Positions 1 through 64,000 of a DNA stretch of 64,000 nucleotides are shown in pieces (the first letter of the stretch is position 1; every line of letters starts with the position of its first letter). This DNA is from a virus. A model generated the notes under the pieces. That model was not told where the DNA came from and did no database searches. It worked only from the letters and a program-made list of their open reading frames with translations. The position numbers and the translations under genes are program-made. The stretch covers positions 37,250 through 101,249 of IMG/VR virus record IMGVR_UViG_3300045988_133728; one strand, 5' to 3'.

Positions 1-1
1 G

Positions 2-2821
2 GATCTTTCTTCTGATGGTGTTACGAGAGCCATACAAGGAGAGATCAGTTCAGTGTTGGATGATACGGTCATTAACGCGATTGCCGGCACAAAAGAAGGC
101 AAGAGGGTTATGAAGGAAATAGAATCTATAAAACAGAATCATCCTGAACTTTATTCTCCTATTAATGAATGGCATGCTTTGGACCCTTATTACAAATGGA
201 GGTCAGATGGTAAAGCAGGATCAAGGTTGGGAGGTCTTCATTATTCTCCTTATGTCGATTATACTAAGGAGATAAATAAGCTGGTCAGTGATTTTAGGAA
301 AAACAACGAAGGCAAGAAGATTCAGACAACAGAATATGATGTTAAAGGTAATCCTACTGGTGGAATCATAGAAGTCAACGTAGATGAGCTTACTGATTCC
401 CAGATAAGGAATTTTGTGTCTGCTAACTTATCTGAAAACATGAGGAATCAGATGAGAATAGAAGCATCATACATGGCAGCTACCAATCCGGTGTTCAGTA
501 ATCCAGATTTGGTTAGTCAATACATTGGGTCTTATGTCGAAAGATACGATAGGCACATAGGAGCATTGGAAGCAAAAAAGAAATCAGTAGGGGATAATAA
601 GGATATTATTGATCGTATTGACAGTCAGATACAGGAAGCTAAAAATCAGAAAGCAGAAGCCAAGAGGGAGGCAGATATGATAATAGCTTCATCAGATCCG
701 GTAGCGGCTGCTAATTTTGTTGTTACCAATAATCTTTTCGATAAGATGACTGATGCATGGAGATACGACAATACAAGTTTTGAAAGGAAGAAAGATGATC
801 TTTATTTTGCAAGGTTGGCAGAGGATAGGGCTCAGCAAAAGTTTTTGACTGATAATGCTAAGTCTATGGTTGAAATATCGTTGGCAAAAGAGCAACTTGC
901 ACAGGCTAAGATTGAAACCGAATACATGCGTACTTACGGTTCCAAGATGGGCACTGAAAGCTCATCCGGAGGCACAAGAGGAGCAGGCGGTGTAGGAGTG
1001 CCGATGGCTCCTATGGACGGGCCTACGGCTATCAATTCTGGAACGGGTAAGATAGGATCTGTTAATTTGGCTAATATCCCTTATGAACAACTCACATCTT
1101 CTTCCACAGAGCGTAGAGCAAATTTATTGAAATTATATAATTCATTATCTCCTACAGACAGAAGTAATATCGTTGCAGCATCATACGAAGAAGAAAAAAC
1201 TGACCCAGGATTGTATGCTAATATGACTCCTGAAGAACGGATATATTCTTATTTAAAAAATAATGGAGGTCAGAAAAACGGATATTTTGGACAAGGAAAT
1301 AACAGATTGTCTGAAGCTTATGATGCTTTACTTCTTTCTGATTCTAAGGCAAATGGAGCTACAAAGGCTATAAATAACATAACTGATTATCAAATAGATA
1401 ATATAGTTACTAAAAAAAATAAGGATATTATCAGTAAAGTTCGTAATGCTAAGTTTATGAAAGGAAATTCTTTTATAAATCTTACCGATACAGATGATAA
1501 GGCTGGAGCCTTCCTGCTCGCCACAGCCATAACAACTGGTGTATCTGATGCCGTAGGGTTCAGAGAATACATGATGGACCCTTCAAGAGGAATAGATATT
1601 CTTAGTGCTATATCTCCGTCATTAGGGGCTAAGGTGAGTGCCGGCAAGTTGGGGAAAAACATATCTGATGCTATTACAAGCGAGAATAATGGTTCCTCTA
1701 CTGGTACATTAGCTCTTATTAATGGAATGAAGAAACTCAACGGCGATCCTGATTTTAATATATCTGATTATATGACCATAGATAAGGATGGTGATATAGA
1801 TTTAAAAGATTATCAGGAAGGTGAACCATTAACTATTACCCAGCTAAGATATGCTGAGAAAAACAGTAGAGTGTCTGATATGATAGCAGGTCAGATGCAG
1901 GATGAGATAAAAATGTCTGTATCTCCTGATCAGATTTCTGATAAGTTATCTCAGTATCATTACCTTGATTCTTACAAAAGATACAATTGGAATGCCGATT
2001 CACCGGAAAAGTCTTTGCAGAAGGCTCAGTTTAGAAGATTGTCTGGTTACATGGCAGGAAAGGTAAATAATCTGGATCCTACTGCTATTAATGCCATTAA
2101 TATGGATGCCGAGATAGATAATGGCACTGTTAGAAGATTCTTGACTGCTCAAGTAGGTTCCGGTGAAAATTCTTATGTTACAGAAAGGGTTGAGATTACG
2201 AATGACGAGCTTCTTAAGGCGGGTATAGATCCTTCGGTCGAGGAGCGTAATTATCCGGTGGATGGTTACAAATCAAGTTTTGGAACCTGTGATTTTGTAG
2301 ATACCGGAAAGAAGGAAGGTTATTCTTATGATAAGTATCTTATACGTAATGGTCTTCCCCGTTTGGCTTCTAAGGCTGATGTTAAGAATGATCTTTATGA
2401 TATAGTAAAGGTTCATGGTTCTTACCTTAAGCCAGAAGAAATGAATGTTGTTAAAACCCTTGTTGATAATTTTATTGACATGTCTGATAATATATCAGTT
2501 CAGTTGGAGGGAATGGACGATAGGGGTTCAAGAGAGGTAGCGGTCAATTTCTATGACAAAAGGACTAAAAATTCTAAAAATCCTGCATTGTTGTTCTCGG
2601 ATTTTGTTCCTTTGGATCCAGGTAATGATGAGTATGCGGATTACTGGAATAGCATTCACCAGAAGTGTCCTCAGTACTTCTTTGTAAAATATGTGAAGGA
2701 GGCTGTTCAAGAACGTCTTGATCAGATGAGGGATCCGTATATGAGAGGAATAAATATCACGCCCAATATGAATGACAAGTTTAGTAAGTTGAACGATTTT
2801 TTGCAGAAAATTTATGGCTGA
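2..2821 (+). CDS. large virion-associated or structural-like protein, 5'-truncated by the window edge (at least 922 aa)
   Basis: The reading frame is open from nt 2 with no stop before the first Met at 53. The protein has K/E/A-rich coiled-coil-like stretches and a Gly-rich patch (GGTRGAGGVGVP). Its stop overlaps the start of the next giant ORF (ATGGCTGA at 2814-2821). Confidence 0.6.
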   Translation, partial: DLSSDGVTRAIQGEISSVLDDTVINAIAGTKEGKRVMKEIESIKQNHPELYSPINEWHALDPYYKWRSDGKAGSRLGGLHYSPYVDYTKEINKLVSDFRKNNEGKKIQTTEYDVKGNPTGGIIEVNVDELTDSQIRNFVSANLSENMRNQMRIEASYMAATNPVFSNPDLVSQYIGSYVERYDRHIGALEAKKKSVGDNKDIIDRIDSQIQEAKNQKAEAKREADMIIASSDPVAAANFVVTNNLFDKMTDAWRYDNTSFERKKDDLYFARLAEDRAQQKFLTDNAKSMVEISLAKEQLAQAKIETEYMRTYGSKMGTESSSGGTRGAGGVGVPMAPMDGPTAINSGTGKIGSVNLANIPYEQLTSSSTERRANLLKLYNSLSPTDRSNIVAASYEEEKTDPGLYANMTPEERIYSYLKNNGGQKNGYFGQGNNRLSEAYDALLLSDSKANGATKAINNITDYQIDNIVTKKNKDIISKVRNAKFMKGNSFINLTDTDDKAGAFLLATAITTGVSDAVGFREYMMDPSRGIDILSAISPSLGAKVSAGKLGKNISDAITSENNGSSTGTLALINGMKKLNGDPDFNISDYMTIDKDGDIDLKDYQEGEPLTITQLRYAEKNSRVSDMIAGQMQDEIKMSVSPDQISDKLSQYHYLDSYKRYNWNADSPEKSLQKAQFRRLSGYMAGKVNNLDPTAINAINMDAEIDNGTVRRFLTAQVGSGENSYVTERVEITNDELLKAGIDPSVEERNYPVDGYKSSFGTCDFVDTGKKEGYSYDKYLIRNGLPRLASKADVKNDLYDIVKVHGSYLKPEEMNVVKTLVDNFIDMSDNISVQLEGMDDRGSREVAVNFYDKRTKNSKNPALLFSDFVPLDPGNDEYADYWNSIHQKCPQYFFVKYVKEAVQERLDQMRDPYMRGINITPNMNDKFSKLNDFLQKIYG

Positions 2822-5800
2822 CAATAATATAGATAGATATAATCCTGCTGCTAAAACCACTTACGAAGATGTGGCAAGGCAAAGGAAATTAGCCGAAGAA
2901 GAGAATTACACTCCGGCTACATTACCAGAGACGACAACACCTCTGGTTCCTAATTATATGCCTGGTGAAGGTGTGTATGCCCAACCTAAATTTCCGGATT
3001 ACGCATCAAGGATAGCTGCTGCCGAATACGAAGAACCGTATATAGCCAAGGAGATAAGCAACAGCTACTCGGAGGCACTGGCTCGTAACAGCTACAGGGG
3101 GGCTACACCTGCCCCGCCGCCTCTTAATCCCTATGGACCGAAGGTAAGTATCCGTGAAAGTCATCAGATGGGTAATGATGGGGTATGGCGTACAAAATAT
3201 CCCAACTATATTCCGGGTATAAACAATGAGGATTATTATGCCAGAAGACAGAGCGGATGGAGTAAGTTTTGGAATGGTGTAGGCAAATTCGCTTTAAAGT
3301 CCGCATTGTACGGTGCGCAAGGAGTTGTGTCATTGCCTGACAAACTTATCAATATGGCATCTGAGGGAAGTTACAAAGCTGCGTTAAACACTAACATGGA
3401 TAAGTTTGTAGGTGATCTTGACCAGCAAATAGACATGCTTCTTCCCCATTATTACAAGAAAGAGGTAGAAGATTATAATTTTGGTCAGAAGCTTTTTAAG
3501 GATACCGGTAATTTCTTGTGGAATGACGTCCTTGGTAATGGTATGTCTTTTACCGTAGGAGCCATGATATCAGCGTACATGACCGGAGGACTTGGAGTTG
3601 GATCATTGGGTAATATAGGCGCTAAATTAGGTGGAAGAATCGGAGCTAAGTTAGCAGCAAGGCAAGCTGCCAATAGGGGCATAGGAAGCCTTAAAAGCGT
3701 GTTTAACGACTATGTAAGAAAAGGAGTTGCTACCGGAAGAAATGTAGGGGAGGCGGCTAAGACCATGACGTTGTTGGCTACCAGTGCCGGATTCGAGTCA
3801 TCGGTTGAAGCAAATTCTTTTATGAAGCAATCTGAGTCTGATTTCAAGGATTATTATCGTAAGATTTATGGTCGTGATCCCAATGCAGAGGAAATGGCTG
3901 TTTTTCGTAATTCTAATGCTGATGTAGGTAGTGCTATATTTGCCGCCAATATGGGTATCATAGGATTATCTAACTGGCTTCTTTTTGGTAAGTATATAGG
4001 GTTAGGAGGCAAGGCTATACCAGGGTTGGAAAAGAGGCTCAACAAGCATTTATTTGGATTAGGGACGGAAGTTGCTAAGCCGGGAGAGATGGCTATTAAA
4101 ATAACCAATCCCAATATAGGACAGAAGATAGCAGGCAATGTTTTCAATATCATGAAAAGACCGGTATCTGAAGGCTTATGGGAAGAAGGATCTCAAGGTG
4201 CTGTTCAGAATACGGCTGAGGAATATGTTAAGTCAAGATATGATAATGTCGCCATGAACGGAGCCGTTGATGTTCTTGATGCTATTTCTGAAGGATTTAA
4301 AAAGCAATATACGTCTAAAGAAGGATGGACTGAAATAGGAATCGGTGCTATTATCGGTTCTTTGTTTGGTATGAGAGAAGGCTTCTTTGGGGTGAAAGAG
4401 TATAGTAATAGTCAGATCTTGCTGGAAAGGCAAGTGAATGAATATAACAAAGCATCTTCTAATCTTAACACGGCGGCTTTGAATACGTTGAAAAAATCAA
4501 TGAGTTTAGGGCCTCAAGTTCGTTCCGATGCCCAGTCTATGACTGGTAAGGAGCTTGATGATGCTATGTTTGAAAAGATGTCTATTGACAACCAAATGGG
4601 AACCTTAGAGGATTCGGCTGAAAATTTCCGGCAGATGATTGATATGATGCCTATTTCGGAAATAGCCGAAGCTAATGGAATGTCTTTAGAAGAGGCAAAG
4701 AAATACAAGGATTCTATTATTGATAATTATAACAATCGTCTTTCGGATTTCAGATCTGCCCAGAGTTTTGCCGAAGATCTTATAGGTGATGACTCTAAGA
4801 TTGAATTTAGAAAATACGTGGCTCGTAATGCCTTCCTTGGTCTTCAATCAGAATCAAGAATGAAAGACATAGCTTCTGTCATAGAAACGCTTTCAGGACA
4901 GCCTCGCGTGGCAGATGCGCTAAGTACGTTCTCCCGGCTGTCGGACAGAGCAAGGGAGCGGGCGATGGCTATCCGTGGCATACGGTCAAGGATAGAAGAA
5001 CTTGAATCCGAAATAGAAGATCTTGCTACCCGCCCTCGTAACGTAGAAGGGAAAGATCCACAAGCTGAATCCATACAACGAAAAACCAAAGAATTGGAAA
5101 GCCTTAGAACCAATTATAATAATTCGTTGTCTGAGTTATCAACGTTAATAGGAAAAGAGTTTTCGATAGAAGAGCTGGTAAGTAAAACCGAATCTGTTTT
5201 ATCTTCTCCTCTTTCTCCCATAAGTTCACAAGATGTGATAGAAGCCTATGATACGCTTGTGGCTTTTGATGATTATTTTAATGTAAAATCAAGACAGGAA
5301 AAGAAGTTTACAGCCAAAGACAAAGCCATGAGATCCTTGGTAAATGAATACCGAAGGAGTTTGATGGACTATAGGAATATGAATAACTTCTTGTCTAAGA
5401 TGCTTGATAAAAGATTCTTAGCTGAGGAAAATAGGGGATTTTCAAAAGCGCTGTCTTCTCTATGGTCTACTCCTTATAAAGGGGATGACAAGGTTCCTGA
5501 TTTTGCAGAGCCTAATAAAGTTGGTGAATATGACACTGATGAGGTAGTAGATCAAGCTGTGTCAGAAGGTAAGATTTCGGAAGACGAAGCTTGGACTATC
5601 AAGGCTTTTATGCATGCTCTTGATAAAGTAAGGGAAGATAGGATGAAGGAAGCAGAAGATGATATAAAAGAGTCACCGCTTACGGAGTCTGTATCGGATG
5701 AAGATTATGAGGCTGCTATGGATAATCCTATTATGGATAATCCTATTATGGTTCCGGCCGTAAGGCAGTCTATAATTGATAAACTATATACAGGTAATGC

Positions 5801-8800
5801 CGATCTTCTTACTGCGAGAGAAAAAGATGTGTATGATAAATACAAACAAGATTTTGATGATTATGTATCGTCTTTGGGTGACAGTCCTGTTAATCTCATA
5901 AAATCATTATCTGAGAAGGCTGATAGGCTTACAAGTCCGAGATCTGTGTATGAGGATAATAAAGCTATTATTGATATGGCTAAATCCAATTTAGAACCAG
6001 ATCAAAGGAAGGAACTTGATGATGCTATTTCTTCGTATGTTGATATAATGAACAGACGGGATAAAGGGGAGAAGGTTGACGAAGATAAGCTTGCCGATTC
6101 TGTATTTACCATAGAAGATCTTGGCCAGGTTGGAAACATCACAGATCTCCTTCCTTATATCGAACAAAACAGGATTATTGATAAAGGTCGTATTTCCGAA
6201 TCTACGTTAAGTAATTTTGGGGAGGATGATACCAATATAGATTCTCTTGTAAATGAGTTAGATGAATCCGATAATACGCCTGGAGCTAACATAGATAGTG
6301 CCCAAAATCCAGAGACGTTGATGGTTAGAAGAATATCCAACGATGGCAACGAAAGGTATGAAATTGCGGGTCTTAGAGCCGATAAATTTATATCTTCTAT
6401 AAAATCATTGGTTCCTATTCAAATAAGCTCTGAAACGAACGCTAATGGCACTAAAAGGTATTCTCTTAACATAGGTGGAGAAACGGCTACTATAATTGAA
6501 CTGCCTTATCATGCGAGATGGTCTATAGACAAAGAATCGGCTCGTGTTCTTAACCGTTACACAGACGTGTCTATTCAGGACGTGGGTAATTCCTATTCTT
6601 TGGTTTATAAGCGTCTTGATTCAGATGAATTGGTTCCGTACAGAACGGGTGTCGGATTCGGAGAGAATGAGGTAGATAAAATAGATCAGGAAGCATTATC
6701 TTCTTTGAAAAAAGGAGATAAGGTTAATCTCGAAATAGATGTAAATGATACTTATAATCAGTCTCTTTTTGCCGAATACAATGATGCTGTTCAGTCCGGC
6801 GATAAAAAAAGAATAGAATCTGCTGAGAATAAACTGGTGTCCAATATGGTTATCAAGGTCATGAGTGGGAACAGATTCGTTTCTGTTGTAAAAGCTGATA
6901 CAGGAGGCATAGATGGTATAAGTAAAATAAGAAGAACGGCTTTTAACAAGTGGAAGAAGGACGCCGGCCGGTCGGCTACCATCGGCGTCGGCACGCATGT
7001 TGTTGCCCAGACCCTTCCCGGAAGACCGGTGTTTAACATGAAGGTGAACGGTCAAGGATATGGCCAGATAGAAAATCTCCCTATTACCGAAAAAGGTGCT
7101 GAAAAAGTATCTGATGTTGGATATGTATTAAATGGCAAAGTCGTGCTTAAGAACGGATCTAAATACACAGGCTTCCCATTTGCTTATTCTATATTAAATG
7201 ACAAGGGGAATAATTACAAAAATGTAAGAGTTCCGGTAGTCGTCATCAAAGGTAAAAACGGTCTTAATTATCTTTTCCCAGTTAGCCTACGTTCTGTAGA
7301 ATCAGAGGAAGGGCAGAAATGGATGTTTTTTATAGATATGCTGCTTGAATCTGGTGATTCTGAATTGCCACAGATGGGTCAAGATGACATACAAGATCTT
7401 AATGCGTATCTAACCAAGTTAGGTCTTGATCCGGCTTCGTATCAAGTATCGTATTTGAATCCTATTTCAGGGCTTAGAAAAGCTCGTGAGGCTATAGAAA
7501 AATTATCTACGGTTCCTGATGTTGTTAAGTGGGTAGAAGATGAAAGCAGGAATGTGAAAGACATTGTGACGTCTGAAGTAGAATCTGGAATAGATTTCGA
7601 AGGTGAGATGTTTGTCGCTCCTAAGATCAGGATTCAGTTTGGCAAATCATCTTCCAGACCTAAATCGCTTATAGAGGATGATCTTCCTTTCTCTGATGAG
7701 GGTAAGACCGTTACTTCTAAGGTAGAAGATGTGGAAGTTTATGAAGAGGAAATGCCAGAGGAAGGGGCTGCCCGGGAGACTCAGCCGGTGCCATTAGCTC
7801 AGCCGGCTCCTGCGGCACAAGCTACGCAGTCTTTACCTGGCAAGAAGCGTACCTCCAGGAAAAACTTCTCTCTTATGTTAAACGAAATAGAATCTCATAT
7901 AGAAAAAGAAGGATTGCCGTCTTATGCTAATATTTTTGATTTTATAGCAAGGAAGATTGTAGGAGGTGATTTGAGGTTTCTTCGTGAGAGAGGTAATCCT
8001 AAAAGCCTTAAGGAAGAAATGGGATTAGAACCTAAAGGAACAGTAGGTGATAAAATATCCACTCCTTCCAGTAAAGGTGGTAAGACCTTAGAAGAATACG
8101 TTTCTTGGCTTCGTTCTCAAACAGATCAGGTGGTGGTTGATTATGTTGGGCCAAGATTTGATGAACAAATTATATCAGAGTTGAAAAACTTTTTGAAATA
8201 TATTAATTTTGTTCCAAGTAAGGCTTTGAATTATTCTCTTAGAGTCAATGGTATGGATACCCTAAAAGAATATGGCACAAAAGAGGAAGTAGAAAAAATG
8301 GAATCTGACATCAATAGTTTGGTTTCTGAAGTTTTGCCTACGGTAGATAATCAAACTGTAGAAGATGTTTCTACTGCAATAGAATCAAATAACTTGCCTG
8401 CCATATGGGAGCCTATGGAAAGCCTTGATATGACAAACGAGGAAAAAATAGAGTTTTTGAATAACGTAGCAGATTTCCTTAGTGGCATTCCAGAGTATGA
8501 TGCTGTTGTGGAGTCTATAGAGTCAGAATCAGATAATATTTTAAATAATGGAAAAGAAGGAAGTGCAGAAGGCGGTGCAGTACGCACTGAGGAAGATGGC
8601 GATAAAAAGGGAGATGGAGAAGGCAAAGGACAATCCAGAACAAATGTCGAAGTTAAAGGAAATGTCGAATTACCTGGATCTCAAGAAGGAAGAGTAGATA
8701 ACTATAGAAAGAACGGAGATAAGTTCTCTGACATTGCTGAAGTTACTTTATGGCTACTTAGAAGGGCTTCCGGCATAACCTCTATTCCGGAAGGAGAAGA

Positions 8801-9473
8801 GGTTTATGTAGAGGGAGATGAGGTTAATAGCATTATGACCGATATGGAATCAAGGTACGGGATAGACACCATCAACCACTCGCATACGACTAAGGCTATA
8901 AGGGATCTTAACGGCGTGTCGGGTTATAAAGTAGAATACGGCTTAACCTTTTTGACATACGATCCTTTTATTAGAATATCCAATCCAAGGAAAGAATCTA
9001 AGGCTGAGAAAGATGAGCTTCGTATATCCGAAGAGCCGCTTACTCACATATCAAGGGTAACAACCCCTTATTTCCTGTACGGCGGTGATGAAGCATATAC
9101 ATCTGTTCCGGCTAAGGTAGAGCCTATACCGGAGAAGATAATGGGTCGTAATGGTATTAAATTGGGTATGAGTGTAACTGAGCTAACCAAATTAGGGTAC
9201 AAAAAAGCTGGTGGAAACTGGATATATAAATCCTATATGAACTCAGGTGTGTATGATTTGTATAATATCAGTACCGGTGAAGCGTTTAGGGCGAAACCGG
9301 ATCTTGGAGTTAAGATAAGCTCCAGCGCATTCATCCGCTCTTTATCTCAATCTGGTAGAAAAATACAAAATATGATGAGCAACATGAGCCAGGAAGAGAT
9401 AGATAGGAATAAGAATCTTGTAGAAGGTTCTGATAATTCGGATTCGATAAATGAGTTAAATAAAGAGTGTTGA
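2814..9473 (+). CDS. giant protein (2219 aa), possibly a virion internal, ejection or tape-measure-like cargo protein
   Basis: A single uninterrupted 6.66 kb ORF. The N-terminal third has Gly-rich amphipathic/hydrophobic segments (GGLGVGSLGNIGAKLGGRIGAKLAARQAANRGIGSL). It has long coiled-coil regions and acidic low-complexity linkers (EDGDKKGDGEGKG). It is translationally coupled to the upstream and downstream genes. No polymerase motif was recognised. Confidence 0.75.
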   Translation: MADNNIDRYNPAAKTTYEDVARQRKLAEEENYTPATLPETTTPLVPNYMPGEGVYAQPKFPDYASRIAAAEYEEPYIAKEISNSYSEALARNSYRGATPAPPPLNPYGPKVSIRESHQMGNDGVWRTKYPNYIPGINNEDYYARRQSGWSKFWNGVGKFALKSALYGAQGVVSLPDKLINMASEGSYKAALNTNMDKFVGDLDQQIDMLLPHYYKKEVEDYNFGQKLFKDTGNFLWNDVLGNGMSFTVGAMISAYMTGGLGVGSLGNIGAKLGGRIGAKLAARQAANRGIGSLKSVFNDYVRKGVATGRNVGEAAKTMTLLATSAGFESSVEANSFMKQSESDFKDYYRKIYGRDPNAEEMAVFRNSNADVGSAIFAANMGIIGLSNWLLFGKYIGLGGKAIPGLEKRLNKHLFGLGTEVAKPGEMAIKITNPNIGQKIAGNVFNIMKRPVSEGLWEEGSQGAVQNTAEEYVKSRYDNVAMNGAVDVLDAISEGFKKQYTSKEGWTEIGIGAIIGSLFGMREGFFGVKEYSNSQILLERQVNEYNKASSNLNTAALNTLKKSMSLGPQVRSDAQSMTGKELDDAMFEKMSIDNQMGTLEDSAENFRQMIDMMPISEIAEANGMSLEEAKKYKDSIIDNYNNRLSDFRSAQSFAEDLIGDDSKIEFRKYVARNAFLGLQSESRMKDIASVIETLSGQPRVADALSTFSRLSDRARERAMAIRGIRSRIEELESEIEDLATRPRNVEGKDPQAESIQRKTKELESLRTNYNNSLSELSTLIGKEFSIEELVSKTESVLSSPLSPISSQDVIEAYDTLVAFDDYFNVKSRQEKKFTAKDKAMRSLVNEYRRSLMDYRNMNNFLSKMLDKRFLAEENRGFSKALSSLWSTPYKGDDKVPDFAEPNKVGEYDTDEVVDQAVSEGKISEDEAWTIKAFMHALDKVREDRMKEAEDDIKESPLTESVSDEDYEAAMDNPIMDNPIMVPAVRQSIIDKLYTGNADLLTAREKDVYDKYKQDFDDYVSSLGDSPVNLIKSLSEKADRLTSPRSVYEDNKAIIDMAKSNLEPDQRKELDDAISSYVDIMNRRDKGEKVDEDKLADSVFTIEDLGQVGNITDLLPYIEQNRIIDKGRISESTLSNFGEDDTNIDSLVNELDESDNTPGANIDSAQNPETLMVRRISNDGNERYEIAGLRADKFISSIKSLVPIQISSETNANGTKRYSLNIGGETATIIELPYHARWSIDKESARVLNRYTDVSIQDVGNSYSLVYKRLDSDELVPYRTGVGFGENEVDKIDQEALSSLKKGDKVNLEIDVNDTYNQSLFAEYNDAVQSGDKKRIESAENKLVSNMVIKVMSGNRFVSVVKADTGGIDGISKIRRTAFNKWKKDAGRSATIGVGTHVVAQTLPGRPVFNMKVNGQGYGQIENLPITEKGAEKVSDVGYVLNGKVVLKNGSKYTGFPFAYSILNDKGNNYKNVRVPVVVIKGKNGLNYLFPVSLRSVESEEGQKWMFFIDMLLESGDSELPQMGQDDIQDLNAYLTKLGLDPASYQVSYLNPISGLRKAREAIEKLSTVPDVVKWVEDESRNVKDIVTSEVESGIDFEGEMFVAPKIRIQFGKSSSRPKSLIEDDLPFSDEGKTVTSKVEDVEVYEEEMPEEGAARETQPVPLAQPAPAAQATQSLPGKKRTSRKNFSLMLNEIESHIEKEGLPSYANIFDFIARKIVGGDLRFLRERGNPKSLKEEMGLEPKGTVGDKISTPSSKGGKTLEEYVSWLRSQTDQVVVDYVGPRFDEQIISELKNFLKYINFVPSKALNYSLRVNGMDTLKEYGTKEEVEKMESDINSLVSEVLPTVDNQTVEDVSTAIESNNLPAIWEPMESLDMTNEEKIEFLNNVADFLSGIPEYDAVVESIESESDNILNNGKEGSAEGGAVRTEEDGDKKGDGEGKGQSRTNVEVKGNVELPGSQEGRVDNYRKNGDKFSDIAEVTLWLLRRASGITSIPEGEEVYVEGDEVNSIMTDMESRYGIDTINHSHTTKAIRDLNGVSGYKVEYGLTFLTYDPFIRISNPRKESKAEKDELRISEEPLTHISRVTTPYFLYGGDEAYTSVPAKVEPIPEKIMGRNGIKLGMSVTELTKLGYKKAGGNWIYKSYMNSGVYDLYNISTGEAFRAKPDLGVKISSSAFIRSLSQSGRKIQNMMSNMSQEEIDRNKNLVEGSDNSDSINELNKEC

Positions 9474-9488
9474 GTATGAGAAGGAGAT
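9411..9488 (+). repeat. junction repeat J, copy 1 (3' end of the giant ORF plus the 5' end of paralog A)
   Basis: About 78 bp, about 94% identical to 10123-10200. Confidence 0.8.
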
Positions 9489-10054
9489 ATGAAGATGTTT
9501 CAGGTCTTGTTCAGTATCAGTTGAAGACCAATCAGCAGGGGAATATAGAGGTTTATGTTGATGACGGGTTTGTTGGAAACGTAAGTGAAGGAGTCTGTAA
9601 TTGGAAGGATGTTGAATACAAGAGTAAGGTTACTATATCTTTGAAAGGAGTCGAGAATAAGGCTAAAACTTCAAGTAAAAGAGTCGGTCCCTATTGTCAC
9701 ATTTATAGCATATTTGGAGGAAATGAATCTTATCATGAAGGTCCGGATAGTAATATAAAAAAGAGTCCGGTTACCACCTTTATAATGTATTGTTATAAAA
9801 ATGGGGATATTACAACTACCACCACTTATACTAAAAATTTATCTGGAACTCTTCATATAGGTAAAACACAATTGACTATCAATTACAAACAAAGTAAAAG
9901 TCAGTCTTTTTCTGGTGGTGATAAAGATTATGTAACATCCGTATCTGATTTCCCTTTTGTTACTGGTCCAGGAGATAATAGCGTTGAGTTTGAAGGAGAG
10001 GGAAGATTAATAGTTGAAACAAAGGCTTCGCATTATGAAATAGAAGTTTCATAA
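9476..10054 (+). CDS. MRRR[FY]-family small protein, paralog A (about 192 aa)
   Basis: The ATG lies 2 nt after the TGA of the giant ORF, consistent with translational coupling. The 5' end ATGAGAAGGAGATAT is shared with three other genes (10188, 28601, 29223). It has a Thr-run (TTTTTYTKN) and is beta-rich. Confidence 0.6.
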   Translation: MRRRYEDVSGLVQYQLKTNQQGNIEVYVDDGFVGNVSEGVCNWKDVEYKSKVTISLKGVENKAKTSSKRVGPYCHIYSIFGGNESYHEGPDSNIKKSPVTTFIMYCYKNGDITTTTTYTKNLSGTLHIGKTQLTINYKQSKSQSFSGGDKDYVTSVSDFPFVTGPGDNSVEFEGEGRLIVETKASHYEIEVS

Positions 10055-10092
10055 TTTCTATTTTTATAGTATTTTGTCTAAAATATTTATCA

Positions 10093-10121
10093 CTATGGGT
10101 GTCAAATGTCAGATAGAAAAA
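10093..10121 (+). repeat. repeat X, copy 1 (orphan copy of the first 27 nt of the 752-aa gene)
   Basis: CTATGGGTGTCAAATGTCAGATAGAAAAA is identical to 10743-10771 apart from one base before the ATG. It reads as the mini-ORF MGVKCQIEK followed by a stop. Confidence 0.8.
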
Positions 10122-10122
10122 T

Positions 10123-10200
10123 AAGAATCTCGTAGAAGGTTCTGATAATTCGGATTCGATAAATAAGTTAAACAAGGAGTGTTGAGTATGAGAAGGAGAT
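10123..10200 (+). repeat. junction repeat J, copy 2 (orphan copy of the giant-ORF 3' end fused to the start of paralog B)
   Basis: It reproduces the last roughly 20 codons of the 2219-aa ORF, including the stop and MRRR start context, although no giant ORF precedes it. Confidence 0.8.
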
Positions 10201-10718
10201 TTTTTAATGCTGCGGATAATTTCGTGGGAGGATGTTATAATAAGTTATCTAATGAGGATATAAAAAGGCTTGGAGGAAAAAGATCTTATGTATGTCAGTT
10301 TAATAAAATTCATATACATATAGGACCTGTATTAAAAGATAATGATTCCGAAGAAAGTTATATAATGTTTAATAGTGATTGGAATCATGGTGGTTATGAA
10401 TCTATAGTTTATCACCATAGTAATAATGGTATTTTTATATTAGGTGAAAATAAAATTGGTAATAGAGAAGATCATATACAGGATCTAACATATTGGTACG
10501 AATATGATCCAAACATTAATGAAAATTATTGTTATTGTTATTATGAAGCTGATAACAGCGGAAATGCTATTAAGTTGAGCCGTGAGTTTGGTGATGTTTG
10601 CACTGTTTTTAATATTCCCAGTTTGAAAGTTACTACTCTTCGTGATGGCGGTTTAAGTTTTCCAGAGATTTATATAGAAGGAGTTTGGGATCCGTTATTG
10701 TATAAGTCGGTTTTATAA
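10188..10718 (+). CDS. MRRR[FY]-family small protein, paralog B (about 176 aa)
   Basis: It starts with MRRRFF. It is preceded by a roughly 78-bp copy (10123-10200, about 94% identical) of the junction sequence at 9411-9488. The body is not similar to paralog A. Confidence 0.6.
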   Translation: MRRRFFNAADNFVGGCYNKLSNEDIKRLGGKRSYVCQFNKIHIHIGPVLKDNDSEESYIMFNSDWNHGGYESIVYHHSNNGIFILGENKIGNREDHIQDLTYWYEYDPNINENYCYCYYEADNSGNAIKLSREFGDVCTVFNIPSLKVTTLRDGGLSFPEIYIEGVWDPLLYKSVL

Positions 10719-10742
10719 TTAACTTTGCAAAAAAGTTAATCA

Positions 10743-10771
10743 TTATGGGTGTCAAATGTCAGATAGAAAAA
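10743..10771 (+). repeat. repeat X, copy 2 (authentic start of the 752-aa gene)
   Basis: See copy 1. Confidence 0.8.
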
Positions 10772-13003
10772 AAGGAAAATGAAATAAAACGGGTTAAGGC
10801 TCCTAACGGGGAGCCTTCCGTTCTTTACGAAAGTGCCTTAAAATTATTAGGAAACAGCGAGCGGGCCCTTCAGGTATGGGCTAAGGCTTACACTCCTGGT
10901 TTTTTGTCGTATTACGGTCATTGGAATAACCCGGCTCCAGGGGAGATGTTTAATACCGATTCCAATGGTGAACCTCTTTTAGAAGACGTGCTGTCGTATA
11001 TGAAGCGTCAAACTTATTTTGCCGATCCTCTAACGGATCAGGATGTTAAGGATGTAAGAGATTTTCTTTTATCTACCTATGGTGTTTATACGGCACCATC
11101 ATTATCCAACATCATTCTTCATTATTTTTATGTAGATGGTAGTTTGATACTGAATGAGCAGAATTTAAGAAGATCAGGCTTGTATAATGAAACAGAGATA
11201 AGTAGAATCTTATCTGATCCTTCTGTTCTTAATGAAGTTTCGACATCCATGAGGGAGTTATTGGATTATTCCAATAACGAACATGATAGGGAAAAAGATA
11301 ATTATTTTATGTCTGTTGACTATCAGTATGGTCCTATTGTTTACAAGGAGGGAGTGTTTAACCAATTTGGTAAAAAAGTACCATATAATCCTTCTGAGCT
11401 TTATTATGCTATGCGTAAAACAGTAGCCGGCATAAAAAAATTTTCTGAATTTTCATCTGCTTTTGAATCGTTGAGAAACTCATATCCTGAACTGGTTGAG
11501 AAATTTGTTTCTGATAAAGAATTTGCCGAATCTATGTTTGATGAGTTTTTATCTACGAATAAGATTCCGGTAATAAACATAGAAGGGGATGATGTGGTAG
11601 AAGGCAAGAGAAGATCCTTGTCTAAGCTACAAGATCTGTCTTATTACAATCCTGGCAAAATAGAGTTCCTAAGAGCTCGTATATCAGCTTATTTAAATAG
11701 GGCTAACGCTGACACCGAATCTGATTTAAGAAGCATGATATGGGATATAGAAGAGGCTTGTACGTGGTTTGGCATAGATATAATAGGGGCGTCAGAAACT
11801 TATGATGGCACAGAAGAATCTTTGAATAAGATAGATAATTTGATGCTGGATCTTGATATTTATGTGGCCAGGCACAATGATGTAAATTATGCTCCTACGT
11901 TGGCATCTTCTATTGATGATGTTCTTGGTGATAGTACAGACTATTATTTTGGATTATTGCCGGAGTATATGGATAATTTGAATATCGTTTATTCTGAATC
12001 AAATATAGACCCAGTAGAAGCATTTGAGAAACATTCATTGCTTAAGGTAGGAGATAATCTATATCAAAGGATCAGCAAAGATGATCTTAACGAGATGTAT
12101 CAAATATCAACAGTGTTAGCCAAGCACAACCTAACTCACTTTCCTGCTAAAATATATCCTGAATCTTGTTTTAAGAACGGCGTTTTGGATAAAGAGAAAG
12201 TACGGAACGTAGATAATAATACGCTCATGGATTCCATTAAAAAATACGTCAGATCGTTCATGGATTCTCAGAACACGGAGGACATGATAATGACCAGGAT
12301 GGCGTTTGGGCACCCGGCGGTACTTGATGTTTCTTACGCGGATGTGGATCGGGAATTTAGTCGGTACATGAACAAAAAACAAGATAGCGAAAACCCATTA
12401 TCCTTATTCGATTTATACCAATATTACCTTGACAACAAACTCCATAAAACAAAATTATATGATAATGCCTATAAGTATCTTGACTTCAAATCTGGTCCAT
12501 CTTTGGGTCTTATTTCTGATGATCCTGATATTTTGAAATCAATAGAATTATCTTTATCTGGAAAAGACAGGTTGATGTTGTTTGATTATAGCATGACCAG
12601 TACCGACCCTTCTTTATCAGAATTGTTTTATTTGGATAGGTATGACCCTTCGTATGCCGGGAATGATTTTGAACACTATTTTTACACCAGGCACCCGTAT
12701 TTGTTAAAAGAAAAATCGGGCCCTAATATCGTAGAGCAAGATGGTGTTATAACAGCCGAAGGTATTTATGATAATTTTATAAGAGTAGGTAATAAGATAT
12801 GGTCTAAAGTAAGCGAGAGTAGTTCCGGCTCTATCTACCAAAATCTGACAGGAACCGAATCGGAGGTGAAATACGATTCTACCCAGAAGGCTAAGACAGT
12901 AGAAACCGATTACGCTCCATACCAAAACAGATCTGGCTTGACGCAAGATATGACCATAAGCAAGTCTGAATTGGATGATCTTAACAAATTAGAATGCAAA
13001 TAA
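10745..13003 (+). CDS. hypothetical protein (752 aa)
   Basis: A long ORF with an ATG start. Its first 27 nt (ATGGGTGTCAAATGTCAGATAGAAAAA) are duplicated at 10095-10121. A hairpin terminator follows it. Confidence 0.65.
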   Translation: MGVKCQIEKKENEIKRVKAPNGEPSVLYESALKLLGNSERALQVWAKAYTPGFLSYYGHWNNPAPGEMFNTDSNGEPLLEDVLSYMKRQTYFADPLTDQDVKDVRDFLLSTYGVYTAPSLSNIILHYFYVDGSLILNEQNLRRSGLYNETEISRILSDPSVLNEVSTSMRELLDYSNNEHDREKDNYFMSVDYQYGPIVYKEGVFNQFGKKVPYNPSELYYAMRKTVAGIKKFSEFSSAFESLRNSYPELVEKFVSDKEFAESMFDEFLSTNKIPVINIEGDDVVEGKRRSLSKLQDLSYYNPGKIEFLRARISAYLNRANADTESDLRSMIWDIEEACTWFGIDIIGASETYDGTEESLNKIDNLMLDLDIYVARHNDVNYAPTLASSIDDVLGDSTDYYFGLLPEYMDNLNIVYSESNIDPVEAFEKHSLLKVGDNLYQRISKDDLNEMYQISTVLAKHNLTHFPAKIYPESCFKNGVLDKEKVRNVDNNTLMDSIKKYVRSFMDSQNTEDMIMTRMAFGHPAVLDVSYADVDREFSRYMNKKQDSENPLSLFDLYQYYLDNKLHKTKLYDNAYKYLDFKSGPSLGLISDDPDILKSIELSLSGKDRLMLFDYSMTSTDPSLSELFYLDRYDPSYAGNDFEHYFYTRHPYLLKEKSGPNIVEQDGVITAEGIYDNFIRVGNKIWSKVSESSSGSIYQNLTGTESEVKYDSTQKAKTVETDYAPYQNRSGLTQDMTISKSELDDLNKLECK

Positions 13004-13048
13004 TTTTTGTATATATATAATATAGTTTTTTCATAGTTATAATTTGGG

Positions 13049-13080
13049 AAGTGAGGCTTGTGAAAGTCTCACTTTTCTCA
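13049..13080 (+). terminator. rho-independent terminator
   Basis: A 7-bp stem aagtgag/ctcactt with a 12-nt loop is followed by TTTTCTCA, 45 nt after the stop of the 752-aa gene. Confidence 0.45.
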
Positions 13081-13713
13081 TATATGCACGTATATCAATA
13101 ACATACAAGAAAAGTTAGATTTTCATTGTTTATGAATTATTTTTATTAAGTTTGCAATATTAGTTTCAGGAAGGGATTATAGAAATAGGAAAAAGTAAGA
13201 ACCGGACGTAACTAATAACAGTAGGAAATGAGAATCAGTACCATCAAACGTAATAACAGCATTCATCTTATGTATAAAAACATTATGAATGATTTAGGTC
13301 AATTAAGAACTGTAGTTTCAAAATCCTATATTTATAATCTGATACAAAATCAAACCGGATTAAGTATCAGAACTATATCCCATGTCTCGAATCATACAAA
13401 AGAACAGGATACAGATTCTTTGTGAAAGGCATACATTTTCATATATTTGTGTGTTCTTTAGTTTTTAGATTTAAGTTTTTTCATGGTATTAGTTTAGATT
13501 AGTGTAGATCAGGGTTAGCAGTGATGCGGGCCCTGGTTTGATTTAAAAAGTATTAAAATATTTGCTATTTAAAATCCTGTTCCTATCTTTGCTCCAGAAA
13601 CAATGAACAACGAGATCCCACCTCTGGTTGTTTGATGTTGAAAGATATTTTTGGCTCATTAGGGTTTGTCATAGTGGGATCTGACATTCTCTTTTGGGCC
13701 TATTTTTTTTATC

Positions 13714-14598
13714 ATGGATAAAGTTTCTGTTTTTGAAAGTTCGGATTTTGGAGAGCTTAGAATTATTGTAGATCCAAAAGGAGATGTTTGGTTTGTGGCG
13801 TCAGATGTGGCTAAATCTCTTGGATATATAAATGCTAAAGATGCGGTAAAAAGACATGTAGATGATGATGATTCTATGCTTTTGCAAGTATCTGATAATC
13901 AATGGGGCGTAAAACGATCTATATTGAAAACCAGATATATAGATAGTATAAGAATAATTAATGAATCTGGTTTATATTCTCTTATATTATCTTCAAAATT
14001 AGAGTCTGCTAAGAGATTTAAGAAATGGGTAACATCTGAGGTTCTTCCTTCTATTCGTAAAACAGGAGAATATAAAACAAGTTCCGGTGGAAAGGGAATT
14101 TTGGTCCCTGACTTTTCTAATCCGGCAGATGCAGCAAGAGCCTGGGCTGATCAGTATGAAGCTGCTCAGAGAGCTATAGCCGAAAAGTCGCAGGCAGAGG
14201 CAGAGAAGCAACAAGCTTTGAAAACAATAGAAGAACACAAGCCCGATGTAGAATTTGCCGAGTCTTTTAGGAAAGTAGACCATAACAATATGTGGCTGAT
14301 TCGTGATATTGCAAAGAAGTTAGAGCAAAATGGTGTTATTATTGCTGAAAAGAATCTTCGCTCATTCCTTGAAGAAGCTAAATTCATGTTTAGGAACGGT
14401 CTTGGCAAATGGGAGCTATATAGCAATGTTGTAGTTAAAGGGTATGGAGTGTATAGGTCTTATTTCATAGACAAGTATTCTGGTGATAGAATCAATCAAC
14501 AAACCATATACATGACAGGCTCCGGATATGAAGTGACCTTAAATGGTATAAAAGGAAAACTCAAAAATGTGTTTCTAAAATATGGCAAGTTTGCTTAA
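13714..14598 (+). CDS. Bro-N domain protein (phage anti-repressor-like) with a C-terminal extension
   Basis: The N-terminus FESSDFGELRIIVDPKGDVWFVASDVAKSLGY...ESGLYSLILSSKLESAKRFKKWVTSEVLPSIRKTGEY matches the conserved Bro-N (BRO family N-terminal) pattern. Confidence 0.7.
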   Translation: MDKVSVFESSDFGELRIIVDPKGDVWFVASDVAKSLGYINAKDAVKRHVDDDDSMLLQVSDNQWGVKRSILKTRYIDSIRIINESGLYSLILSSKLESAKRFKKWVTSEVLPSIRKTGEYKTSSGGKGILVPDFSNPADAARAWADQYEAAQRAIAEKSQAEAEKQQALKTIEEHKPDVEFAESFRKVDHNNMWLIRDIAKKLEQNGVIIAEKNLRSFLEEAKFMFRNGLGKWELYSNVVVKGYGVYRSYFIDKYSGDRINQQTIYMTGSGYEVTLNGIKGKLKNVFLKYGKFA

Positions 14599-14608
14599 GT
14601 TTATTTAC

Positions 14609-14650
14609 AGGTGGTGTTTTGAAAGAATAAAAAACACTACCTTTTTTTTG
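14609..14650 (+). terminator. strong rho-independent terminator
   Basis: An 11-bp stem ggtggtgtttt/aaaacactacc (one G-U pair) is followed by T8, 11 nt after the Bro-N stop. Confidence 0.6.
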
Positions 14651-14718
14651 TTTCTGTTTTTGCTGAAAATATTTCTCTTCTATAAGAAATAAACACACCT
14701 ATATTCCACCTTACAATC

Positions 14719-15783
14719 ATGAACTTTGTTACGTGCTTCATGCACGTATGTTTAACAATTAAATACTATAAAATTATGGGTGGTGATAAAATCGTCCTTT
14801 TAGATGGAGCCGGGGCTAACGGTGGTGGTGCAGCCACTAACGGTCTTCTTTCAATGATTCCCGGCATGTTTGCTAATTTGATAGGTGGTAATAAAATGGA
14901 TCCGAATCTGGTGGCGGCTTTGATGAACGGTCGTAACAACCAGGACGGTTTCGGTGGGGCTAACGGTTGGTGGCTCTGGATAATTGTTTTGTTCTGGCTG
15001 TGGGGTGGACGCGGCTTCGGTAACGGTTTTGGAAATGGCGGTGATTGTTGTGCCAATGGTTTGCCGGCTCAGTTGAATAACGATTACGGTCGTGAACTTT
15101 TGATGCAGGCAATTCAAGGTAATCGTAGCGCCATAGATCAGATTGCTTCTGCTTTGAACTGCTCTACTACTCAACTTCAGAACGCTATCTGCAACGTACA
15201 GGGTGCTATTGATAAAGTAGCTGGTCAGGTAGGTATGACTTCTCAGGCTGTTATCAACGCAGTTCAACAACAAGGTTGTGAAATAGGAAATCAAATCAGC
15301 TCTTGCTGCTGCAATCTGAGTTCGTTGATCAATCAAAGCACTTGCCAGACTCAGGGAATGATTACTCAGCAAGGTTTTGATAACCAGCTTCGCACGTTGG
15401 AACAAACCAATATCTTGCAGAACGGTCTCAACCAAGGTCTGGCTAACAATCGTGAGCAAGCTACAAGCCAATTCAATATCTTGTCTGCGAAACTTGACGC
15501 TCAAACCGTTATGATCAACGACAAATTCTGTCAGTTGGAAATGAGGGAGATGCAGAACACTATTGCTCAACTTCGTGAAGAAAAAGCGGCTTTGACAGCT
15601 TCGGCATTATCTCAGCAACAAACCCAGAATATCGTTGGTCAATTACGCCCGACGGCCGTCCCAGCCTACCCCTCTTGTTCTCCTTACCAGGCTTATTCTT
15701 GGGGACAGGTATTCGGAGGAGGTTACTGCAATAACGGATGTGGATGTAACAACGGATGTTGCAATAACAACGCTGCTGTCTGA
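14719..15783 (+). CDS. Gly/Gln/Cys-rich membrane protein
   Basis: It has a Gly/Asn-rich N-terminus and one very hydrophobic Trp-rich segment (WWLWIIVLFWLWGG). The middle is Gln/Asn-rich with coiled-coil character, and the tail is Cys-rich (GGGYCNNGCGCNNGCCNNNAAV). An alternative ATG at 14776 (MGGDK) sits 12 nt after the repeated 21-bp motif. Confidence 0.55.
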   Translation: MNFVTCFMHVCLTIKYYKIMGGDKIVLLDGAGANGGGAATNGLLSMIPGMFANLIGGNKMDPNLVAALMNGRNNQDGFGGANGWWLWIIVLFWLWGGRGFGNGFGNGGDCCANGLPAQLNNDYGRELLMQAIQGNRSAIDQIASALNCSTTQLQNAICNVQGAIDKVAGQVGMTSQAVINAVQQQGCEIGNQISSCCCNLSSLINQSTCQTQGMITQQGFDNQLRTLEQTNILQNGLNQGLANNREQATSQFNILSAKLDAQTVMINDKFCQLEMREMQNTIAQLREEKAALTASALSQQQTQNIVGQLRPTAVPAYPSCSPYQAYSWGQVFGGGYCNNGCGCNNGCCNNNAAV

Positions 15784-15806
15784 TTTTATTAAGAGAGGAG
15801 GCTAAT

Positions 15807-16220
15807 ATGGCTTGTGTTTCTAAAATAGGATCGTTGTATGAGATGGTTACGAAGAATGTTATTGTCAGTACGACAAATACAATCTTCGGTATTAACCCAC
15901 GGGCTTGGATCGCCCTTCCGTGTGAGGGTCTTATCCTTCTTAAGATAAGGCAAGTAGTCCCCACAGCCGGAAGTGCTCTACCGGTACAGATTGCGGTCCC
16001 GGCAAACAGCACAGTTTCAACAGTAGGAGCCGACACCTGTTGCTCGGTTACGGGAGTGAATGTCGTGAACCCTATTAACGTAGCTGTAACGGGTGCTGCT
16101 ATGGTAAATGGCACAGAACGCCTTCTGTACTTCAATAAAGTTCGTGGCGTGTTAAGATTAATGGATTGCTGTGTTCCAGTAGCGGCAGCCCAGGCGTCTG
16201 AAGTTAAAGCAGGTAAATGA
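15807..16220 (+). CDS. hypothetical protein
   Basis: ORF with AGGAGG 8 nt upstream, followed by a hairpin at 16228-16250. Confidence 0.45.
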   Translation: MACVSKIGSLYEMVTKNVIVSTTNTIFGINPRAWIALPCEGLILLKIRQVVPTAGSALPVQIAVPANSTVSTVGADTCCSVTGVNVVNPINVAVTGAAMVNGTERLLYFNKVRGVLRLMDCCVPVAAAQASEVKAGK

Positions 16221-16227
16221 TTTCAGT

Positions 16228-16258
16228 AGGGTGATGGAGATCATCACCCTATTTTCAC
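16228..16258 (+). terminator. putative terminator hairpin
   Basis: A 9-bp stem agggtgatg/catcaccct with loop gaga is followed by ATTTTCA (a weak T-run). Confidence 0.4.
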
Positions 16259-16270
16259 CTAAATAATATT

Positions 16271-16765
16271 TTGATCATGTTTTCAGATTTGAAGAAAGGG
16301 TTTCAGGTACATACCCTTGATACTAATACAGTACCTAAATACGAATTGGGAAAGGTAGTAGCCGTATCCGAACCCAGGTATCTTCCTCCTCAGCCGGGTC
16401 AGTATCAGGCGATGCAGACCCGCGTGGTGGATCTGACGGTAGAGCTCACTGGCGAAACCAAGACCTATACGGTTCCGGAATCCCAGAATGTGGCTAAGGC
16501 TATGGGTATAACATTATCTATCAGCATAGATCCGATTATGAACGAACTGAATGCTATAAAAAGCACCAGTCAAGACATAATAGACAGCGTAGATACCCAT
16601 CGTGCCAAGATAGAGGCTTGTGAATCTATATTAGAAGACATCAATCCGGCATTCAAACAAACGAGAGAGCAGGATCGTAAAATAGCTGGTATAGAAAATA
16701 AGGTGAATGACCTTACTGATTCATTCGAAGATTTAAAGAAGTTAATTGTAGAACGTTTGAAATAA
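16271..16765 (+). CDS. hypothetical protein
   Basis: ORF of 164 aa in the co-directional gene series. Confidence 0.55.
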   Translation: MIMFSDLKKGFQVHTLDTNTVPKYELGKVVAVSEPRYLPPQPGQYQAMQTRVVDLTVELTGETKTYTVPESQNVAKAMGITLSISIDPIMNELNAIKSTSQDIIDSVDTHRAKIEACESILEDINPAFKQTREQDRKIAGIENKVNDLTDSFEDLKKLIVERLK

Positions 16766-16772
16766 GTATAAT

Positions 16773-17150
16773 ATGATAGTATATGATTTAAATTCAGGAC
16801 ACAGAGAATATCCTGGATATGACGAGATAGAAGACAGACGAGGTGGAGGCAGAGGCAGAAGCCGTCGTTCTGATGGGACGTACATGGAGTACGGACATGG
16901 GTTCCTTCCTCCTTATGATCATTACGGTATGCATGAGAAGATGAAGGAAATGGAAGAACGCGAAAACGAGCTGGAAGAAAGGGAAAGAAGGCTTGAGGAG
17001 CGCGAACGTCGTCATGAAATGGAGGACCGGGAATACCGGAGGATGGGTTACGAATCCTACCCGACCGATTACTATGGAGACGACAGATACTACGGTGACG
17101 GACCTCAGATGCGTAGAGGTCGCGGACGTGGCAGAGGTCGTTCTTATTGA
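16773..17150 (+). CDS. low-complexity RG/RGG and Glu-Arg repeat protein
   Basis: It has RRGGGRGRSRRSDG near the N-terminus, a central E/R charge-repeat segment (ENELEERERRLEERERRHEMEDREYRR), and a C-terminal RRGRGRGRGRSY tail with Tyr/Gly/Asp repeats. Confidence 0.5.
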   Translation: MIVYDLNSGHREYPGYDEIEDRRGGGRGRSRRSDGTYMEYGHGFLPPYDHYGMHEKMKEMEERENELEERERRLEERERRHEMEDREYRRMGYESYPTDYYGDDRYYGDGPQMRRGRGRGRGRSY

Positions 17151-17243
17151 GGAGCAGACGCAGAGGATCCAGCTTATCAGAAATATGTAGATACTTACGG
17201 CTACCATTTTTCTAATGCTCTTGCTGATGAGGCGGTAAAGAAG

Positions 17244-17537
17244 ATGGTCAACGTCGATGGATCCAAGAGGATCTGGAAGCAGCCGGAAATAAAAGATATT
17301 TTTGAAAAGTGCGGAGCGAAGAAGCCGGATAAAGCGACATGGGGCGATGTCCAATATGTCTTTGCAATGTACTATTCGGATGGTTTTCCGAAGGTCTTCA
17401 AATGTGAGAACGAGTTGGTGAAAGCTACGTTAATGTATTTGGATGATCCGGATGCTCCCGAAGGAGTAGCCTTTATAAGATGGCTTGCCGTGCAAGATTA
17501 CCTCGGCGAAAAAATAAACTGGAAGGATCTGACCTGA
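17244..17537 (+). CDS. hypothetical protein
   Basis: ORF of 97 aa. Confidence 0.5.
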   Translation: MVNVDGSKRIWKQPEIKDIFEKCGAKKPDKATWGDVQYVFAMYYSDGFPKVFKCENELVKATLMYLDDPDAPEGVAFIRWLAVQDYLGEKINWKDLT

Positions 17538-17702
17538 GATCCAGGCCCAGGCCCTTCCGGTGGTGCGGGAGCCATAGTAAAAAATATGATTCCCGCATTC
17601 CCGTTTTTCCCGTTTGGAAAAAAAGGAATAAAAATGTTATACCGGTCGGCGGGCAATAGAATACCCGTGGCCGGTTTGTTTCACATAACTTTTTTTTTGG
17701 AT

Positions 17703-17879
17703 ATGAATATGGCACACGAATCTAAATCAAATAAAACCCCATTGTATTTAATAGGAGAGTTGATTGGCGTACCGAATACGGTTATGGACTCAGCATTGCA
17801 TGAACTGAAAGATAGAATAGACAAAGACCCTAAATATAAAGATGTTAAAAATTGGCTCGAATCTTTACCCAAGATCTGA
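17703..17879 (+). CDS. small hypothetical protein (start uncertain; the frame stays open back to 17586 through a T9 tract)
   Basis: The ORF ends immediately before a strong terminator hairpin. The upstream part of the frame contains a T9 tract and direct repeats that look intergenic. Confidence 0.35.
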   Translation: MNMAHESKSNKTPLYLIGELIGVPNTVMDSALHELKDRIDKDPKYKDVKNWLESLPKI

Positions 17880-17903
17880 ACCTATTTTTTTTTCAATACC
17901 AGG

Positions 17904-17938
17904 CCCGATGCGATTTTAACGTATCGGGTTTTTATTTT
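17904..17938 (+). terminator. strong rho-independent terminator
   Basis: A 9-bp stem cccgatgcg/cgtatcggg (one G-U pair) with loop attttaa is followed by TTTTTATTTT. Confidence 0.55.
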
Positions 17939-18008
17939 AATTCATATTGTTTTATTTTAAATCTAATTAATTCATGAATGTCGTACTTTTGTTGAAAAAG
18001 TATTCTAT

Positions 18009-18236
18009 ATGGAAAATAAGGAAGATTACGTTGGTTACGAAGATCAAGAACTGTGTAACCGGTATTACAAAGAGGCTGAAGCCATGAGGCAAAAGCAGGA
18101 CTGGTCTCGGCTTAGGGCTGTCCCTGCTCCGGCCAAGGGAACGCCATCGCCCGGCTGGGGTCAGCTTGGACGTGGAAATGATGTCCGTGTTAAGTACGTT
18201 AGCATCAATTCAGGATTAGGAGGGGACAGATTATGA
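18009..18236 (+). CDS. hypothetical protein
   Basis: ORF of 75 aa. Confidence 0.4.
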   Translation: MENKEDYVGYEDQELCNRYYKEAEAMRQKQDWSRLRAVPAPAKGTPSPGWGQLGRGNDVRVKYVSINSGLGGDRL

Positions 18237-18448
18237 CTGTAGAAGAATTGGCTAATAAAAGATACAGTGGCGAATTTGTTTTCATGCTTGGTCATTTGGA
18301 AGGTATAACAAGATTCGTTTTTGAATGTTTTGATCCCAGACCTGATCACGAAGGTAAAAATACTTATATGGTTTCCTATTTTGATAAGGGACTTCGTAGA
18401 AGAGATGTGGTAGATGTGCCATGTTATATGAATGTTTTAGCAAAATAA
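18233..18448 (+). CDS. hypothetical protein
   Basis: ORF of 71 aa whose start overlaps the previous stop (ATGA), consistent with coupling. Confidence 0.45.
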   Translation: MTVEELANKRYSGEFVFMLGHLEGITRFVFECFDPRPDHEGKNTYMVSYFDKGLRRRDVVDVPCYMNVLAK

Positions 18449-18468
18449 ATTAAAATATTGTAAATATC

Positions 18469-19101
18469 GTGGTTAGAATCGCATATTTCGGAACCGATGG
18501 CTGCCCTGGTTATCACGTTATTCCAATACGAGGTAAATTTACGGAAGAGGATGTTAAGGTAATAGAATCTGTAGATTGTGATGATTTCTATAAGGTGTTT
18601 GACGTTATGCGTTTTAAGATAGCTGAGTTTAAAGGATGGACGATATTTGGCATCCCGGTAAGCTTAGACGATCATAGACCTGGAAGCAAAACTGTTATTT
18701 TCATAGAAGGCAAAGCCGACGAATCCAATTTTGTGGAAGTCATACAAGAGTTTCCTTTTCTTGAAAAGAAAGTAAAGAAGCTTATTGAGCTATGCTATGA
18801 TGAAGAGTTGCTTACAACCGGTAAAATAAATCAAGATTTACCTAATAAGGAACAGTTTCAATTTACGTTAGACAAGGATGATATTATTAACATGATTAGG
18901 GGAGTCGATTTAGATCCTTATTCTGATGTGGCGAATGAAATGGAGAAAATCGGATTGGGATCATCATCTGATTCTTCATATGAGGGTCCCACATGGTCTT
19001 GGTTTGTTAACAAAGTAGAACTTTGGCAGAAGAATAATGTATGGGATAGTTTCTCCGCTGAGTTTTTGTGGGGTTTGTATTGTAGGATAAAGAAAGTATA
19101 G
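18469..19101 (+). CDS. hypothetical protein
   Basis: ORF of 210 aa, with a possible GTG start. Confidence 0.5.
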   Translation: MVRIAYFGTDGCPGYHVIPIRGKFTEEDVKVIESVDCDDFYKVFDVMRFKIAEFKGWTIFGIPVSLDDHRPGSKTVIFIEGKADESNFVEVIQEFPFLEKKVKKLIELCYDEELLTTGKINQDLPNKEQFQFTLDKDDIINMIRGVDLDPYSDVANEMEKIGLGSSSDSSYEGPTWSWFVNKVELWQKNNVWDSFSAEFLWGLYCRIKKV

Positions 19102-19124
19102 TAACAATTAATTTAAAACAAATC

Positions 19125-20000
19125 ATGGAATTAAAAGATTTTAAAGATGTGGTTAGAGTAATGACAAAAGAAGAGTTCGAATCAACAATCGAAGAAGATA
19201 TTAAATTCGTTGAGGGATTCAAGAATTTCTTAAAACATGATGATGCCACGAGGATAGTAGAGCATATCAAGTCTGTGTTAGAAGCATCAGTAGATTACTA
19301 CTATCCTAATCATCCTGAAGTAGAATTTGAAAAAGATTTTAATATACAATACGATGTCAATAATATCTTGAACAAATACGGCCACACCGAAATGGGTATG
19401 TATAAAATACAGCTCTATATAGAGAATATTTTGGGTAGTATTCAAAACAAGAAGCCTGTAGACGTGGGAGAAGTCTCTGACGGATACCACACTTTCAATG
19501 AATTGTATCGGTATCGCATGTTGTATAACGCTGCCTTCTTTAATCTATTAGCCAGAAGCGGACAGGTTGAAGTTTGCAAATCAAGGAGACACAGCGACGG
19601 AGAAAAATGCTTCGGTTCTGATGATTGGTTTATTGTGATGGCGATCCTGCCTACCGGTCAGGTATCTAATCACTATGAAAGCAAATACTGGGATTTGTTT
19701 GATGTTCCTGAAAGAGAAACCGCTTTCGAATACGATGGCCATACACCAAATGAAGCCGCCTACAGACTTGAAAAGTATCTCAAACTGCCTCGTCATGGCA
19801 TGACATTCGAAAAGGCTTTAGAACAGCTTAAATTAGGTCGTAAGATAAAAAGAATCGATTGGGGTAAAAAGTATATCTGTATGTTTATTGTAGAATCTGA
19901 CGTAAATATATTGATGGTAGATACAGGTCAAAAAGTAGCATCAAATTGGAATCCAACCGAACATGATATTATGTCTAATGACTGGGAGATTGCGGGATGA
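19125..20000 (+). CDS. hypothetical protein
   Basis: ORF of 291 aa. Confidence 0.55.
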   Translation: MELKDFKDVVRVMTKEEFESTIEEDIKFVEGFKNFLKHDDATRIVEHIKSVLEASVDYYYPNHPEVEFEKDFNIQYDVNNILNKYGHTEMGMYKIQLYIENILGSIQNKKPVDVGEVSDGYHTFNELYRYRMLYNAAFFNLLARSGQVEVCKSRRHSDGEKCFGSDDWFIVMAILPTGQVSNHYESKYWDLFDVPERETAFEYDGHTPNEAAYRLEKYLKLPRHGMTFEKALEQLKLGRKIKRIDWGKKYICMFIVESDVNILMVDTGQKVASNWNPTEHDIMSNDWEIAG

Positions 20001-20272
20001 GTTTGTTTGTATATTCAAAATGTGGCTGTATAGATAATACAGCCACGTCCTGTTACTGGGCTCTTGTGAGACCTTGTAAGAATCGTGTCTATGATGAGTC
20101 GCTAAAGGGATATGAGGGCAAGCCTCTTTGTTCTGAATGTGCCGCTATTGAATATAGTAGGGGAGGCGAAGTGGTGGTAGTTCCTGGAACGTGGCACGGT
20201 AAGTTCAAGAAAGAATGGCCTACTGAAGAAGAAAAGAAGCATATTGGTAAAAACGGTATTTTAAATTATTGA
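19997..20272 (+). CDS. Cys-rich small protein (putative zinc-binding)
   Basis: Its start overlaps the previous stop (ATGA). It has Cys pairs CGC...C...C...CSEC. Confidence 0.45.
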   Translation: MSLFVYSKCGCIDNTATSCYWALVRPCKNRVYDESLKGYEGKPLCSECAAIEYSRGGEVVVVPGTWHGKFKKEWPTEEEKKHIGKNGILNY

Positions 20273-20275
20273 TTT

Positions 20276-20581
20276 ATGTGTGATAAGGAAATTGTTGTAT
20301 GTGCAGCTATATGGGTTCAAGATCACAAGAACAAGCCTCACGGTCCAGTAAATATACCATCTGGAACCGTATTTTGTGGATTGAGACACTGTTCCATAAT
20401 ATCGCAACTTGCGGCATACGGAATAGCTCATAAAAACCGCAGTGTTCAAGGATTTTTGACAAGCAAGAATCGGTTTTTAACAAGAGAGGAAGCGTCTGAA
20501 CTTGTTAGAAACAATAATCAGGAGATGGTGGTAGATAGAAATGCCATTAGAGAACAGTTGTATTCAGAAGATTTGTATTAA
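20276..20581 (+). CDS. hypothetical protein
   Basis: ORF of 101 aa. Confidence 0.45.
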   Translation: MCDKEIVVCAAIWVQDHKNKPHGPVNIPSGTVFCGLRHCSIISQLAAYGIAHKNRSVQGFLTSKNRFLTREEASELVRNNNQEMVVDRNAIREQLYSEDLY

Positions 20582-20599
20582 CTAAAAAAATAAAACAAT

Positions 20600-20950
20600 A
20601 TGGGATTTATAATCAGAAAGTCAATATTTTATGATATGATGGACGGCAATCAGTTAGAGTATGAATTTGACAACAGGGATTTAGATCATATCACATTTAA
20701 AGGTGATGGTAAAGAATCTTTTTCATTTAACAGAGCACTTGTTGAAAATTTAATTGAGACATTTGAAACCATGCATGATACATATTCCGATAATTACAAG
20801 CTTAAGGTTTATACTGGTAATTGCATAATTCAATTGAGCGAAGATTCAAAGGACTTAAGTAAATCCTTTTTTGACGTATATGATAAAGATGAAATGAAAA
20901 TGATATACGCAATAAATATCAGTATCTTGAAAGAAATGTTTGTCATATGA
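20600..20950 (+). CDS. hypothetical protein
   Basis: ORF of 116 aa. Confidence 0.5.
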   Translation: MGFIIRKSIFYDMMDGNQLEYEFDNRDLDHITFKGDGKESFSFNRALVENLIETFETMHDTYSDNYKLKVYTGNCIIQLSEDSKDLSKSFFDVYDKDEMKMIYAINISILKEMFVI

Positions 20951-21264
20951 TCACCAAGCAAGATATACAAGCAGCAACATCGTATATTTTCCGAAGCAGT
21001 TTTGTCTCGGAGGACCAGGCAAGGAAAGCAATGGTAAGAGCCGGCAATAACGCTACCAAGAACCTCGTCAAGACCTTTAGAGGCAAGTTGTTCAAGAAAG
21101 CTTTTGAAAGAGCCCGTAGAGGAAAGGATATCAGTTTTTTTGAAAGACAGGAAAAAGAAAGTGGTTTCAACTTTCTTTACAATCCTAATAATGGTCGTAT
21201 GCAAAGCGGTCATATTATAATAGATGGAATTGATCTGTTTAAACAAATAATTCATGAAAGGTAA
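20947..21264 (+). CDS. basic small protein
   Basis: ORF of 105 aa, Lys/Arg-rich, overlapping the previous stop. Confidence 0.45.
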   Translation: MITKQDIQAATSYIFRSSFVSEDQARKAMVRAGNNATKNLVKTFRGKLFKKAFERARRGKDISFFERQEKESGFNFLYNPNNGRMQSGHIIIDGIDLFKQIIHER

Positions 21265-21424
21265 AAAAGTTGATATTCGTTTAGGTAGAGGTCTGGCGAA
21301 TCAGATTAAGATAAACAAAACCATTCCAGTGTCTCATAAACCAAAAGAAGAACGTCGAATGATGTTTATTTGTGGTGATGATATTGCTTCTCTTATAAAG
21401 CGGTTTGAAAATGAATCAAAGTAA
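21254..21424 (+). CDS. small ORF (56 aa) missed by the 60-aa cutoff
   Basis: It has an ATG start and overlaps the previous gene end. It ends 4 nt before the hairpin terminator at 21429. Confidence 0.3.
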   Translation: MKGKKVDIRLGRGLANQIKINKTIPVSHKPKEERRMMFICGDDIASLIKRFENESK

Positions 21425-21428
21425 TATA

Positions 21429-21461
21429 AAGTCGGGCATGTGTCTTGTCCGACTTTTTTTA
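21429..21461 (+). terminator. rho-independent terminator
   Basis: A 7-bp stem aagtcgg/ccgactt with a 13-nt loop is followed by T7. It argues that the 21405 ORF really starts later, for example at MARGYYW at 21473. Confidence 0.5.
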
Positions 21462-21472
21462 TATATTTGTGG

Positions 21473-21797
21473 CATGGCAAGAGGTTATTATTGGATACCG
21501 CAGACAGATGAAACGTTAAATGGCAGAAGCTATTACGTGGCTAAGATAGTAGGGGATATCACGTTTGATACTAAACGAAAAAGAATCGTATTTCAAGCTG
21601 ATAGGTATTTCCCTGTAGGATCTGTTTTCCATTTTACGCACAATTGCTTCAATTATATCATAACTTGCCGACTTCGTAAGCCGGGGCTTTGGTTTGAAGC
21701 CAGGAGAGAGGATTCGGGCCCTATTTGCCCTGAAGATATTGAGCGCTTTGAATCGGGAAGGTTTATACACCGAGATGGGTATATGCATTACATATAA
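21473..21797 (+). CDS. hypothetical protein
   Basis: The ORF is trimmed to the first ATG after the terminator. Confidence 0.4.
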
Positions 21798-21939
21798 GCT
21801 GAACTTGACGATTTTTCGTCAGATTATAATTTTTTTTCATATCATTTTTAAGCCATCAGACTGAGAAATTAGATGGCTTTATTTTTTATGATATGCTTGA
21901 TTTTTAACTACCTTTGTCTCATAACAAAAATGTTTTATC

Positions 21940-24900
21940 ATGGTATCAACGTGTATTATTAAAAGAGATAATAAAAAGAAAGTTGTTTCTGTCTCTACCA
22001 GATCAGGGGACAGGTCTATGTTGTTTGATAAAATAGCATCTGTTCCTCTTATGGAGAACAGGGAGCGGGCTACTACTGTTTTTAAAACCGTATTTTCCAA
22101 CAAGTTCTTAAAGGCTTTTGGCGACTGGAGAAAGAGAGTGCCTATCAACAAACAGGCTTATAATAAGGTAAAATCCAACATCGATCTTATCCCAGAAGCC
22201 TATAGAGAAAGGGTGCTGGATAAGGCTTCTAAGATGAGTAATCCTGTTCTTGTATCAAAATCAGATGCACCTTATGGGATTCAAGAATCAGGCTTCGGAT
22301 TCTATAGCCAAGATCTGGGTGATAATATTATGTTGGTGGATGCTATGATCCCATCAAGTATTTCCGTACCGGAAGAACCAGGAATAGACGCCGGGCAGTA
22401 TTTACAAGATGCTATATCTTCGGACTTCACTCCCGTATCTATGGTACAGGATAAGGGTGTTAATTATATGGTTATAAAAGACGGTCTTAAGATATTTAGC
22501 CCAGAAGAGCTACCACAGACAGATTCTAATCCTGTGGGTGTAACGTATCAGACCGGAGAGCCTCGTTTGTTTTTCATGAACGATCGTAGTCAATTATTTG
22601 AAGATTACGGAGAAGCTCTTCGCTCTGGCGGGAATGATATCAGAATAGGGTTCTTATCAGGCACCGTTCAAGAATCTACCGTGGATGGCGTGGCAGACAT
22701 TACTTACAAAGCTGGAAAGTATGTTCTTAATAATCCCAAATCTTTTATACCGGTCATGACCGCTTCTGCTTCTACTTCTTTATCAACAAAAGGTGGTATA
22801 ATTAACTACCTTATAAAGAAAGGTCTTTTGTCCGGATCTAAGATATTCGATCCTGAAACAAGAAGCTATTATCTTACAGGAGAAGGTCATACAGGACAAA
22901 TTAGACTTTTCAATTCAGCCTTATCATACACCGAGCTCCGTAATCATTTTGGTTCCGATGTTTCCATGAACGACCAAGGTATGATAACCATAAGCTCGTT
23001 GGATAACAGTAAGGTAACTATGAGACTCGCCACCGGAGGAACGGAAAGGATTAGTAGGAAACAGATAAAGAACGATCTTAAGTCAGGAAGATACAATGAA
23101 TTGGACGCCAAGTACGATCATTTTGATGCGCTTGTAGTTTCATTCATATTAGAAGATAACGATCTTTATGCTGATACTAAAGCTAAGATCGTATCAGATT
23201 ATAGCGGGCAGGAACGTGACCAACGAAATTCTATTGTCGAGATACTGAAAACGCTTGGCGTTAGTGTCATAGGTATGACCGACTATATAGAGAAGTACCA
23301 AACCAAATACGGGCACGAACCTTCTGCTAAGGCATTGGCGGATATTGCTAATAACGTAATAGCAGTTGGTGAAGATGCTACTTTATCTGATTTAGTAGAA
23401 GAAACAGCCCACTTTCTTGTAGAGGCATACAGAGATCAGAATGCTGTTGAGGCTGTTCTGCAAGATGTAGAAGGTACGGAAGAGTGGAACCAGTATGCAG
23501 GTCAGTATTATAATACATACGGTAAAGCGTATGAAGGAGCTGAGCTTGATAATGCTGTTAGGAGAGAAATTCTTGGAAAGATCCTCGCCAGGGAGATGCA
23601 GGCCGGCACAGCACAGGCGCCGGTAGAGCCCACCTCCTTCCTGGGGCGCGTCCGGCAGCTTTTCTCTGGAATCGTAAGCTGGCTTAAATCAGCTTTATCA
23701 ACCCAAAGACAAGATTTGAATAACGTTATTAAAAACATTCGTGATCTTGCCATTACTGACATAGATAAAGGATTTGACACCTCTCTGTTAAAGGATAATG
23801 ACTTTACATTATACTCCCTTTCTTCTATGAACAAGAACAAGTTTCTTGAGTCTAAGATCAGATCACTAAGAAAAACATTAAGAGACTTACGTCAGATAAG
23901 CTCTGATAGGGCTGTAACTACGTCTATGACCCTTGCGCAGCTTAAGACCATAGAAGATAAGATAAATAAGGTAGAGACCGAAATAGACAAGAATGAGATG
24001 GCGGCTGCCATGAACAGCATGATCTCCACAGCCGAAGCTCAGGTCAGATACTTAAGCAATGTGGTGAACACCATCCTTCATGGTGATACCAAAGACGGCA
24101 AGCTTCACTTCAATACCAATGATCGAAAGAACGTAGATATTATCAACAATCAGGTTCTTCCGATCATGAACGATCTTCGAGGATATATCCGTAACAGAAG
24201 TACCGAATTTGATGAACGTGAAAAGCAGGATTATACAAATAGGATCAACACCGTCATTGCCGACATCAATGGTATTCAGTCTGATATTAAATCAGTACAA
24301 GACCTTGATGAAAGTACGTTGCTTGATAAGTTAATGAACGAACTTCATGTGCCGGCAGATAAGGTAAAGAGAGTAAAAGAATTTTTCGACAAGGTTCAAC
24401 ACGATGTTTCTTGGATAAGTAGGTGGTTTGGTATATTAGAGCATTCTTCCAGTCCGTTCAATAACGCTCTTGGAGCTATGATTGCCAAAGACAATTACAA
24501 TGCGATGGTGAATGCCCAGCCCGCCATATCCGATTTCCTGGCATATGCGAAAAAGCATGGTTTTAACAAATCTGAATTTGAAAAACTGCTTCAGAAAGTA
24601 GACGGCAAAACTTCTAATTACCTTCGTAGTGCTCTTGATATGGCTAAATACGATCGTAATAAGAAGCTGGCGCAGATGCGAGCGTTTGCGACCGCCATGA
24701 ACATAGAGATATCAGAAGAAGAAATCAATGATGTGGTTGACAATAACCGTAATTACGTATTTAAAAGAGAAGTAGTTGACAAGGACGGAAATACGGTTAC
24801 TGAGAACGCTAAATTTAAACCGTCGTCCGATAGGGTTAATACCGATATTTTTACTATCGAACAGGAAAAAATCTATACGGAACAGATGGAAAAATGGGAT

Positions 24901-27900
24901 GCTGAAAATTCGGAACTGGAATTTAGCGAAAGTTATGCCACAAGAATGGAATCCATATACAAAAAGGCTGAAGAAGAATTAGGGCATCCGGTTTCTCAAA
25001 CAACCAAAGAATACCTTAATGCTCTTTCTCGGCAGAAGCGGATATTGAGGCAGCCTTTTATTGATAGCAATGGTAATTTTGATGAGGTTGCTTACTATAA
25101 GAGTAGTAACTACGAAGAAGAAGGACTGCTTCGTAAACAACGTAAGGAAGCAGCTTCAGAATACATATATGTAGGAACCAGGAGAGTGGAAAAAACTGGC
25201 GACCAACTTAAGATGGCCAAAGAAATACAAGCCATAAATGAAGTTTGGAGAAAAGAATCAAATAATGCCACTAATGCCGTATCAGAATCGTTTTTGCAAA
25301 AATTAAGAACGATTCAGAACGAGTCAGGAGGAGAAGCTGCGTTGAAGACACTTATGTTGGGAGGGCACCTGTCATTTAACGATCGGTTTTGGAATGACAT
25401 AGAATCAGAACAGTCGGCACGTACCGAATCAAATAACAAGGCTTCGTATCTTAAAATGGCACAAGACATCATTAGTTCTACGACAAGTGATAGAGATGCG
25501 ACTGACGTGGATTCGATTGTAAAAGATATAGAAAAAAATAAGGCTATTATCAAGGAAATAATCAGCAACAACCGTGACGTGGCTGATATCGGAGAAATCA
25601 ATGAAGCAACATTTACCTCATCTGAAAGAGATGCTTTTAGGGCCGCATCTGAAGCTATTGAAGCCGATTACGCTATTTTGATAGATTATGCTAAGATGGT
25701 GGGTCTTGAAGATATTGATAAGTACCTTACTAAAAGCAGTAAGGCTGAAAACGAAGTAAATCAGTCTTATTTAAATGCTCTTGCTGACTCCAAGGAAGTG
25801 GAATGGAAGTTCGTACAACGTCATACTACGGCGAAGAAAGCAAAAAGGATTCAGGCTTTAAGGGATAAGCTGTTTAAGGCTGCTGATAACCGATATCTGT
25901 TTACCGTATCTGAAACCAACTACCTGTCAGAAAAGCTTGGAATAAGCAAAGAATTAGACGGTAGAGATTTCAGGAATGCTGTTAATACTAAGATGGCCAG
26001 CTTATTTTTAAATAATACAAGAGAAGAGGGTATAGAAGCTGACATAAAAGCAGGTATAGAAGAAGCTAATGCGATCGTTAATGAATTTGCCAGGAGCCAG
26101 GTCTTTTCGTACTATAAACGCATGGCACCTACCGGATATACGGCTATGATTGGTAAAATAGGCCGCGGTGAGATAGATGTGGCGCAGATGGTTAAAGACG
26201 TACAGAACGGAACATCCACCCAAGATTATGGCATGGACATATCATACCTGTCTTTCGACCCTGCAAGGGCATGGGTGGCTGAATCTGAAGCCGAAAATAG
26301 CGGTCGTAACCCTGATTATGTAAAAGATCATGGGTATGGTCATCGTATGCCCAAGAAAAGCCTGTATCGTGATGAATCGTATTTCAATGACTTTGGTATC
26401 AAGTATGATGCTGACGGTAATGAGGTTGCTACTAAAAACGTAGAGCAATGGAATATGATTCAAAAACTTAAGGAAATAAAAAGACAATCCCTTTCCTTAT
26501 ACAAAGAGCAGAGCCCGAACCTGTATGCTATTCCACAGATATCCAAACAAGATATAGAACGTGTGGAAGGATTGGGTATCAGCCTTAAAAGTACGGTCAG
26601 GAACTTCGTATCCGACTTATGTCTTGATCGCGTAGATGACTCCCTGTATGGTAAAACACGCCAGGGTGAGGTATATGATCCGGAAGATAGGGTTCGGTCC
26701 ATACCTAAATACTACATATATGAATTAGAGAACCAAGATGACGTATCTCATGATTTTGGTTACTCTTATTCGATGCTTATGATGCAGTCATCGTTATACA
26801 ACGAAAAGCAGAAGTCTATAGAGCTCGCTCAAGGACTGGGGCAGATGTTACTGAATAAACAATTTGAAGGTGGTAAAAAGGCTGAAGCAACCCAAGCATA
26901 TCAGATGTTCAGGGACTTCTTCAACGATCATTATTATGGCATTAGGATGAACACCAAAAAACTTACGGTGAACATCGGAGGATATACGGTAGACCTTACA
27001 AGAATTATGATGGCTGTTGAAAGATTTATGTCGGTCATGAACTTGGCACTGTCTCCGTTTGTGGCAGCTACCGGCGCCTTAACAGGTCATATCAACCTCA
27101 TCATGGAATCTGCCGTAGGACAGTATATAAGCAAAGACTCCCTTAAATACGCATCGGCTGAATTTTCACGCCTTGCTCCATCTTGTATAGCAGAAACCGG
27201 AGACATAGATAGGAAAAGCAAATTATATGTCATAGGTGAGAGAATGGGGATATTCAATATCCGAAATCGTATGTATGGTGCCGGATACAATAGAGTGGCC
27301 AGGACCTTAATGCGTTCACCTATGTATGCTTTTATGGAAATCCTGAACTACCCTCTTGATCCGCAGGTTATGATTGCTACTATGGACAATGTTCGTTATT
27401 ACAAAGGTCGGTTCTACACGTTCCAAGATTTCAAGATGGAAAAAGAACGCAATAAAGAACAGAGTACCATAAAAAGAGAATGGAATGCATTAAAAGATCA
27501 TACTTTATGGAGTATGGTAGATGTCGTGGATGGGAAGGTGGTTGTAAAGCCCAGATCGGGTGTTACTGTTGAGGAAGTTGAAACCCAGATGGCTATAACC
27601 AGAAATCAAGTTCGTAGCTTGTCGCAGATATGTAACGGATCTTTGAATGAAGAAAACCGAACTGCTGCATCGCGCAACTGGATAGCCAGGTTCATGACCG
27701 CCCACCGAGGATGGTTGGTGCTGGCGGCTCAACGTCTGTGGAAAAGACGTGGCTTCAATTTCCAGACAATGCAAGAAGAGGAAGGGTTGTCAATTACGTT
27801 AAAGAATATGATAGCCAAAACATTTAGCTTAGCTTCCGAGTCTGGTATGAAAAACATCATAGATGCCTGGAACGAAAATAAAGACAATATGAATGAGGTA

Positions 27901-28386
27901 GAGAAAACCAATATAAAACGTCTCAGTGTCTATGCCGGCACGTTCCTTATCATGCAAGCCGTATCCATGCTTCTTGCCGGATGGCGTGATGATGATGAAA
28001 ACGAAGAAAGTTGGCTTACTCAATTTGGATCCTATGTCGGATTCAGAACCATAAACGAAATAGCTTCACAGATGCCGTTTATTATGGAGCTTAATGTGGT
28101 AGATATCATTAACGATCCGTTTGTTATGGGGCGGAAGTTGAAGGATCTTACTGATCTTAGGAATTACTCACTTGATAAAGTAACATCCGGCACATACAAA
28201 GGAGAGTCTAAGTTATTTAGGCAACTCGCCAAACAGACGTTTATCAAACAATGGTATAATATCAAGACGCCGGAAGACATAGCGCGCGCCTATAATTGGT
28301 GGCAGCAGACAAACAACAAGTCAATGATGTTCTTCATCGGCGCTACTCCTGATTCGGAAGGGGACGATGACGTTAGTTACAAATAG
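21940..28386 (+). CDS. giant protein (2148 aa), second putative virion cargo or internal protein
   Basis: A 6.4 kb uninterrupted ORF with extensive coiled-coil segments. No DxDGD, Walker or other catalytic motif was recognised by eye. An MRRRF-family gene follows it, as for the first giant ORF. Confidence 0.75.
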   Translation: MVSTCIIKRDNKKKVVSVSTRSGDRSMLFDKIASVPLMENRERATTVFKTVFSNKFLKAFGDWRKRVPINKQAYNKVKSNIDLIPEAYRERVLDKASKMSNPVLVSKSDAPYGIQESGFGFYSQDLGDNIMLVDAMIPSSISVPEEPGIDAGQYLQDAISSDFTPVSMVQDKGVNYMVIKDGLKIFSPEELPQTDSNPVGVTYQTGEPRLFFMNDRSQLFEDYGEALRSGGNDIRIGFLSGTVQESTVDGVADITYKAGKYVLNNPKSFIPVMTASASTSLSTKGGIINYLIKKGLLSGSKIFDPETRSYYLTGEGHTGQIRLFNSALSYTELRNHFGSDVSMNDQGMITISSLDNSKVTMRLATGGTERISRKQIKNDLKSGRYNELDAKYDHFDALVVSFILEDNDLYADTKAKIVSDYSGQERDQRNSIVEILKTLGVSVIGMTDYIEKYQTKYGHEPSAKALADIANNVIAVGEDATLSDLVEETAHFLVEAYRDQNAVEAVLQDVEGTEEWNQYAGQYYNTYGKAYEGAELDNAVRREILGKILAREMQAGTAQAPVEPTSFLGRVRQLFSGIVSWLKSALSTQRQDLNNVIKNIRDLAITDIDKGFDTSLLKDNDFTLYSLSSMNKNKFLESKIRSLRKTLRDLRQISSDRAVTTSMTLAQLKTIEDKINKVETEIDKNEMAAAMNSMISTAEAQVRYLSNVVNTILHGDTKDGKLHFNTNDRKNVDIINNQVLPIMNDLRGYIRNRSTEFDEREKQDYTNRINTVIADINGIQSDIKSVQDLDESTLLDKLMNELHVPADKVKRVKEFFDKVQHDVSWISRWFGILEHSSSPFNNALGAMIAKDNYNAMVNAQPAISDFLAYAKKHGFNKSEFEKLLQKVDGKTSNYLRSALDMAKYDRNKKLAQMRAFATAMNIEISEEEINDVVDNNRNYVFKREVVDKDGNTVTENAKFKPSSDRVNTDIFTIEQEKIYTEQMEKWDAENSELEFSESYATRMESIYKKAEEELGHPVSQTTKEYLNALSRQKRILRQPFIDSNGNFDEVAYYKSSNYEEEGLLRKQRKEAASEYIYVGTRRVEKTGDQLKMAKEIQAINEVWRKESNNATNAVSESFLQKLRTIQNESGGEAALKTLMLGGHLSFNDRFWNDIESEQSARTESNNKASYLKMAQDIISSTTSDRDATDVDSIVKDIEKNKAIIKEIISNNRDVADIGEINEATFTSSERDAFRAASEAIEADYAILIDYAKMVGLEDIDKYLTKSSKAENEVNQSYLNALADSKEVEWKFVQRHTTAKKAKRIQALRDKLFKAADNRYLFTVSETNYLSEKLGISKELDGRDFRNAVNTKMASLFLNNTREEGIEADIKAGIEEANAIVNEFARSQVFSYYKRMAPTGYTAMIGKIGRGEIDVAQMVKDVQNGTSTQDYGMDISYLSFDPARAWVAESEAENSGRNPDYVKDHGYGHRMPKKSLYRDESYFNDFGIKYDADGNEVATKNVEQWNMIQKLKEIKRQSLSLYKEQSPNLYAIPQISKQDIERVEGLGISLKSTVRNFVSDLCLDRVDDSLYGKTRQGEVYDPEDRVRSIPKYYIYELENQDDVSHDFGYSYSMLMMQSSLYNEKQKSIELAQGLGQMLLNKQFEGGKKAEATQAYQMFRDFFNDHYYGIRMNTKKLTVNIGGYTVDLTRIMMAVERFMSVMNLALSPFVAATGALTGHINLIMESAVGQYISKDSLKYASAEFSRLAPSCIAETGDIDRKSKLYVIGERMGIFNIRNRMYGAGYNRVARTLMRSPMYAFMEILNYPLDPQVMIATMDNVRYYKGRFYTFQDFKMEKERNKEQSTIKREWNALKDHTLWSMVDVVDGKVVVKPRSGVTVEEVETQMAITRNQVRSLSQICNGSLNEENRTAASRNWIARFMTAHRGWLVLAAQRLWKRRGFNFQTMQEEEGLSITLKNMIAKTFSLASESGMKNIIDAWNENKDNMNEVEKTNIKRLSVYAGTFLIMQAVSMLLAGWRDDDENEESWLTQFGSYVGFRTINEIASQMPFIMELNVVDIINDPFVMGRKLKDLTDLRNYSLDKVTSGTYKGESKLFRQLAKQTFIKQWYNIKTPEDIARAYNWWQQTNNKSMMFFIGATPDSEGDDDVSYK

Positions 28387-28600
28387 ACGAAGAATATCAG
28401 ACTTGCATTGTTTTTGTATGATTCCAATATGTTATATTAGCATCGTCAAAGAGTAGATTGTACGTTTTTTTGTTCTTACTTGAAAGATTATGTAGGTTTA
28501 ATTTTTTCTGAAATTGTTTTCTTACCGGTTCTCAGTCAGAGATGATAGAGAACCGGTTTCTTTTATGTTGTCAATTATTGCTATCTTGCAAACAAAAATC

Positions 28601-29218
28601 ATGAGACGAAGATTTCAAATAGGGATGGGGGTAAATCCCTCGCTTATAATCAATAAAGGCATATACATCCAACATGTAGATGGAGGATTATATACAAAAG
28701 AAAATTGGTCTAATAAAGGATATTCCAATGATCTATGCAATGGAATAGCTCTTGTAGATAAAGTGTGTTTTGTTATAGCCACCGAATATATTGGCACATT
28801 TAGTTGGGGTAAGGATGGAAGAGTAGACAATGTATTTGCACAAAATAGTTCTTATATGGAGACCGTTAAAAAGGATTATTGGGGGCGTGAAAATCAGAAT
28901 GCGTATCTTGAATATGATACCAGTAATGAAAATTACGCTTTTAATAAAGCTAATAGCTATTTATTTAAAAATGGTCAAAATGGATATGTAGGTGGCGCCG
29001 GAGAGTTTTTTTTGATATCATTGTATGCTAATGAAATAAACGAATGCCTTTTAATGGTAGGAGGTACGATAATGAGTAATAAAATGTGGACATCCACTCA
29101 ATCTACACAATTTACCTATTCGTGGTATTATGATATAAACATCCAAGGAGATCATTTGGATACAAGTATAAGGAGTAATCCACGTTATGTCCGCCCCTTT
29201 ACCGAATTAATTTTATGA
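28601..29218 (+). CDS. MRRR[FY]-family small protein, paralog C
   Basis: The ATG begins ATGAGACGAAGATTT (MRRRFQ). The tool ORF extends upstream to 28514, but the shared 5' signature supports a 28601 start. Confidence 0.55.
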   Translation: MRRRFQIGMGVNPSLIINKGIYIQHVDGGLYTKENWSNKGYSNDLCNGIALVDKVCFVIATEYIGTFSWGKDGRVDNVFAQNSSYMETVKKDYWGRENQNAYLEYDTSNENYAFNKANSYLFKNGQNGYVGGAGEFFLISLYANEINECLLMVGGTIMSNKMWTSTQSTQFTYSWYYDINIQGDHLDTSIRSNPRYVRPFTELIL

Positions 29219-29222
29219 AATT

Positions 29223-29958
29223 ATGAGAAGAAGATTTGAAAATAATGCTAAACTATATGAGTATAAGATAGTTAGCGATTGTATAGGGGGGGGTAATCGT
29301 AGAAGGAAAGAAAGTAGGCACCATTCCACAGGGCGGGCAATTTATCTTTCTGTCTAAAAAAGAACGGCTGGATTCCATAAGTGTCCAAGGCGGTGTTCCA
29401 ATGGAAGATAGGCAAGAGATCGATAGTCAGGTTGATACGACAGAGGAATTGCTTGAACAGGATTCGGTGGTTCTTGCTATTGCTTTAAAAACCTCTCCTT
29501 ATTATGGATTTAGAGTAAGTGTGATAGCACCTGATGAGTTTACGCTAAGAACAACCAATAGGATTAATAGAACCTTTTTAATAACAAGCTTTACTCCACC
29601 TGCTGCTATATACGGTGTAAACTTTGGTGATCCTATTGTCCTTAATTATGATAGTTACCAATATGAGATGCCAGATCTTGTAATTGATGGACCTCATGAT
29701 AGAATAGTTAGGGTAGATCCTAATCTTACTTGGGTTGTAAGATGTACAGACGCCGACTTTACACCTTTGCCATATCCAGAATCATGGTCTGGCCAAGGTT
29801 TAAATTCTATGTTCTTATCAGAAATGAAACGTCTTGCTCCTGGTGATCATCATGTATCATATACAGCTTATATTAATTTGGACTTGATAGATGATGGCGG
29901 AAGTAAAGTTCATACTGAATATCTGATATTAGAAAAAACATTTAATTTTACGATATGA
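29223..29958 (+). CDS. MRRR[FY]-family paralog D, split by a G8 tract (29223-29357 in frame 0 and 29287-29958 in frame 1)
   Basis: It begins ATGAGAAGAAGATTTGAA (MRRRFE). Eight G's at 29286-29293 are followed by an open +1 frame running without stops into the 29401 ORF (GGVIVEGKKVGTIPQGG...MEDRQEID). A 1-nt loss in the tract would fuse both into one protein of about 245 aa. Confidence 0.45.
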
Positions 29959-30004
29959 CAACAATCCCTAACCGTACGCCTATTGTATGGTTGGGGATTG
30001 TTGT
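29958..30004. terminator. long hairpin at the convergence point of the rightward and leftward gene blocks (putative bidirectional terminator)
   Basis: acaacaatccctaacc / ggttggggattgttgt form a stem of about 16 bp with two G-U pairs around a 15-nt loop. It lies between the last + strand gene (end 29958) and the first - strand gene (end 30048). Confidence 0.5.
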
Positions 30005-30047
30005 AGTTACCATCTTTTCTTGTATAAGCAGAACATGAAATAAGTTT

Positions 30048-30536
30048 CTAAGCATTAACTTCATGACCTTCCCTATCTGTGAAAACTAAACCAATACCTT
30101 CTATGATATGTCCTACTACAGGAGCTTTGTCAAATTCCTCCTTCGTAGCCCAAGTAGCATTATCAGGCATCAGATCCTTGAATGCGTCCGAAACATCACC
30201 TTGACACCAGCAGTTATTTGATGTAACAATGCCTTTCCCTTCGATATTGACATACATTTTTCTTCCACCACATCCAAGGCTGTTCCATCCGCTCGGTACG
30301 TTTTCCACCATAGGCTTAAGCACCCAGCTTACACCGTCTATCCTAACCCATCCAGGATCGTCTTTGTGCTTGTCGTACAAGTTTTGCCAAAAAGAACATT
30401 CGTAGCACCATCCCCTGTCTTCCATAACAGTTCTTATCTCACACCTTTCAAATCCATCTGCATCCATCGTGTGCGGAGAATGAGGCCGGTGAGGGGTGCC
30501 ACATTTTGGACATACGAGTTTTAAATTATTTTCCAT
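30048..30536 (-). CDS. hypothetical Cys/His-containing protein
   Basis: ORF of 162 aa with CPKCG...H...C...C near the N-terminus. Confidence 0.5.
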   Translation of the reverse strand: MENNLKLVCPKCGTPHRPHSPHTMDADGFERCEIRTVMEDRGWCYECSFWQNLYDKHKDDPGWVRIDGVSWVLKPMVENVPSGWNSLGCGGRKMYVNIEGKGIVTSNNCWCQGDVSDAFKDLMPDNATWATKEEFDKAPVVGHIIEGIGLVFTDREGHEVNA

Positions 30537-30537
30537 A

Positions 30538-30771
30538 TTATTTTACTTTCACGATCTTAATAGAATCTCCTATATTGTATTCCCCTTGGTATCCAACGAA
30601 TTTTATAAATCTATTACTGTTAAATATTGAAAATCTTCCGTCTTTACCATAATACATTATACATCCACCATCTAAAGGATGTAGATCATATATAACCCAT
30701 CCGTCATTAACCCGAATATCATGCGAACATGATGATAACACAAGTGCCATCAATAAAACAAAATACCTCAT
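30538..30771 (-). CDS. small lipoprotein
   Basis: Signal peptide plus lipobox MRYFVLLMALVLSSC|S, with a mature part of about 60 aa. Confidence 0.5.
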   Translation of the reverse strand: MRYFVLLMALVLSSCSHDIRVNDGWVIYDLHPLDGGCIMYYGKDGRFSIFNSNRFIKFVGYQGEYNIGDSIKIVKVK

Positions 30772-30778
30772 ATTATTT

Positions 30779-30970
30779 TCAGCATAAAAATTTGTAACCT
30801 GGTTTTACGGCCTCTGCTTCTTCTCTCGTATCAAACATTAAGGTAGTGACAGCTCCTATGCCTTCACAAACGTAAGATACTTTCACCCACCACCTAAAAA
30901 TCCCAGAGCCGTAATCATCATAATACGGCTCGGAAAGAACTTCTTCTACATACCCATCCAAATAATTCAT
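30779..30970 (-). CDS. hypothetical protein
   Basis: ORF of 63 aa in the packed operon. Confidence 0.4.
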   Translation of the reverse strand: MNYLDGYVEEVLSEPYYDDYGSGIFRWWVKVSYVCEGIGAVTTLMFDTREEAEAVKPGYKFLC

Positions 30971-31689
30971 GATCGTTCCTCCTTGTTTTTAGATTCTGCC
31001 TCCTCGAGTATGCTGATCACCTTGTCAACAATATCCGAATCAGACATTTTCTCAATAAAAACATCCATTGCCTTAGTTATGTCATTGGCTTCTTTTTCTT
31101 CAAGAGCTATTTCTCCACCGGTAATAGCATCAGACAATGATGTAGATAAGTGTCTTATCTTATCAATGCTCATAAACGTAAATGGATTACCACCTTGACC
31201 ACCACCCATTTCTTTCATAATCTGATATCCACCTGAAATAAGTCTGCCGGATGTCAGAGCCAAGGAAGACACGATAAGGGCCAGGACCGCCGCTTCCGTC
31301 CGCTCCTCGGACACGCCCTTCGACCACACGGCTGCCCTTATAGCGCCGGCCAGGTCGTCTATGTATGGCATGAGGCAATCTTCCATCGCTTGTGTTATAT
31401 CAGCTATAACCTCACTACGCTCTTTATTTATGTAGTAGATAGAAGCATTATACCTCTTTATCTCCTTATCCATATCATTTAAAAAGCGCTTGATGTTGTG
31501 CTTATACATAGGACTGCCTTTAATTACCTCCTTCAGTTTAATAATGTAATTATAAGCCTGGTCGTTTACAAATAACGTCATGGTCTCAACCGTTGAATGA
31601 AGCGTGTTAAGGCTGTTAAGAATCTTATCGAAATTGTTTATCAAATAAGCTTTTCTGGCTTTTGCTGCATAGTTAATCATCGTATTCAA
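30967..31689 (-). CDS. hypothetical protein
   Basis: ORF of 240 aa with overlapping start and stop with its neighbours. Confidence 0.55.
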   Translation of the reverse strand: MNTMINYAAKARKAYLINNFDKILNSLNTLHSTVETMTLFVNDQAYNYIIKLKEVIKGSPMYKHNIKRFLNDMDKEIKRYNASIYYINKERSEVIADITQAMEDCLMPYIDDLAGAIRAAVWSKGVSEERTEAAVLALIVSSLALTSGRLISGGYQIMKEMGGGQGGNPFTFMSIDKIRHLSTSLSDAITGGEIALEEKEANDITKAMDVFIEKMSDSDIVDKVISILEEAESKNKEERS

Positions 31690-32194
31690 ATTTTAGATTT
31701 TCAAGTTCGTGTATTTGTAACTTAAGAGACTTAATTAAATCCGTTCTCTGTTCCTCTGCATATTTCAAAGCTTCTTCTTTATTTTTAAAAGCTTGATACC
31801 CTATCGTATAAGGAGCGAACCGATTAGGGGTGTCGGCTAATAAAGTACCATCATAATCTTCTATTTTAGCTTTTACTTTTCTTATCTTACCATCTTGCAG
31901 ACATGTATCTGTAATCCACACAAATGTATCATACATTTCTTCATATAATTCATACCATTCCGGCTTAGGAAATCTTAATGTGAATCTAATTTCGGTATCT
32001 TTTTCTAAGACATTAATATCATACGCCTCCGGCCACAGTTCTTTTATGCTGTCTTCATCTTCAGCATACGCTACCAATACAAATGAATTACTGGATTCTG
32101 CGCTACACCAATATGGATATTTTATAGGCCATTTGACTGGACGGTAATCATTGTCACAGTCATCCTTTCTAATGTAAAATCTTGCTCTAATCAT
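31673..32194 (-). CDS. hypothetical protein
   Basis: ORF of 173 aa. Confidence 0.55.
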   Translation of the reverse strand: MIRARFYIRKDDCDNDYRPVKWPIKYPYWCSAESSNSFVLVAYAEDEDSIKELWPEAYDINVLEKDTEIRFTLRFPKPEWYELYEEMYDTFVWITDTCLQDGKIRKVKAKIEDYDGTLLADTPNRFAPYTIGYQAFKNKEEALKYAEEQRTDLIKSLKLQIHELENLKFEYDD

Positions 32195-32195
32195 G

Positions 32196-32504
32196 TTATT
32201 CTACTTTTTTGATTTCGCTCAAATCGTCTTCATACACCAAATAAGATCCTCTTCCAGGTCTTCCTTCTTTATTAGCTTTCTGGATTGTAAATATAACTGT
32301 TCCAGTATTCGTGATTTGCACGTTCTTAAAGAAACCAACAATAGGCTCTTTCGAACGTTTGTAAAGAACACTCACTTTATCTCCCTTCTTTAACCCATAA
32401 ACAGAATCGAAATATTCCTTTTTAATTCTTTCAATATTACTTCTATGTTTGTTCATTGCATCAAACTCGTCGTCTAACAGTTGAATCATTTGTTCTTTTG
32501 TCAT
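32196..32504 (-). CDS. hypothetical protein
   Basis: ORF of 102 aa. Confidence 0.5.
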   Translation of the reverse strand: MTKEQMIQLLDDEFDAMNKHRSNIERIKKEYFDSVYGLKKGDKVSVLYKRSKEPIVGFFKNVQITNTGTVIFTIQKANKEGRPGRGSYLVYEDDLSEIKKVE

Positions 32505-33244
32505 TTCTTTTCCTCCTTATTTAATGGTATTAATCCTTTTCCGTGTTTATCATACCACAACATAGTTATCACATTCCATGCGACCGCAGCTAAATGGTGT
32601 ACGTTCGTCTCTTTATCCATTCTCTCTCCTTTCAGGTACGCCATCATGTGTCGAAACGTCGCCGCACGGTACCGTTCAAAGCCGTCGTCAAGATCCTGCC
32701 AAGTATTAGGCCCATATTTCTTGGCTCCGGCATGATAGACTTTTACAATGTCCTCAATTTCTTCCATCGGAAGCAAATCCCATCGTAGTTTATCATCAAT
32801 GATGTCATTTTTCACTGATTTCCCTTCTTTTTCACTATTGCCTTTTTCTGAACTAACAGGTTCTAATAATTCTAAGGGCATACAAGTCTTTCCCCCTTCA
32901 TAATATATGACAGCCATAACATCTACATTATAGACATCTTCCGCCAACTCAACTATAGCTCCTCCAGGAACAATGTTATCTTTAAAAGAATAATCCTTTT
33001 TAACAAAAAGCAATTCTCCCTCTTTGAAAAGGATATTATTACTCTTCAGTATATATTCAATTGGTATATCGATTTCCATACGACCTTCATATGACAGCGT
33101 AGCCTCCTTATCTCCCTTTTTGATATCTTTTTCACACACAACTTTAAGTCCTTTTTGGGCTACTAATGTTTTATAAGCATAAACATCTTTGTTAATAACC
33201 ACGCTTTCCCCCTTTGGGATAATAATATCATCCATCTTTTCCAT
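32501..33244 (-). CDS. protein with a C-terminal dATP/dGTP diphosphohydrolase-like (MazG-associated N-terminal type) domain
   Basis: The C-terminal half LRWDLLPMEEIEDIVKVYHAGAKKYGPNTWQDL...ERYRAATFRHMMAYLKGERMDKETNVHHLAAVAWNVITMLWY matches the remembered RxDLIP...KYG.NW...HL.A.AW pattern of that phage domain family. The N-terminal 130 aa are a separate beta-rich domain. Confidence 0.5.
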   Translation of the reverse strand: MEKMDDIIIPKGESVVINKDVYAYKTLVAQKGLKVVCEKDIKKGDKEATLSYEGRMEIDIPIEYILKSNNILFKEGELLFVKKDYSFKDNIVPGGAIVELAEDVYNVDVMAVIYYEGGKTCMPLELLEPVSSEKGNSEKEGKSVKNDIIDDKLRWDLLPMEEIEDIVKVYHAGAKKYGPNTWQDLDDGFERYRAATFRHMMAYLKGERMDKETNVHHLAAVAWNVITMLWYDKHGKGLIPLNKEEKK

Positions 33245-33288
33245 TGTTTTATCGTCGTTTTAATTGTTTGATATAATAATATAGTCCA

Positions 33289-33630
33289 TCATTTTTCTTT
33301 TGCAAAGCGATCAAATTCTTCTCCGCTCATAACAATGCGGTTAATAATAATTATGCCGTTATCGCTATAATCGTCATTTTTAACTCCCATATCATCAAGC
33401 TCCTTCTTTAATTCTTCAAATGTGGGACCGGTCTTGCTTTTAAAAAATAAAGTAGCATGTACAATCTTTTCGTTGTTTAGTTTTGCTCTCACGGTATAGA
33501 CATATCCTTTTTCCTCTTCATCCTTTTTGTTGACACCATCAAGGATGCTATTTATCATGTTCTTGTCCTCACGTGATAGGTTAGATATGGCTATTCTGCC
33601 CTTCAACCTAAATATTTCGTTTTCGTTCAT
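33289..33630 (-). CDS. hypothetical protein
   Basis: ORF of 113 aa. Confidence 0.5.
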   Translation of the reverse strand: MNENEIFRLKGRIAISNLSREDKNMINSILDGVNKKDEEEKGYVYTVRAKLNNEKIVHATLFFKSKTGPTFEELKKELDDMGVKNDDYSDNGIIIINRIVMSGEEFDRFAKEK

Positions 33631-33914
33631 GACTTTCTGTTTTTATTGTTTTCAAAATATTGTCTTACAGCTTCTATAGCCTTATCATCATCAAAAGCCT
33701 CTTCAAACTCCGTATAGAACCTATCTCGTTCCATGCAGAACGTGTTTTTCCCTTCTGGTATAGGACGGAATACAACCACCCTCTCTTCAGCGTGATTGGT
33801 TCCTATTATGTTATTATCTAAGACAATAGAATACCTTTTTGAACTTTTGTTGATAACAACATCATGCTGAAGACCATACAATTTAAGTATTTCCCTTAAT
33901 TCACTTGTTTCCAT
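33627..33914 (-). CDS. hypothetical protein
   Basis: ORF of 95 aa, overlapping by 4 nt. Confidence 0.45.
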   Translation of the reverse strand: METSELREILKLYGLQHDVVINKSSKRYSIVLDNNIIGTNHAEERVVVFRPIPEGKNTFCMERDRFYTEFEEAFDDDKAIEAVRQYFENNKNRKS

Positions 33915-33918
33915 TATT

Positions 33919-34710
33919 TTAAGATTTTATATTTTTAGAAGACACTGCTCCCGATCCCCACTTTTTCTTATATATAGTCCCCATCATGTTTATTAAATCG
34001 GAAAAAGAAGATATGGTTCCCATTTCTATACAAAATGCAAGATTGGATTGAAGCATTTCAAGTTCTTTTAACTGCTCTTGAGTTGCTCTGTTTCTTATCA
34101 TGCTCTCATGTTCGTTAAAAACGATCCAATTGAGGCCTTTAGCCATTCTTGTATAATCTGCATCAGGAAATCTTGATATAGCCCTTGATAGGACATTATA
34201 TTTATCTCCTGCCTCTATCCTATTTAAAATAAGTTTGTCCGTCAACCATGTTACTACTTCAGCATACAGCATAGGGTTAAGCTCCATAGCTACAAGAACC
34301 CATATATAAGGATTGCACATCGTTCTCCTATTCTCTCCTCTTCCCATAGTTTTATAAGCCCCCATCTTTTTCATCACTTTTATAAGTGATTCTTTTTCAA
34401 CAGATTGGATAAAACCAGGAAATCCTGCTTCTATTGTATATCCTTGTTTTTCAAGGATATAGTATATTCGTTCAGCACTTTCTTTGTTGGACAGAATGTT
34501 TTCTATTCTCTTTTCATTCCATCCCATTTCTATCCTTTTTCTCGTATAAGCCTCTTGTAGGTCTGTTAAGGACATAAATGATGTTTTGGTGTCTTGTTTA
34601 ATTATAACACCAAACAGTTCCCGATCTTTCGATACCATTGTAACATTTGTTTTCATGAAATATAACACTAAAAAAAATATCATGATGCAAATATATGCAT
34701 CATTATACAT
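33919..34710 (-). CDS. hypothetical protein (possible DNA-binding)
   Basis: ORF of 263 aa. The N-terminal hydrophobic stretch is probably before the real start. Confidence 0.5.
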   Translation of the reverse strand: MYNDAYICIMIFFLVLYFMKTNVTMVSKDRELFGVIIKQDTKTSFMSLTDLQEAYTRKRIEMGWNEKRIENILSNKESAERIYYILEKQGYTIEAGFPGFIQSVEKESLIKVMKKMGAYKTMGRGENRRTMCNPYIWVLVAMELNPMLYAEVVTWLTDKLILNRIEAGDKYNVLSRAISRFPDADYTRMAKGLNWIVFNEHESMIRNRATQEQLKELEMLQSNLAFCIEMGTISSFSDLINMMGTIYKKKWGSGAVSSKNIKS

Positions 34711-34758
34711 TAATAAAAGATTATAGTGTTAAATTTTACTTATAGTGTTTTTATGGAC

Positions 34759-35115
34759 TCACATTATTCCTTCCAAATTTACTTTAATAGAACCATTTAT
34801 AGTTTTAATGCTCCCATCTATGGTTGAAATCACATCATCTAAATCATTTATAATACTTTCTATGTCATCAACCACCTCCTCCATATCAGTTACAGCCTGA
34901 TCTGATTCCCAATATCTTTCTGAGTCTTGTAACGATTCCGGTATATTATCTCTCGCCTCAGTCTCTTCATCTAAAATCATATCAACATCATCCTTGGCTG
35001 AATTTATGTTGTACTTCAACTCCGATAACTTTGATTTGATGTATTCAAAATCTGTTTTATACTTATTTACGTTTTTGACAACATCTGATATTTTTTTTCT
35101 TCTCTTGTTGTTCAT
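34759..35115 (-). CDS. acidic hypothetical protein
   Basis: ORF of 118 aa, highly acidic. Confidence 0.5.
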   Translation of the reverse strand: MNNKRRKKISDVVKNVNKYKTDFEYIKSKLSELKYNINSAKDDVDMILDEETEARDNIPESLQDSERYWESDQAVTDMEEVVDDIESIINDLDDVISTIDGSIKTINGSIKVNLEGIM

Positions 35116-36533
35116 GCCTTTATCCTATTATAATATTCGATAATCTTTTCTTTCCTATCTCCCGGTTTTACTGCCATATTCTCAGCTAAGAACCTAAAAT
35201 ACGACACTGGTATGTCCTTGAATCTAATTCCTTCATATTTTCCAAACCACATTATTATGCTGTCAAGATCGTCTTCTCTCCTACCATCTCCATTCACAGA
35301 TTTAAGCGAGGCTGCCCGACGAAGGATCTCGTCTTTGGTAATAATATCACCCATCCTTATATTGGACAGAAGTTGATCGCCGGCAAACATACACCATCCC
35401 TTAGAAGGGAATTGTTCGATTGTCAAGTCTTCTATCCGACCGAAACGCCTCATGTTGTCGCAGCAATCAACTATCAGTGCCTCTTTCTTGTCAGGATGGA
35501 TGCGGACGGCTCGGCCTAATATTTGGTAATACGTTGAATATGAGAAAGTTGGGCGACCAAACATCACACAATCAAGTTCAGGAAAATCAAATCCGGTAGC
35601 AAGCGTTGAATAATTAAAAACCACCTTCAACTTACCTTCTTTGAAATCTGATATGATTTGCTCTCTTTTCTTTTTGGTTGTTAGCGATGTTACGACACCT
35701 GTTATGGCTCCCATTTTGGCATTCATAAACTCTGATATTCTATTACATGATTCGATAGAATCCATACAAACCAAAATGGCTTTACGCTCGTTCATAAGCT
35801 GAAGAAGGCGCTTGTAGATAGAGTTGTTTAAGCCATTTCGTACGATGCTTTCTTTAATAGATTCGTTGGTATATTCGGCTCCGGTACTGTTTAACATCAG
35901 AGCCGATTCATCAAATGACCATCGTTCGTACTTAAGTGGACACCAAAAACCTTGAGAAGTTAGCTCTTGTATTTGTATTACATGAACTAACTTCTTGAAG
36001 AAGTTATGCTCGTCTTTTGTCAGCATATTAAGTTTGCTATAGTTTCCTTCCAGCATGGAACTGTAGGCTCTGAGGCGGCAGGGAGTGGCGGTGAAGCCCA
36101 GCACCTTCGCCTCGGGAAACTCGCTCATAAACTCCATAAATTCAGAACCTTCCTCAGGGGAATACCCCGAGTGGCATTCGTCCACCAATAAGGTGTCTAT
36201 CCCTATATCTTTCAACCTTGCTACGTCTTTCTTTATGCTCTTTAATGTTGCATAAGTCATAGCCGACAGTTCCTTTATACCACATGAAGCAGAATATATG
36301 GTAGGTTTAGAACCGAATGATACAGCCTTAGCATAATTCTGCTCCAGAATTTCTTTTGATGGCTGCAATACTAACGTTGGTCTATTTATCTCATGCGCTA
36401 TCTTGGATATCAGAAGGCTCTTACCCGCTCCGCATGGGGCTACGATTATGCCAGGCTTCTTAGATCTTCCTGTAAGAAACTTAAGCCCGGCATCTACTGC
36501 CTCTTTTTGGTAAGGTCTAAGTTCAAAGCCCAT
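35112..36533 (-). CDS. SF2 DEAD/DEAH-box DNA helicase (type III restriction Res-like / phage helicase)
   Basis: Motif I APCGAGKS, motif II LLVDECHSG, motif III GFTATPCR and motif VI QILGRAVR are present. Confidence 0.75.
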   Translation of the reverse strand: MGFELRPYQKEAVDAGLKFLTGRSKKPGIIVAPCGAGKSLLISKIAHEINRPTLVLQPSKEILEQNYAKAVSFGSKPTIYSASCGIKELSAMTYATLKSIKKDVARLKDIGIDTLLVDECHSGYSPEEGSEFMEFMSEFPEAKVLGFTATPCRLRAYSSMLEGNYSKLNMLTKDEHNFFKKLVHVIQIQELTSQGFWCPLKYERWSFDESALMLNSTGAEYTNESIKESIVRNGLNNSIYKRLLQLMNERKAILVCMDSIESCNRISEFMNAKMGAITGVVTSLTTKKKREQIISDFKEGKLKVVFNYSTLATGFDFPELDCVMFGRPTFSYSTYYQILGRAVRIHPDKKEALIVDCCDNMRRFGRIEDLTIEQFPSKGWCMFAGDQLLSNIRMGDIITKDEILRRAASLKSVNGDGRREDDLDSIIMWFGKYEGIRFKDIPVSYFRFLAENMAVKPGDRKEKIIEYYNRIKA

Positions 36534-36900
36534 CGCAATCTATTTTACTGTTTTTTGAAAGTTTTATTATTGCCTCCTTTAGCATCTCTCTTGCTTTATC
36601 TTCGTTATCTTCAAGCAAGCATACACTGCACGATATGCCCATACGATCCCCATAAGCCTCGGCATTACCTAATGTGAATGCGCAGCAGTAATCATAATCC
36701 ATGTTTTTTGCTACGGCAATAAACTGATTATCTTCTATCAGTACAGCATATTCAGCATCAGTTTCACACATGATAATGGCTTTATCTTTTTTTATAGACA
36801 ACACCTTGTTTCTGAAAAGTCCGTTATAAATCCATAGTTCTTTTCCTGTATTTTTATAAAACACAGCCATATCTTCCTTGATTGTGACTTCTTTTTTCAT
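36523..36900 (-). CDS. hypothetical protein
   Basis: ORF of 125 aa. Confidence 0.5.
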   Translation of the reverse strand: MKKEVTIKEDMAVFYKNTGKELWIYNGLFRNKVLSIKKDKAIIMCETDAEYAVLIEDNQFIAVAKNMDYDYCCAFTLGNAEAYGDRMGISCSVCLLEDNEDKAREMLKEAIIKLSKNSKIDCDGL

Positions 36901-36903
36901 GAC

Positions 36904-37233
36904 TTACTTGTGTTTAACATCAGTAATTAAAATGTATTTTTTAACAATATCTTCAAGACTCACAGAAGAACGTATATATAGTTTTTCTTCGTACTCATAT
37001 AGAACGTACCCTTCTTTTATGTCTAATATCTTAATCACATGCTTGCCTCTTTCAAATGGATCCTCAAAGTAGTTCTTATGTTCGTATCTTTGACCTACTT
37101 TGATTTTGTCAGTTTTCTTCTTTATCTTATAACGATCTACTGCTCTACCTGTTTTTATGAAAGCTGTCGTGAGCAAGTATAATAAAACTAAATACAAAAG
37201 GATCGCTACTCCACATATTAGATCTTCTTTCAT
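36904..37233 (-). CDS. small membrane protein
   Basis: N-terminal transmembrane helix ILLYLVLLYLLTTAFI. Confidence 0.5.
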   Translation of the reverse strand: MKEDLICGVAILLYLVLLYLLTTAFIKTGRAVDRYKIKKKTDKIKVGQRYEHKNYFEDPFERGKHVIKILDIKEGYVLYEYEEKLYIRSSVSLEDIVKKYILITDVKHK

Positions 37234-37399
37234 TGGACTCCCTTTAAGTAGTTAAACCATATATCCTCCAGCTTCTCCTGAAGTTCAAATGCTTTCTTGA
37301 AATTCCCACATCTTACAGCAACGTCTCTCATATATTCTACGTTTATAACTTCCGGATCTTGCCGGTATTTTGTTCTTAACTTTTGAACGTCCTCGTATT

Positions 37400-38419
37400 T
37401 CATCGTTTTATCTTTTTAGACGGATCCCAATCCGAAGAGAAAGGGCATTCGTTTTTGTTATGTAATCCAAAGTCACAATAGTAACACAGTGCTGACGGGC
37501 AGGGTAGCTTGTTTTGTGGAACAGGCTGGCTTAGGGTGGCACGCCGCTTGCTATACCTGGCTCCTTCTGCTCCCTGGATGTATGCCTGAAATGTTTTTAC
37601 ACTATTATCTTCAAAATCATACATTTTAGACAAAGTGTCATTTAGCATCTCTATAGATTTTGTTTTACGTTCCTCATCCACCTTAACCTTTTGGTATTGT
37701 CTGGTTCTGGTAAAGAAATAGATGTTCATATCTGGTAGAACTCCACCATATTTTCTATAGATGTAAAATGAATATATAGGATGCTGTAAATTCGTTTCCA
37801 ACTTCTTAGAATCAAAAACCTTATTACCTGATTTCCAATCTATGACATAATGGTGAACTACGTTCTTGCTTTTTATAGCCAGATGAAGGTCTACCGATCC
37901 TACTATGTACACATGAGTATGAATTACTCCATTTATGTTAACAGGCTTAGGAAGACGGTACGGCAGCACAAAATCTTCTTCGACTCCAACTATAGCGCCG
38001 TGTCTGATAAGTTTCTCGCAGGGATTAAGATCACTATCAGCTATCATAAACCTATTGCCGTCTTTTTTGAACAGATCCACAATCCAAGCAAGAAGCTCTC
38101 CAGATTGCTTCATGGCTATCATCATATTTTCCGGTGATTGCCAAGGTATGTCTTCTTGGTAAGCATAGTAACTTATAGCTTCCCCCAGGTCTTTGCCAGA
38201 AGGCTGTCTTCCGTTCTTGAAGAAGTATTCCAGTGTCTTATGAATAACCGTACCATAAGACGTAGCTTCTTGTTTTTCCGTAGACCTTTTGCCCTCCACG
38301 TAAGTCTTATACCATTTCATTGGACAAGTAAGAAACGTATCTATCTGGGAATAAGATATGGCAAGACGTTTCACGCCATTAAACTCCTTATATAGCAAAT
38401 GCGTTTCCGGGACCATCAT
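37400..38419 (-). CDS. PD-(D/E)XK nuclease, RecB/Cas4-like with a Cys cluster
   Basis: GSVDLHL...YVIDWKSG is the RecB-family D...DxK[ST]G motif. There is an N-terminal Cys (TCPMKWY) plus a C-terminal CPSALCYYC...C cluster, typical of Cas4-like Fe-S nucleases. Confidence 0.6.
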   Translation of the reverse strand: MMVPETHLLYKEFNGVKRLAISYSQIDTFLTCPMKWYKTYVEGKRSTEKQEATSYGTVIHKTLEYFFKNGRQPSGKDLGEAISYYAYQEDIPWQSPENMMIAMKQSGELLAWIVDLFKKDGNRFMIADSDLNPCEKLIRHGAIVGVEEDFVLPYRLPKPVNINGVIHTHVYIVGSVDLHLAIKSKNVVHHYVIDWKSGNKVFDSKKLETNLQHPIYSFYIYRKYGGVLPDMNIYFFTRTRQYQKVKVDEERKTKSIEMLNDTLSKMYDFEDNSVKTFQAYIQGAEGARYSKRRATLSQPVPQNKLPCPSALCYYCDFGLHNKNECPFSSDWDPSKKIKR

Positions 38420-38763
38420 AAGTCATTGTCTTTAAATCCTTCCGGGTAATATACGACATACTTCTTACCGTCCTCCGGCGTCATGGCGAACTGCATGTAG
38501 TTATTACGATTACGATGCTTGCCATCTAATCCTCGTTTCCAATACAGGATACCGTCTATATCCACATAAGACCGTCCGCGTTCGGCTCTAACCACGTCCG
38601 TGTGTAGCAGATACCCGTCGGAAGACACAATCCACACTTTATCCCCTTTGTTTAAATAAGATATTCTTTTTCTTACTATAATCTTTTTCTTATTATCCAA
38701 TACAAATTCCTCGTCAGTCATACTCTTCATCCTCCTCTTCTTCTGTTTCAAAATCAATTCCAT
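38416..38763 (-). CDS. hypothetical protein
   Basis: ORF of 115 aa. Confidence 0.5.
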   Translation of the reverse strand: MELILKQKKRRMKSMTDEEFVLDNKKKIIVRKRISYLNKGDKVWIVSSDGYLLHTDVVRAERGRSYVDIDGILYWKRGLDGKHRNRNNYMQFAMTPEDGKKYVVYYPEGFKDNDL

Positions 38764-39302
38764 ATCTCATATTCTATTAAATATATTTAAAGCTATTCAT
38801 ATGTTTTAATACATCCCCTCGGAGACCTTCCGGTCTCCTTGGTAGATGTAAATCCCGTTAGGGATAAGTCAGGATTTCTCCTGTAAGTACCCATCGCCAA
38901 TGTTATAAGAGGTTTTATATAATGGCAACACTGTTTCGTCAAATACACTACTCCTGTTTAATCACCATCCTTAGAGCAAGAAACTTGGATAAACATTCCT
39001 TGGTAACTATTTATTCTCAAATAACGTAGCCTCTGTTTCGAGGCTTAGGCTAATAACCCGATCTCTGAAAGAGATGTATTAAACTTTTATAATAGAATTA
39101 TATTGGGTTAATACTATTTGGGGTTATAACACCGATCATAATGCTTGGTCAGTTCTTCTGGTTCTAAATCTTGTCCAAAATCCATGTTAAAAATATCGTA
39201 ATTAGTAAAGCACTTAAAATCACTGTCCCTGCCGGCAGGAAATCTATGAATGCTGCTTTTGCTTCTTCAATTAGGCCCAAGTGTAACCTTGGGCCATTGT
39301 AT

Positions 39303-41003
39303 TTATTTTTTGTCATCTCCTTTTAACTTCTTTAAAGTATCTGCAATCGGAAGCTGATCAATGACTCCCAATGCCGGAGCGACGGTCTTAACAACATTGT
39401 TAAGAAAATTACCGGTACTGTTCTGACCGCCGTCAAATACCGTGATATTTCCGAGGTTAATGTGCTCAAATGCCTTAACCTGTTCTCCGGCAATTTCTTT
39501 CCACTGATTAACCATCTTGTACTGGATGGCGATCTGAGGATTGGATTCTGCTGCTTCCACCATAGCCTTAAATCCGTCGGCTTCTGCCATTAACGACTTT
39601 TTCTTACCTTCGGCTTCTGCCTCCAGTTTCATCTGAATAGCCTTTGCCTCTGCCTCAGCTTTTGCCAAATGTGCTGCCGCCTCAGCCTCAGCCCGGCGTT
39701 TGATCTTCTCTGCCTCAGCATCAGCTTGTAATATAGCCTCTTCCTTCTGGGTTTCAGCCGGCACAATCTTTTCAGCCTTAAGCGCAGCCTGAACTTTCTT
39801 AGCCTTAGCTTCTTCCACTTCTTTGTCGGCAAGCTCTTTTGCTGTTTTTACAGCCGCTTCCGATTTAACTTTTTCTTCTCCGGCCTTCTTCTCTGATTGA
39901 GCTTTGATAATCTGTAGTTCTGATACTGACACAGCAACCTCCTTCTGGGCATTGTTGTATCCTATAGACGCATTTTTCTCAGCCTCAGCCTTCTTAATCT
40001 GAGCTTCAGAGTCTTGTATTGCTATAGCTGCTTCCTTGTCAGCTTCAGCCTTATTCTTTCCGACTTCTTCCATCCTTTCAGCCTCGGCTTTATTTACTTC
40101 AAGTTCTGCCTTAGATCTTACAATCGCCGATTCCTTGTCGGTTAAAGTTTTTGCGATAACCGCAGCCCTGTCTCTATCTGCTTGAGCTACGCCGATCTGT
40201 TTTTCTTTATCGGTTAAAGCCAAGGCTATTTCTTTTTCTTTCTTCGTTTCAGCTACTATCGTTTCCTTTTCTTTTTCAGTACAAGCAATTTGAATCTCTT
40301 GTTCTTTTTTGGTATTAGCTACAGCCGTTTCTTTCTCCTTCTGCTGTACAGCAATCTTAATAGCACCCAGTTTCTCCTGTTCTTCGATATTAGCCTGTGC
40401 TTCGTTCAGAGCCCTACTTTCAGCCTCCTTACCAAGGTTCATAATATAACCGGCTTCGTCTCTGATGTCACTGATGTTGATGTTCAGGAGGTAAAGACCT
40501 AACTTATTAAGCTCGTTATCAATGTTCTTTCTTGCCTTATCCAAAAACTCATCCCTGTCAGAATTAAGTTTTTCGATTGTCATTTCAGCAATAATCAAAC
40601 GCATCTGACCGTAAACGATGTCCGTAATAAGATTTTCAGTAGATTCGGTATCCATCCCCAAAAGTCTTTCTGCCGCATTTTGCATGATTTCGGGATTTGT
40701 ACTGATAGCTACTGTAATGGTCGTAGGTACATCTACTCTAATATTCTGAGATGACAAAGCACCGGTAAGCTTGCAATCTATTTGCATAGGCTCCATTGAC
40801 AAAACATCATAGCTTTGAATAATAGGCAAGACAAATGCCGCTCCACCATGATATAATTTTGCCGACTTCTTTTCCCCACCTGTCTTACCGTAAACGACCA
40901 AGACCTGATTAGGCTTACATCTACGATACCTTGATAAGACTCCGATGATTGTCAAAATAATCACTACAGCTAAGATAGCTGACACGTACATGATTGTTGT
41001 CAT
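39303..41003 (-). CDS. flotillin-like SPFH/band-7 protein (YqiK/FloT-like)
   Basis: There is an N-terminal transmembrane segment followed by an SPFH core (PNQVLVVYGKTGG...AAFVLPIIQSYDVLSMEPMQID...). A long Glu/Ala/Lys-rich flotillin-type coiled-coil repeat region (KEKETAVANTKKEQEIQIA...) follows. Confidence 0.7.
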   Translation of the reverse strand: MTTIMYVSAILAVVIILTIIGVLSRYRRCKPNQVLVVYGKTGGEKKSAKLYHGGAAFVLPIIQSYDVLSMEPMQIDCKLTGALSSQNIRVDVPTTITVAISTNPEIMQNAAERLLGMDTESTENLITDIVYGQMRLIIAEMTIEKLNSDRDEFLDKARKNIDNELNKLGLYLLNINISDIRDEAGYIMNLGKEAESRALNEAQANIEEQEKLGAIKIAVQQKEKETAVANTKKEQEIQIACTEKEKETIVAETKKEKEIALALTDKEKQIGVAQADRDRAAVIAKTLTDKESAIVRSKAELEVNKAEAERMEEVGKNKAEADKEAAIAIQDSEAQIKKAEAEKNASIGYNNAQKEVAVSVSELQIIKAQSEKKAGEEKVKSEAAVKTAKELADKEVEEAKAKKVQAALKAEKIVPAETQKEEAILQADAEAEKIKRRAEAEAAAHLAKAEAEAKAIQMKLEAEAEGKKKSLMAEADGFKAMVEAAESNPQIAIQYKMVNQWKEIAGEQVKAFEHINLGNITVFDGGQNSTGNFLNNVVKTVAPALGVIDQLPIADTLKKLKGDDKK

Positions 41004-41035
41004 AACTTTTAAAATTTAATTGTTGATAAAAAAAA

Positions 41036-41530
41036 TTAGATACTTAATTCTCCTTCTTCATATTTTATATTCGCCTTGTCGCCGTTTTTGTAGGTTTTTC
41101 CAGACAAGCATCTTACTCTCATTTGCTCTTGTCTTCCATTTTTCGAAATATTTACCATATAATGATTCTTCCCTGATCTAAATACTATCTCCACTTCTCT
41201 TCCGTTTAAATCTTCCGGACATTCGTACACCATTTCTTGCTTTAACTTAAGAAGTAACTTATATACGTAAAACAAAACGATAAAGAAAAACGACCCTATC
41301 ACAACCCCTACTAAATGGGAACCCGAAAAGTAGGTAGTCCAGCTATATCCAAGAATAAAATGTGTTATGCCCTTGAATGATATGATGTCCGACAAAGACA
41401 TGCTTAAATCAGAAGCACTGTCAATGTCAATATCCGTATCCAGATCAGATCCTAATATCGACAACAAAAACTGTATAACAAAAGCAAATGACGCTATTAA
41501 AGCCATGCATAAAATTATATCACTTCCCAT
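41036..41530 (-). CDS. NfeD-like membrane protein (YqiJ-like partner of SPFH proteins)
   Basis: It has N-terminal transmembrane helices and a C-terminal beta/OB-like soluble domain (GREVEIVF...MRVRCLSGKTYKNGDKANI). It is positioned immediately upstream of the flotillin gene, as in bacterial nfeD-flotillin operons. Confidence 0.55.
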   Translation of the reverse strand: MGSDIILCMALIASFAFVIQFLLSILGSDLDTDIDIDSASDLSMSLSDIISFKGITHFILGYSWTTYFSGSHLVGVVIGSFFFIVLFYVYKLLLKLKQEMVYECPEDLNGREVEIVFRSGKNHYMVNISKNGRQEQMRVRCLSGKTYKNGDKANIKYEEGELSI

Positions 41531-41771
41531 ACCCTTCTGTTATTATTTTGTAAACAAGATCAGTCATATCTTTGATGGTCTCCATATCATAATCAATAAT
41601 AACAATATTGAATTTTTGTTCCACCATCACATCAAGCTCAATTCGATCAACAGAATCTAATCCAAGTTCTTTAAACGTCACATCTTCTTTATGAACTATA
41701 TCTATTTCCGAATTAAGAAACTGAGTAATAATTATATCCTCTATTATCTTTCTGATTCTTACTTTTTCCAT
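41520..41771 (-). CDS. acyl carrier protein-like (phosphopantetheine-binding) small protein
   Basis: It has the canonical ACP helix-II motif FKELGLDSVDRIELDVMVEQKFNIVI, with the DSL/DSV serine; it is 83 aa and acidic. Confidence 0.6.
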   Translation of the reverse strand: MEKVRIRKIIEDIIITQFLNSEIDIVHKEDVTFKELGLDSVDRIELDVMVEQKFNIVIIDYDMETIKDMTDLVYKIITEGYGK

Positions 41772-42472
41772 TGCTTTCTAATTTTGTTAAATAAATACGT
41801 TTTTATGTTTTTCAACCTCTCTTTGTCTGTTTCCGAACTTCCGGTAAACAAATAATCCGGATTGCCTTTAGCCGGCGGCGTAGGCAATTTAGATACGGCA
41901 AACAACCAATCCATTTCCTTATTCTTCTTAGACTCCAAATAAGGCTCGGTAGCGATCTTAAATTTTTCAGCTATTAAGTCAAAGAGCTTTGAATTTTTAA
42001 GGTTCATATGGACTGAAAAAGCCTGAGAAGGCGGTTTCCATATGAAGTTGCATAAGCTCATCGTATAATCTCCTGACTCTGCTATATAAGATTCCGTTAC
42101 CTGAAGTATGACCTCTTTCTTGAATGAGGTGTTACCCATAAACCAACACAATCTGGATTCCGCTTCTTTTCTGCTGACACCTATGTCTTTTGAATATGAT
42201 TCGTACATCCCTATCATAATCTTCAACGTTTCCAGAACCTCGTCTGTCATTTCCGGAGTCTCTATATAATTCACAAAAGACGTTCCTTTGTTGGTCAATC
42301 TCATCACGCCTGATTTTAATTTCTCAACCAGGCCAAGCTCTATATACCTCCCAGCATCTTCTTCCGGCATGGCTTCGATCATAACCGTATCCTTCTGTCT
42401 TATGGCAAGAAGATTAGCAAGATCATTAGGAGTCATGTCTGATGCTGCAAGTTGTCTGAAATTGATGTACAT
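41759..42472 (-). CDS. hypothetical protein
   Basis: ORF of 237 aa. Confidence 0.55.
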   Translation of the reverse strand: MYINFRQLAASDMTPNDLANLLAIRQKDTVMIEAMPEEDAGRYIELGLVEKLKSGVMRLTNKGTSFVNYIETPEMTDEVLETLKIMIGMYESYSKDIGVSRKEAESRLCWFMGNTSFKKEVILQVTESYIAESGDYTMSLCNFIWKPPSQAFSVHMNLKNSKLFDLIAEKFKIATEPYLESKKNKEMDWLFAVSKLPTPPAKGNPDYLFTGSSETDKERLKNIKTYLFNKIRKQWKK

Positions 42473-42474
42473 AC

Positions 42475-42672
42475 CTAATCAGCTTTAATGAAAATAACAT
42501 TCTTGTTATCTTGTCTATCAATATGTTCACATGGGCCAATAATCATGTCTGTACATGAACAATAATTGTATTTTTCAAATATACACCTATCGCATGTATC
42601 ACCTTCCACACATTTTAATCTTACAAGTCCGGCAACAAATACTTCTCCTACTTTAAATTCCTTCTTTTCCAT
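42475..42672 (-). CDS. Cys-rich mini-protein (CDRCIF family)
   Basis: KCVEGDTCDRCIFEKYNYCSC is paralogous to the 63481-63741 protein (SCDRCIFYDCYKDKC). Confidence 0.45.
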   Translation of the reverse strand: MEKKEFKVGEVFVAGLVRLKCVEGDTCDRCIFEKYNYCSCTDMIIGPCEHIDRQDNKNVIFIKAD

Positions 42673-42687
42673 ATTTCCTCCTTGTTT

Positions 42688-43290
42688 TTAACTGTTGTAC
42701 CCTTCTTTGATAATCGAATTTCTACCGGTAGACACCGACTGACGAAGATCATCATGTACAGAATCTACCGTAGAATACTTGTTTCTGGTTGTAAAAATCA
42801 CTTCCAGCATCTCCTTGTAATCACCTAAAGCCACTTCGTATCTTGGATCCACTTTGGCTTTTCTTTCAGCCTCGGCATTACTTTTAGCCAGCTCTCGGTC
42901 GAGAAGGTCTTCTTTGATCCGGTCAGCAATCATATCAAGTTCTTTTTTAATAACTTCTCCTGCTGCCCGAAGTTGACCTTCTACGTCACCAAGCTGGTCT
43001 TGGACGGTACCTATTTCTTTCTTTAGACGATCGTATTCGTTAATCATACCCATATCACCTGCATAGCCGGAAAAGTCCTTGATTATTCTGGTCCCTTCTT
43101 TAAGGAGCTCAATGACTCGTCTTTTGCGTTCTCTGCTTATTAAAGACGGAAGACGATAATTCATATCCGCTACTGCTTTATCATGTATGGAGTTGATTAA
43201 AAACATCTCTCTTTCATCCCCTGCGAACTCAGTAAGAACCAAAAGGAACTTACTTATCAGGTATTCGTTTTCTTCTACGGTAAGTCTCAT
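42688..43290 (-). CDS. hypothetical coiled-coil protein
   Basis: ORF of 200 aa. Confidence 0.5.
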   Translation of the reverse strand: MRLTVEENEYLISKFLLVLTEFAGDEREMFLINSIHDKAVADMNYRLPSLISRERKRRVIELLKEGTRIIKDFSGYAGDMGMINEYDRLKKEIGTVQDQLGDVEGQLRAAGEVIKKELDMIADRIKEDLLDRELAKSNAEAERKAKVDPRYEVALGDYKEMLEVIFTTRNKYSTVDSVHDDLRQSVSTGRNSIIKEGYNS

Positions 43291-43303
43291 ACGTTTCTTT
43301 TTT

Positions 43304-44437
43304 TTAATATACTGACTGTTCTTCCTTTACCTCTTGTTCTTGATCTTGATTGTTCGTAACGTCTTCCACAGTATAGAGCTTGGGCGGCGTCGGCGGCTGG
43401 TTGGGGTTCACGAACTTCGTCCCTCCCTCCCCGTACATCCATCCATGCCCCGGCAGGATCTCTGGGTGGATTGTATTAGTAAGCTCTTCCATACTAACTT
43501 GCCTTACCTTCAGTATATGATGAAACACCAGTCCGGCTGTCCTGAATGATGTTTTGTTTTCAGTTTTAAACCGGTCAAGAGTCTGATACCAGTCTTTCCC
43601 AAATATCATATACTTGTCCAGCCCGTATCTGCGAGGATTATGCAAACCTATCATTAACGTACATAGTTGCCCCAGCGTATCAGACTGATAAAAGTCAGAA
43701 AGACGGGGAGGCTGCTCTTGAGGGCTTTTTATCCTTCCTTCTATCTCTCTGTTGAATTGGGATATGATGAGGAAAAATATGTTTTTATATACTAATTTAG
43801 CCTCGTTCATAACCGCCACCAAATCATCTATAGCCGACTTAGGATCCAATCCCATTCTTTTTATCAAAGCAATATGATCGACTTTAAATATTATAAGACG
43901 TTTGTCTTTGTGTTTGGTAGCTATATGATACACGGCCGCCTCAAACTCTTTTACCGTACACGGAGCATCGATGTATATTATATTATTTCTAATTTCACCT
44001 TGAAGGATTTCAAACATCCTCATCTCTTCTACTGTATTAGAATCTTGCCTTCTTAATATTTCAGGAGCCCGTTTTTTCATATCCTGGCTCATTCTGCGAA
44101 GAAGAAGATCTTGAGGATTCATTTCGAACTCGCAATTGACAAGAAAATAATCTTCTGCTTGCGGGTTGATCATCGGATTCATCACATTTTCCAATATCTT
44201 TTGGGCCACATACGATTTACCTACAGACGGGCGGGCTCCTATGGCAATAGCATGCTGAGGGAAAATACCTCCAAGCAAAGCCTCATCAATATAATCGTAT
44301 CCGGTTTTAGCGGGGATAAGCTCTCCCCGCCTGTATTTCAAGATATTCTCATACGCCTCTTCCATAACTTGTTTAGAGGTCTTGAATATCCTTCTTATAT
44401 CTATCCTATTTGCTATCTCCTCTTGCATTTTTGTCAC
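43304..44437 (-). CDS. DnaB-like replicative helicase (RecA-fold C-terminal domain)
   Basis: Walker A GARPSVGKSYVAQ. The upstream region GYDYIDEALLGGIFPQHAIAIG resembles the DnaB linker/H1 region. A primase gene lies nearby. Confidence 0.65.
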   Translation of the reverse strand: MTKMQEEIANRIDIRRIFKTSKQVMEEAYENILKYRRGELIPAKTGYDYIDEALLGGIFPQHAIAIGARPSVGKSYVAQKILENVMNPMINPQAEDYFLVNCEFEMNPQDLLLRRMSQDMKKRAPEILRRQDSNTVEEMRMFEILQGEIRNNIIYIDAPCTVKEFEAAVYHIATKHKDKRLIIFKVDHIALIKRMGLDPKSAIDDLVAVMNEAKLVYKNIFFLIISQFNREIEGRIKSPQEQPPRLSDFYQSDTLGQLCTLMIGLHNPRRYGLDKYMIFGKDWYQTLDRFKTENKTSFRTAGLVFHHILKVRQVSMEELTNTIHPEILPGHGWMYGEGGTKFVNPNQPPTPPKLYTVEDVTNNQDQEQEVKEEQSVY

Positions 44438-44684
44438 CTTTCGTATCCGACTTGGATCCCCTATTAGCTTTTACTGATTTATACCTAAGACCATTCTTGG
44501 TATGAGAACAATCCTTGCCTTTCCTCCAGCCCTTGCCCTTCTTCTTGTCCGTTTCGTAGTTTTTACGACCAAGCTCCCGGCGTTTGGCTTTCTGTTCCGG
44601 TCTGGCATTTATCTCCTTGTCCTTTTTAGCCTTTTTCTTCCTGGCTTCGGGATGAGTCCTGTAGTACTCTGTCGATCTACCCAT
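44406..44684 (-). CDS. highly basic Lys/Arg-rich small protein (possible nucleic-acid-binding)
   Basis: 92 aa, about 35% K+R. Confidence 0.4.
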   Translation of the reverse strand: MGRSTEYYRTHPEARKKKAKKDKEINARPEQKAKRRELGRKNYETDKKKGKGWRKGKDCSHTKNGLRYKSVKANRGSKSDTKGDKNARGDSK

Positions 44685-44736
44685 GTGCTTATGTTTTTTT
44701 TGATTAATAATAGCACAAAGATAGGCAATTCGCGCC

Positions 44737-45303
44737 CTATTTCAATCTGCCGTAACTCATATCAGGATCACACCAGACATACCCGTCTTTCTCATCATGA
44801 AGATACTCAGGGCATCCTCTGCATGCGCTACTGCCTGACACTATTTGGTTGTTCTTATTAGGGCACTTATCTCCAGGCTTATGCCATTCTATTCTCGAAC
44901 CTGATCGTTCTTTGTTTACATGACAGAACTGAAAGACTTTTCCCATCGTCTTCTCGCCGAACATACCTATATGTGTGTATTCTTCCGGTATAGATAGAAA
45001 TTCGGATAAATCTTTATACATCCTTTCCCGTTCCTCCGGCGTAGACCATAGTCTATCAAGTTCGGCATGGACTCTTATCTTAAGAGACCTCAGTGATGGC
45101 CCCGCAAGCCGGCCTTTAGCTTTTCCCTTATTCGGCCCTGATTCATGAACACCGACATAAGCATTGCATGGTTTACACATCATAACCATCCCTAAGCCTT
45201 TTCTGCTATATATTTTATCGGCATTGACCAACTCGGTTTCTCTTCCGCAATAAGGGCAAATTTCGCCTCTTAAAATCCGTTGTTGCCGCACATTGAGTTC
45301 CAT
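44737..45303 (-). CDS. zinc-ribbon domain protein
   Basis: An N-terminal CPYCG...CKPCNAYVGVH zinc ribbon, as seen in phage DUF3268-like proteins, and a C-terminal Cys cluster. Confidence 0.5.
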   Translation of the reverse strand: MELNVRQQRILRGEICPYCGRETELVNADKIYSRKGLGMVMMCKPCNAYVGVHESGPNKGKAKGRLAGPSLRSLKIRVHAELDRLWSTPEERERMYKDLSEFLSIPEEYTHIGMFGEKTMGKVFQFCHVNKERSGSRIEWHKPGDKCPNKNNQIVSGSSACRGCPEYLHDEKDGYVWCDPDMSYGRLK

Positions 45304-45548
45304 ACTCTATCCTTTTGTTTCTCTTTAAACTTTTCATACAAACTGCTTTCAGTTTCCATTTCCGAGATCTCCACCTCTACGTCCTCTCTTTTGAAAATTA
45401 CTTTCTTGGCTGTAGGATACGCACATTTAGAGATACGAATAGCATTACGAATAGCGTAAACAAAATACGTTTCTGGTGATGATTCGATCACCACTACCTC
45501 ATTTAAAGTGTTTTTATAATTTTCCATGTTGTTATCTACTTGCTTCAA
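45270..45548 (-). CDS. hypothetical protein
   Basis: ORF of 92 aa. Confidence 0.45.
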   Translation of the reverse strand: MKQVDNNMENYKNTLNEVVVIESSPETYFVYAIRNAIRISKCAYPTAKKVIFKREDVEVEISEMETESSLYEKFKEKQKDRVWNSMCGNNGF

Positions 45549-45885
45549 TTACACACCCTGGATTATCTTCACATGCCTCTTTGTATTCGATAAGAAACTT
45601 AAGAAATGAATCATAAGACCCCCATCCGTTTTCTGGTTCGTATCTCAAAAGACTCTTTCTCTTGGAGATCATAATATATATACCTTTTGCGAGTATCTTC
45701 ACCATCTCCTTAGTATCTATTTCCCTGCCCAATTCTTCCGGTCTCCAAACATAATCGTATAGTGTTTCTTTGTTTTCTGATACGAATATTTTTTGTGCCA
45801 TCTTGTTCATGTTGTGGGTGATGTTTGCAACCCATTTACGATCCTCTTCTTTCTTCTTGCTCTTAATATAAACGTCCAGGCTCAT
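45532..45885 (-). CDS. hypothetical protein
   Basis: ORF of 117 aa. Confidence 0.5.
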   Translation of the reverse strand: MSLDVYIKSKKKEEDRKWVANITHNMNKMAQKIFVSENKETLYDYVWRPEELGREIDTKEMVKILAKGIYIMISKRKSLLRYEPENGWGSYDSFLKFLIEYKEACEDNPGCVIEASR

Positions 45886-46876
45886 AATATTTGTCTTTTA
45901 CTTTGTTATTAATTATCAAATCTGCCACATCATCTCCGTCCCCTACATTCTCAACACTCTGAAGATAGTCCGATACTTTTATCCTTGACTTCATCATCAT
46001 CCCATCTATCTTTTTACTCCATGTCTCAAATGCTTGTCCTTTGTCCGGAAAAGCTACAGTCTTTCTATCTTTTAAAACATCTATCACTTCCGGTCTTAAG
46101 TTCTGCAACCCACCGGTAGCTACAAATAACTCATCTGGTTTATTCACGGCGCATATAATAGCCGTCTTTTCTGACTCCACCAAATTAACTACCTTATCCG
46201 GATACTGGCTTAAAAGATGCTCTCCGAACAGGCATTGTCTAAACAAGAAGTCTCTTGCATGCAACGAGTGATAAAACATGACATGAGGTCGCTCATTGTC
46301 ACCGTCTTTTTCCTTCACTCTTTTTACATCAATCTCATTCCCCTGGCTGTCGGTCTTTATATAAAAATCCATAATCTTGCCGGTTCTACACACAAAGTCC
46401 TTATCTATCTGCCAGAATATACAACACCCTTTCCATCCCCATAAGTCCATTGTTCCAACATGATACCTTCTAAATACGTCAGATACCCTTTCTTTTCCCC
46501 ATAGAGACGATAAAAATCTAAATACGGTGTTTCTATCGTCTGGAACTACAGTCCTCTCAAACTCGCTAAAAGGTATGTAATTTACAACGTCAGGATTTAC
46601 AGGAGGACGATAAGCTCTTATGCACTTATTTCCCGAAATCCAAAGATCTTTGTCACCTACATCCTTGCCGGTAGGTCGTTTATCATAACCGCAAGTTCGT
46701 TCATGATCGCATCTTCCAAACTCATTGCCAACGACCTGACCGGTCGCCACATCAATATAAGGGGTAAGGCACCGGCTTTTCCCGCAAGCCGGGCAGGTTA
46801 GCTTCAGTCGGCTCCTGCCAGGCCTGCGGTCAAGTTGAAACCGGGGTACATTTTCGTATTTTCTAAAATCAAGCAT
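45863..46876 (-). CDS. putative DNA primase (zinc ribbon plus TOPRIM-like)
   Basis: It has an N-terminal zinc ribbon CPACGKSRC...CDHERTCGY. A TOPRIM-like Glu (VVNLVESEKTAIICAV...FVATGG) is followed by ...VAFPDKGQA. It lies beside the DnaB-like helicase. Confidence 0.55.
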   Translation of the reverse strand: MLDFRKYENVPRFQLDRRPGRSRLKLTCPACGKSRCLTPYIDVATGQVVGNEFGRCDHERTCGYDKRPTGKDVGDKDLWISGNKCIRAYRPPVNPDVVNYIPFSEFERTVVPDDRNTVFRFLSSLWGKERVSDVFRRYHVGTMDLWGWKGCCIFWQIDKDFVCRTGKIMDFYIKTDSQGNEIDVKRVKEKDGDNERPHVMFYHSLHARDFLFRQCLFGEHLLSQYPDKVVNLVESEKTAIICAVNKPDELFVATGGLQNLRPEVIDVLKDRKTVAFPDKGQAFETWSKKIDGMMMKSRIKVSDYLQSVENVGDGDDVADLIINNKVKDKYYEPGRLY

Positions 46877-46885
46877 AATGCTTAT

Positions 46886-48202
46886 TTATATTACAAATCT
46901 TTTAGACATTTCCTCAGCAATATCATATACAACAATATGATCCTCTTCATTGTACGGCTTATTGATATTCAGCACTCCTTTTCTCACTTTAAACCTCTTA
47001 TCTTTTCTGATATGATTCAACATCCCTTGTTGGAACACACAGTCCGCTTTCTCCATAGCAGCATTTTTATCAGACCATTCTTTTAGCGTATAACCTTTAC
47101 TGTTCGTGCTTTTTGGAGAAAAATTCATAATACGTGCATCAATTCCGTACCAGTTTTTAACCATTCTCCTTTCAGCCTCCAATTGAAAAGCATGTTCATT
47201 TCGTATGTCACCTGATTTAAAATCTAAGATAACAATCTCTTCTTTCTCCACTTCTCTCACTTCCTTCTTCGGATCTCCTTTTTTGAACTGCCCCGTAGCC
47301 CTTTGATACACGGCTCCAAAATAACCTTCTTCTTTGTATTTGAATGTCATTTTAACCATCGCATCTATCGGCGTAGCTACCAAATAATCTTCTAATGACA
47401 ATATTCTTTCAATCATCATCGGCTTAACCTTATACTCCGAACAAAACTTAGCAAACTTCATAACTCTGACAATCATATCGTCAAGATCATCTATGCTACC
47501 AAAGAATTTGTCAAGATTCTTTTTTGATATTTTAAGCTTGCCTTCTTGCACTGTCTTAACTATAAAACTTCGATTTAAGACCATATCTCTACCCGTCAAG
47601 TACAATCCGTATAGGTAGTGCATGATCGTTCCTTTATCTGCATCATATTCTGATACTTCTTCCGGATTGCGACCAATCATCCTCATCTCCTGTCTCCATT
47701 CTTGAAGAGCCGTCTTGTCATCTACGAATCCGTCTCTGATCATGGTTGTTACCGAAGCATATATCTTGGCTGTCCCATCATCCATCTTTCTTACATAAAA
47801 ACGATTACCGTCTAATGTCAATCTTACGAATTTGGGAGTCTCGATCTTCTTTAACTCATCACAGATATAAAACGGCTCTAACGTTTCCTGATTTTCTGTA
47901 AACGGATTCGAATCTTCTTCTCCAGGGTTAGGAGCGGCTTCCTCTGCCAGAGCTTCTGGTTCCTCCTTCTGGGCCTGCTCTGGCTCAGGCGCCGGCTCTT
48001 CAACTACTGGAACCTGTCCACCTCTTTCCGCTATGTCTCTGTTCTTTATTAAAGACATAACCTCCTTCTTCAACTGCTCTGGTGTTTGGTTAGGATCTGA
48101 CACCGACATCACAACATCGTTCATTCTAAACAACGTATTTCCTTCTCCTTCCACCATGGGTACAAATCCTAAATCTGTCAATATTTTTATTTTTTCTTTC
48201 AT
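46886..48202 (-). CDS. putative PD-(D/E)XK nuclease-domain protein (RecB-like motif) with an acidic low-complexity N-terminal linker
   Basis: IVILDFKSGDIRNEHAFQ carries the D-[FYW]-K-[ST]-G motif, with an upstream DYLVATPIDAMVK. The N-terminal PEPEQAQKEEPEALAEEAAPNPGEED linker is acidic and low-complexity. Confidence 0.5.
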   Translation of the reverse strand: MKEKIKILTDLGFVPMVEGEGNTLFRMNDVVMSVSDPNQTPEQLKKEVMSLIKNRDIAERGGQVPVVEEPAPEPEQAQKEEPEALAEEAAPNPGEEDSNPFTENQETLEPFYICDELKKIETPKFVRLTLDGNRFYVRKMDDGTAKIYASVTTMIRDGFVDDKTALQEWRQEMRMIGRNPEEVSEYDADKGTIMHYLYGLYLTGRDMVLNRSFIVKTVQEGKLKISKKNLDKFFGSIDDLDDMIVRVMKFAKFCSEYKVKPMMIERILSLEDYLVATPIDAMVKMTFKYKEEGYFGAVYQRATGQFKKGDPKKEVREVEKEEIVILDFKSGDIRNEHAFQLEAERRMVKNWYGIDARIMNFSPKSTNSKGYTLKEWSDKNAAMEKADCVFQQGMLNHIRKDKRFKVRKGVLNINKPYNEEDHIVVYDIAEEMSKRFVI

Positions 48203-48384
48203 GATCTTCCTCTAATCAATTCTTCTTTAATGCAATGTAACACTGTTTCCACTTCATCTTTATCTCTATCTTTCACTGCGATAGCTATATCCTTACCATA
48301 ATTCTCTCTTCGTATGTGAGCATAAAAGATAGTTTCATCGTCAGCTTCTATTCTTATTTTATAAAGTTTTCTCATATCTGTCAA
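48199..48384 (-). CDS. hypothetical small protein
   Basis: ORF of 61 aa, overlapping. Confidence 0.35.
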   Translation of the reverse strand: MTDMRKLYKIRIEADDETIFYAHIRRENYGKDIAIAVKDRDKDEVETVLHCIKEELIRGRS

Positions 48385-48874
48385 TTATTTCAATAATTAA
48401 TCTACCTCTTTCTTTAATCATTCCCCTGCTTTCCATATCCAGCACCTTCTTTACCGCATACTTCCATACAAAAGGAAATTCTGTTTCAAGTTTATCAAAT
48501 TCCATCCGGTCAAGATACATGTCGAATACCGTATGCTCCGATTCATGAAGGAAAACTATATTATCCCTGCAAGTAGCAACCGACTTATATATCCTTTTCG
48601 GAAGTATGTGACATACGTTACATACTGTAGGAAAATGAATAGCCTTACCAGTCATAGACATTTGAATACTACCCAACTCCTCCAACATAAGACGAAAAAA
48701 CCCGGATAAATCCGGGTTCTCTAACTTTTTCTTCTTGCTGCTGTTTTTGATGGATGTAATTCTGTCTTTTTTCTTCGGAGTCAACTCTTTGCTCCTGCAA
48801 GCCTGGCATAAGCCATGACTTCTTATCATCACTTTTCGTCCACATCTTTTGCAGACGTATAATTTCTTTCCCAC
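48359..48874 (-). CDS. zinc-ribbon protein, possible HNH-like nuclease
   Basis: The N-terminus has CKRCGRK...CQAC. Downstream, CHILPKRIYKSVATCRDNIVFLHESEH shows H...N...H spacing reminiscent of HNH. Confidence 0.4.
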   Translation of the reverse strand: MGKKLYVCKRCGRKVMIRSHGLCQACRSKELTPKKKDRITSIKNSSKKKKLENPDLSGFFRLMLEELGSIQMSMTGKAIHFPTVCNVCHILPKRIYKSVATCRDNIVFLHESEHTVFDMYLDRMEFDKLETEFPFVWKYAVKKVLDMESRGMIKERGRLIIEIIDRYEKTL

Positions 48875-49080
48875 TTTTTATATTTCAATACAAGCGATAT
48901 ATATTTAGATATAAGCGATATAGTTGAAAAGGATAACGCCGTTAAAGACAACGTATATGGTAAGTTCATTAACCATCTTGGTACCTCTTCTGTCTTAATC
49001 ACTATCAGCAAAGTAGCACCTGCCACTACCAATAATACACTTGCCGTCGCAAGTGCTACACGGGAAACAACATCAATCAT
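48829..49080 (-). CDS. small membrane protein
   Basis: Two hydrophobic helices. Confidence 0.35.
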   Translation of the reverse strand: MIDVVSRVALATASVLLVVAGATLLIVIKTEEVPRWLMNLPYTLSLTALSFSTISLISKYISLVLKYKKWERNYTSAKDVDEK

Positions 49081-49543
49081 CAGTTTTCTTTTCTCCCAAT
49101 TTTTCTACGCCTTTTTGCAGATCGTATTTAAACACTTCAATGATTTTCGTTTCTGCAATAGACTCACAATTCCAGTCTCCTAACGTGCCCTGCATACCTT
49201 TAGTTAACACAGCTTCGGCATCCTTAGGATTGCCGGCCTGGACATACATATAGCATGGAGTTTTCTTTTCTTTACCTTTCTTTTCATCCAGTGTAATGTA
49301 ATTTACCTTACACTTATACCAGTACTCAGCTTCTCCATTGAAGAAGATTTCCGACACTTTAATAGGATTTATTTTAACAATATCGAATACTTTAAATAAA
49401 TCCTTGAAAATCTCCAAAGATCTTGATTCTGCCTCTGTATAAGACAAGGCATCTACCAAATACTTTTCAGTTACTTTCTTCTTTTTGCCGTTCTCGATAT
49501 TATCAATCTCGGCTTTTACCGTAATTTCAAACCAGCGATTCAT
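49073..49543 (-). CDS. hypothetical protein
   Basis: ORF of 156 aa. Confidence 0.5.
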   Translation of the reverse strand: MNRWFEITVKAEIDNIENGKKKKVTEKYLVDALSYTEAESRSLEIFKDLFKVFDIVKINPIKVSEIFFNGEAEYWYKCKVNYITLDEKKGKEKKTPCYMYVQAGNPKDAEAVLTKGMQGTLGDWNCESIAETKIIEVFKYDLQKGVEKLGEKKTDD

Positions 49544-49554
49544 TGTATTAATAT

Positions 49555-49809
49555 TTAATTAGTTGATTTCTTTCCTTTCTCTATACTGTTTTTAAATCTT
49601 TCAGAACACCACTGCAAAACGTCCATCATCATCATCTCATTATTAGATAAGATACCTTTTATAACTAACGCCAATTGATGCTGTGACATTCGTTGGCTCA
49701 TATCAAATCTTCTTTCCTCTTCATTTACTATCGTAGCCACGAAATACTTACACCCCTCCAAATGTGTCAGGGCTTCAATCATGGCTTCTTTAATCTCTTT
49801 TTCTTCCAT
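49555..49809 (-). CDS. hypothetical protein
   Basis: ORF of 84 aa. Confidence 0.45.
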   Translation of the reverse strand: MEEKEIKEAMIEALTHLEGCKYFVATIVNEEERRFDMSQRMSQHQLALVIKGILSNNEMMMMDVLQWCSERFKNSIEKGKKSTN

Positions 49810-49884
49810 CCTGTTTTTTTGGACAAAGATATGTCTTTTGATAATAAAAAAGATTCAAAATGATTTAATTTAGCTTAATTGCTG

Positions 49885-50559
49885 CTATTTTAATTCGTCA
49901 GGTATAGGAACTGGTATAGACATGTCGAACTTTTTTCTGATAAACACCTCTGTTTCTTCATTGAATGGATAGGCCTCCTTGATAAAATTCATAGCCACCT
50001 CCATGTCGCCGTCTGCTATATCCTTATACCTCTCAAAGATGCCAACCATGTCGTTGTTATATGAACGCTCTTGTTTTATATTGTACACGTATTTCAACAC
50101 CCTGTCTTTAATTTCATTGGCTTTTTTCACGGTGTCATTGAAGGTATTTATACCTGTCAATTCAGGGTTTTTATTTTTCTCATCTATCTTATCAAACTCT
50201 TCCTCGCTATATCCTGTTTCTCCTTTAACAGCCGGGCAAACACCCTCCTTCATGATCCAAAACTGTTCATACGATCCTTCCAGATATCTCGATTCTGTTT
50301 TAAATGCATTATACTTGACAAGCAAATTAGCCACCTCAGTTGCACCTTCTATGGTTCTAAAACCGATGCCGATATCTTTTAATACAAATAATGGAACTCC
50401 TGTTTTGGGGTACGAGATTTCTTTTTTGTTCTTTATATTCCAGTTTTTAGCTTCAATTGGAATACCTTTATTAGCAAGCTCTTTGTCTATATACAGACTT
50501 ATGTCTTCGTCTGTCAATGCCACAATCTCATCTCTGCTTAAATCAAAAACTGTTTTCAT
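49885..50559 (-). CDS. hypothetical protein
   Basis: ORF of 224 aa. Confidence 0.5.
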   Translation of the reverse strand: MKTVFDLSRDEIVALTDEDISLYIDKELANKGIPIEAKNWNIKNKKEISYPKTGVPLFVLKDIGIGFRTIEGATEVANLLVKYNAFKTESRYLEGSYEQFWIMKEGVCPAVKGETGYSEEEFDKIDEKNKNPELTGINTFNDTVKKANEIKDRVLKYVYNIKQERSYNNDMVGIFERYKDIADGDMEVAMNFIKEAYPFNEETEVFIRKKFDMSIPVPIPDELK

Positions 50560-50759
50560 TTTTCTTTATTTATTAAATTAAACAACTTACTTCTTTGTTC
50601 AGGCTCCGTATATTCTACCCATATATCGGCTGCCACATTTCTAAGAAATTCCATAAAGTCATGATGATCCCTATATTCAACAGAATCGACTTTTCTCACA
50701 AAACTTAGGATTTCCTTTAACATCTTATTGTTTTCTTCAAGAAGTTCTCTGTCGGTCAT
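50556..50759 (-). CDS. hypothetical protein
   Basis: ORF of 67 aa, overlapping by 4 nt. Confidence 0.4.
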   Translation of the reverse strand: MTDRELLEENNKMLKEILSFVRKVDSVEYRDHHDFMEFLRNVAADIWVEYTEPEQRSKLFNLINKEK

Positions 50760-50944
50760 AACCTTTCAAATTTTCTTCTTAATTTATTCATTCTTCTATT
50801 TTCTTTAAAACAAGGAAATGGCTTATCTTTTACCGATAAATAACCATCTTGAATACAGTCGCTTATAGCTTTAGAGGATAGTATTTTTACTAATTTTGTA
50901 CCCGATCTATCATTAGGATCGTCAAGTCCTAAAACGTTTTGCAT
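50756..50944 (-). CDS. hypothetical protein
   Basis: ORF of 62 aa. Confidence 0.35.
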   Translation of the reverse strand: MQNVLGLDDPNDRSGTKLVKILSSKAISDCIQDGYLSVKDKPFPCFKENRRMNKLRRKFERL

Positions 50945-51150
50945 TCCGGTATTAGACCTCGCCTCTACGAATTAAATAACATTCTCCTTTTTTATTAGGA
51001 TGCTTCTTAAACGGATCTTTTGGCAAATATATGTATTCATACTTATCAGTATATTTTTTTTGTTTCTCCAAATTGGATGAAGTGTTTTTCCTTTTTTGTC
51101 TCATAACTCTAACTTTTAAAAATGAATAATTAATTGAGGTATATAATTAC

Positions 51151-51417
51151 CTAAGGTAACAGATCACCTATGTAAGCATACCTTATTATCTTGTTTTCTG
51201 CCATGAATACATTCCAATAAGAAACTACATCTGCACGCTCAATTTTCCATATATTGTAAGACACACTGCGTTTCGTTTTAAATTCAACTAAGATGTATCC
51301 TGACTTTATAATGACTTCTTTTGCATCATGCCACACACTGTTGATGCGCCATTCTGCACCTGCTATGAAATCTTCACGGCAATTATCCTTGCGTAGAACA
51401 TAATCGTCTGCATCCAC
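51151..51417 (-). CDS. hypothetical protein
   Basis: ORF of 88 aa. Confidence 0.4.
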   Translation of the reverse strand: MDADDYVLRKDNCREDFIAGAEWRINSVWHDAKEVIIKSGYILVEFKTKRSVSYNIWKIERADVVSYWNVFMAENKIIRYAYIGDLLP

Positions 51418-51561
51418 TTCTTTGAGAACTCTTCTCCGAAAATGTGTTTTACCTACGGAATAATCTTTTGCTGCTTTTTCAATATCTTCTCATTTCATTT
51501 CTTTTCAGTTATTAGTAGCGGGACAGCTCTCATACCATCCCGCTACATAATTACAACCGTT

Positions 51562-51765
51562 TCAATCCTCCTTTGTATTATCATTGTAAGTTACTTCCAC
51601 AGAATCAAGTTGCTCATCAGATATTTCAATATTATTATTAATCTGCCAAGCTCTTATTCTCTTGTGGATTCTTTCGTTTTCACATTCTGTTACAAACCCA
51701 TTAAGACGTAAGAACACCCTGCAATAACAGGCTATTGCCAATTTCATTCTATTATTCATATTCAT
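51562..51765 (-). CDS. hypothetical protein
   Basis: ORF of 67 aa. Confidence 0.35.
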   Translation of the reverse strand: MNMNNRMKLAIACYCRVFLRLNGFVTECENERIHKRIRAWQINNNIEISDEQLDSVEVTYNDNTKED

Positions 51766-51771
51766 TTCTTT

Positions 51772-52248
51772 TTAGTTGTTAGGTAATTTCATAAAACACA
51801 TCCACATAGTTTTACCGCTCCGACCGGTTGTATGTCCGAATAAAGGCTGTCGGTCAATAGCTTTCAAAACCTCTTTAACGGTTACTTGGTCTTCATTCCA
51901 TTTGAAAACAAGAATACCGTAATCATCGAGCACCCGAAAGCACTCGTTGAACCCCTGTTTCAGCAATCTTGGCCAATCTTCTGACAGTTTGCCGTATTTC
52001 TTAGCTAACCAACTATTCTCACCAACCTTAACCAGATGGGGCGGATCGAATACAACCAGCTTGAAACTCTTAGCAAGGAAAGGAAGATTGGTAAAATCCG
52101 CGATGAGATCAGGATGAACTTTCAAATTTCTGCCATCACAAAGAATATGTTCTTCGTTCCGGATATCAACAAACAAGGCTGCTGGATTATTTTTATCAAA
52201 CCAAAACATCCTGGAGCCACAACAGGCATCCAATATAATTTTATCCAT
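51772..52248 (-). CDS. small DNA methyltransferase (amino-methyltransferase, N6A or N4C type)
   Basis: Motif I ILDACCGSRMFW is followed by catalytic motif IV VFDPPHL (DPPH/DPPY class). It is 158 aa, with no adjacent restriction-enzyme-like gene. Confidence 0.6.
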   Translation of the reverse strand: MDKIILDACCGSRMFWFDKNNPAALFVDIRNEEHILCDGRNLKVHPDLIADFTNLPFLAKSFKLVVFDPPHLVKVGENSWLAKKYGKLSEDWPRLLKQGFNECFRVLDDYGILVFKWNEDQVTVKEVLKAIDRQPLFGHTTGRSGKTMWMCFMKLPNN

Positions 52249-52412
52249 TCGACTCAGCTCTTTTTAAAGTTTATCTATTATTTTGTCACCCATTTCCTGC
52301 CATTCATTACTCACGCTTATAACCAATCCTATGACAGTGAATGATAATAACAACGTAAAAATAAGCCATAACAGAAAGCAGATAAAAACACATACATACC
52401 TCATGATTTTTT

Positions 52413-53159
52413 TTAGTTGTTAGATAAAAGCAAAATCGGTTCATTTGACTCCGCAATTGCTTTTATTTGTTCTGGATTGATAAAACTCTTAACTTGTTCG
52501 CTTATATTACAAATGGACTTGATCATATCAACGAATAATTTCGAGGTACATTCATTACACTCCACTTCCATTACCTGTTTATGTCTATTGTATGATATGC
52601 TCGTTACACAATTCAGCCAGTGCGCATAGGTTCCTTTTTCTGTATTTAACCTGCTGTATTCTACTTTTGTCTCTCCATTTCCATATTCAATTACTCTTTT
52701 TAGAAATGGTTTTGCATAAACACTAAAACCGAAAGGTTGGGCGTTTAAGGCATCTAAACGGGAAGTTCCATCCCTCCATTCTCCATTTTCATCGCCTCCT
52801 GTCCATTCCTTAGAGGGGTTAGGGACAATATTTCCGTTTTTGTCATATGAAAACAGGCAATTCGTTTCCAGTTGATACTTAATAACAGGCACTTCTTCTA
52901 CTATTTTATAACTCAAACATCTCTTCAGAACTTCCCTGATTTGACTCACCAGATCAGAAAATGATGTGCTATTGAAATATCCTTCGTTACCTAATCTGTT
53001 TGTAGGTAATTTGATCCCATAAGAACGAATCTTATCCACATCTTCTTTTGATAAAGTAACGGTAAGCACTCCTTTTTTGGTGATATTCACTTTAACAGTT
53101 ACAGACAAACTGTTATTAGCGTTCTTTTCCGTTATATTTAGTGTTGTTAATGCTGCCAT
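52413..53159 (-). CDS. hypothetical protein
   Basis: ORF of 248 aa. Confidence 0.5.
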   Translation of the reverse strand: MAALTTLNITEKNANNSLSVTVKVNITKKGVLTVTLSKEDVDKIRSYGIKLPTNRLGNEGYFNSTSFSDLVSQIREVLKRCLSYKIVEEVPVIKYQLETNCLFSYDKNGNIVPNPSKEWTGGDENGEWRDGTSRLDALNAQPFGFSVYAKPFLKRVIEYGNGETKVEYSRLNTEKGTYAHWLNCVTSISYNRHKQVMEVECNECTSKLFVDMIKSICNISEQVKSFINPEQIKAIAESNEPILLLSNN

Positions 53160-53177
53160 AATCAGATATTTTTAAAA

Positions 53178-53429
53178 TCAATTCGAATAAATATAATACA
53201 TTCCTGCTTCATATACCTTATGTACATCAGGGTCATTCTTGTCTTCCGGTTCCAATTCACTCTCTTCACAAGTATAATCCCATTCAGTATTATAGTACAA
53301 ATCCTCGTCTGTTTTCTCCAAGGAACAATCTTTCATTAGATTCATATTTTCTCCCCAAACTGCAACTTCTTGCTGTTGCTCTTCTTCTGTCATAAGGGAT
53401 ATTTTGTCTTTTAATTCTTTCCAGGTCAT
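53178..53429 (-). CDS. acidic hypothetical protein
   Basis: ORF of 83 aa. Confidence 0.45.
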   Translation of the reverse strand: MTWKELKDKISLMTEEEQQQEVAVWGENMNLMKDCSLEKTDEDLYYNTEWDYTCEESELEPEDKNDPDVHKVYEAGMYYIYSN

Positions 53430-53453
53430 GATTTTTAAAAGATGATTAATAAT

Positions 53454-53837
53454 TCATTCTACATCAAAAAGTTGATCTAACACCAATAATTCGGCATCCA
53501 TATCTTCATCTTTCGGGAAACGAACTTTTATGTTTCCGAATTTAGATGTCTTAAACAAGATGTAGGGGTTCATGTCTTCGGCAGTCACCGGCTTATATTC
53601 CTTAACCTCCGACATCTTGAGATACCAGTCGCCTATTTTCACAAACCCGGAGAAGACAGAACACAGATGCACTTTCACGGACAGTATTTCCCTTTTATCT
53701 TTAAAGGGTATAATTTCCTCCTTCCCTCTTATCCTGATTGACAAGAAAGGACGAATGTTATCTGTTTCATTTTGAAATTTGAAGCCTGTTATGGCTTGCT
53801 TGGGGATTCTTCTTCCCATTAATATAAAATAGCTCAT
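53454..53837 (-). CDS. hypothetical protein
   Basis: ORF of 127 aa. Confidence 0.45.
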   Translation of the reverse strand: MSYFILMGRRIPKQAITGFKFQNETDNIRPFLSIRIRGKEEIIPFKDKREILSVKVHLCSVFSGFVKIGDWYLKMSEVKEYKPVTAEDMNPYILFKTSKFGNIKVRFPKDEDMDAELLVLDQLFDVE

Positions 53838-54148
53838 TGTGATAAGTGATTTTGTTTTATATCAGGTAAGTAATTTGTAATAACATCAAGTGATATCCAT
53901 AACTCTGGCTCTATGCTGTTTTTTATTCTATCACTGAAAAGAGAATTATCATCACAATCACAATGAGAGATTGTGATATAACAATCTTGATAATCCCACC
54001 AATGAGCCGATTTAAAATCGTCTCCTCCATTCCAAAACCCTATTCTTATACCTCTTGGGTTGAAATCTTCATCTATCCAACTTGGGTGATAAGCCAACAC
54101 TTCTTCTCCCTCTGAAGGTTTTTCCTCTTTGAATTTCTTCCAGTTCAT
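53834..54148 (-). CDS. hypothetical protein
   Basis: ORF of 104 aa, overlapping by 4 nt. Confidence 0.45.
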   Translation of the reverse strand: MNWKKFKEEKPSEGEEVLAYHPSWIDEDFNPRGIRIGFWNGGDDFKSAHWWDYQDCYITISHCDCDDNSLFSDRIKNSIEPELWISLDVITNYLPDIKQNHLSQ

Positions 54149-54248
54149 CTCACCTTTAATTAATTAGACACAAATATACAAGTTTTACTAAGATGCCCTT
54201 CTGTCATCTCTTTGACATACTCCCACACCTAAAGTTCGCGGTAGTATG

Positions 54249-54602
54249 TCAATCTATTGATTTCTTCCCAATCTTTTTAATCTTTGTTGGTCTTGACAAT
54301 CGATAATCCTTTTCTATCGGCCTATCGAATACGTCATTCCTATATCCTTTATATCCTTTCTCGTAAATACTAACCCTTGCACAAAACTCAACCACATCGC
54401 CTGGTAATAAATCGGCGCTTTCGAATCCTTTTGTCAAATCAAACCACAAATGATCTGTTACTATTTTACCATCGAGTAACACGTCTTGTAAAAGTATTGT
54501 CTTTACAGGTCCTTTATACCCATCCCTGAATCCAAAACGAATGAATGTCGCTGTAAATACGTGCCGATCTCTTGATCCTATTATTTTCAGTTCTTTTCTC
54601 AT
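54249..54602 (-). CDS. hypothetical protein (possible partner of the ABC ATPase)
   Basis: ORF of 117 aa immediately downstream of the ATPase gene. Confidence 0.45.
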   Translation of the reverse strand: MRKELKIIGSRDRHVFTATFIRFGFRDGYKGPVKTILLQDVLLDGKIVTDHLWFDLTKGFESADLLPGDVVEFCARVSIYEKGYKGYRNDVFDRPIEKDYRLSRPTKIKKIGKKSID

Positions 54603-54608
54603 TCTCTT

Positions 54609-55415
54609 TCATTTATTTGTTTCACTTATGAAATTGACAACATCCTTTAGATATCCTTCTGTCATCTCTATGAAATTCACACAATCTAATTTGCTTAATT
54701 TGTAAATCAATGCCGGATTGTGTACTATGGCTATAATTTGCGTTTGTGGTTTATGGAATGACAATACATTATAAATTTGCATTATATTGTCAATGTCAAG
54801 ATTCCTGTCTGGCTCATCCATGAGAACCGTGTATTCAAAACTGCTTTCTGTTAATGTTATGCGGTTTCTTTTATAATACTTCAACAGACTATCAATTCTT
54901 TTAATCCAAAACGCATTTGATTTTTTCTTGTATTCTACAAGATCTTGTATTGGAAACGTATAATCCTTTTGACCGAACATTAAATTGAAAAGTGATTCCA
55001 ATGATAACACCACTTTCTCTCCATAAGATCTTCTAATATTATTCACATACAAATCTAAGTTGCTGATGTTTTTCAATACACTATCTCGATTCATCTCCGC
55101 CGATGGCAATAAACGGAATACTTTCCCTGCATAATCGGATGATATGTCAATCCCATCAAGAACCTTGTCATCATCATCAAATATAGGTGGAAAATCCAGT
55201 GCCTCGATCGGTATTTCAGAGCACATGGATTTCTCACATAACGCATACATTGATATGATGTTAAGCAAAGTTGATTTTCCACTACCGTTTTTACCTACAA
55301 TCACATTCACTCCTGGCTTGAAAATAAATTCTCTACTATTTTCAAACGCTTCTATGTCAGAAGCATATTCAAAAGGAGTTTTTGTATTGTCTTTTATTTT
55401 TACTTTATATATCAT
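54609..55415 (-). CDS. stand-alone ABC-type ATPase (minimal SMC/RecF-like AAA_21-type)
   Basis: Walker A VIVGKNGSGKST, signature-like RSYGEK, Walker B TVLMDEPDRNLD and H-loop IAIVHNP are present. It is 268 aa with no transmembrane or substrate-binding domain. Confidence 0.65.
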   Translation of the reverse strand: MIYKVKIKDNTKTPFEYASDIEAFENSREFIFKPGVNVIVGKNGSGKSTLLNIISMYALCEKSMCSEIPIEALDFPPIFDDDDKVLDGIDISSDYAGKVFRLLPSAEMNRDSVLKNISNLDLYVNNIRRSYGEKVVLSLESLFNLMFGQKDYTFPIQDLVEYKKKSNAFWIKRIDSLLKYYKRNRITLTESSFEYTVLMDEPDRNLDIDNIMQIYNVLSFHKPQTQIIAIVHNPALIYKLSKLDCVNFIEMTEGYLKDVVNFISETNK

Positions 55416-55687
55416 TTTATACTGGCTATGTTATAAAACATACGGATGTTATTTAATTTCATATTTTTCTTCTCTAACTTTGTTTTACTCAATCGAATCA
55501 TATAGTCCCTTGTTTCGGACAAGACGGTTGGGTAAAAGAGGTCTTTGATATAAGGTTTTACCCTAAAAAAAATATTCGTTGGGTAAGTAAAATCAAAAAC
55601 GTTTTGTTTAGTAAAAGAATCCGGTGATCTCACTTTCGAGCAACCGGTAGAGGGTATTGGTGATACCCAGTATGAAGTTTCATACAA
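55412..55687 (-). CDS. hypothetical protein
   Basis: ORF of 91 aa. Confidence 0.35.
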   Translation of the reverse strand: MYETSYWVSPIPSTGCSKVRSPDSFTKQNVFDFTYPTNIFFRVKPYIKDLFYPTVLSETRDYMIRLSKTKLEKKNMKLNNIRMFYNIASIK

Positions 55688-55757
55688 ATGTATATTGTTT
55701 TACGCTTTTTTGCGTAAAGTGGTGTATAATCACCTTGATGTTATCATTGTAATCCTT

Positions 55758-56612
55758 TTAAAAATCAATTACCGCCCGAACCATGTCTCCGATGTGCTTG
55801 TTGCCAGTGCCCGTGAGGCCACTGGAGAAGACCACGTACCACGCGACGGCCTGGCTGCTCTCAGTACTGGACCAATACCACGTCGAGGAGAGGGGAGATG
55901 CCGAAACATAAGCGAATGCTTTGTTTAGTTCGTTCATATAATGGGCCATTAAATTTAATTGACCAAGAGATGGTATATACTCGCCATCTTCCAGCAGATT
56001 TCTCAATTTTGGATTTCTGGCTACAAGGCGTTCCGTATTGCCGCGTCCGTCAATGTCAAACAGCGCATCACATTCACGTTCGTAATATGTCCCACTTCCG
56101 GATTCTTCACGGCTATCATCGTCAAGCAATTGTACGATATCATGCTCCGTCAGTGAGATTGCAAATGACATGTATCTGTGCTTCAACCCGATGTATCGTA
56201 CACAATCTTTGGAGTTATCGCCGGTAAACGGCTCTGCATGTCCGTCTTCGTAGATTATATATAGTCCGTCAGTTGACTCTTTCTTATCCTCTTCGGATGG
56301 TACTCTGTTTTCACATGTACATTTCTCACTTTTGGATCTTACGATTATATTCAATTCATTTAATACATGATTCCTGATGACATTCTCGCACGCTCTTCTT
56401 ACAAAATCATGATCTCTTTGTTTGAGTTCATCATTCACCATGCATCTGATCCAGTTTTCTATCTGGTTGTCACCTCCATATGTATTAACCATGTACCGTT
56501 TTACGTGTTTCTCCAATAACGGCTCTATGTTTTTGATTATATCTTCTTTGGTAAGGTGAAGTTCATTTAATATACAGTTCCTTACCGCCCTGTATTCTTT
56601 ACTTGTGCTCAT
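55758..56612 (-). CDS. DUF1566 (Lcl C-terminal / Fib_succ_major-like) domain protein
   Basis: The C-terminus GEYIPSLGQLNLMAHYMNELNK...SSTWYWSSTESSQAVAWYVVFSSGLTGTGNKHIGDMVRAVIDF matches the remembered w.lPs..eL...yWSST...aw.v.f..G......k.....VRcV pattern. Confidence 0.5.
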   Translation of the reverse strand: MSTSKEYRAVRNCILNELHLTKEDIIKNIEPLLEKHVKRYMVNTYGGDNQIENWIRCMVNDELKQRDHDFVRRACENVIRNHVLNELNIIVRSKSEKCTCENRVPSEEDKKESTDGLYIIYEDGHAEPFTGDNSKDCVRYIGLKHRYMSFAISLTEHDIVQLLDDDSREESGSGTYYERECDALFDIDGRGNTERLVARNPKLRNLLEDGEYIPSLGQLNLMAHYMNELNKAFAYVSASPLSSTWYWSSTESSQAVAWYVVFSSGLTGTGNKHIGDMVRAVIDF

Positions 56613-56623
56613 GATATGCCCAT

Positions 56624-57091
56624 TTAATACTGTGAATCATATTTTCTTTCTCTCCCGCTGTCTTCCCCTATAGGATTATCCCATCCGTATTTTACAGCCG
56701 TAGCTTTAAATAGAGGTAGCCCGTAAAATCTATAATCATCCTCATCCCAGTCTTCAAGACCTTCTTCCAGGATGTAGTTCCACATCATTACACATTCAAA
56801 CATTAAACTGGCTGATATTCCTCTCTGATTTAATGCCTTTTCAAAACCGAATCTTACATCTTCTTCAAGCTGTTTCAAAACATTCTCCCTGGTAAATTCA
56901 ACTACAGTACTGTTCCACCTTTCTTCGTTATTGTATTCTTCGTTCGGCTCCATACCGAAATCCTTTATCATGTTATATGGGATAAATTTAGCCAGTCTGT
57001 TAAAATCTCTACCGTCTAAACATTTTGATGCTAATCCTTTAAGTTGTTCTAATGTTTTCATAAGCAATTTTGTTTTATAGGTTAATCCCAT
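56624..57091 (-). CDS. hypothetical protein
   Basis: ORF of 155 aa. Confidence 0.5.
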   Translation of the reverse strand: MGLTYKTKLLMKTLEQLKGLASKCLDGRDFNRLAKFIPYNMIKDFGMEPNEEYNNEERWNSTVVEFTRENVLKQLEEDVRFGFEKALNQRGISASLMFECVMMWNYILEEGLEDWDEDDYRFYGLPLFKATAVKYGWDNPIGEDSGRERKYDSQY

Positions 57092-57267
57092 CCTCCAGTA
57101 GTGTACAAAGATACATCTTCCTCCTCTACGTTTACACCTTTAATAGCCTGTAGAAGTTTTTTCTTTGTCTCCCGGCACATATTGTAACCATATCCTTTAT
57201 ACCGATATGAGCGCTCCCATGTACTTACTGGAAAAGGAATATTTTCGTCAATGACCAGCCTCTTCAT
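57082..57267 (-). CDS. hypothetical protein
   Basis: ORF of 61 aa. Confidence 0.35.
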   Translation of the reverse strand: MKRLVIDENIPFPVSTWERSYRYKGYGYNMCRETKKKLLQAIKGVNVEEEDVSLYTTGGWD

Positions 57268-57442
57268 ATGAAGATGTTCGAAGAATTTCTCATGATAGAG
57301 TAGTTTGTACTCGTATGCTACTATACTTGCAGATGAGAATGGAAAATAATCATAATATTTGTATCGTTTTCATTGTTCACTATCTAACTAATATACGACC
57401 CTGGCCACAGACAGCCAGGCCGACCTCATGGCAGGCTCCACC

Positions 57443-57631
57443 TTACCCTGGCTGTTCTGCCCACTCCCTGTACCCTACGTTAAAACCAATAGGATCATAC
57501 CTTTTGATCATAGTGCCGTAATTCTCTCTACCGCAATACCTGTTCTTTCCTCCAATGATCCATGTTTCATCGTCTCTATCTGGAGATATGGAGTTAAGAA
57601 ACTTCTCATAATCTTTTCTACTCTTTCCCAT
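57443..57631 (-). CDS. hypothetical protein
   Basis: ORF of 62 aa. Confidence 0.35.
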   Translation of the reverse strand: MGKSRKDYEKFLNSISPDRDDETWIIGGKNRYCGRENYGTMIKRYDPIGFNVGYREWAEQPG

Positions 57632-57986
57632 CTTTGTCTTGATTTAAACAATAGTTAATAAAATAAGCAACCTGTTCATTTTCCCCTGTATTATCATAAT
57701 CACCTAAAGTCATATCATCATAATCCAGCAGAACTATACGAAAATCGTTTTTTTTGACATACACTTCCGTTAAATACATAGGAATCCCAGCAATTTCTAT
57801 TATCACCGGAAACTGATCATCGAAGTCAAACGCATCATTAGTTTCTTTAAACTCTTTAAATTCTTTGAATTTTAGCTTTATACTTCCACCGTTCTCCACT
57901 AATGCCTCTTTGATGTACTTTAATCTTTTTGCATTCAGATCAACCTCTGCTTTTTCTATTTCTTTGTACAATTCATTCAGATCCAT
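57618..57986 (-). CDS. acidic hypothetical protein
   Basis: ORF of 122 aa. Confidence 0.45.
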   Translation of the reverse strand: MDLNELYKEIEKAEVDLNAKRLKYIKEALVENGGSIKLKFKEFKEFKETNDAFDFDDQFPVIIEIAGIPMYLTEVYVKKNDFRIVLLDYDDMTLGDYDNTGENEQVAYFINYCLNQDKDGKE

Positions 57987-58488
57987 ATTCCACTATATTT
58001 ATGTTATCGAATTTTTCTTTTATAACATCCAAGGCACCACACTCGTTTGTTACCATAACATACTTTCCTGGCTTCATTCTCCACAGATTGAAATACCTTG
58101 TCACATTTATAATGTTATTAAATAATGATATTTCGTATCTTGTGTTCCCATTTTCATCATGTCCAGCTTTTTTAAAATAACATAGGGTCGGCTTGTATTT
58201 GAAATAATTAAAAAGCCTATACCATCCCTTTCCGTTACATGTTTCACGATTCCATATTCCAGTAAGCTTCCTATATCCCCTTACCGGTATTTTCTCTATT
58301 TCTTTTGGTACAATCTTGACATACTCTCCTTCTCCGATTGGTATAGTCATATTACCTGCCTCTTCCGTGCAAAAGTATTCTATTTCAGATGCCATTCCTT
58401 TATACACATAGAACCGGTATGGGTTCCCGTCAGGGTCTACCCGATCCATATAGTATAATATCACTTTGTCTACTTTTATCTTTTTCAT
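57973..58488 (-). CDS. hypothetical protein
   Basis: ORF of 171 aa. Confidence 0.5.
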   Translation of the reverse strand: MKKIKVDKVILYYMDRVDPDGNPYRFYVYKGMASEIEYFCTEEAGNMTIPIGEGEYVKIVPKEIEKIPVRGYRKLTGIWNRETCNGKGWYRLFNYFKYKPTLCYFKKAGHDENGNTRYEISLFNNIINVTRYFNLWRMKPGKYVMVTNECGALDVIKEKFDNINIVEYGSE

Positions 58489-58736
58489 TCCTTTATTCTC
58501 CTTATCTTTAAATCGTTATTCCCACAGTATTCCTTCAACCAACTATCCGTTAGATAACGATTAACTCTATCGTATTTCTTTTTCGGACCCTTGCTCCAGA
58601 ATTTCCATTCGTTTGTGATATTGTACCCATATTTATCAAACCAATGGATATAATACACTACGTTACCGTACAAATCCACTCTTTTTCTTTCCTGTATGAC
58701 TACCTCGTAAGGCATCTTCTTGCCTCTTTTCTCCAT
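58485..58736 (-). CDS. hypothetical protein
   Basis: ORF of 83 aa. Confidence 0.45.
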   Translation of the reverse strand: MEKRGKKMPYEVVIQERKRVDLYGNVVYYIHWFDKYGYNITNEWKFWSKGPKKKYDRVNRYLTDSWLKEYCGNNDLKIRRIKE

Positions 58737-58814
58737 CTTTGTCCTCCTTTCTTGAATAAAAAAAACGGCACCTATCTTCGCAGACCAGTGCCGGTAACTA
58801 ACTTACATGGAAAA

Positions 58815-59225
58815 CTATTTTACTTCAACTAATTCTACAGAGCTGTAGAATTTAGTGAAGCTACCAACAAATTCTCTTATATTTTTATATTCTTCTGGTC
58901 GTTTTCTGTTACCGTCTTTTATATAATTTACCCACAGTCTATCTTCTATGCTCTTAATCGCATTTTCTATAGTAAATTCGTCGCTGACACACATTAAACA
59001 CGAAGATCCGGTTTTCTTATGTGGTTTATACACCCTTGAAAAAGACCACATTTTTATCCTGTCGTATATATATCCGTTGTTTGGATAAACGAATCCTATC
59101 CGGCTGTCACCTTCTTTAGCATAAAACACACCTGGCTCTTTCCCGCCTTTCTTATACACAATAAATCCTTTTTCTTTTAGGATCTTAACCACTTTATCTA
59201 ATTTATTTTCTACGTTCATTTTCAT
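58815..59225 (-). CDS. hypothetical protein
   Basis: ORF of 136 aa. Confidence 0.45.
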   Translation of the reverse strand: MKMNVENKLDKVVKILKEKGFIVYKKGGKEPGVFYAKEGDSRIGFVYPNNGYIYDRIKMWSFSRVYKPHKKTGSSCLMCVSDEFTIENAIKSIEDRLWVNYIKDGNRKRPEEYKNIREFVGSFTKFYSSVELVEVK

Positions 59226-59676
59226 GCAAAAATTTAAAAACGACCTTCATTACATTTCCAAAGTTCTCCACCTTAACCCACTCGTGAGCTACTGCTCTAA
59301 GTACGGATGTTTCGTATGTCGGAATATCGTCTTCTTCAACCACCTTACAAGAAGCCAGAACTCCTTCAGTCGGCTTTAGTCCGAGGTCATGCAGCTCGCA
59401 GAGACCGCCCGGCTGGCGGAATGCGCACCACCCGTCTTTCTCTGTTGGCTGGATCATCGCTATTGGTTTTTCTTTCACTGCAAGATACCCTACCATCCAC
59501 ATTGTTTCTTTTAACCTGTCAGCGTATCCGGCATCTATGATAGCCTCTATGTCTTTTGGCGTACCAATACAAGGAACTTTACACATGTTTTTACATTTAT
59601 CACATGTACAAGGTTGCTCCCATCTGTTATGATCTATGCCTACCAACTTCTTTATCCGTTCTACTTCTTCTTTCAT
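59203..59676 (-). CDS. Cys-rich protein (possible metal-chelating CxxC-type)
   Basis: CTCDKCKNMCKVPC followed by further Cys residues. Confidence 0.45.
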   Translation of the reverse strand: MKEEVERIKKLVGIDHNRWEQPCTCDKCKNMCKVPCIGTPKDIEAIIDAGYADRLKETMWMVGYLAVKEKPIAMIQPTEKDGWCAFRQPGGLCELHDLGLKPTEGVLASCKVVEEDDIPTYETSVLRAVAHEWVKVENFGNVMKVVFKFLHENERRK

Positions 59677-59677
59677 A

Positions 59678-59959
59678 TTATACTATCTCTGTTAGTTTTT
59701 CATAATACAACTTCATTTCCGGTGAAGCATATTCCATGAATGCTTCGAATAAGTAGGGTACCTCTATTATCATATTCACATTACAACCTTCTGCCTGTGA
59801 AAGAGATTCAAGATCATTGCTGTATGAACACGTTACATGAGCTCCTACATTAAACACATGTAAATCTAATCTTACATATTCCATACATAAATCTAACGCT
59901 TTAAACAAGTTTTCTACCTCAATCTCCTGAAATAGGTCTATAAACATCCTTAAATCCAT
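59678..59959 (-). CDS. hypothetical protein
   Basis: ORF of 93 aa. Confidence 0.4.
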   Translation of the reverse strand: MDLRMFIDLFQEIEVENLFKALDLCMEYVRLDLHVFNVGAHVTCSYSNDLESLSQAEGCNVNMIIEVPYLFEAFMEYASPEMKLYYEKLTEIV

Positions 59960-60342
59960 TATTTTACTACCCTTTCTATGTGTTTAATTAATACTACTGC
60001 CATCCCCTTACCTGTTTTTATCGCACATTCCGATCCTTTTATCCATTCTACACACCCTACATACTTTTCCGTAACATGAAATCCGGGATTGTATTTTCCA
60101 GATGTACTGAACTCTACCGTATCCCCGACCTTCAGATCATCAAAAGCGACAGACCATGTGGTCCAAATTCTATCATGTCTCCCAGGCTGAATAGCTCCGA
60201 TTACGCCTTTTTTACGACCGTTTTTTATCGCCCTTAGTATTATCTTCCTATCACCTTCGATAAGGCTGCAAAAGCGCCCGTAAAAGGTCAAATCAACCTG
60301 TTTTCCTCCTATTTCTTCTCTTATTTTTGTTATTCTGTTCAT
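59959..60342 (-). CDS. hypothetical protein
   Basis: ORF of 127 aa. Confidence 0.45.
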   Translation of the reverse strand: MNRITKIREEIGGKQVDLTFYGRFCSLIEGDRKIILRAIKNGRKKGVIGAIQPGRHDRIWTTWSVAFDDLKVGDTVEFSTSGKYNPGFHVTEKYVGCVEWIKGSECAIKTGKGMAVVLIKHIERVVK

Positions 60343-60586
60343 TTTCTGATTTTGTTTTATTTTTTTCTTTGTTTTTTCTATCTTCTATAGAAGATGATAA
60401 TAACATTATCTTTTCTATGTTACTTTTTGACTGTAAAAAAGAATCGCATTTCATTACTACTACCACCTTCTTAAGTTCCCCATTATCATACAGCGATACA
60501 CGCATCATGTTTTGCGCCTCGTCCACTATCAGACCTGGAGTAGTCTTAGCCATTTTGCGTAGCTTATTATACTCCGGTCTTTCCAT
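60293..60586 (-). CDS. small protein with a basic Lys/Asn/Arg-rich tail
   Basis: C-terminus KNKEKNKTKSENEQNNKNKRRNRRKTG. It overlaps the previous gene, so it could be spurious. Confidence 0.3.
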   Translation of the reverse strand: MERPEYNKLRKMAKTTPGLIVDEAQNMMRVSLYDNGELKKVVVVMKCDSFLQSKSNIEKIMLLSSSIEDRKNKEKNKTKSENEQNNKNKRRNRRKTG

Positions 60587-60816
60587 TTCCTCTGTTTATT
60601 ACTCTATAGTATTTATCCTTGTCCCCTTCTTTCAACTTCTCCAGATAGAAAATTCCATCATGTAAATGAGACAAACAAAACCTGTATCCGTATTTCTGTA
60701 CTCTTCTTACATGATCCCGCAGTCTTATCTCTTCACTTTTGTCTTGTACTTTGATCTTAATACTGTCTCCTTCTTTGATTGTGTATAAAATAGTTTGAAT
60801 CTCTTCTTTTTTCATC
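60567..60816 (-). CDS. hypothetical protein (ATG start at 60816; the tool ORF used an upstream GTG)
   Basis: Begins MKKEEIQTIL. Confidence 0.4.
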
Positions 60817-60878
60817 TTATAAAATATTTTAACGGCAGCACCTATACTCACGCACCACTACTGCCTTATGTTTAACAA

Positions 60879-61688
60879 TTAAATACTTAACTCTTCAATG
60901 GTCAAGCCTTTTTCTTTTGCCCATTTTAACATTGCGCATAATTCTGTTTCTGACTTATATTTCGGATCACGCCACGCCCATCCGAATTTATCCAGGACAT
61001 GATGATATAATTCGTCGGCCTTTGCCGTGTAAATGTCTTTGAATAAATGCTCTGAACCTTCCGGTATAAGCATCTCTGTTGTTGCAAAATCAGAATATGA
61101 TAAACATTCGTAAGCATGTACTGTTATTTCACTCCACGCTTCTCCGGCTTTAAATCCAAATTCTTTTACAAAAGCCAAAGTTAGATACATATTTAATAAT
61201 ATTGTTACATCATATCCAGAATCCGACTTTCTTTCTATTATTTCCTTTTCAAATTCCTTTAAATCTTCAGGCCCTAAAAAGATGTATCCTGATACCGACC
61301 TATAATTAGCCTCCGCATACTTCTTGCATTTATCATCATTGATAATCTTACCAATGTTAGATGACATCTTTTGCCTCCATTCATCACAAAACTCTACCTC
61401 TACGTTCATCCAATCAGTATCATAATTATATTCTCTCGGATGTCCGACCGATGTTACCTTTATGTTATTCACGCCATATCCGTAAAGGCGTTCACTTACC
61501 TCATTCGCCCATTCCTGTACAAAAGGAATAAACTTATTGCAATAAGAATCAAAATCAAAATCCGATTCTTCCTCATATTCCGGCATCTCTTCATAATCCT
61601 GTTCAAAGAAATATCGAGGATCTGCTATTGTTTCGTAGAAACTTACGTTAATGAAACAAAACTCGTTAGTTGTCGTTTTTAATATCAT
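60879..61688 (-). CDS. hypothetical protein
   Basis: ORF of 269 aa. Confidence 0.55.
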   Translation of the reverse strand: MILKTTTNEFCFINVSFYETIADPRYFFEQDYEEMPEYEEESDFDFDSYCNKFIPFVQEWANEVSERLYGYGVNNIKVTSVGHPREYNYDTDWMNVEVEFCDEWRQKMSSNIGKIINDDKCKKYAEANYRSVSGYIFLGPEDLKEFEKEIIERKSDSGYDVTILLNMYLTLAFVKEFGFKAGEAWSEITVHAYECLSYSDFATTEMLIPEGSEHLFKDIYTAKADELYHHVLDKFGWAWRDPKYKSETELCAMLKWAKEKGLTIEELSI

Positions 61689-61939
61689 AACTTTTTGTAT
61701 TTACGTACATTTTTCTTGCCATAGAATCTACACATGGCACGAATCTGACTATAAAATACTTTTGTCCTCCTGGCCTCAAAGTATTTAAACATTTCTTCAT
61801 TCTTTGTTTCCCAAACGTAATCCGTTTGGGAACTCATGCGATCTTTCTCCTTGCGTGAATAATGGTAATATGATACCACAACTCGTTTCGCACCATTCCT
61901 TACAGGTACGATATTCACATCTATGTTATTATCTGTCAT
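61685..61939 (-). CDS. hypothetical protein
   Basis: ORF of 84 aa, overlapping by 4 nt. Confidence 0.45.
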   Translation of the reverse strand: MTDNNIDVNIVPVRNGAKRVVVSYYHYSRKEKDRMSSQTDYVWETKNEEMFKYFEARRTKVFYSQIRAMCRFYGKKNVRKYKKL

Positions 61940-62058
61940 ATTATTATTGTTTTATGTATTATACAAATACAAAGAGCGCATACCTTCACAGGCCGGCGCT
62001 CCTTTCAATAAAAATGAAAAAACTAATATTACATAAACATATTGTTTTCTACTCTTTA

Positions 62059-62292
62059 TTACAATACTTTTGTTCCGCAATTATTATATCTTCCGTACTC
62101 TTTTTTCGTATCATTCAAGATTTCAAAAACCATCTTCTTGTGATCTTCGTTTGGTAACCTATCCTTAACAGCCGATATTACGCCCGCTATAGACGTAAAG
62201 CCTGAATCTGTTATTGAACACAGCAACACGCCTCTGTCGGCTCCGGTGCTTATTGCTGACGCCTTTATAATATCATTCTTATATATTCTCAT
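62059..62292 (-). CDS. hypothetical protein
   Basis: ORF of 77 aa. Its ATG lies about 25 nt downstream of tRNA-like element 1. Confidence 0.45.
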   Translation of the reverse strand: MRIYKNDIIKASAISTGADRGVLLCSITDSGFTSIAGVISAVKDRLPNEDHKKMVFEILNDTKKEYGRYNNCGTKVL

Positions 62293-62312
62293 AACTTTTT
62301 TGTTTTATTGTT

Positions 62313-62420
62313 TGTGAGATGCCCAGAATCGAACCAGGACCGGCACATACGCACCGGCACGCCGCGTCATCCCCTCTATGATGCAGAAATAGGCATGCCT
62401 ATCCTCACGAACCGACATGC
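62313..62420 (-). tRNA. tRNA-like element 1 (possible non-canonical tRNA, or a tRNA 3'-half remnant)
   Basis: In minus-strand sense the sequence reads ...CCTGGTTCGATTCTGGGCATCTCACAAAC. That gives a T-arm (CCTGG/TTCGATT/CTGGG, with two G-U pairs) plus a 7-nt acceptor-like 3' strand. I could not fold a full cloverleaf by eye. Further in, it contains a GGCATG/CATGCC hairpin and the ATAGGCATGCCTAT palindrome. Confidence 0.3.
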
Positions 62421-62467
62421 CAAAACCCAAAACTTAATTTGATGAATAAAATAGATTAACAAAAATA

Positions 62468-62782
62468 CTATTCTAATTCTTTTATAATATCTTTCACAAT
62501 ATTCAGCCTTACCTCCTTCGTTTCTGGACTAATACAACCAAACCACCCATAAAACTTTCTTGTTTCCTCTGGTTCTGTGGCCATACTTATCTTCTCCTCC
62601 AATTCCGGGAAATATATTCTCACCATTTCGTCTGAACGAAACTCATAGACATTTTTATGTGTTTTGAAATACATAAACACTACATTTCTTAACGCAACAC
62701 ATATGTATTCCCCATCCTCTAACCTATCAATCATCTCATATACCTTTTTCCATATGAATAATCGCTCTTCTTTTGTAAACAT
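62468..62782 (-). CDS. hypothetical protein
   Basis: ORF of 104 aa. Confidence 0.45.
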   Translation of the reverse strand: MFTKEERLFIWKKVYEMIDRLEDGEYICVALRNVVFMYFKTHKNVYEFRSDEMVRIYFPELEEKISMATEPEETRKFYGWFGCISPETKEVRLNIVKDIIKELE

Positions 62783-62796
62783 ATCCTTCTTTATTT

Positions 62797-63138
62797 TTAT
62801 GGTATTATTTGACTGTATGCAGACTTTTCCATGTACACAATATTATGCTCCTGTCCAAATATCTTCTTTGCCACCTCTTTCTTTATCGCACAATATCTTC
62901 CTGTACGATACGGATTCTTTTGATCTGATCCATCCTCGACTTCGATAATAAAACAGCCTCCGTCATCTATTATCTTTTTGCAATCGTCACATACTCCGCC
63001 CGTGCATATATGATGCGGCGCCTGACCTTTGATATTATTTCCTAATAAAGCAATGCCCATCTCTGCACCACATATCATGCAGACTTCTATAGACGGATTC
63101 AATCCGTGCTCTGGGTGTAATGTGATACCATCTTTCAT
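62797..63138 (-). CDS. Cys-rich putative zinc-binding protein (start at the ATG at 63138, preceded by the AAGGAGGAAAG ribosome-binding site)
   Basis: MKDGITL... with C..C...HHIC...C..C...C. The upstream part of the tool ORF overlaps the tRNA-like element. Confidence 0.45.
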   Translation of the reverse strand: MKDGITLHPEHGLNPSIEVCMICGAEMGIALLGNNIKGQAPHHICTGGVCDDCKKIIDDGGCFIIEVEDGSDQKNPYRTGRYCAIKKEVAKKIFGQEHNIVYMEKSAYSQIIP

Positions 63139-63165
63139 TTTCTTTCCTCCTTTGTTTTTAATGTT

Positions 63166-63265
63166 GTGTGAGATCGCCGGAATCGAACCGACTTGCTGCA
63201 CCATGAATCCCATAAATCAAATGCTCCGATCTTCGCAGATGGGAGCATTCTGTCTAAAGCATAAG
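63166..63265 (-). tRNA. tRNA-like element 2 (paralog of element 1)
   Basis: In minus-strand sense the sequence reads ...GTCGGTTCGATTCCGGCGATCTCACACAAC. The T-arm GTCGG/TTCGATT/CCGGC is followed by a 7-nt acceptor-like strand. The 5' partner AAGATCG pairs in 6 of 7 positions, but the span is only about 64 nt, too short for a canonical tRNA. Confidence 0.3.
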
Positions 63266-63480
63266 AAAATTAATGAAGAAAATTTTTCTCACTTACGCCA
63301 TAGCATCTAAAATAGCTATCAACACTATTTCTATGACAAGCATAATAGAGAATGTCTTAAATATCTTTTTCATATCTCCTCCTTTTTTATCTGTTCTTTT
63401 CACGTTCCACAATAAACTGTTCCGGATCTGCTCCGACCTACGCTCCACCTACAACCGCAGACCTTAGCCCAAGGCGCCGC

Positions 63481-63741
63481 CTACTCCCCCTCTATGGCAG
63501 CCTGTTCGTACTTACAAATCCAATCTCCATCTATACAACTATCACTACGCGATAATAAACATTTATCCTTATAACAATCATAAAAAATACACCTATCACA
63601 ACTGTAATCCTTAACGTCTACACAGCTAACTACCTTAGCATATACTATTCCATCACTGCCTTCTATTCCTTTTACCCCGAAAATAGAACCTTCTACCTCC
63701 TTACTCAAATCTAAGTCAGGCGCAAAGTCATATACGTTCAT
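63481..63741 (-). CDS. Cys-rich mini-protein (CDRCIF family paralog)
   Basis: VVSCVDVKDYSCDRCIFYDCYKDKC...C..C, paralogous to the 42475-42672 protein. Confidence 0.45.
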   Translation of the reverse strand: MNVYDFAPDLDLSKEVEGSIFGVKGIEGSDGIVYAKVVSCVDVKDYSCDRCIFYDCYKDKCLLSRSDSCIDGDWICKYEQAAIEGE

Positions 63742-63824
63742 GTTGTTTATGTTTTAATTGTTAAACATTCCGATTGAAAAAAAAATACTCACATAATGCA
63801 GTCCTTAACTCTTACCTACAGAAT

Positions 63825-64000
63825 ACTGTTTTAAAAACGCTGTAAGTCTTAATTTTGTTGGAAAATCCTACATTGTGCTGTTTTAAAGCACTGCAATCCT
63901 TAATTTTGTTGGAAGAAACTACAAAATGCTGTTTTAAAGCTCTGATCTATTGAATTTTGTTGGAAGAAACTACAAAATGCTGTTTTAAAGCTCTGATCTA
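63825..64000. repeat. tandem direct repeats, period about 51 bp, at least 3.4 units, truncated by the window end
   Basis: Units start at 63825, 63877, 63928 and 63979. All share CTGTTTTAAAGC...AATTTTGTTGGAAGAAACTACAAAATG, with a variable core of about 12 nt. Confidence 0.7.

Follow-up and report, generated by a model that had tools for sequence, protein, structure and literature searches.

The locus lies in a 64-kb window (the whole stretch of viral DNA that was analysed) of an epsilon crAss-like phage from the human gut, which is a near relative of crAssE-Sib and whose host is presumably a member of the Bacteroidota. Here two small genes, termed A and B, stand between a giant virion gene and a 752-aa gene, and each is bordered by copies of the same two short repeats, termed J and X (Table 1). 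The crAssE-Sib orthologue of the giant gene carries a structural-protein annotation and is located in the block after the muzzle gene. The spacer that follows A contains, in relatives, the sequence TAnnTTTG, which could be a Bacteroides -7 box, and the spacer that follows B was found by repeat search to contain an AT-rich 12-nt inverted repeat.

Table 1. Features of the locus, in window coordinates.
Feature	Position	Strand	Basis
Giant 2219-aa virion structural gene; its 3' end is the left conserved flank	2814..9473	+	ORF list; PHROG 32390 match
J (giant-gene end, 2-nt spacer and MRRR leader of cassette A)	9408..9488	+	Direct repeat, 81 nt, 95%
Cassette gene A, 192 aa, ORFan family	9476..10054	+	97% identical to the sole small gene of crAssE-Sib here
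A-type intergenic spacer, moves together with cassette A	10055..10094	+	Same spacer after A in A-only genomes
Orphan X (27-nt start of the 752-aa gene and 6 nt upstream)	10089..10121	+	Repeat search
Non-homologous X/J' joint, type 1, ~2 nt (AA) microhomology	10121..10122	.	Native contexts 9400-9412 and 10765-10777 compared
J' (orphan giant-gene 3' end and B leader; no giant ORF upstream)	10120..10200	+	Direct repeat
Cassette gene B, 176 aa, ORFan	10188..10718	+	Unrelated to A beyond MRRR
B-type intergenic spacer, moves together with cassette B	10715..10743	+	Same spacer in B-only genomes
Resident X at the true start of the 752-aa gene	10739..10771	+	Repeat search
752-aa gene, the right conserved flank	10745..13003	+	ORF list; 262 IMG/VR relatives

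A repeat search across the window placed the two copies of J at 9408-9488 and 10120-10200, with 77 of 81 nucleotides identical (95%), which is essentially what the preliminary description had given (9411-9488 and 10123-10200, about 94%). The mismatches between J and J' lie at 9419 (T/C), 9453 (G/A), 9461 (T/C) and 9464 (A/G). The repeat covers the 21 final codons and TGA stop of the giant ORF, a 2-nt spacer, and the initial 13 nt of the small gene (ATGAGAAGGAGAT, encoding MRRR). X reads ATCA[C/T]TATGGGTGTCAAATGTCAGATAGAAAAA, its copies are identical at 32 of 33 positions, and the 27-nt start of the 752-aa gene that it contains is exact at both 10095-10121 and 10745-10771. The cores of J and X each occur exactly twice in the 64-kb window, and a search for these cores in 100 dinucleotide shuffles returned 0 matches. 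The chimeric joint at 10121/10122 reads ...CAGATAGAAAAA/TAAGAATCTC..., and the orphan X opens a 9-codon mini-ORF (10095-10124; MGVKCQIEK followed by a stop). The order J-A-X-J'-B-X-ORF752, as first read from the sequence, was correct, and the repeats were reproduced on re-examination.

A and B are both genuine genes on which purifying selection acts, with pN/pS values of 0.26 and 0.22, respectively, and they are dispensable, as judged from the existence of an empty allele and from frequent homopolymer frameshifts. In relatives, A is knocked out at an A6 tract (9757-9762), with an A6 to A7 frameshift in L006 and L066, and B is knocked out at a T6 tract (10200-10205) and an A5 tract (10262-10266), to which the indels seen in B-only genomes are confined. 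Truncated copies, counted from ORF lengths, make up 13 of 58 B genes and 3 of 34 A genes, and forms of 117 aa and 107 aa are abundant in the protein database. Searches of A and B against Pfam, PHROGs and PDB sequences gave no matches, and AlphaFold models of the two proteins were unusable (pLDDT 33-34). A and B are lineage-restricted ORFans, and because the searches were empty and the models unusable any functional reading of them draws on context and analogy.

According to the preliminary description, related genomes should differ in the number or kind of cassette at this exact junction, and alignment against relatives bore this out many times. In crAssE-Sib, the GenBank relative, only J-A-X is present at the slot. 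The 752-aa gene identified 262 relatives in IMG/VR, of which 80, with 94-99% identity, were kept. Among these 80 loci, B alone was present in 38 and A alone in 18, while both cassettes were found in the order A-B in four and B-A in six; nine further loci carried B with a TnpB element, two A with TnpB, one a TnpB remnant, and one was empty. Presence/absence polymorphism of the cassette units was therefore seen, in A-only, B-only, A-B, B-A, empty and IS-disrupted states. The empty allele is present in three contigs, and no array of more than two cassettes was found among the genomes examined. The joint in the B-A loci is shorter than the A-B joint of the window. Most relatives have one allele; a minority lineage, of which the window genome is a member, has both.

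The relationship between cassette type and genomic background was then considered. When cassette type was compared with flanking SNPs on both sides, r2 was at most 0.18 for every SNP, and at least 19 cassette changes (Fitch) were required on a 77-taxon tree of the flanks, against approximately 28 for random labels. Pairs of genomes that are identical over 700-nt or 1000-nt flanks differ in cassette, and identical J haplotypes were found before A and before B. The allele has thus been reshuffled across flank backgrounds and is almost unlinked to SNPs only tens of bases away; the r2 values and the number of changes point to frequent exchange through homologous recombination within these conserved regions. 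The simplest cause would be that co-infecting phages recombine in the ordinary, homologous way over the kilobases of conserved sequence on either side of the slot. A fixed, old duplication, which the preliminary description had set up as the outcome that would overturn its reading, is ruled out by the near independence of cassette state from flank phylogeny. The interpretation preferred here, to which a probability of roughly three in four is assigned, is that two conserved genes of the virion block enclose a polymorphic slot for accessory genes, and, with the same probability, that A and B occupy this slot as alternative, non-homologous alleles, each bringing a 3' spacer of its own. The 4-codon MRRR leader of each allele starts 2 nt past the stop of the giant gene.

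In single-cassette genomes, J and X are the plain ends of the conserved flanking genes, and their repetition in the window is due solely to one non-homologous join. Only A-B arrays have the J' haplotype, which is missing from the J copies that precede A and differs by 1 nt from J copies at the ends of genuine giant genes in B-only genomes; three of the four differences between J' and J are synonymous in the frame of the giant gene. From this we infer that the tandem arose by a non-homologous join between an A-type and a B-type genome. An A-type genome would have broken, or undergone a switch, 27 nt past the start of the 752-aa gene, and the end would have been joined within the giant gene of a B-type genome, 63 nt ahead of the stop, the microhomology being ~2 nt. 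Such an unequal, illegitimate crossover would duplicate X (33 nt) and J (81 nt), and J' and the orphan X are by-products of one join and not dedicated recombination sites. The earlier proposal of recombination-driven cassette insertion or exchange between shared homology arms is thus supported as regards exchange, but J and X are not special sites. As direct repeats, they would make the array resolvable, with recombination between J and J' predicted to delete A and recombination between the two X copies predicted to delete B, and excised J'-B-X circles could re-enter a single-cassette genome on either side. What the window appears to preserve is a heterozygote-like tandem intermediate that has kept its junction scar and spread; such intermediates are rarely caught.

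A second type of joint (type 2) occurs in the order B-A in 10 contigs and in the order A-B in one, the latter having 4.9x coverage and being possibly chimeric. Both types of tandem joint end X at the same base, and the J breakpoint GGA/TTCGAT recurs in an independent 31-nt duplication. An illegitimate event that struck wholly at random would not be expected to give the shared X end and the recurring J breakpoint. Either type 2 derives from type 1 through loss of 33 nt, or the sites are a hotspot for breakage.

One source of such breaks could be the TnpB elements found at the slot. A 410-aa TnpB (Pfam OrfB_IS605 and Cas12f1-like_TNB) is inserted at ...TATG^GGTGTC... in 8 of the 80 relatives, with a remnant in one more, and Pfam matches confirmed the OrfB_IS605 and zinc-ribbon TNB domains in three different TnpB elements of relatives. 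A TATR left flank, resembling a TAM, is common to four independent insertion sites, as expected of IS200/IS605-type elements, which insert beside a short conserved target motif and do not duplicate the target. It could be that TnpB, carried by ~10% of relatives right after the ATG of the 752-aa gene, uses a guide RNA matching the start of X to cut TnpB-free genomes ~20 nt into X during mixed infections, that misrepair of such a break produced the joint, and that the cuts more generally promote exchange at the slot. The right end of the element restores the ATG, so that the adjacent guide would be GGTGTCAAATGTCAGA..., the putative target would be TATG-GGTGTCAAATG..., and both joint types end X 22-24 nt past that TAM, a distance close to which TnpB/Cas12-type nucleases reportedly cut. 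In addition, the B gene outside arrays that is closest to the B of the window (99.6%) belongs to a TnpB-carrying genome. However, the J of that closest B+TnpB genome differs from J', none of the three TnpB element types was detected in the 64-kb window by tblastn, and no omega-RNA family was detected with Rfam. The expected cut at 15-21 nt is only a loose fit, the common X breakpoint also fits the derivation of type 2 from type 1 by a 33-nt deletion, and a high recombination rate requires no nuclease. This explanation is considered unlikely.

A dedicated mobile-cassette system, in which J'-gene-X units move as circles in the manner of integron cassettes or PeSL mini-circles with the arms as functional sites, appears somewhat less probable again. 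It would account for the presence of the type-2 joint in both gene orders, since entry of a circle via either arm would yield that, and for the recurrence of breakpoints in X and J, and in T4-type phages the ORFans flanked by PeSLs do give rise to mini-circles that become encapsidated (PMC2839356). Against it, no integrase or recombinase domain was detected by Pfam in the 922-aa, 2219-aa, A, B and 752-aa ORFs, nor does the crAssE-Sib annotation of the region contain one, and a repeat search of J and X revealed no attC-like inverted repeat. The arms are not enriched in promoter or terminator modules; a scan of positions 9000-11200 gave five promoter-like sites, against 9.8 expected, none of them in the arms. 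Moreover, approximately 270 related contigs hold only two joint types, each resembling a single, clonally inherited event, arrays hold two cassettes at most, and the lone A-B contig with a type-2 joint is of low coverage.

It is very improbable that A and B are paralogues from an old tandem duplication whose bodies diverged while the arms were held by selection or gene conversion. The two are alike in size, in the MRRR leader and in position relative to the arms, and the A family does combine a conserved N-terminal domain with very variable C-terminal parts, with close homologues of A as well as distant members that share 24-36% identity. However, B could not be aligned to that N-terminal domain, and neither BLASTP nor profile-profile comparison detected any similarity between A and B past the leader (4-7 residues), in agreement with the initial reading of two unrelated bodies. 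Identity falls abruptly from 95-100% to none at both edges, and GC content differs between A (0.345) and B (0.297), the flanks being at 0.37-0.40. Single-cassette genomes predominate, an empty allele and both gene orders exist, and J' resembles the J of B-only genomes and not its neighbour. A mis-join by the assembler of a mixed A-type and B-type population, for which metagenomic origin, repeats of 33-81 nt that can confuse de Bruijn assemblers and one possibly chimeric low-coverage relative might speak, has a negligible probability, since the joint AGATAGAAAAATAAGAATCTC contains k-mers missing from both single-cassette forms, the parents have no k-mer long enough to bridge it, and the type-1 joint was found unchanged in 11 other contigs (8 from IMG/VR and 3 from ENA/JGI metagenomes) from several independent datasets.

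The leader shared by the alleles of the slot also heads other genes. The motif ATGAGAAGRAGATWT has four matches in the window, against 0.12 expected, and MRRR is conserved at the protein level, because the Arg codons differ (AGA/AGG/CGA). A second polymorphic array of small genes (28601-29958) lies behind another giant virion gene and contains MRRRF genes at 28601 and 29223. At this second site the bodies that follow a common MRRRFEN differ between the window and crAssE-Sib, one gene contains tracts of G5 to G10 and is found both ON and OFF, and the gene termed C2 has a ~45-aa N-terminal domain in common with A. MRRR[YF] also starts distant A-family members and adjoining unrelated genes in another phage. 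The virions of crassviruses contain cargo proteins whose genes follow the muzzle gene, and groups differ in the set that they carry (PMC10172136). One tentative interpretation, drawn by analogy, is that A and B are members of a wider set of small proteins that begin with MRRR[FY] and whose genes lie directly behind giant virion or cargo genes, with the leader serving both as docking or packaging signal and as left homology, and with products that may be interchangeable host-interaction accessories, such as ejected anti-defence or receptor-related factors. More speculatively still, MRRR[FY] could be a protein-level address tag for interchangeable small proteins of epsilon crAss-like phages that are packaged or docked with the giant proteins and delivered at infection, their diversity being generated by swapping at the leader, tandem stacking and homopolymer switching (poly-G at the second site), and RNA-guided TnpB cleavage at the right edge of the slot may speed the turnover. 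If true, this family would be the crassvirus counterpart of the T4 internal-protein anti-defence arsenal.

Several known systems were compared with the slot and rejected. Integron cassettes do not match, J and X having no inverted repeat and no integrase being detected by Pfam in the adjacent ORFs or in the crAssE-Sib annotation. The Gin/Cin/Min tail-fibre shufflons do not match either, given that the repeats are direct, all genes are on one strand and Pfam detected no invertase domain in the adjacent ORFs. J' is a 63-nt fragment of the giant gene's 3' end, as might suit CDI/Rhs orphan toxin/immunity modules, in which recombination exchanges a C-terminal toxin domain along with its cognate immunity gene, but each unit has one ORF, with no toxin or immunity domain. 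Recombination between J and J' would leave the giant protein unaltered but for one residue at most (E to K). The analogy with toxin/immunity or tail-fibre-tip cassettes drawn in the preliminary description is thus partly contradicted, by the single ORF per unit, the failure to find a toxin domain and the change of one residue at most.

Phage mosaicism as described by Hendrix and Hatfull, together with the boundary sequences of lambdoid phages, involves non-homologous allelic replacement at gene boundaries, circulated by recombination in the flanks. The slot is similar in that ~97% identity gives way to none exactly at the gene edges, the inserts are AT-richer and moron-like, and the alleles are in linkage equilibrium with the flanks, but here a tandem intermediate with its junction scar was preserved and spread. 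The receptor-binding genes of Campylobacter phages contain hypermutable poly-G tracts, and there, too, homopolymer length turns small virion-associated genes on or off among near-identical genomes. Unlike those, A and B have short tracts that probably mutate at a modest rate, and any regulated phase variation here would be hypothetical.

In the hyperplastic regions of T4-type phages, genes are shuffled by PeSLs, which are non-coding, consist of a promoter and a terminator stem-loop, and are spread through the genome (Arbiol et al. 2010, PMC2839356). Like the slot, these regions have ORFans inserted, deleted or replaced between close relatives at short repeated boundaries, where direct repeats could excise a circle. 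In contrast to PeSLs, J consists of the coding 3' end of the giant gene and a leader, X comes from the 5' end of the gene that follows, and each was duplicated a single time, by an illegitimate join. The ip loci of T-even phages (Ip1, Ip2, Ip3 and alternatives) encode unrelated, small, non-essential proteins with a common short N-terminal leader, in polymorphic hotspots among virion genes; similarly, A, B and the genes of the second site have MRRR[FY] in common, the locus is polymorphic and its genes are dispensable. The T-even leader directs capsid packaging and is removed by the prohead protease, and the proteins are injected; for the slot proteins each of these steps would be a prediction. 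A and B have no similarity to T4 Ips or the Ip leader in PHROG, Pfam and PDB comparisons, the crassvirus has a different cargo system, and A and C2 additionally share their N-terminal domain. The T-even ip hotspot is a closer analogy than toxin/immunity or tail-fibre-tip cassettes. As an example of gene-cassette exchange in phages the slot is clear but fairly ordinary, and its closest analogues are the T-even internal-protein loci and the hyperplastic regions of T4.

The preliminary description of the slot between the 2219-aa giant virion gene and the 752-aa gene was confirmed as an observation, and its interpretation was supported. The repeats that it claimed were reproduced by sequence inspection and with a repeat finder: the two copies of J, the 3' end of the giant gene with the leader that follows, are identical at 77 of 81 nt, the two copies of X, the start of the 752-aa gene, differ over 33 nt by a single mismatch, and the opening 27 nt of that gene are repeated exactly at 10095 and 10745. 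The J core and the X core each occur exactly twice in the 64 kb, and neither gave a match in 100 shuffles. J consists of the final 21 codons and TGA of the giant ORF, two spacer bases and then ATGAGAAGGAGAT, which supplies four codons (MRRR) and one base as the start of a small gene. The orphan X runs to 10121, with the second J copy, J', immediately 3' of it (...CAGATAGAAAAA meeting TAAGAATCTC...). From the repeat coordinates and this joint, the proposed order J-A-X-J'-B-X-ORF752 was correct, and the small genes A and B, described as unrelated in their bodies, showed no similarity beyond MRRR by BLASTP or by profile-profile comparison. The X-J' joint also creates a nine-codon mini-ORF; a frameshift or hop linking it to the J' frame (+1 at AAA-TAA-G) was rejected, since the product would be only ~29 aa, without a slippery motif.

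Features of the two small-gene arrays (nucleotide positions in the window)
Feature	Position	Strand	Length	Remark
Giant virion gene	2814-9473	+	2219 aa	
J	9408-9488		81 nt	
A	9476-10054		192 aa	
3' spacer of A	10055-10094			
Orphan X	10089-10121		33 nt	
Mini-ORF	10095-10124		9 codons	
J'	10120-10200		81 nt	
B	10188-10718		176 aa	
3' spacer of B	10715-10743			
X	10739-10771		33 nt	
752-aa gene	10745-13003	+	752 aa	
Second giant gene	21940-28386		2148 aa	
Site 2, first gene	28601-29218		205 aa	
Site 2, second gene	start 29223			broken by G8 tract, 29286-29293

A 3' spacer of its own comes with each cassette. In the B type it is an AT-rich hairpin of 12 nt holding TAACTTTG, and the A-type spacers of relatives hold TATCTTTG or TACCTTTG; these would fit the Bacteroides -7 box TAnnTTTG, ~18 nt 5' of the 752-aa ATG. 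A hybrid B/A spacer, with the crossover at CTTTG, was present in two contigs (L009 and L018).

The state of the slot was compared among 80 IMG/VR contigs in which the 752-aa gene is 94-99% identical, with classes assigned from J and X positions, ORF clustering and cassette-specific probes. B alone was found in 38 contigs and A alone in 18, while the A-B order with the joint seen in the window was found in four and the B-A order in six. Elements encoding TnpB accompanied B in nine contigs and A in two, a TnpB remnant accompanied B in one, and one contig was classed as empty. The slot of crAssE-Sib reads J-A-X-ORF752 only, with a small gene 97% identical to A. Together these states show that the slot is highly polymorphic, as had been predicted for relatives at this junction. 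The empty allele (L064, 3940-4060; also L097-L099), present in three contigs, lacks a small gene, and only 27 nt part the stop of the giant gene from the ATG of the 752-aa gene. Its arms are far more divergent locally than the rest of the flanks (5/33 mismatches in the J core, 3/27 in X), and it resembles an ancient haplotype brought into a modern backbone by recombination.

Cassette type was nearly unlinked to its surroundings. Among A-only and B-only genomes, the highest association between cassette and SNP was r2 = 0.18 over 1.3 kb upstream and 2.2 kb downstream, even for SNPs tens of bases from the cassette, and cassette state required 19-24 changes on neighbour-joining trees of the flanks (77-78 genomes) versus ~28 with shuffled labels. 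Different cassettes were found on identical flanks of 700 nt or 1000 nt, and identical 64-nt J haplotypes stand before A in some genomes and before B in others. This pattern, which upholds the recombination-driven exchange proposed earlier, would follow from frequent homologous recombination in the conserved flanks, and a special site is unnecessary. Mosaic exchange at conserved gene boundaries is a well-known general mechanism, and the mechanism here is mainstream phage mosaicism, in which an accessory slot has two non-homologous alleles that homologous recombination keeps circulating. In the window both alleles stand in tandem, the probable product of one illegitimate join.

Only two kinds of joint between X and non-X sequence were found in IMG/VR and the ENA/JGI metagenome collection. 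In type 1, that of the window, X is followed by the full 81-nt J' (11 contigs, all in A-B order). In type 2 it is followed by a truncated J (...GATAGAAAAA meeting TTCGATAAATGAG...), in 10 contigs of B-A order and one low-coverage contig of A-B order. Comparison with the native contexts gives only ~2 nt of microhomology at the type-1 joint, which by its sequence appears to be an illegitimate join. Its left part would derive from an A-type genome, through 27 nt of the 752-aa gene, and its right part from a B-type genome, starting 63 nt before the giant-gene stop, the duplicated J and X being probable by-products. The J' haplotype is private to A-B arrays and lies one base from J copies that close genuine giant genes in B-only genomes, and of the four positions at which it departs from J, three are silent in the reading frame of the giant gene, an excess with a ~0.1 probability by chance, not significant alone and weighed only with the haplotype evidence. 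J'-B was therefore taken to come from another genome rather than to be copied from the adjoining J. Once formed, the tandem could lose A by recombination between J and J', lose B by recombination between the X copies, or release a J'-B-X circle.

Type 2 admits two readings. One economical reading derives it from type 1 by loss of 33 nt (TAAGAATCTCGTAGAAGGTTCTGATAATTCGGA), with a later change of gene order through ordinary exchange; the other is that a break hotspot caused the common breakpoints. X ends at the identical base in both joint types, and the type-2 breakpoint in J, between GGA and TTCGAT, was seen again in one metagenome contig, where 31 nt of J have been duplicated in tandem by an independent event. 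That duplication (TTCGATAAATGAGTTAAATAAAGAGTGT twice; L101, ERZ773224 NODE-558, reverse strand ~4370-4430, equivalent to window 9443-9470) gives the giant protein the ending ...ECFDK*.

The slot is also a TnpB insertion hotspot, with an element or remnant inside its 1.4 kb in 12 of the 80 relatives. In eight of them, an element encoding a 410-aa TnpB lies directly 3' of the 752-aa ATG. This 1.4-kb IS605-type element (L009, L014, L018, L020, L026, L060, L069 and L073, at ~2600-4004) is inserted at the equivalent of window 10747/10748, and only its two ends are left in another contig (L079). Four independent insertions, copies at other sites among them, have a common TATR left flank, and the right end of the element (...CATAACATG) restores the start codon of the 752-aa gene. 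Two further, unrelated minus-strand elements (390-aa and 420-aa TnpB; L024 2716-3985, L056 and L022 2687-3949) sit at the A stop codon, within A and within B, and occupy other sites too in those genomes. From the TATR flank and the restored ATG, the guide of the 410-aa TnpB would match GGTGTCAAATGTCAGA..., making TATG-GGTGTCAAATGTCAGATAG its putative target at the right edge of the slot, and its distal cut would land near the observed breakpoint, at 22-24 nt. TnpB cleavage at the start of X is thus a candidate cause of the supposed break hotspot. However, none of the three TnpB types gave a tblastn match in the window, Rfam gave no hit, omega-RNA families included, in the slot locus or in a TnpB-bearing relative, and the closest genome with B and TnpB carries a different J, so that such a cause is improbable.

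Old duplication followed by divergence of A and B was rejected: similarity ends abruptly, the J' haplotype is foreign, most genomes have a single cassette and the two cassettes occur in both orders. An assembly artefact was rejected on the recurrence of the novel junction k-mers in independent datasets. Cassettes of the PeSL regulatory type were dismissed because the arms are coding, without a promoter or terminator signature, and searches for attC and an integrase (integron), for inverted repeats and an invertase (shufflon) and for a toxin-immunity pair at the slot found none of these, the last leaving the toxin/immunity analogy of the preliminary description unsupported.

A and B are lineage-restricted ORFans, with relatives only at >60% identity in word-indexed searches of 5.8 billion proteins. 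Pfam and PHROGs gave no match for A, B, the 752-aa gene or the small genes of site 2, the second small-gene array (28601-29958), and PDB sequence and profile searches returned nothing credible for A or B. AlphaFold2 models were unusable (mean pLDDT 33 for A, 34 for B), and fold matches would therefore be meaningless; the input alignment of A was built without the distant A-family members, and a deeper one might improve its model. By pN/pS of intact alleles (A 0.26, B 0.22), both are real genes. Their GC contents of 0.345 (A) and 0.297 (B) lie below those of the flanks (0.37-0.40), as those of acquired accessory genes usually do. In B-only loci, indels within the gene were confined to a T6 tract just after the leader and an A5 tract, and 13 of 58 B copies were truncated, as counted from ORF lengths. 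A was knocked out of frame at an A6 tract in two genomes, and in one further genome a TnpB element interrupts it. Forms that are truncated, internally deleted or B/A-chimeric are also frequent among database proteins. Given the empty allele, the homopolymer indels and the truncated or split copies, A and B are dispensable. The database forms include a B(1-62)/A(140-192) chimera and many in-frame internal deletions of A and B (P0022, P0016, P0051, P0007-P0013, P0036-P0040); the deletion variants, which come mainly as single-member clusters of Logan assemblies, may reflect either true deletions within arrays or shortcuts taken by the assembler.

Distant family members (170-225 aa, 24-36% identical) with a conserved N-terminal domain and, in most, an MRRR start were identified by an exhaustive profile search from A; beta-propeller and WD40 matches of the profile were judged spurious, reflecting beta-rich repeats. 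In the contig of one such member, unrelated small neighbour genes also start MRRRF or MRRRY. The motif ATGAGAAGRAGATWT occurs four times in the window versus 0.12 expected, at A, at B and at 28601 and 29223. The last two genes immediately follow a second giant gene, one with a PHROG match to a virion structural protein, and the slot is thus one of a pair of polymorphic arrays in which leader-tagged small genes lie behind giant virion genes. Since the Arg codons vary (AGA, AGG, CGA), the leader is conserved at the protein level. The gene at 29223 has the A-family N-terminal domain (hhalign probability 89%), and at its position crAssE-Sib has a different body after the common MRRRFEN; both forms are present among the 80 relatives (~53 window-type versus ~27 crAssE-Sib-type). 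In crAssE-Sib and 27 other relatives, the sequence after MRRRFEN is an unrelated 149-aa gene. The tract that breaks the window's copy ranges from G5 to G10 in 41 near-identical relatives, and the 245-aa ORF is whole at G5, G7 and G10, with few exceptions, and truncated at G6 and G8 and in every G9 copy but one. In sequence the gene resembles a phase-variable contingency gene, and poly-G sequencing error may also lie behind the tract lengths. A MRRRFFEN-headed gene of a distant phage (L108, Logan SRR25477578, 1556-2259), apparently split by a frameshift, carries a Laminin_G_3 (concanavalin-like lectin) domain and is the only leader-tagged gene with a recognisable domain, one of carbohydrate-binding type.

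The only GenBank phage matching the region was crAssE-Sib (OR575929; 151 kb; human gut; 88% identity), an epsilon crAss-like phage annotated with ring, muzzle and tail-lysozyme genes, a DGR and two TnpB genes. It is described in PMC11054128, the listed passages of which do not describe the slot. The 2219-aa gene is the third and last large gene annotated as a structural protein downstream of the muzzle gene; the equivalent block of PhicrAss001 codes for virion cargo proteins, a set said to differ among crassvirus groups (PMC10172136). A regex for D.D.D / D.DGD-type RNA-polymerase motifs had no match in the 2219-aa ORF, which was therefore not called a virion RNA polymerase. At ~7760-9000, 400-1650 nt 5' of J, linked SNPs lie in dense blocks, as two haplotypes (~75:25) unlinked to cassette type, which indicates further mosaic segments inside the giant gene. 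The J core was found in none of 185,579 species genomes, and so gave no hint of a host or a prophage.

Among the viruses of the human gut, crass-like phages are the most abundant and, to our knowledge, very few of their accessory genes have an assigned role. The novelty here is modest: no new principle is involved, the set of intermediates is unusually complete and the MRRR-leader candidates are specific. The slot offers a clean population-level case of crass-like accessory genes being exchanged, stacked and switched off, with the recombination scar kept. A, B and the genes at 28601-29958 form a small, easily recognised leader-tagged set of candidate host-range or counter-defence factors, and the MRRR-leader family provides concrete candidates for crassvirus host-interaction proteins, open to direct testing in crassvirus cultures or through association with host strains in metagenomes. 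At the T-even internal-protein hotspot, as presented in PMC12373910 and PMC3012670, unrelated injected anti-restriction proteins have only an N-terminal packaging leader in common. A and B have no sequence homology to those proteins and are not claimed as members. The T-even internal proteins are the closest documented parallel, the small genes described here likewise sharing a leader and being polymorphic.

Follow-up and report, generated by a model that had tools for sequence, protein, structure and literature searches.

A length-variable poly-G tract, probably a contingency locus, in a cassette gene of an apparently crAss-like gut phage

INTRODUCTION

Gene D, at positions 29223-29958 of the phage DNA studied here, contains near its 5′ end a run of G's that is 8, 9, 10 or 11 nt long in related phages, and the gene is therefore most likely flipped on and off by replication slippage. 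The length of the run differs between near-identical genomes, the alleles that it puts out of frame are otherwise intact, and the gene occupies a slot for exchangeable cassettes. We think it probable that D, whose product is a fast-evolving, Ig-like and presumably virion-associated cassette protein of a crAss-like phage, is a contingency locus based on a hypermutable poly-G run. Alleles whose tract leaves the gene in frame are called ON in what follows, and those out of frame OFF.

The DNA analysed (the window) is 64,000 nt of one strand of the IMG/VR virus record IMGVR_UViG_3300045988_133728, positions 37,250-101,249. A preliminary description of the window had noted the split gene and offered phase variation, a programmed frameshift or a sequencing error as its cause. 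Phase variation is the best supported of these, tract length being unequal between near-identical genomes and the OFF alleles otherwise intact.

DATA AND METHODS

Related loci were collected in two ways: 80 were fetched by protein similarity and another 80 were anchored on the helicase gene. Tract lengths were read from the consensus assemblies of these loci, and pN/pS was calculated from codon alignments. In-frame stops were counted allele by allele; single-site scoring gave five, of which four were codons differing at more than one position. Homopolymer controls in core genes were A, T and C runs.

RESULTS

The G tract and the reading frames of D

Window positions 29280-29297 read TGTATAGGGGGGGGTAAT, in which the G8 run is 29286-29293 on the plus strand. 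The tract provides codons 22-24 (Gly-Gly-Gly) of the 245-codon gene together with the opening G of the Val codon that follows; it uses GGG, the rarest Gly codon (13%). Frame 0, from the ATG at 29223, meets a premature TAA at 29355-29357 and gives a product of 44 aa. The +1 frame has a TAG at 29284-29286 that overlaps the first G of the run; from there on it is open for 223 codons (29287-29958, encoding GGVIVEGKK…NFTI) to the stop at 29956-29958, passing through the ATG at 29401 where a mechanically called 185-aa ORF starts. The preliminary description had all of this right as to the run, the frame-0 stop and the TAG before the run. Its 44-aa fragment has the size claimed. Only about the first 23 of these codons are part of the real protein, and NRRRKESRHHSTGRAIYLSV, which follows them, comes from reading through out of frame. 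It had also stated that loss of one G fuses the two ORFs. The computed edit does so, giving a 244-aa protein, but the natural intact form is G10, reached by adding two G's to give 245 aa, and pure G7 is absent among 88 unique alleles of relatives. The window allele is thus two steps from the common ON state.

Contingency loci carry a homopolymer tract of about 7 nt or more within coding sequence or a short way upstream of it, and the G8 of D is such a tract. No other G or C run in the 64 kb reaches 7 nt. Shuffled windows had a mean of 0.48 G8 runs, and 38 of 100 shuffles had at least one; since chance could well produce one G8, its significance rests on the comparative data and not on the presence of the run.

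The tract is preceded by a constant 5′ segment (29223-29285, plus strand; codons 1-21, MRRRFENNAKLYEYKIVSDCI), which is near-identical in DNA between allele families that are only 40% identical downstream. The first seven codons of this segment also occur in an unrelated cassette of the phage csAssE-Sib. Reassignment of TAG to a sense codon was considered and rejected: there is no tRNA gene in the window, and the standard code leaves two ORFs as long as 2148 and 2219 aa uninterrupted.

Intact homologues and the true start

The fused D protein has 214 homologues, mostly of 245 aa, with 100% coverage at 78-96% identity. Straight across the tract junction their sequence runs …CIGGGVIVEGKK… or …YEYKIVSNCIGGGVIVEGKK…, where the intact pattern is MRRRF…CIGGG/VIVEGKK (the slash marks the junction). 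The proposal that one gene has been split by the run is upheld by these 245-aa proteins, which cover both halves. The internal ATG at 29401-29403 (plus strand) does not encode a conserved Met, the homologues having M, I, T or K there. Homologues that read intact through the junction show the start at 29401 to be a by-product of the frameshift; the suspicion that this annotated start was wrong was justified, and the true start is 29223.

The same kind of error is found in public databases. Versions of D with 221, 226 and 227 aa begin MYRGG… or MYVNN…, from TTG or GTG starts that gene callers placed in out-of-frame alleles, and UniProt A0A8S5MGK9 (221 aa) is one such truncated version. The truncated public entries (185, 221, 226 and 227 aa) are annotation artefacts of OFF alleles.

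Genome context

Two gene blocks, one on each strand, converge near position 30,000 of the window. The sole GenBank phage match is csAssE-Sib, a human-gut phage of 151 kb, which matches 90% of window positions 20000-34000 with 94% identity; a literature search found no paper on it. Its record annotates the upstream block as tail, muzzle and other structural proteins. We infer that the window phage is a crAss-like phage of the human gut, and that D is the final gene of the late structural block.

The gene for a giant 2148-aa virion structural protein (21940-28386, plus strand), so assigned by its match to phrog_37651 (virion structural protein, E = 3e-79) and by the csAssE-Sib annotation, lies directly upstream of a pair of cassette genes. 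The first of the pair is gene C (28601-29218, plus strand; 205 aa, MRRRFQIGMGV…), intact in the window, and the second is D (29223-29958, plus strand), present as an OFF allele. A further pair, A (9476-10054) and B (10188-10718), also on the plus strand, is directly 3′ of another giant ORF (2814-9473, 2219 aa). All four genes (starts at 9476, 10188, 28601 and 29223) begin with MRRR followed by F or Y; A and B have no G tract in the window. An 81-nt direct repeat (95% identical; 9408-9488 and 10120-10200) comprises the 3′ end of the 2219-aa ORF and the ATGAGAAGGAGAT start of A and B, and a 67-nt repeat (78%; 10061-10127 and 10711-10777) comprises the 5′ end of a 752-aa gene. Taken together, the two repeats resemble the traces of a tandem duplication from which cassette B arose; at the A/B position of csAssE-Sib there is a single cassette.

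Directly 3′ of the D stop, where the gene blocks converge, is an inverted repeat (29958-30004) with 20-nt arms, 90% complementary, and a 7-nt loop. It is conserved in csAssE-Sib and is probably a bidirectional transcription stop. A consensus scan after D yielded no T-run terminator, and the inverted repeat is without a T-run.

Tract length among relatives

The tract is G8, G9, G10, G11 or interrupted in the relatives. Of the 88 unique alleles, 38 have an in-frame tract and the other 50 an out-of-frame one. The 160 loci hold 72 unique D alleles, 31 ON and 41 OFF, and the helicase-anchored sample, which was not chosen on D, has 17 ON and 22 OFF. In 25 viral contigs with identical flanks of 15 and 13 nt, the tract is G8 in 4, G9 in 11 and G10 in 10. 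In the VIVEGKK lineage, to which the window belongs, G10 is ON and the two shorter tracts, G9 and G8, are OFF; the ON length of the CYVNNEL lineage is G9, with G8 again OFF. A more distant allele family (P0123-type, 40% identical) has the same 5′ constant DNA and tract as D, and in it G10 is ON in five contigs, an interrupted tract is ON in two, G9 is OFF in nine and G11 is OFF in one.

Frame-toggling length polymorphism among close relatives, a second mark of contingency loci, is thus found in D. The closest relative of the window (L052) mismatches it at 2 positions in 3160 nt of flank, yet has G9 where the window has G8. Among pairs of loci more than 99.5% identical, tract length is unequal in 29-40%, and this fraction reaches a plateau near 70% at about 1% divergence. 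The D tract changes far faster than its flanks. Long G or C runs are almost confined to D and C: the 1.62 Mb of related loci contain 39 runs of at least 8 nt, of which 35 are the D tract, three are an analogous tract in gene C and one is elsewhere.

Tract variation and assembly error

Tract lengths read from assemblies could mislead if the true tract always had the in-frame length (G10 in the window lineage) and G8 and G9 arose from polymerase stutter during amplification or from mis-assembly of a long G run. Several observations fit such an origin. OFF lengths are almost always one or two below the ON length, as contraction-biased library or assembly errors would give, and short or interrupted runs are nearly all ON. 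Assemblers struggle at the site, at least one viral contig (L076, IMGVR_UViG_3300045988_109117; 100 kb) ending inside the poly-G tract. C-OFF co-occurs weakly with D-OFF (OR 2.2, p = 0.15, non-significant), which could hint at assembly quality.

Control homopolymers in core genes of the same contigs argue against this origin; they are A, T and C runs, the core genes having no G run of at least 8 nt. They are invariant: A7 in 63 of 63 contigs, T7 in 18 of 18, T8 in 7 of 7, C5 in 61 of 61, and A6 at three sites in 63 of 63, 64 of 64 and 65 of 65. Intergenic A8 and T8 runs, in contrast, range from 7 to 9 in the same contigs. With coding runs fixed and intergenic runs variable, length variation appears mostly to track selective constraint and not random assembly error; random assembly error is blind to coding constraint, so most of the tract-length variation is probably real. 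About 57% of the independent consensus assemblies are out of frame, which is too high for consensus errors, given general Illumina error rates. Gene C varies at a short G5 (G4, G6, G8 and G9) and at a T8, lengths that are not error-prone, and truncated forms of D come from several independent sources (NCBI, ENA, Logan and UniProt). The invariant core-gene homopolymers speak against the sequencing error considered in the preliminary description, and an artefactual origin of the D polymorphism as a whole seems to us improbable.

Two further observations concern assembly and run length. Some protein fragments, including P0152 and P0133, stop at residue 24 or 48; assembly breaks are expected at a tract that is heterogeneous or hard to sequence. 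As an exception to the constancy of coding runs outside C and D, an A8 at 34670-34677 (about codons 11-13 of the minus-strand ORF 33919-34710) is 6, 7 or 8 nt long in eight flank-matched contigs; either the true start is downstream of this run or the run is another variable tract.

Constraint on out-of-frame alleles

In a contingency locus the OFF alleles are otherwise intact, whereas in a pseudogene inactivating lesions pile up at the neutral rate. The OFF alleles of D are of the first kind. The 221-223 codons downstream of the tract are open in 39 of 41 of them. In the post-tract region of 68 unique alleles a single 1-nt indel, located in an A run, breaks the frame, as against three in-frame indels; one 17-nt insertion is at the extreme 3′ end. 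In-frame stops number one real case where 8.8 are expected under neutrality (275 variant site-bases), about 9-fold fewer (P ~0.001). Lesions are thus not accumulating in D at the neutral rate.

Tracts that are interrupted, with a longest run of 7 nt or less, are ON in seven alleles and OFF in one; those with runs of at least 8 nt are ON in 31 and OFF in 49 (Fisher p = 0.019). The ratio of seven ON to one OFF among interrupted alleles is also predicted if OFF lengths are artefacts.

The open frame is kept in a protein whose residues change freely. The pN/pS of D is 0.69-0.98 and that of C is 0.71, compared with 0.029 in the tail of the giant ORF and 0.19 in the downstream gene. The amino-acid sequence of D is almost unconstrained or diversifying, while its frame stays open; values near 1 are compatible with weak constraint in place of diversifying selection. 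The pS of D is 0.054, against 0.135 in the adjacent giant structural gene (26886-28386), and its non-synonymous diversity is about 11 times higher. The low pS and high non-synonymous diversity suggest that the D cassette has recently spread among diverged phage backbones.

D, and C with it, might instead be dispensable and on the way to being lost, the homopolymer being simply the most mutable site and the OFF alleles young pseudogenes. The pN/pS of 0.7-1.0 in C and D would agree with this, as would the OFF majority among D alleles, the frequent loss of D from its slot or replacement by other cassettes, the extra lesions in a few alleles (L078, L089 and L097) and the frequent breakage of gene C, sometimes outside its tracts. 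Set against these are the 9-fold depletion of nonsense mutations, the near absence of frame-breaking indels outside the tract where in-frame ones are present, the seven-to-one excess of ON among locked (interrupted) alleles, and the retention of a long pure G tract together with an intact ORF in allele families down to 40% identity. On this balance we regard decay as an unlikely account of the OFF alleles.

Recoding

An open downstream frame in OFF alleles is also what would be expected if these alleles were still expressed. Full-length D could be made from out-of-frame templates by transcriptional slippage or ribosomal frameshifting, in which case DNA length would matter little. Long homopolymers are known slippage sites. 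In the G9 allele frame 0 reads GGG GGG GGG TAA, placing a stop directly after the slippery run; a -1 P-site slip at this stop restores G9 alleles, and G8 needs a +1 slip.

Programmed frameshift sites have a slippery sequence that is conserved at fixed length with a required shift, and a stimulatory RNA structure. The D tract varies in length, and no shift is required in about 43% of alleles. The 107 nt after the tract have a minimum free energy of -25.2 kcal/mol, with no significant RNA structure (z = -1.03; folding was equal or better in 29 of 200 shuffles). Interrupted tracts, which are not slippery, are in frame, so that the in-frame DNA state is what selection preserves. An obligatory form of the programmed frameshift put forward in the preliminary description is unlikely on the grounds of variable length, shift-free ON alleles and lack of RNA structure. 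Recoding might occur at D as a leak, yet it is not required, and there is in our estimate only a small chance that it makes tract length unimportant.

The D protein and its cassette slot

The D protein consists of a constant N-terminal module of about 60 aa (MRRRF…YEYKIVSxCIGGG…GGVP) and a variable all-beta C-terminal part that ends in an Ig-like domain. An exhaustive HMMER search found intact D homologues down to 32-56% identity, and found the N-terminal module also in proteins with unrelated C-termini. A 405-aa protein (P0145) has the module (YTYTVxSNCxGGxVY…ISGGVP) twice, at residues 1-63 and about 227-290, and this doubling suggests an independently folding, reusable domain. The C-terminal motif of D is repeated in giant Bacteroidota surface proteins with Ig-like, SprB and T9SS sorting domains. 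In fold this C-terminal domain is Ig-like, its structural matches being generic; D has no sequence or specific fold homology to a known fibre or receptor-binding protein. Searches of Pfam and PHROGs with fused D, A, B, C and the csAssE-Sib cassette assigned no family, and a PDB sequence search with a D profile and both giant ORFs gave no match. A Tat or lipoprotein signal in MRRRF…C was rejected, no hydrophobic segment following the arginines.

As a candidate receptor-binding protein, D has a place in the late structural block, an Ig-like C-terminus, a cassette architecture and a high pN/pS, and it has no homology to any known one. With low to moderate confidence, we assign its product to the virion, in a binding or decoration role.

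The D slot of csAssE-Sib is occupied by a 149-aa gene, unrelated to D apart from a common MRRRFEN, from which we conclude that the D locus is a cassette slot. In the helicase-anchored loci L107-L186, the region matching 28600-29960 has differing cassettes in phages with helicases 97-99% identical. Besides D types with the G tract, these are a tract-free MRRRFENIKTVAG type of 149 aa, a D-like NCIGGTIFVD type, likewise tract-free and intact in 3 of 3 cases, and, in slot 1, an MRRRFLSYDLF type of 153 aa.

Gene C has tracts of its own, in the window a G5 at 28627-28631 and a T8 at 29006-29013. In relatives the gene is in frame with G5 or G8 and frameshifted with G4, G6 or G9; at the T run, T8 keeps the frame and T7 and T9 break it. 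Gene C is broken in about 30 of 75 related loci. The states of C and D are statistically independent (p = 0.15), and all four ON/OFF combinations are seen. The two genes have in common the motif ATAGGG…GGGGGTAA. Two loci (L062:3001-3060 and L065:2973-3030) are C-D fusions, in which the N-terminus of C (MRRRFQIGMG) is joined to the VIVEGKK of D and the body of C is deleted, and in another (L106:2379-2440) gene C has acquired a G10 tract like that of D. The fusions and the acquired G10 indicate that the tract region also acts as a recombination joint.

DISCUSSION

Proposed switching of D

We favour slippage at a contingency locus as the explanation of the D polymorphism. Slipped-strand mispairing during replication of the phage DNA would add or remove G's in the tract, and D would toggle between an in-frame ON and an out-of-frame OFF state, presumably reversibly within a population. 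In the window lineage G10 would be the ON state, giving the 245-aa protein, and G9 and G8 would be OFF; the G8 allele of the window would be OFF and would yield only the 44-aa peptide. The product of the ON state is a putative binding or decoration protein, putatively carried on the virion. Its stochastic expression would diversify the phage population, a form of bet-hedging.

A wider reading proposes a combinatorial system in crAss-like gut phages: short arrays of MRRRF-type cassettes behind giant virion genes, with a constant anchor and interchangeable Ig-like modules, and, at the joint of the two, a G tract that would be an independent switch for each cassette and a site of microhomology for fusion and exchange, of which the C-D fusions in L062 and L065 would be examples. 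This is speculative and we hold it to be rather doubtful. If true, it would give the phage a phase-variable surface repertoire mirroring the phase-variable capsules of its Bacteroidales hosts, and could help to explain long-term coexistence of phage and host in the gut.

CrAss-like phages are among the most abundant viruses of the human gut and persist there beside hosts that phase-vary their surfaces. The D switch, if real, would mean that stochastic ON/OFF variation is employed by the phages as well, which has been documented experimentally for only a few cultured phages (Fletchervirus, T2/T4). In the literature searched we found no report of homopolymer phase variation in crAss-like or gut phages. 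Tract length can be read directly from existing metagenome reads, which would allow switching to be followed within a person over time.

Comparison with known systems

Modular tail-fibre and receptor-binding proteins have a conserved N-terminal anchor and swappable C-terminal domains. D is like them in that its N-terminus is conserved, in both DNA and protein, and its C-terminal part is swapped between near-identical genomes; fast amino-acid evolution and an Ig-like C-terminal domain are further likenesses. It is unlike them in that D-type proteins are small (150-245 aa) and without homology to known fibres, and in that its attachment to the virion is putative.

Homopolymers within ORFs of T2, T4 and other phages undergo reversible frameshifts by polymerase slippage, which have been read as bet-hedging (Gomez, Barrick & Waters 2025, bioRxiv 10.1101/2025.10.21.683753). 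D likewise has a homopolymer inside a phage ORF. The T2/T4 loci, unlike D, are mostly A/T runs of at least 6 nt in coliphages, with frequencies known from deep sequencing, and homopolymer repeats are under-represented in tail-fibre genes (same source). D has a long G tract, of a kind confined to accessory cassette genes, and the evidence for it comes from metagenome assemblies.

Bacterial poly-G/C contingency loci are found in Campylobacter, Neisseria and Haemophilus (e.g. PMC8355987, PMC5084427) and encode surface-interaction functions. Like them, D has a G tract of 8-10 nt near the 5′ end of the ORF, ON and OFF alleles among close relatives and an ORF that is otherwise intact. D differs in being carried by a virus and copied by a phage-encoded replication system.

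The phage case nearest in form is that of Campylobacter Fletchervirus, whose receptor-binding-protein genes contain hypermutable G runs 7-11 nt long (Sørensen et al. 2021, Cell Rep 35:109214, as cited in PMC10877375 and bioRxiv 10.1101/2025.10.21.683753). On that cited account, D is alike in having, within the gene of a lytic phage, a poly-G of similar length, with frame switching that creates subpopulations in Fletchervirus and would do so for D, and in facing a host that itself phase-varies its surface, Campylobacter there and presumably Bacteroidales here. The phage lineage (crAss-like, human gut) and the D protein are unrelated to those of Fletchervirus; switching of D is deduced from between-sample comparisons, and D is a candidate receptor-binding protein only. 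What D adds, to Fletchervirus as so described and to known contingency loci, is the position of its tract, which lies where the constant N-terminal module meets the exchangeable C-terminal cassettes.

Follow-up and report, generated by a model that had tools for sequence, protein, structure and literature searches.

A flotillin and its NfeD-like partner, probably of Bacteroidaceae origin, in epsilon crAss-like phages of the human gut

SPFH proteins assemble into domed oligomeric rings, in which the number of subunits follows coiled-coil length (PMC12624060). The flotillins among them are accompanied by short NfeD proteins, which comprise three hydrophobic stretches and an all-beta domain, are typically 140–150 aa long and are encoded upstream of the flotillin (PMC2636767). 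This arrangement has been described for yuaF-floT(yuaG)-yuaI of Bacillus subtilis and yqiJ-yqiK of Escherichia coli, where a short NfeD protein with three helices and an OB domain precedes a flotillin of about 500–570 aa in which an anchor at the N-terminus is combined with an EA-rich coiled coil and a Flot domain (Hinderhofer et al., 2009, PMC2636767). In B. subtilis, the sigma-W envelope-stress regulon includes the yuaF-floT operon, and interaction with the protease FtsH has been described for HflK/C and QmcA/YbbK, being reported for the SPFH1, SPFH3 and SPFH4 types, while SPFH2 is not listed (PMC2636767). A structural template for the probable assembly of a flotillin with its partner is offered by the QmcA-YbbJ complex of E. 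coli (PDB 8z5g; Tan et al., 2024, cited in PMC12624060), although QmcA is a stomatin-type SPFH1 protein.

In phages, SPFH proteins have been listed in the genome papers of Vibrio phage KIT04, the T4-like phages 44RR, Aeh1 and RB43, and a Crassvirales genus of Segatella copri. We know of no member of this set that has been functionally characterised. The closest counterpart of the locus described here is an uncharacterised chromosomal operon of Bacteroides and other Bacteroidota, which holds the same two genes in the same order and the same family of partner proteins with SFKG..HF and DxDxD motifs. The phage copy differs in that it lies among replication genes, with an acyl carrier protein (ACP) gene upstream and a small ORF with a hydrophobic C-terminus downstream; its flotillin, of 566 aa, is also slightly longer than the about 547–552 aa of most Bacteroides copies. 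Phage ACPs, such as g153 of the Yersinia jumbo phage fHe-Yen9-04 and other members of PHROG 5934, are small acidic proteins with a conserved serine, listed as auxiliary genes in several phages. The ACP considered here is very distant from them (best tblastn E 5e-3), and no accompanying lipid or polyketide enzyme is annotated in the related phage genome crAssE-Sib.

Genes and proteins of the locus

The window, by which we mean the whole stretch of 64,000 nucleotides that was analysed (positions 37,250 to 101,249 of IMG/VR record IMGVR_UViG_3300045988_133728), derives from a crAss-like phage of the epsilon group, which is abundant in the human gut. As originally predicted, three consecutive leftward ORFs are present on the minus strand at 39303–41771, within the leftward replication-gene block, and encode an ACP, a membrane protein and a flotillin (Table 1). 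The same locus occupies the same position, at 97% nucleotide identity, in crAssE-Sib, a complete phage genome of 151 kb that stems from a human gut virome, whose GenBank record already annotates these genes and whose genome paper does not discuss them. Identical proteins are encoded by at least 1000 public contigs, the largest of about 250 kb, and 164 IMG/VR contigs carry the same locus proteins. These occurrences, together with the constraint on the flotillin in a second phage lineage described below, rule out a chimera with host DNA, a concern raised by the original prediction. The GC content of the locus matches that of the surrounding DNA. Among GenBank phage records, only 11 of 50,697 match the flotillin, mostly short or unverified fragments, in agreement with the view that such scaffolds are rare phage cargo.

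Table 1. Features of the flotillin locus, in window coordinates
Feature	Position	Strand	Basis or remark
50-aa ORF with C-terminal hydrophobic stretch	39164–39316	-	overlaps flotillin stop codon by 14 nt; annotated in crAssE-Sib
Interval lost in the common deletion allele	39195–41030		flotillin and most of the 50-aa gene; TTTTTAA microhomology at junction
Flotillin (SPFH2, FloT/YqiK-like), 566 aa	39303–41003	-	Band_7 and Flot domains; N-terminal hydrophobic anchor, residues 5–24
C-terminal Flotillin domain, residues 450–559	39327–39656	-	Pfam PF15975, E 2.1e-9
Coiled coil, residues about 201–486, about 25 eleven-residue (hendecad) repeats	39546–40403	-	self-identity and periodicity
SPFH/Band_7 domain, residues 30–211	40371–40916	-	Pfam PF01145, E 7.6e-26
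Short NfeD-like (NfeD2/YuaF/YqiJ-type) membrane protein, 164 aa	41036–41530	-	AF2 fold, family, operon context
All-beta OB domain of the NfeD-like protein, residues 110–164	41039–41203	-	C-terminal; of NfeD type by fold
ACP homologue, 83 aa, pI 4.49, attachment serine in LGLDS	41520–41771	-	Pfam PP-binding, PHROG 5934

The genes are tightly packed. The ACP gene shares its first 13 nt with the end of an upstream 237-aa ORF and its last 11 nt with the start of the NfeD-like gene, such overlaps being the norm across the whole block, and 32 nt separate the NfeD-like ORF from that of the flotillin. The 50-aa gene on the far side of the flotillin had been overlooked in the original prediction. A scan for sigma-70 promoters and terminators gave a result near that of shuffled sequence; scans of this kind are ill suited to Bacteroidota promoters. 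The 237-aa protein was modelled to ask whether it is a phosphopantetheinyl transferase (PPTase) or an acyl enzyme. The single-sequence model (pLDDT 34.8) was unusable, and a PDB sequence search gave a weak match to the hypothetical protein SSO2273 (E 0.15).

The description of the largest product as a flotillin/YqiK-like SPFH protein with an EA-rich coiled coil is borne out by several lines of evidence. Its Band_7 and Flot domains score above the gathering cut-offs (91.7 versus 23.6 bits and 38 versus 27 bits, respectively), and its alignment with E. coli YqiK covers the full length (24% identity, E 1e-20). The coiled coil is rich in E, A and K, with a self-identity of 0.29 at an offset of 11 residues and 0.25 at offsets of 22 and 33, and its hydrophobic periodicity peaks at 11.08 residues. 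Since Tandem Repeats Finder detected no tandem repeats in the corresponding DNA, the hendecad repeat is visible at the protein level only. The score against the NCBIfam FloT equivalog NF058507 (144.5 bits) lies far below the cut-off of 700, so the phage protein is not a strict FloT orthologue, while its membership of the flotillin family stands. The flotillin of phage KIT04 is 29% identical to it; Pfam is silent on both ORFs that neighbour the KIT04 gene, and no partner is recognised there.

The middle protein is the case in which profiles and structure disagree. Band_7 and PP-binding domains were recovered from its neighbours by HMM search, whereas Pfam (searched to E<=10, including NfeD PF01957, YqiJ_N PF21001 and YqiJ_OB PF07290), NCBIfam and PHROG gave no match to it, and a comparison of its family profile with E. 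coli YqiJ by hhalign was not significant (E 0.045, probability 1.2%). The profile of the family, which comprises 420 representatives at E<=1e-3, reaches YuaF with E 0.12, and Pfam NfeD matches only 2 of 82 family members (best E 6e-5). For this one of the three proteins, profile searches thus gave the outcome that the original prediction had named as refuting, yet its fold and gene context mark it as NfeD-like. The AF2 model (pLDDT 73.5) places helices at residues 2–25, 52–69 and 72–101 ahead of the OB domain, and its closest fold matches are solved NfeD domains. The second-ranked Foldseek match of the full-length model is YbbJ in the QmcA-YbbJ complex (8z5g), a weak one (E 0.036, TM 0.33–0.35), with 119 aligned columns that span both the helices and the OB domain. 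The three N-terminal hydrophobic helices are accompanied by an acidic DxDxDxD loop and a conserved SFKG..HF motif, in which S51, K53, G54, H57 and F58 are nearly invariant across the family. The protein agrees with the definition of short NfeD proteins, which covers about 140–210 aa with three N-terminal hydrophobic helices, and is slightly longer than is typical for them (PMC2636767). Names in public records point the same way: a viral protein 34% identical to it is called 'NfeD-like C-terminal domain-containing', and an NCBI MAG record names it DUF1449, the name given to YqiJ in the E. coli K-12 annotation.

The ACP-like protein with a phosphopantetheine-attachment motif is likewise upheld. 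Pfam PP-binding scores 26.1 bits (cut-off 20.8), PHROG 5934 ('acyl carrier protein') matches at 9.7e-9, and 94 ACP chains in the PDB match at E<=0.1, with the LGLDS serine aligned to the attachment serine; for instance, the serine of LGLDSVD aligns with that of LGADSLD in 3gzl. E-values for the NCBIfam ACP models are about 1e-6 to 1e-7, with every score below the respective cut-off, and the equivalog of the fatty-acid-synthesis AcpP, TIGR00517, gives 28.7 bits against a cut-off of 70.45. The annotation of the 151-kb crAssE-Sib genome includes no PPTase, acyltransferase, fatty-acid enzyme or other lipid enzyme.

Bacterial relatives and a second phage lineage

The gene order is that of bacterial nfeD-flotillin operons, as the original prediction held. 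In 78 of 80 loci from Bacteroidota genomes, the gene immediately upstream of the flotillin belongs to the NfeD-like family, and the order is the same in E. coli yqiJK. On the other hand, an ACP gene was found within 3.5 kb of the flotillin in none of these 80 loci. The closest relatives of the phage flotillin come from Bacteroides and Leyella (62–66% identity), and the Bacteroides partner protein is 37% identical to the phage one. In Bacteroides sp. KFT8, the neighbours of the flotillin locus are a BACON-domain protein, an AAA ATPase and a DUF6078 protein, with zero phage-type domains. Both phage flotillins fall inside Bacteroidaceae in a neighbour-joining tree computed without support values. 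Taken together, these sequence relationships indicate that the flotillin pair was captured from a Bacteroidaceae host.

The other phage flotillin in this tree belongs to a second lineage (contig L089), which has the same four-gene order, an overlap of the ACP and NfeD-like ORFs, and a 52-aa counterpart, 34% identical, in place of the 50-aa gene. Between the two lineages the flotillin is 82% identical, with pN 0.11, pS 0.75 and saturated synonymous sites, a degree of conservation equal to that of the DnaB-like helicase, the exonuclease and a second helicase. In contrast, the ACPs are only 38% identical, with the attachment serine kept in both. The flotillin is thus under strong purifying selection between phage lineages, yet it is often lost within them.

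Natural loss and length variation of the flotillin

Intact flotillin is missing from 19 of 78 IMG/VR relatives with informative loci (24%), a frequency that is not a population estimate because one dataset dominates the IMG/VR sample. A single common deletion allele, present at 16 of the 78 loci, accounts for most of these cases. Metagenome proteins reveal about 25–30 more distinct flotillin deletion junctions, and one junction was verified on contig L099, whose name records 54x coverage. The neighbours of the flotillin fare differently. The 50-aa gene is missing wherever the flotillin gene is cleanly missing, the two being lost together in the common deletion, whereas the NfeD-like gene survives in this allele without a phage flotillin, and the ACP is kept in all 19 flotillin-lacking genomes at full or near full length (86% in one locus), as well as in L099. 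The ACP and NfeD-like genes are kept together in nearly every relative examined. Where the flotillin gene is present, it varies in length by allelic indels of 11, 22, 33, 88, 99 and 154 aa that sit in the coiled coil, and most of the length variants listed stay in frame to the C-terminus. Truncated flotillin clusters of 425 and 507 aa were considered as pseudogenes, and this was rejected, as fragmentary contigs could yield them.

Such frequent natural loss suggests that the flotillin is dispensable. It is therefore unlikely to be essential for replication or assembly, and its loss is hard to reconcile with the replication or assembly compartment that had been proposed for the locus. The NfeD-like protein may act independently or may work with a host flotillin, since it is kept without the phage flotillin and one member of its family adjoins a phage lysozyme in a neighbourhood that lacks an SPFH gene.

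Possible functions and their significance

We consider it on balance probable that the locus is a bacterial flotillin operon which an epsilon crAss-like ancestor captured from Bacteroidaceae and which now serves as an accessory membrane scaffold. By analogy with known SPFH proteins, the flotillin would use its hydrophobic N-terminal segment as an anchor in the host inner membrane, on the cytoplasmic side, and would oligomerise through its hendecad coiled coil and Flot domain, so that a patch of membrane is enclosed by a ring or cage. The NfeD-like protein would insert by its three helices and, like YbbJ in the QmcA-YbbJ complex, would dock through its OB domain. The most likely role of the pair, we infer, would be an accessory and host-strain-dependent one in the upkeep or reorganisation of the host membrane (integrity, fluidity or protein scaffolding) during long productive or persistent infection.

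Several other explanations deserve to be weighed against this account. The original prediction regarded the ACP, the NfeD-like protein and the flotillin as a triad with a lipid-linked function, in which the ACP would carry an acyl group or deliver a lipid for a flotillin-organised domain in replication or assembly. The overlap of the ACP and NfeD-like ORFs in both lineages, their near-constant co-retention and the conserved attachment serine are consistent with a unit of this kind, but overlapping ORFs are common in the block, the 80 bacterial flotillin loci lack an ACP gene within 3.5 kb, the phage ACP outlasts deletion of the flotillin and has diverged far more between lineages, and no lipid enzyme is annotated in crAssE-Sib. 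We therefore hold the triad to be very unlikely; the ACP is probably a separate, always-retained neighbour that is independent of the flotillin pair. An SPFH complex might instead capture or modulate a host membrane protease such as FtsH, in the manner of HflK/C, and through the stability of phage or host regulators set a switch between persistence and lysis. The known interactions of HflK/C and QmcA/YbbK with FtsH (PMC2636767) and the repressor and anti-repressors encoded by crAssE-Sib and its relatives (PMC11054128) lend themselves to such a scheme, and a 2026 preprint speculates similarly on an SPFH domain in another Crassvirales genus. However, the phage protein is of the flotillin (SPFH2) type and not of the HflK/C (SPFH3) type, SPFH2 is the type for which an FtsH interaction is not listed, and no protease gene adjoins the flotillin among the window ORFs or in the crAssE-Sib annotation, all of which makes this regulator quite unlikely.

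The pattern of variation itself invites a further interpretation, namely that the cage guards the membrane against membrane-targeting abortive-infection effectors or blocks the entry of rival-phage DNA, and that its variation reflects an arms race with the host. A gene that is conserved between lineages, frequently lost within them and rich in length alleles is typical of accessory counter-defence and exclusion functions, and bacterial membrane-remodelling proteins are reported to influence the outcome of phage infection (PMC8844932). Against this, PADLOC returned zero matches for six proteins of the block, the literature searches turned up no experiment that links a flotillin to defence or counter-defence, the deletions may reflect simple dispensability, and the length changes may arise by recombination among similar repeats. 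A conflict function is accordingly unlikely in our judgement, and less likely still, though it would jointly explain between-lineage conservation, loss in about a quarter of relatives and in-frame length variation, is its more specific form, in which the cages would shield or repair the inner membrane, their size would be tuned by gain or loss of 11-residue repeats, and the gene would be shed in host strains where it is sensed or costly. An artefact of misassembled host DNA, or a recently acquired functionless gene in decay, would fit the host-like sequence of the flotillin and its frequent deletion, but is effectively refuted by the recurrence of the locus at the same position in crAssE-Sib and on the many IMG/VR and other public contigs, by its matching GC content, by the selective constraint that separates the two lineages and by the in-frame nature of most length variants.

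For bacterial biology, the analysis defines a previously unnamed family of Bacteroidota flotillin partners, nearly all of which the Pfam NfeD and YqiJ models miss. For the phages, the natural allele series, which comprises intact genes, a clean deletion, partial deletions and a range of coiled-coil lengths, is a ready genetic resource whose alleles could be matched to host strains in metagenomes. Phages of the epsilon crAss-like group rank with the common large phages of the human gut, and it is an open question how crAss-like phages remain so abundant while their hosts survive. A flotillin operon of host derivation provides a concrete and testable handle on how such phages manage the membrane of their host.

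The flotillin gene block and its products

Four tightly packed leftward ORFs occupy 39164–41771 of the window. The original prediction placed three leftward genes at 39303–41771, in agreement with the ORF positions, and its gene list lacked the 50-aa ORF. Its flotillin call is borne out by the Pfam domains of the 566-aa protein (Band_7, E 7.6e-26; Flot, E 2.1e-9) and an end-to-end alignment with Escherichia coli YqiK. The acyl carrier protein (ACP) call also stands: the acidic 83-aa protein (pI 4.49) exceeds the Pfam PP-binding cut-off, is matched by PHROG 5934 ('acyl carrier protein'), and matches 94 solved ACP chains, whose attachment serine aligns with that of its LGLDS motif.

Features of the flotillin gene block and its flanks (window positions)
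Feature	Size	Position	Direction	Remarks
Upstream ORF	237 aa	41759–42472		stop overlaps ACP start
ACP ORF	83 aa	41520–41771	leftward	PP-binding, PHROG 5934
NfeD-like ORF	164 aa	41036–41530	leftward	start overlaps 83-aa ORF by 11 nt
Flotillin ORF	566 aa	39303–41003	leftward	32-nt gap after 164-aa ORF
Flotillin coiled coil	residues ~201–486	39546–40403		~25 eleven-residue repeats
Small ORF	50 aa	39164–39316	leftward	overlaps flotillin stop by 14 nt
Deletion hot spot		39195–41447
Variable stretch	~360 nt	38764–39126		between 50-aa and 115-aa genes; holds a 51-aa GTG ORF
Terminator-like hairpin		39045–39028	minus strand	within variable stretch

The region is 97% identical to crAssE-Sib, a complete 151-kb crAss-like phage genome from a human gut sample (OR575929; GenBank name csAssE-Sib), which has been assigned to the proposed genus Epsilonunovirus of the epsilon crAss-like phages, with Bacteroidia hosts suggested by CRISPR spacer matches (PMC11054128). 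The record already carries the annotations 'flotillin family protein', 'transmembrane protein' and 'acyl carrier protein'; the text of the crAssE-Sib paper mentions flotillin, SPFH or ACP nowhere (PMC11054128). A chimeric assembly, the danger raised with the original prediction, is ruled out by this identity, by the exact window proteins on at least 1000 public contigs and the flotillin on 164 IMG/VR contigs, and by a GC content that is even throughout the block. The variable stretch downstream is shared by the window with a minority of relatives; most, crAssE-Sib among them, lack it. The 237-aa ORF is conserved, with 76% identity to a second phage lineage and copies on at least 1000 contigs. 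No family matches it, and its sole PDB sequence match, hypothetical protein SSO2273, is weak (E 0.15).

The predicted NfeD assignment of the 164-aa protein failed its profile check, with no match in Pfam (even at E ≤ 10), NCBIfam or PHROGs. Fold, family, annotation and architecture nevertheless identify it as a short NfeD-type protein. Its AlphaFold2 model (mean pLDDT 73.5; 82–89 in the C-terminal part) begins with three long helices and ends in a small beta domain, and Foldseek against the PDB ranks second YbbJ of the E. coli QmcA–YbbJ SPFH–NfeD complex (8z5g; 119 columns aligned). A 34%-identical match in a viral structure library is named 'NfeD-like C-terminal domain-containing protein'. 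The exact protein is labelled DUF1449 in an NCBI MAG record, the name given to YqiJ in the E. coli K-12 annotation, and it fits the published architecture of the flotillin-associated NfeD2 proteins YuaF and YqiJ (PMC2636767). An exhaustive profile search returned a family of 420 representatives sharing an acidic DxDxDxD loop followed by an almost invariant SFKG..HF motif (residues 28–58 of the window protein), conceivably a metal- or lipid-binding site; S51, K53, G54, H57 and F58 are kept in at least 90% of 82 family sequences. Only two of these 82 reach Pfam NfeD, and the family profile meets YuaF at E 0.12. One member, P0183, directly follows a Phage_lysozyme gene and has no SPFH gene in its vicinity (68-kb metagenome scaffold L094, 10001–10525), so some members may act without flotillin, possibly in lysis.

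The operon in Bacteroidota and the origin of the phage pair

On chromosomal Bacteroidota contigs, which also bear ribosomal-protein and type IX secretion genes, a partner-family member stands immediately upstream of a ~523-aa Band_7 protein. Scanning one genome per species yielded 80 flotillin loci, almost all from Bacteroidota. In 78 of them the partner gene immediately precedes flotillin on the same strand; of the other two loci, one is interrupted by a contig end. The family is therefore the regular operon partner of Bacteroidota flotillin, and the predicted phage-borne pair in bacterial operon order is confirmed. No ACP gene occurs within 3.5 kb of flotillin at any of the 80 loci; thus ACP is not part of the Bacteroidota flotillin operon.

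Along its full length the phage flotillin shares 62–66% identity with those of Bacteroides species and Leyella stercorea; identity is 44–45% to the next-ranked Bacteroidales/Bacteroidia loci, ~37–40% to the remaining Bacteroidota flotillins, 29% to that of Vibrio phage KIT04 and 24% to YqiK. In a neighbour-joining tree, drawn without support values, the two phage flotillins group together within the Bacteroidaceae clade. The Bacteroides sp. KFT8 locus sits inside a 6-Mb chromosome, where genes for BACON-domain, AAA ATPase and DUF6078 proteins adjoin it and none of these neighbours has a phage-type domain; the partner protein encoded there shares 37% identity with the phage NfeD-like protein. 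Most simply, these data are explained if the two-gene operon was captured once, from a Bacteroidaceae host.

Conservation and polymorphism of the locus

In the second phage lineage, represented by a 74-kb contig (L089), the same replication block again contains all four genes: ACP, the NfeD-like gene, flotillin and the small ORF. Amino acid identity between the lineages is 82% for flotillin, 79% for both the DnaB-like and a second helicase, 78% for the exonuclease, 62% for the NfeD-like protein, 38% for ACP and 34% for the small ORF. Synonymous sites are saturated (pS ≥ 0.75) and flotillin pN is 0.11, which points to strong purifying selection on flotillin, comparable to that on core replication proteins. 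A Bacteroidaceae-type NfeD-like/flotillin operon is shown to be stably resident in an abundant phage lineage, with its proteins under constraint.

Among phages of the window's own lineage, the pair's locus is nevertheless unstable. A search anchored on the 237-aa gene gave 78 informative IMG/VR loci, a sample dominated by one dataset: 59 are intact, 16 have cleanly lost flotillin and most of the 50-aa gene, and three show other deletions. The common junction, at a TTTTTAA microhomology, runs from just past the NfeD-like stop (~41031) to ~39194; eight codons at the end of the small gene remain, which marks this allele as a deletion, not an ancestral state. It is spread over at least 10 sequence clusters of the upstream region. 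Metagenome proteins reveal ~25–30 further distinct junctions, counted at this locus alone, each joining the N-terminus of the NfeD-like protein to the C-terminus of flotillin, whether or not the reading frame is kept; one is DNA-verified on a 32-kb contig (54x coverage according to its name). Since flotillin-less genomes are common, the operon appears dispensable. ACP is at or near full length in each of these flotillin-deleted genomes. In one variant, P0044, ACP is fused to the OB domain of the NfeD-like protein.

The coiled coil itself varies in length. Its repeats (self-identity 0.29 at offset 11; hydrophobic periodicity 11.08 residues) have no underlying DNA-level tandem repeat, and public alleles differ by in-frame indels: exactly 11 residues are missing in 19 clusters, 22 in four, 33 in two, and 88, 99 or 154 in others, while insertions of 49 and 90 residues occur in two distant relatives. 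As the number of subunits in solved SPFH complexes follows coiled-coil length (PMC12624060), these alleles may build cages of different size.

Possible role in the host membrane

We propose, as the most probable reading, that the flotillin would insert into the host inner membrane and assemble an oligomeric ring or cage, with the NfeD-like protein as membrane-embedded partner, as in QmcA–YbbJ, and that the two would jointly maintain or reorganise the membrane during infection. In bacteria, flotillin operons are responsive to envelope stress (PMC2636767), and published work connects SPFH proteins with membrane repair. A conflict function, in superinfection exclusion or counter-defence, seems unlikely; PADLOC matched none of six proteins of the block. 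An FtsH-modulating switch is somewhat less probable again. The lipid-linked triad of flotillin, NfeD-like protein and ACP is the least supported of the three rivals and very improbable: ACP is missing within 3.5 kb of flotillin at the 80 bacterial loci and is retained where flotillin is deleted. The original prediction holds as an observation and only in part as an interpretation; nothing in the results so far points to an unusual mechanism.

SPFH genes are on record for T4-like phages (PMC1524935), and for another Crassvirales genus a 2026 preprint notes an SPFH domain. Vibrio phage KIT04 also has a flotillin gene, with no partner recognised by Pfam in either adjoining ORF. Full-length flotillins (517–518 aa, Band_7 and Flot) are also encoded on two human faecal scaffolds, recorded as 'Bacteriophage sp.' and unverified: L180 (MT835492, 2929–4482) and L181 (MT835570, 2917–4473). 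Neither has an NfeD-like neighbour recognised by Pfam; L181, apparently GC-rich, may be of bacterial origin. ACPs are known phage auxiliary genes (as in PHROG 5934). Our literature search found no paper linking crAss-like phages with flotillin. The operon is no new kind of system, and it had been annotated but not studied. New are the Bacteroidaceae origin of the phage pair, the delimitation of a family of NfeD-like partners in Bacteroidota, the finding that ACP is uncoupled from the pair, and the variation of the locus both by deletion and in its number of hendecads. How crAss-like phages handle their host's membrane can be approached through the flotillin operon, a solid and testable lead.
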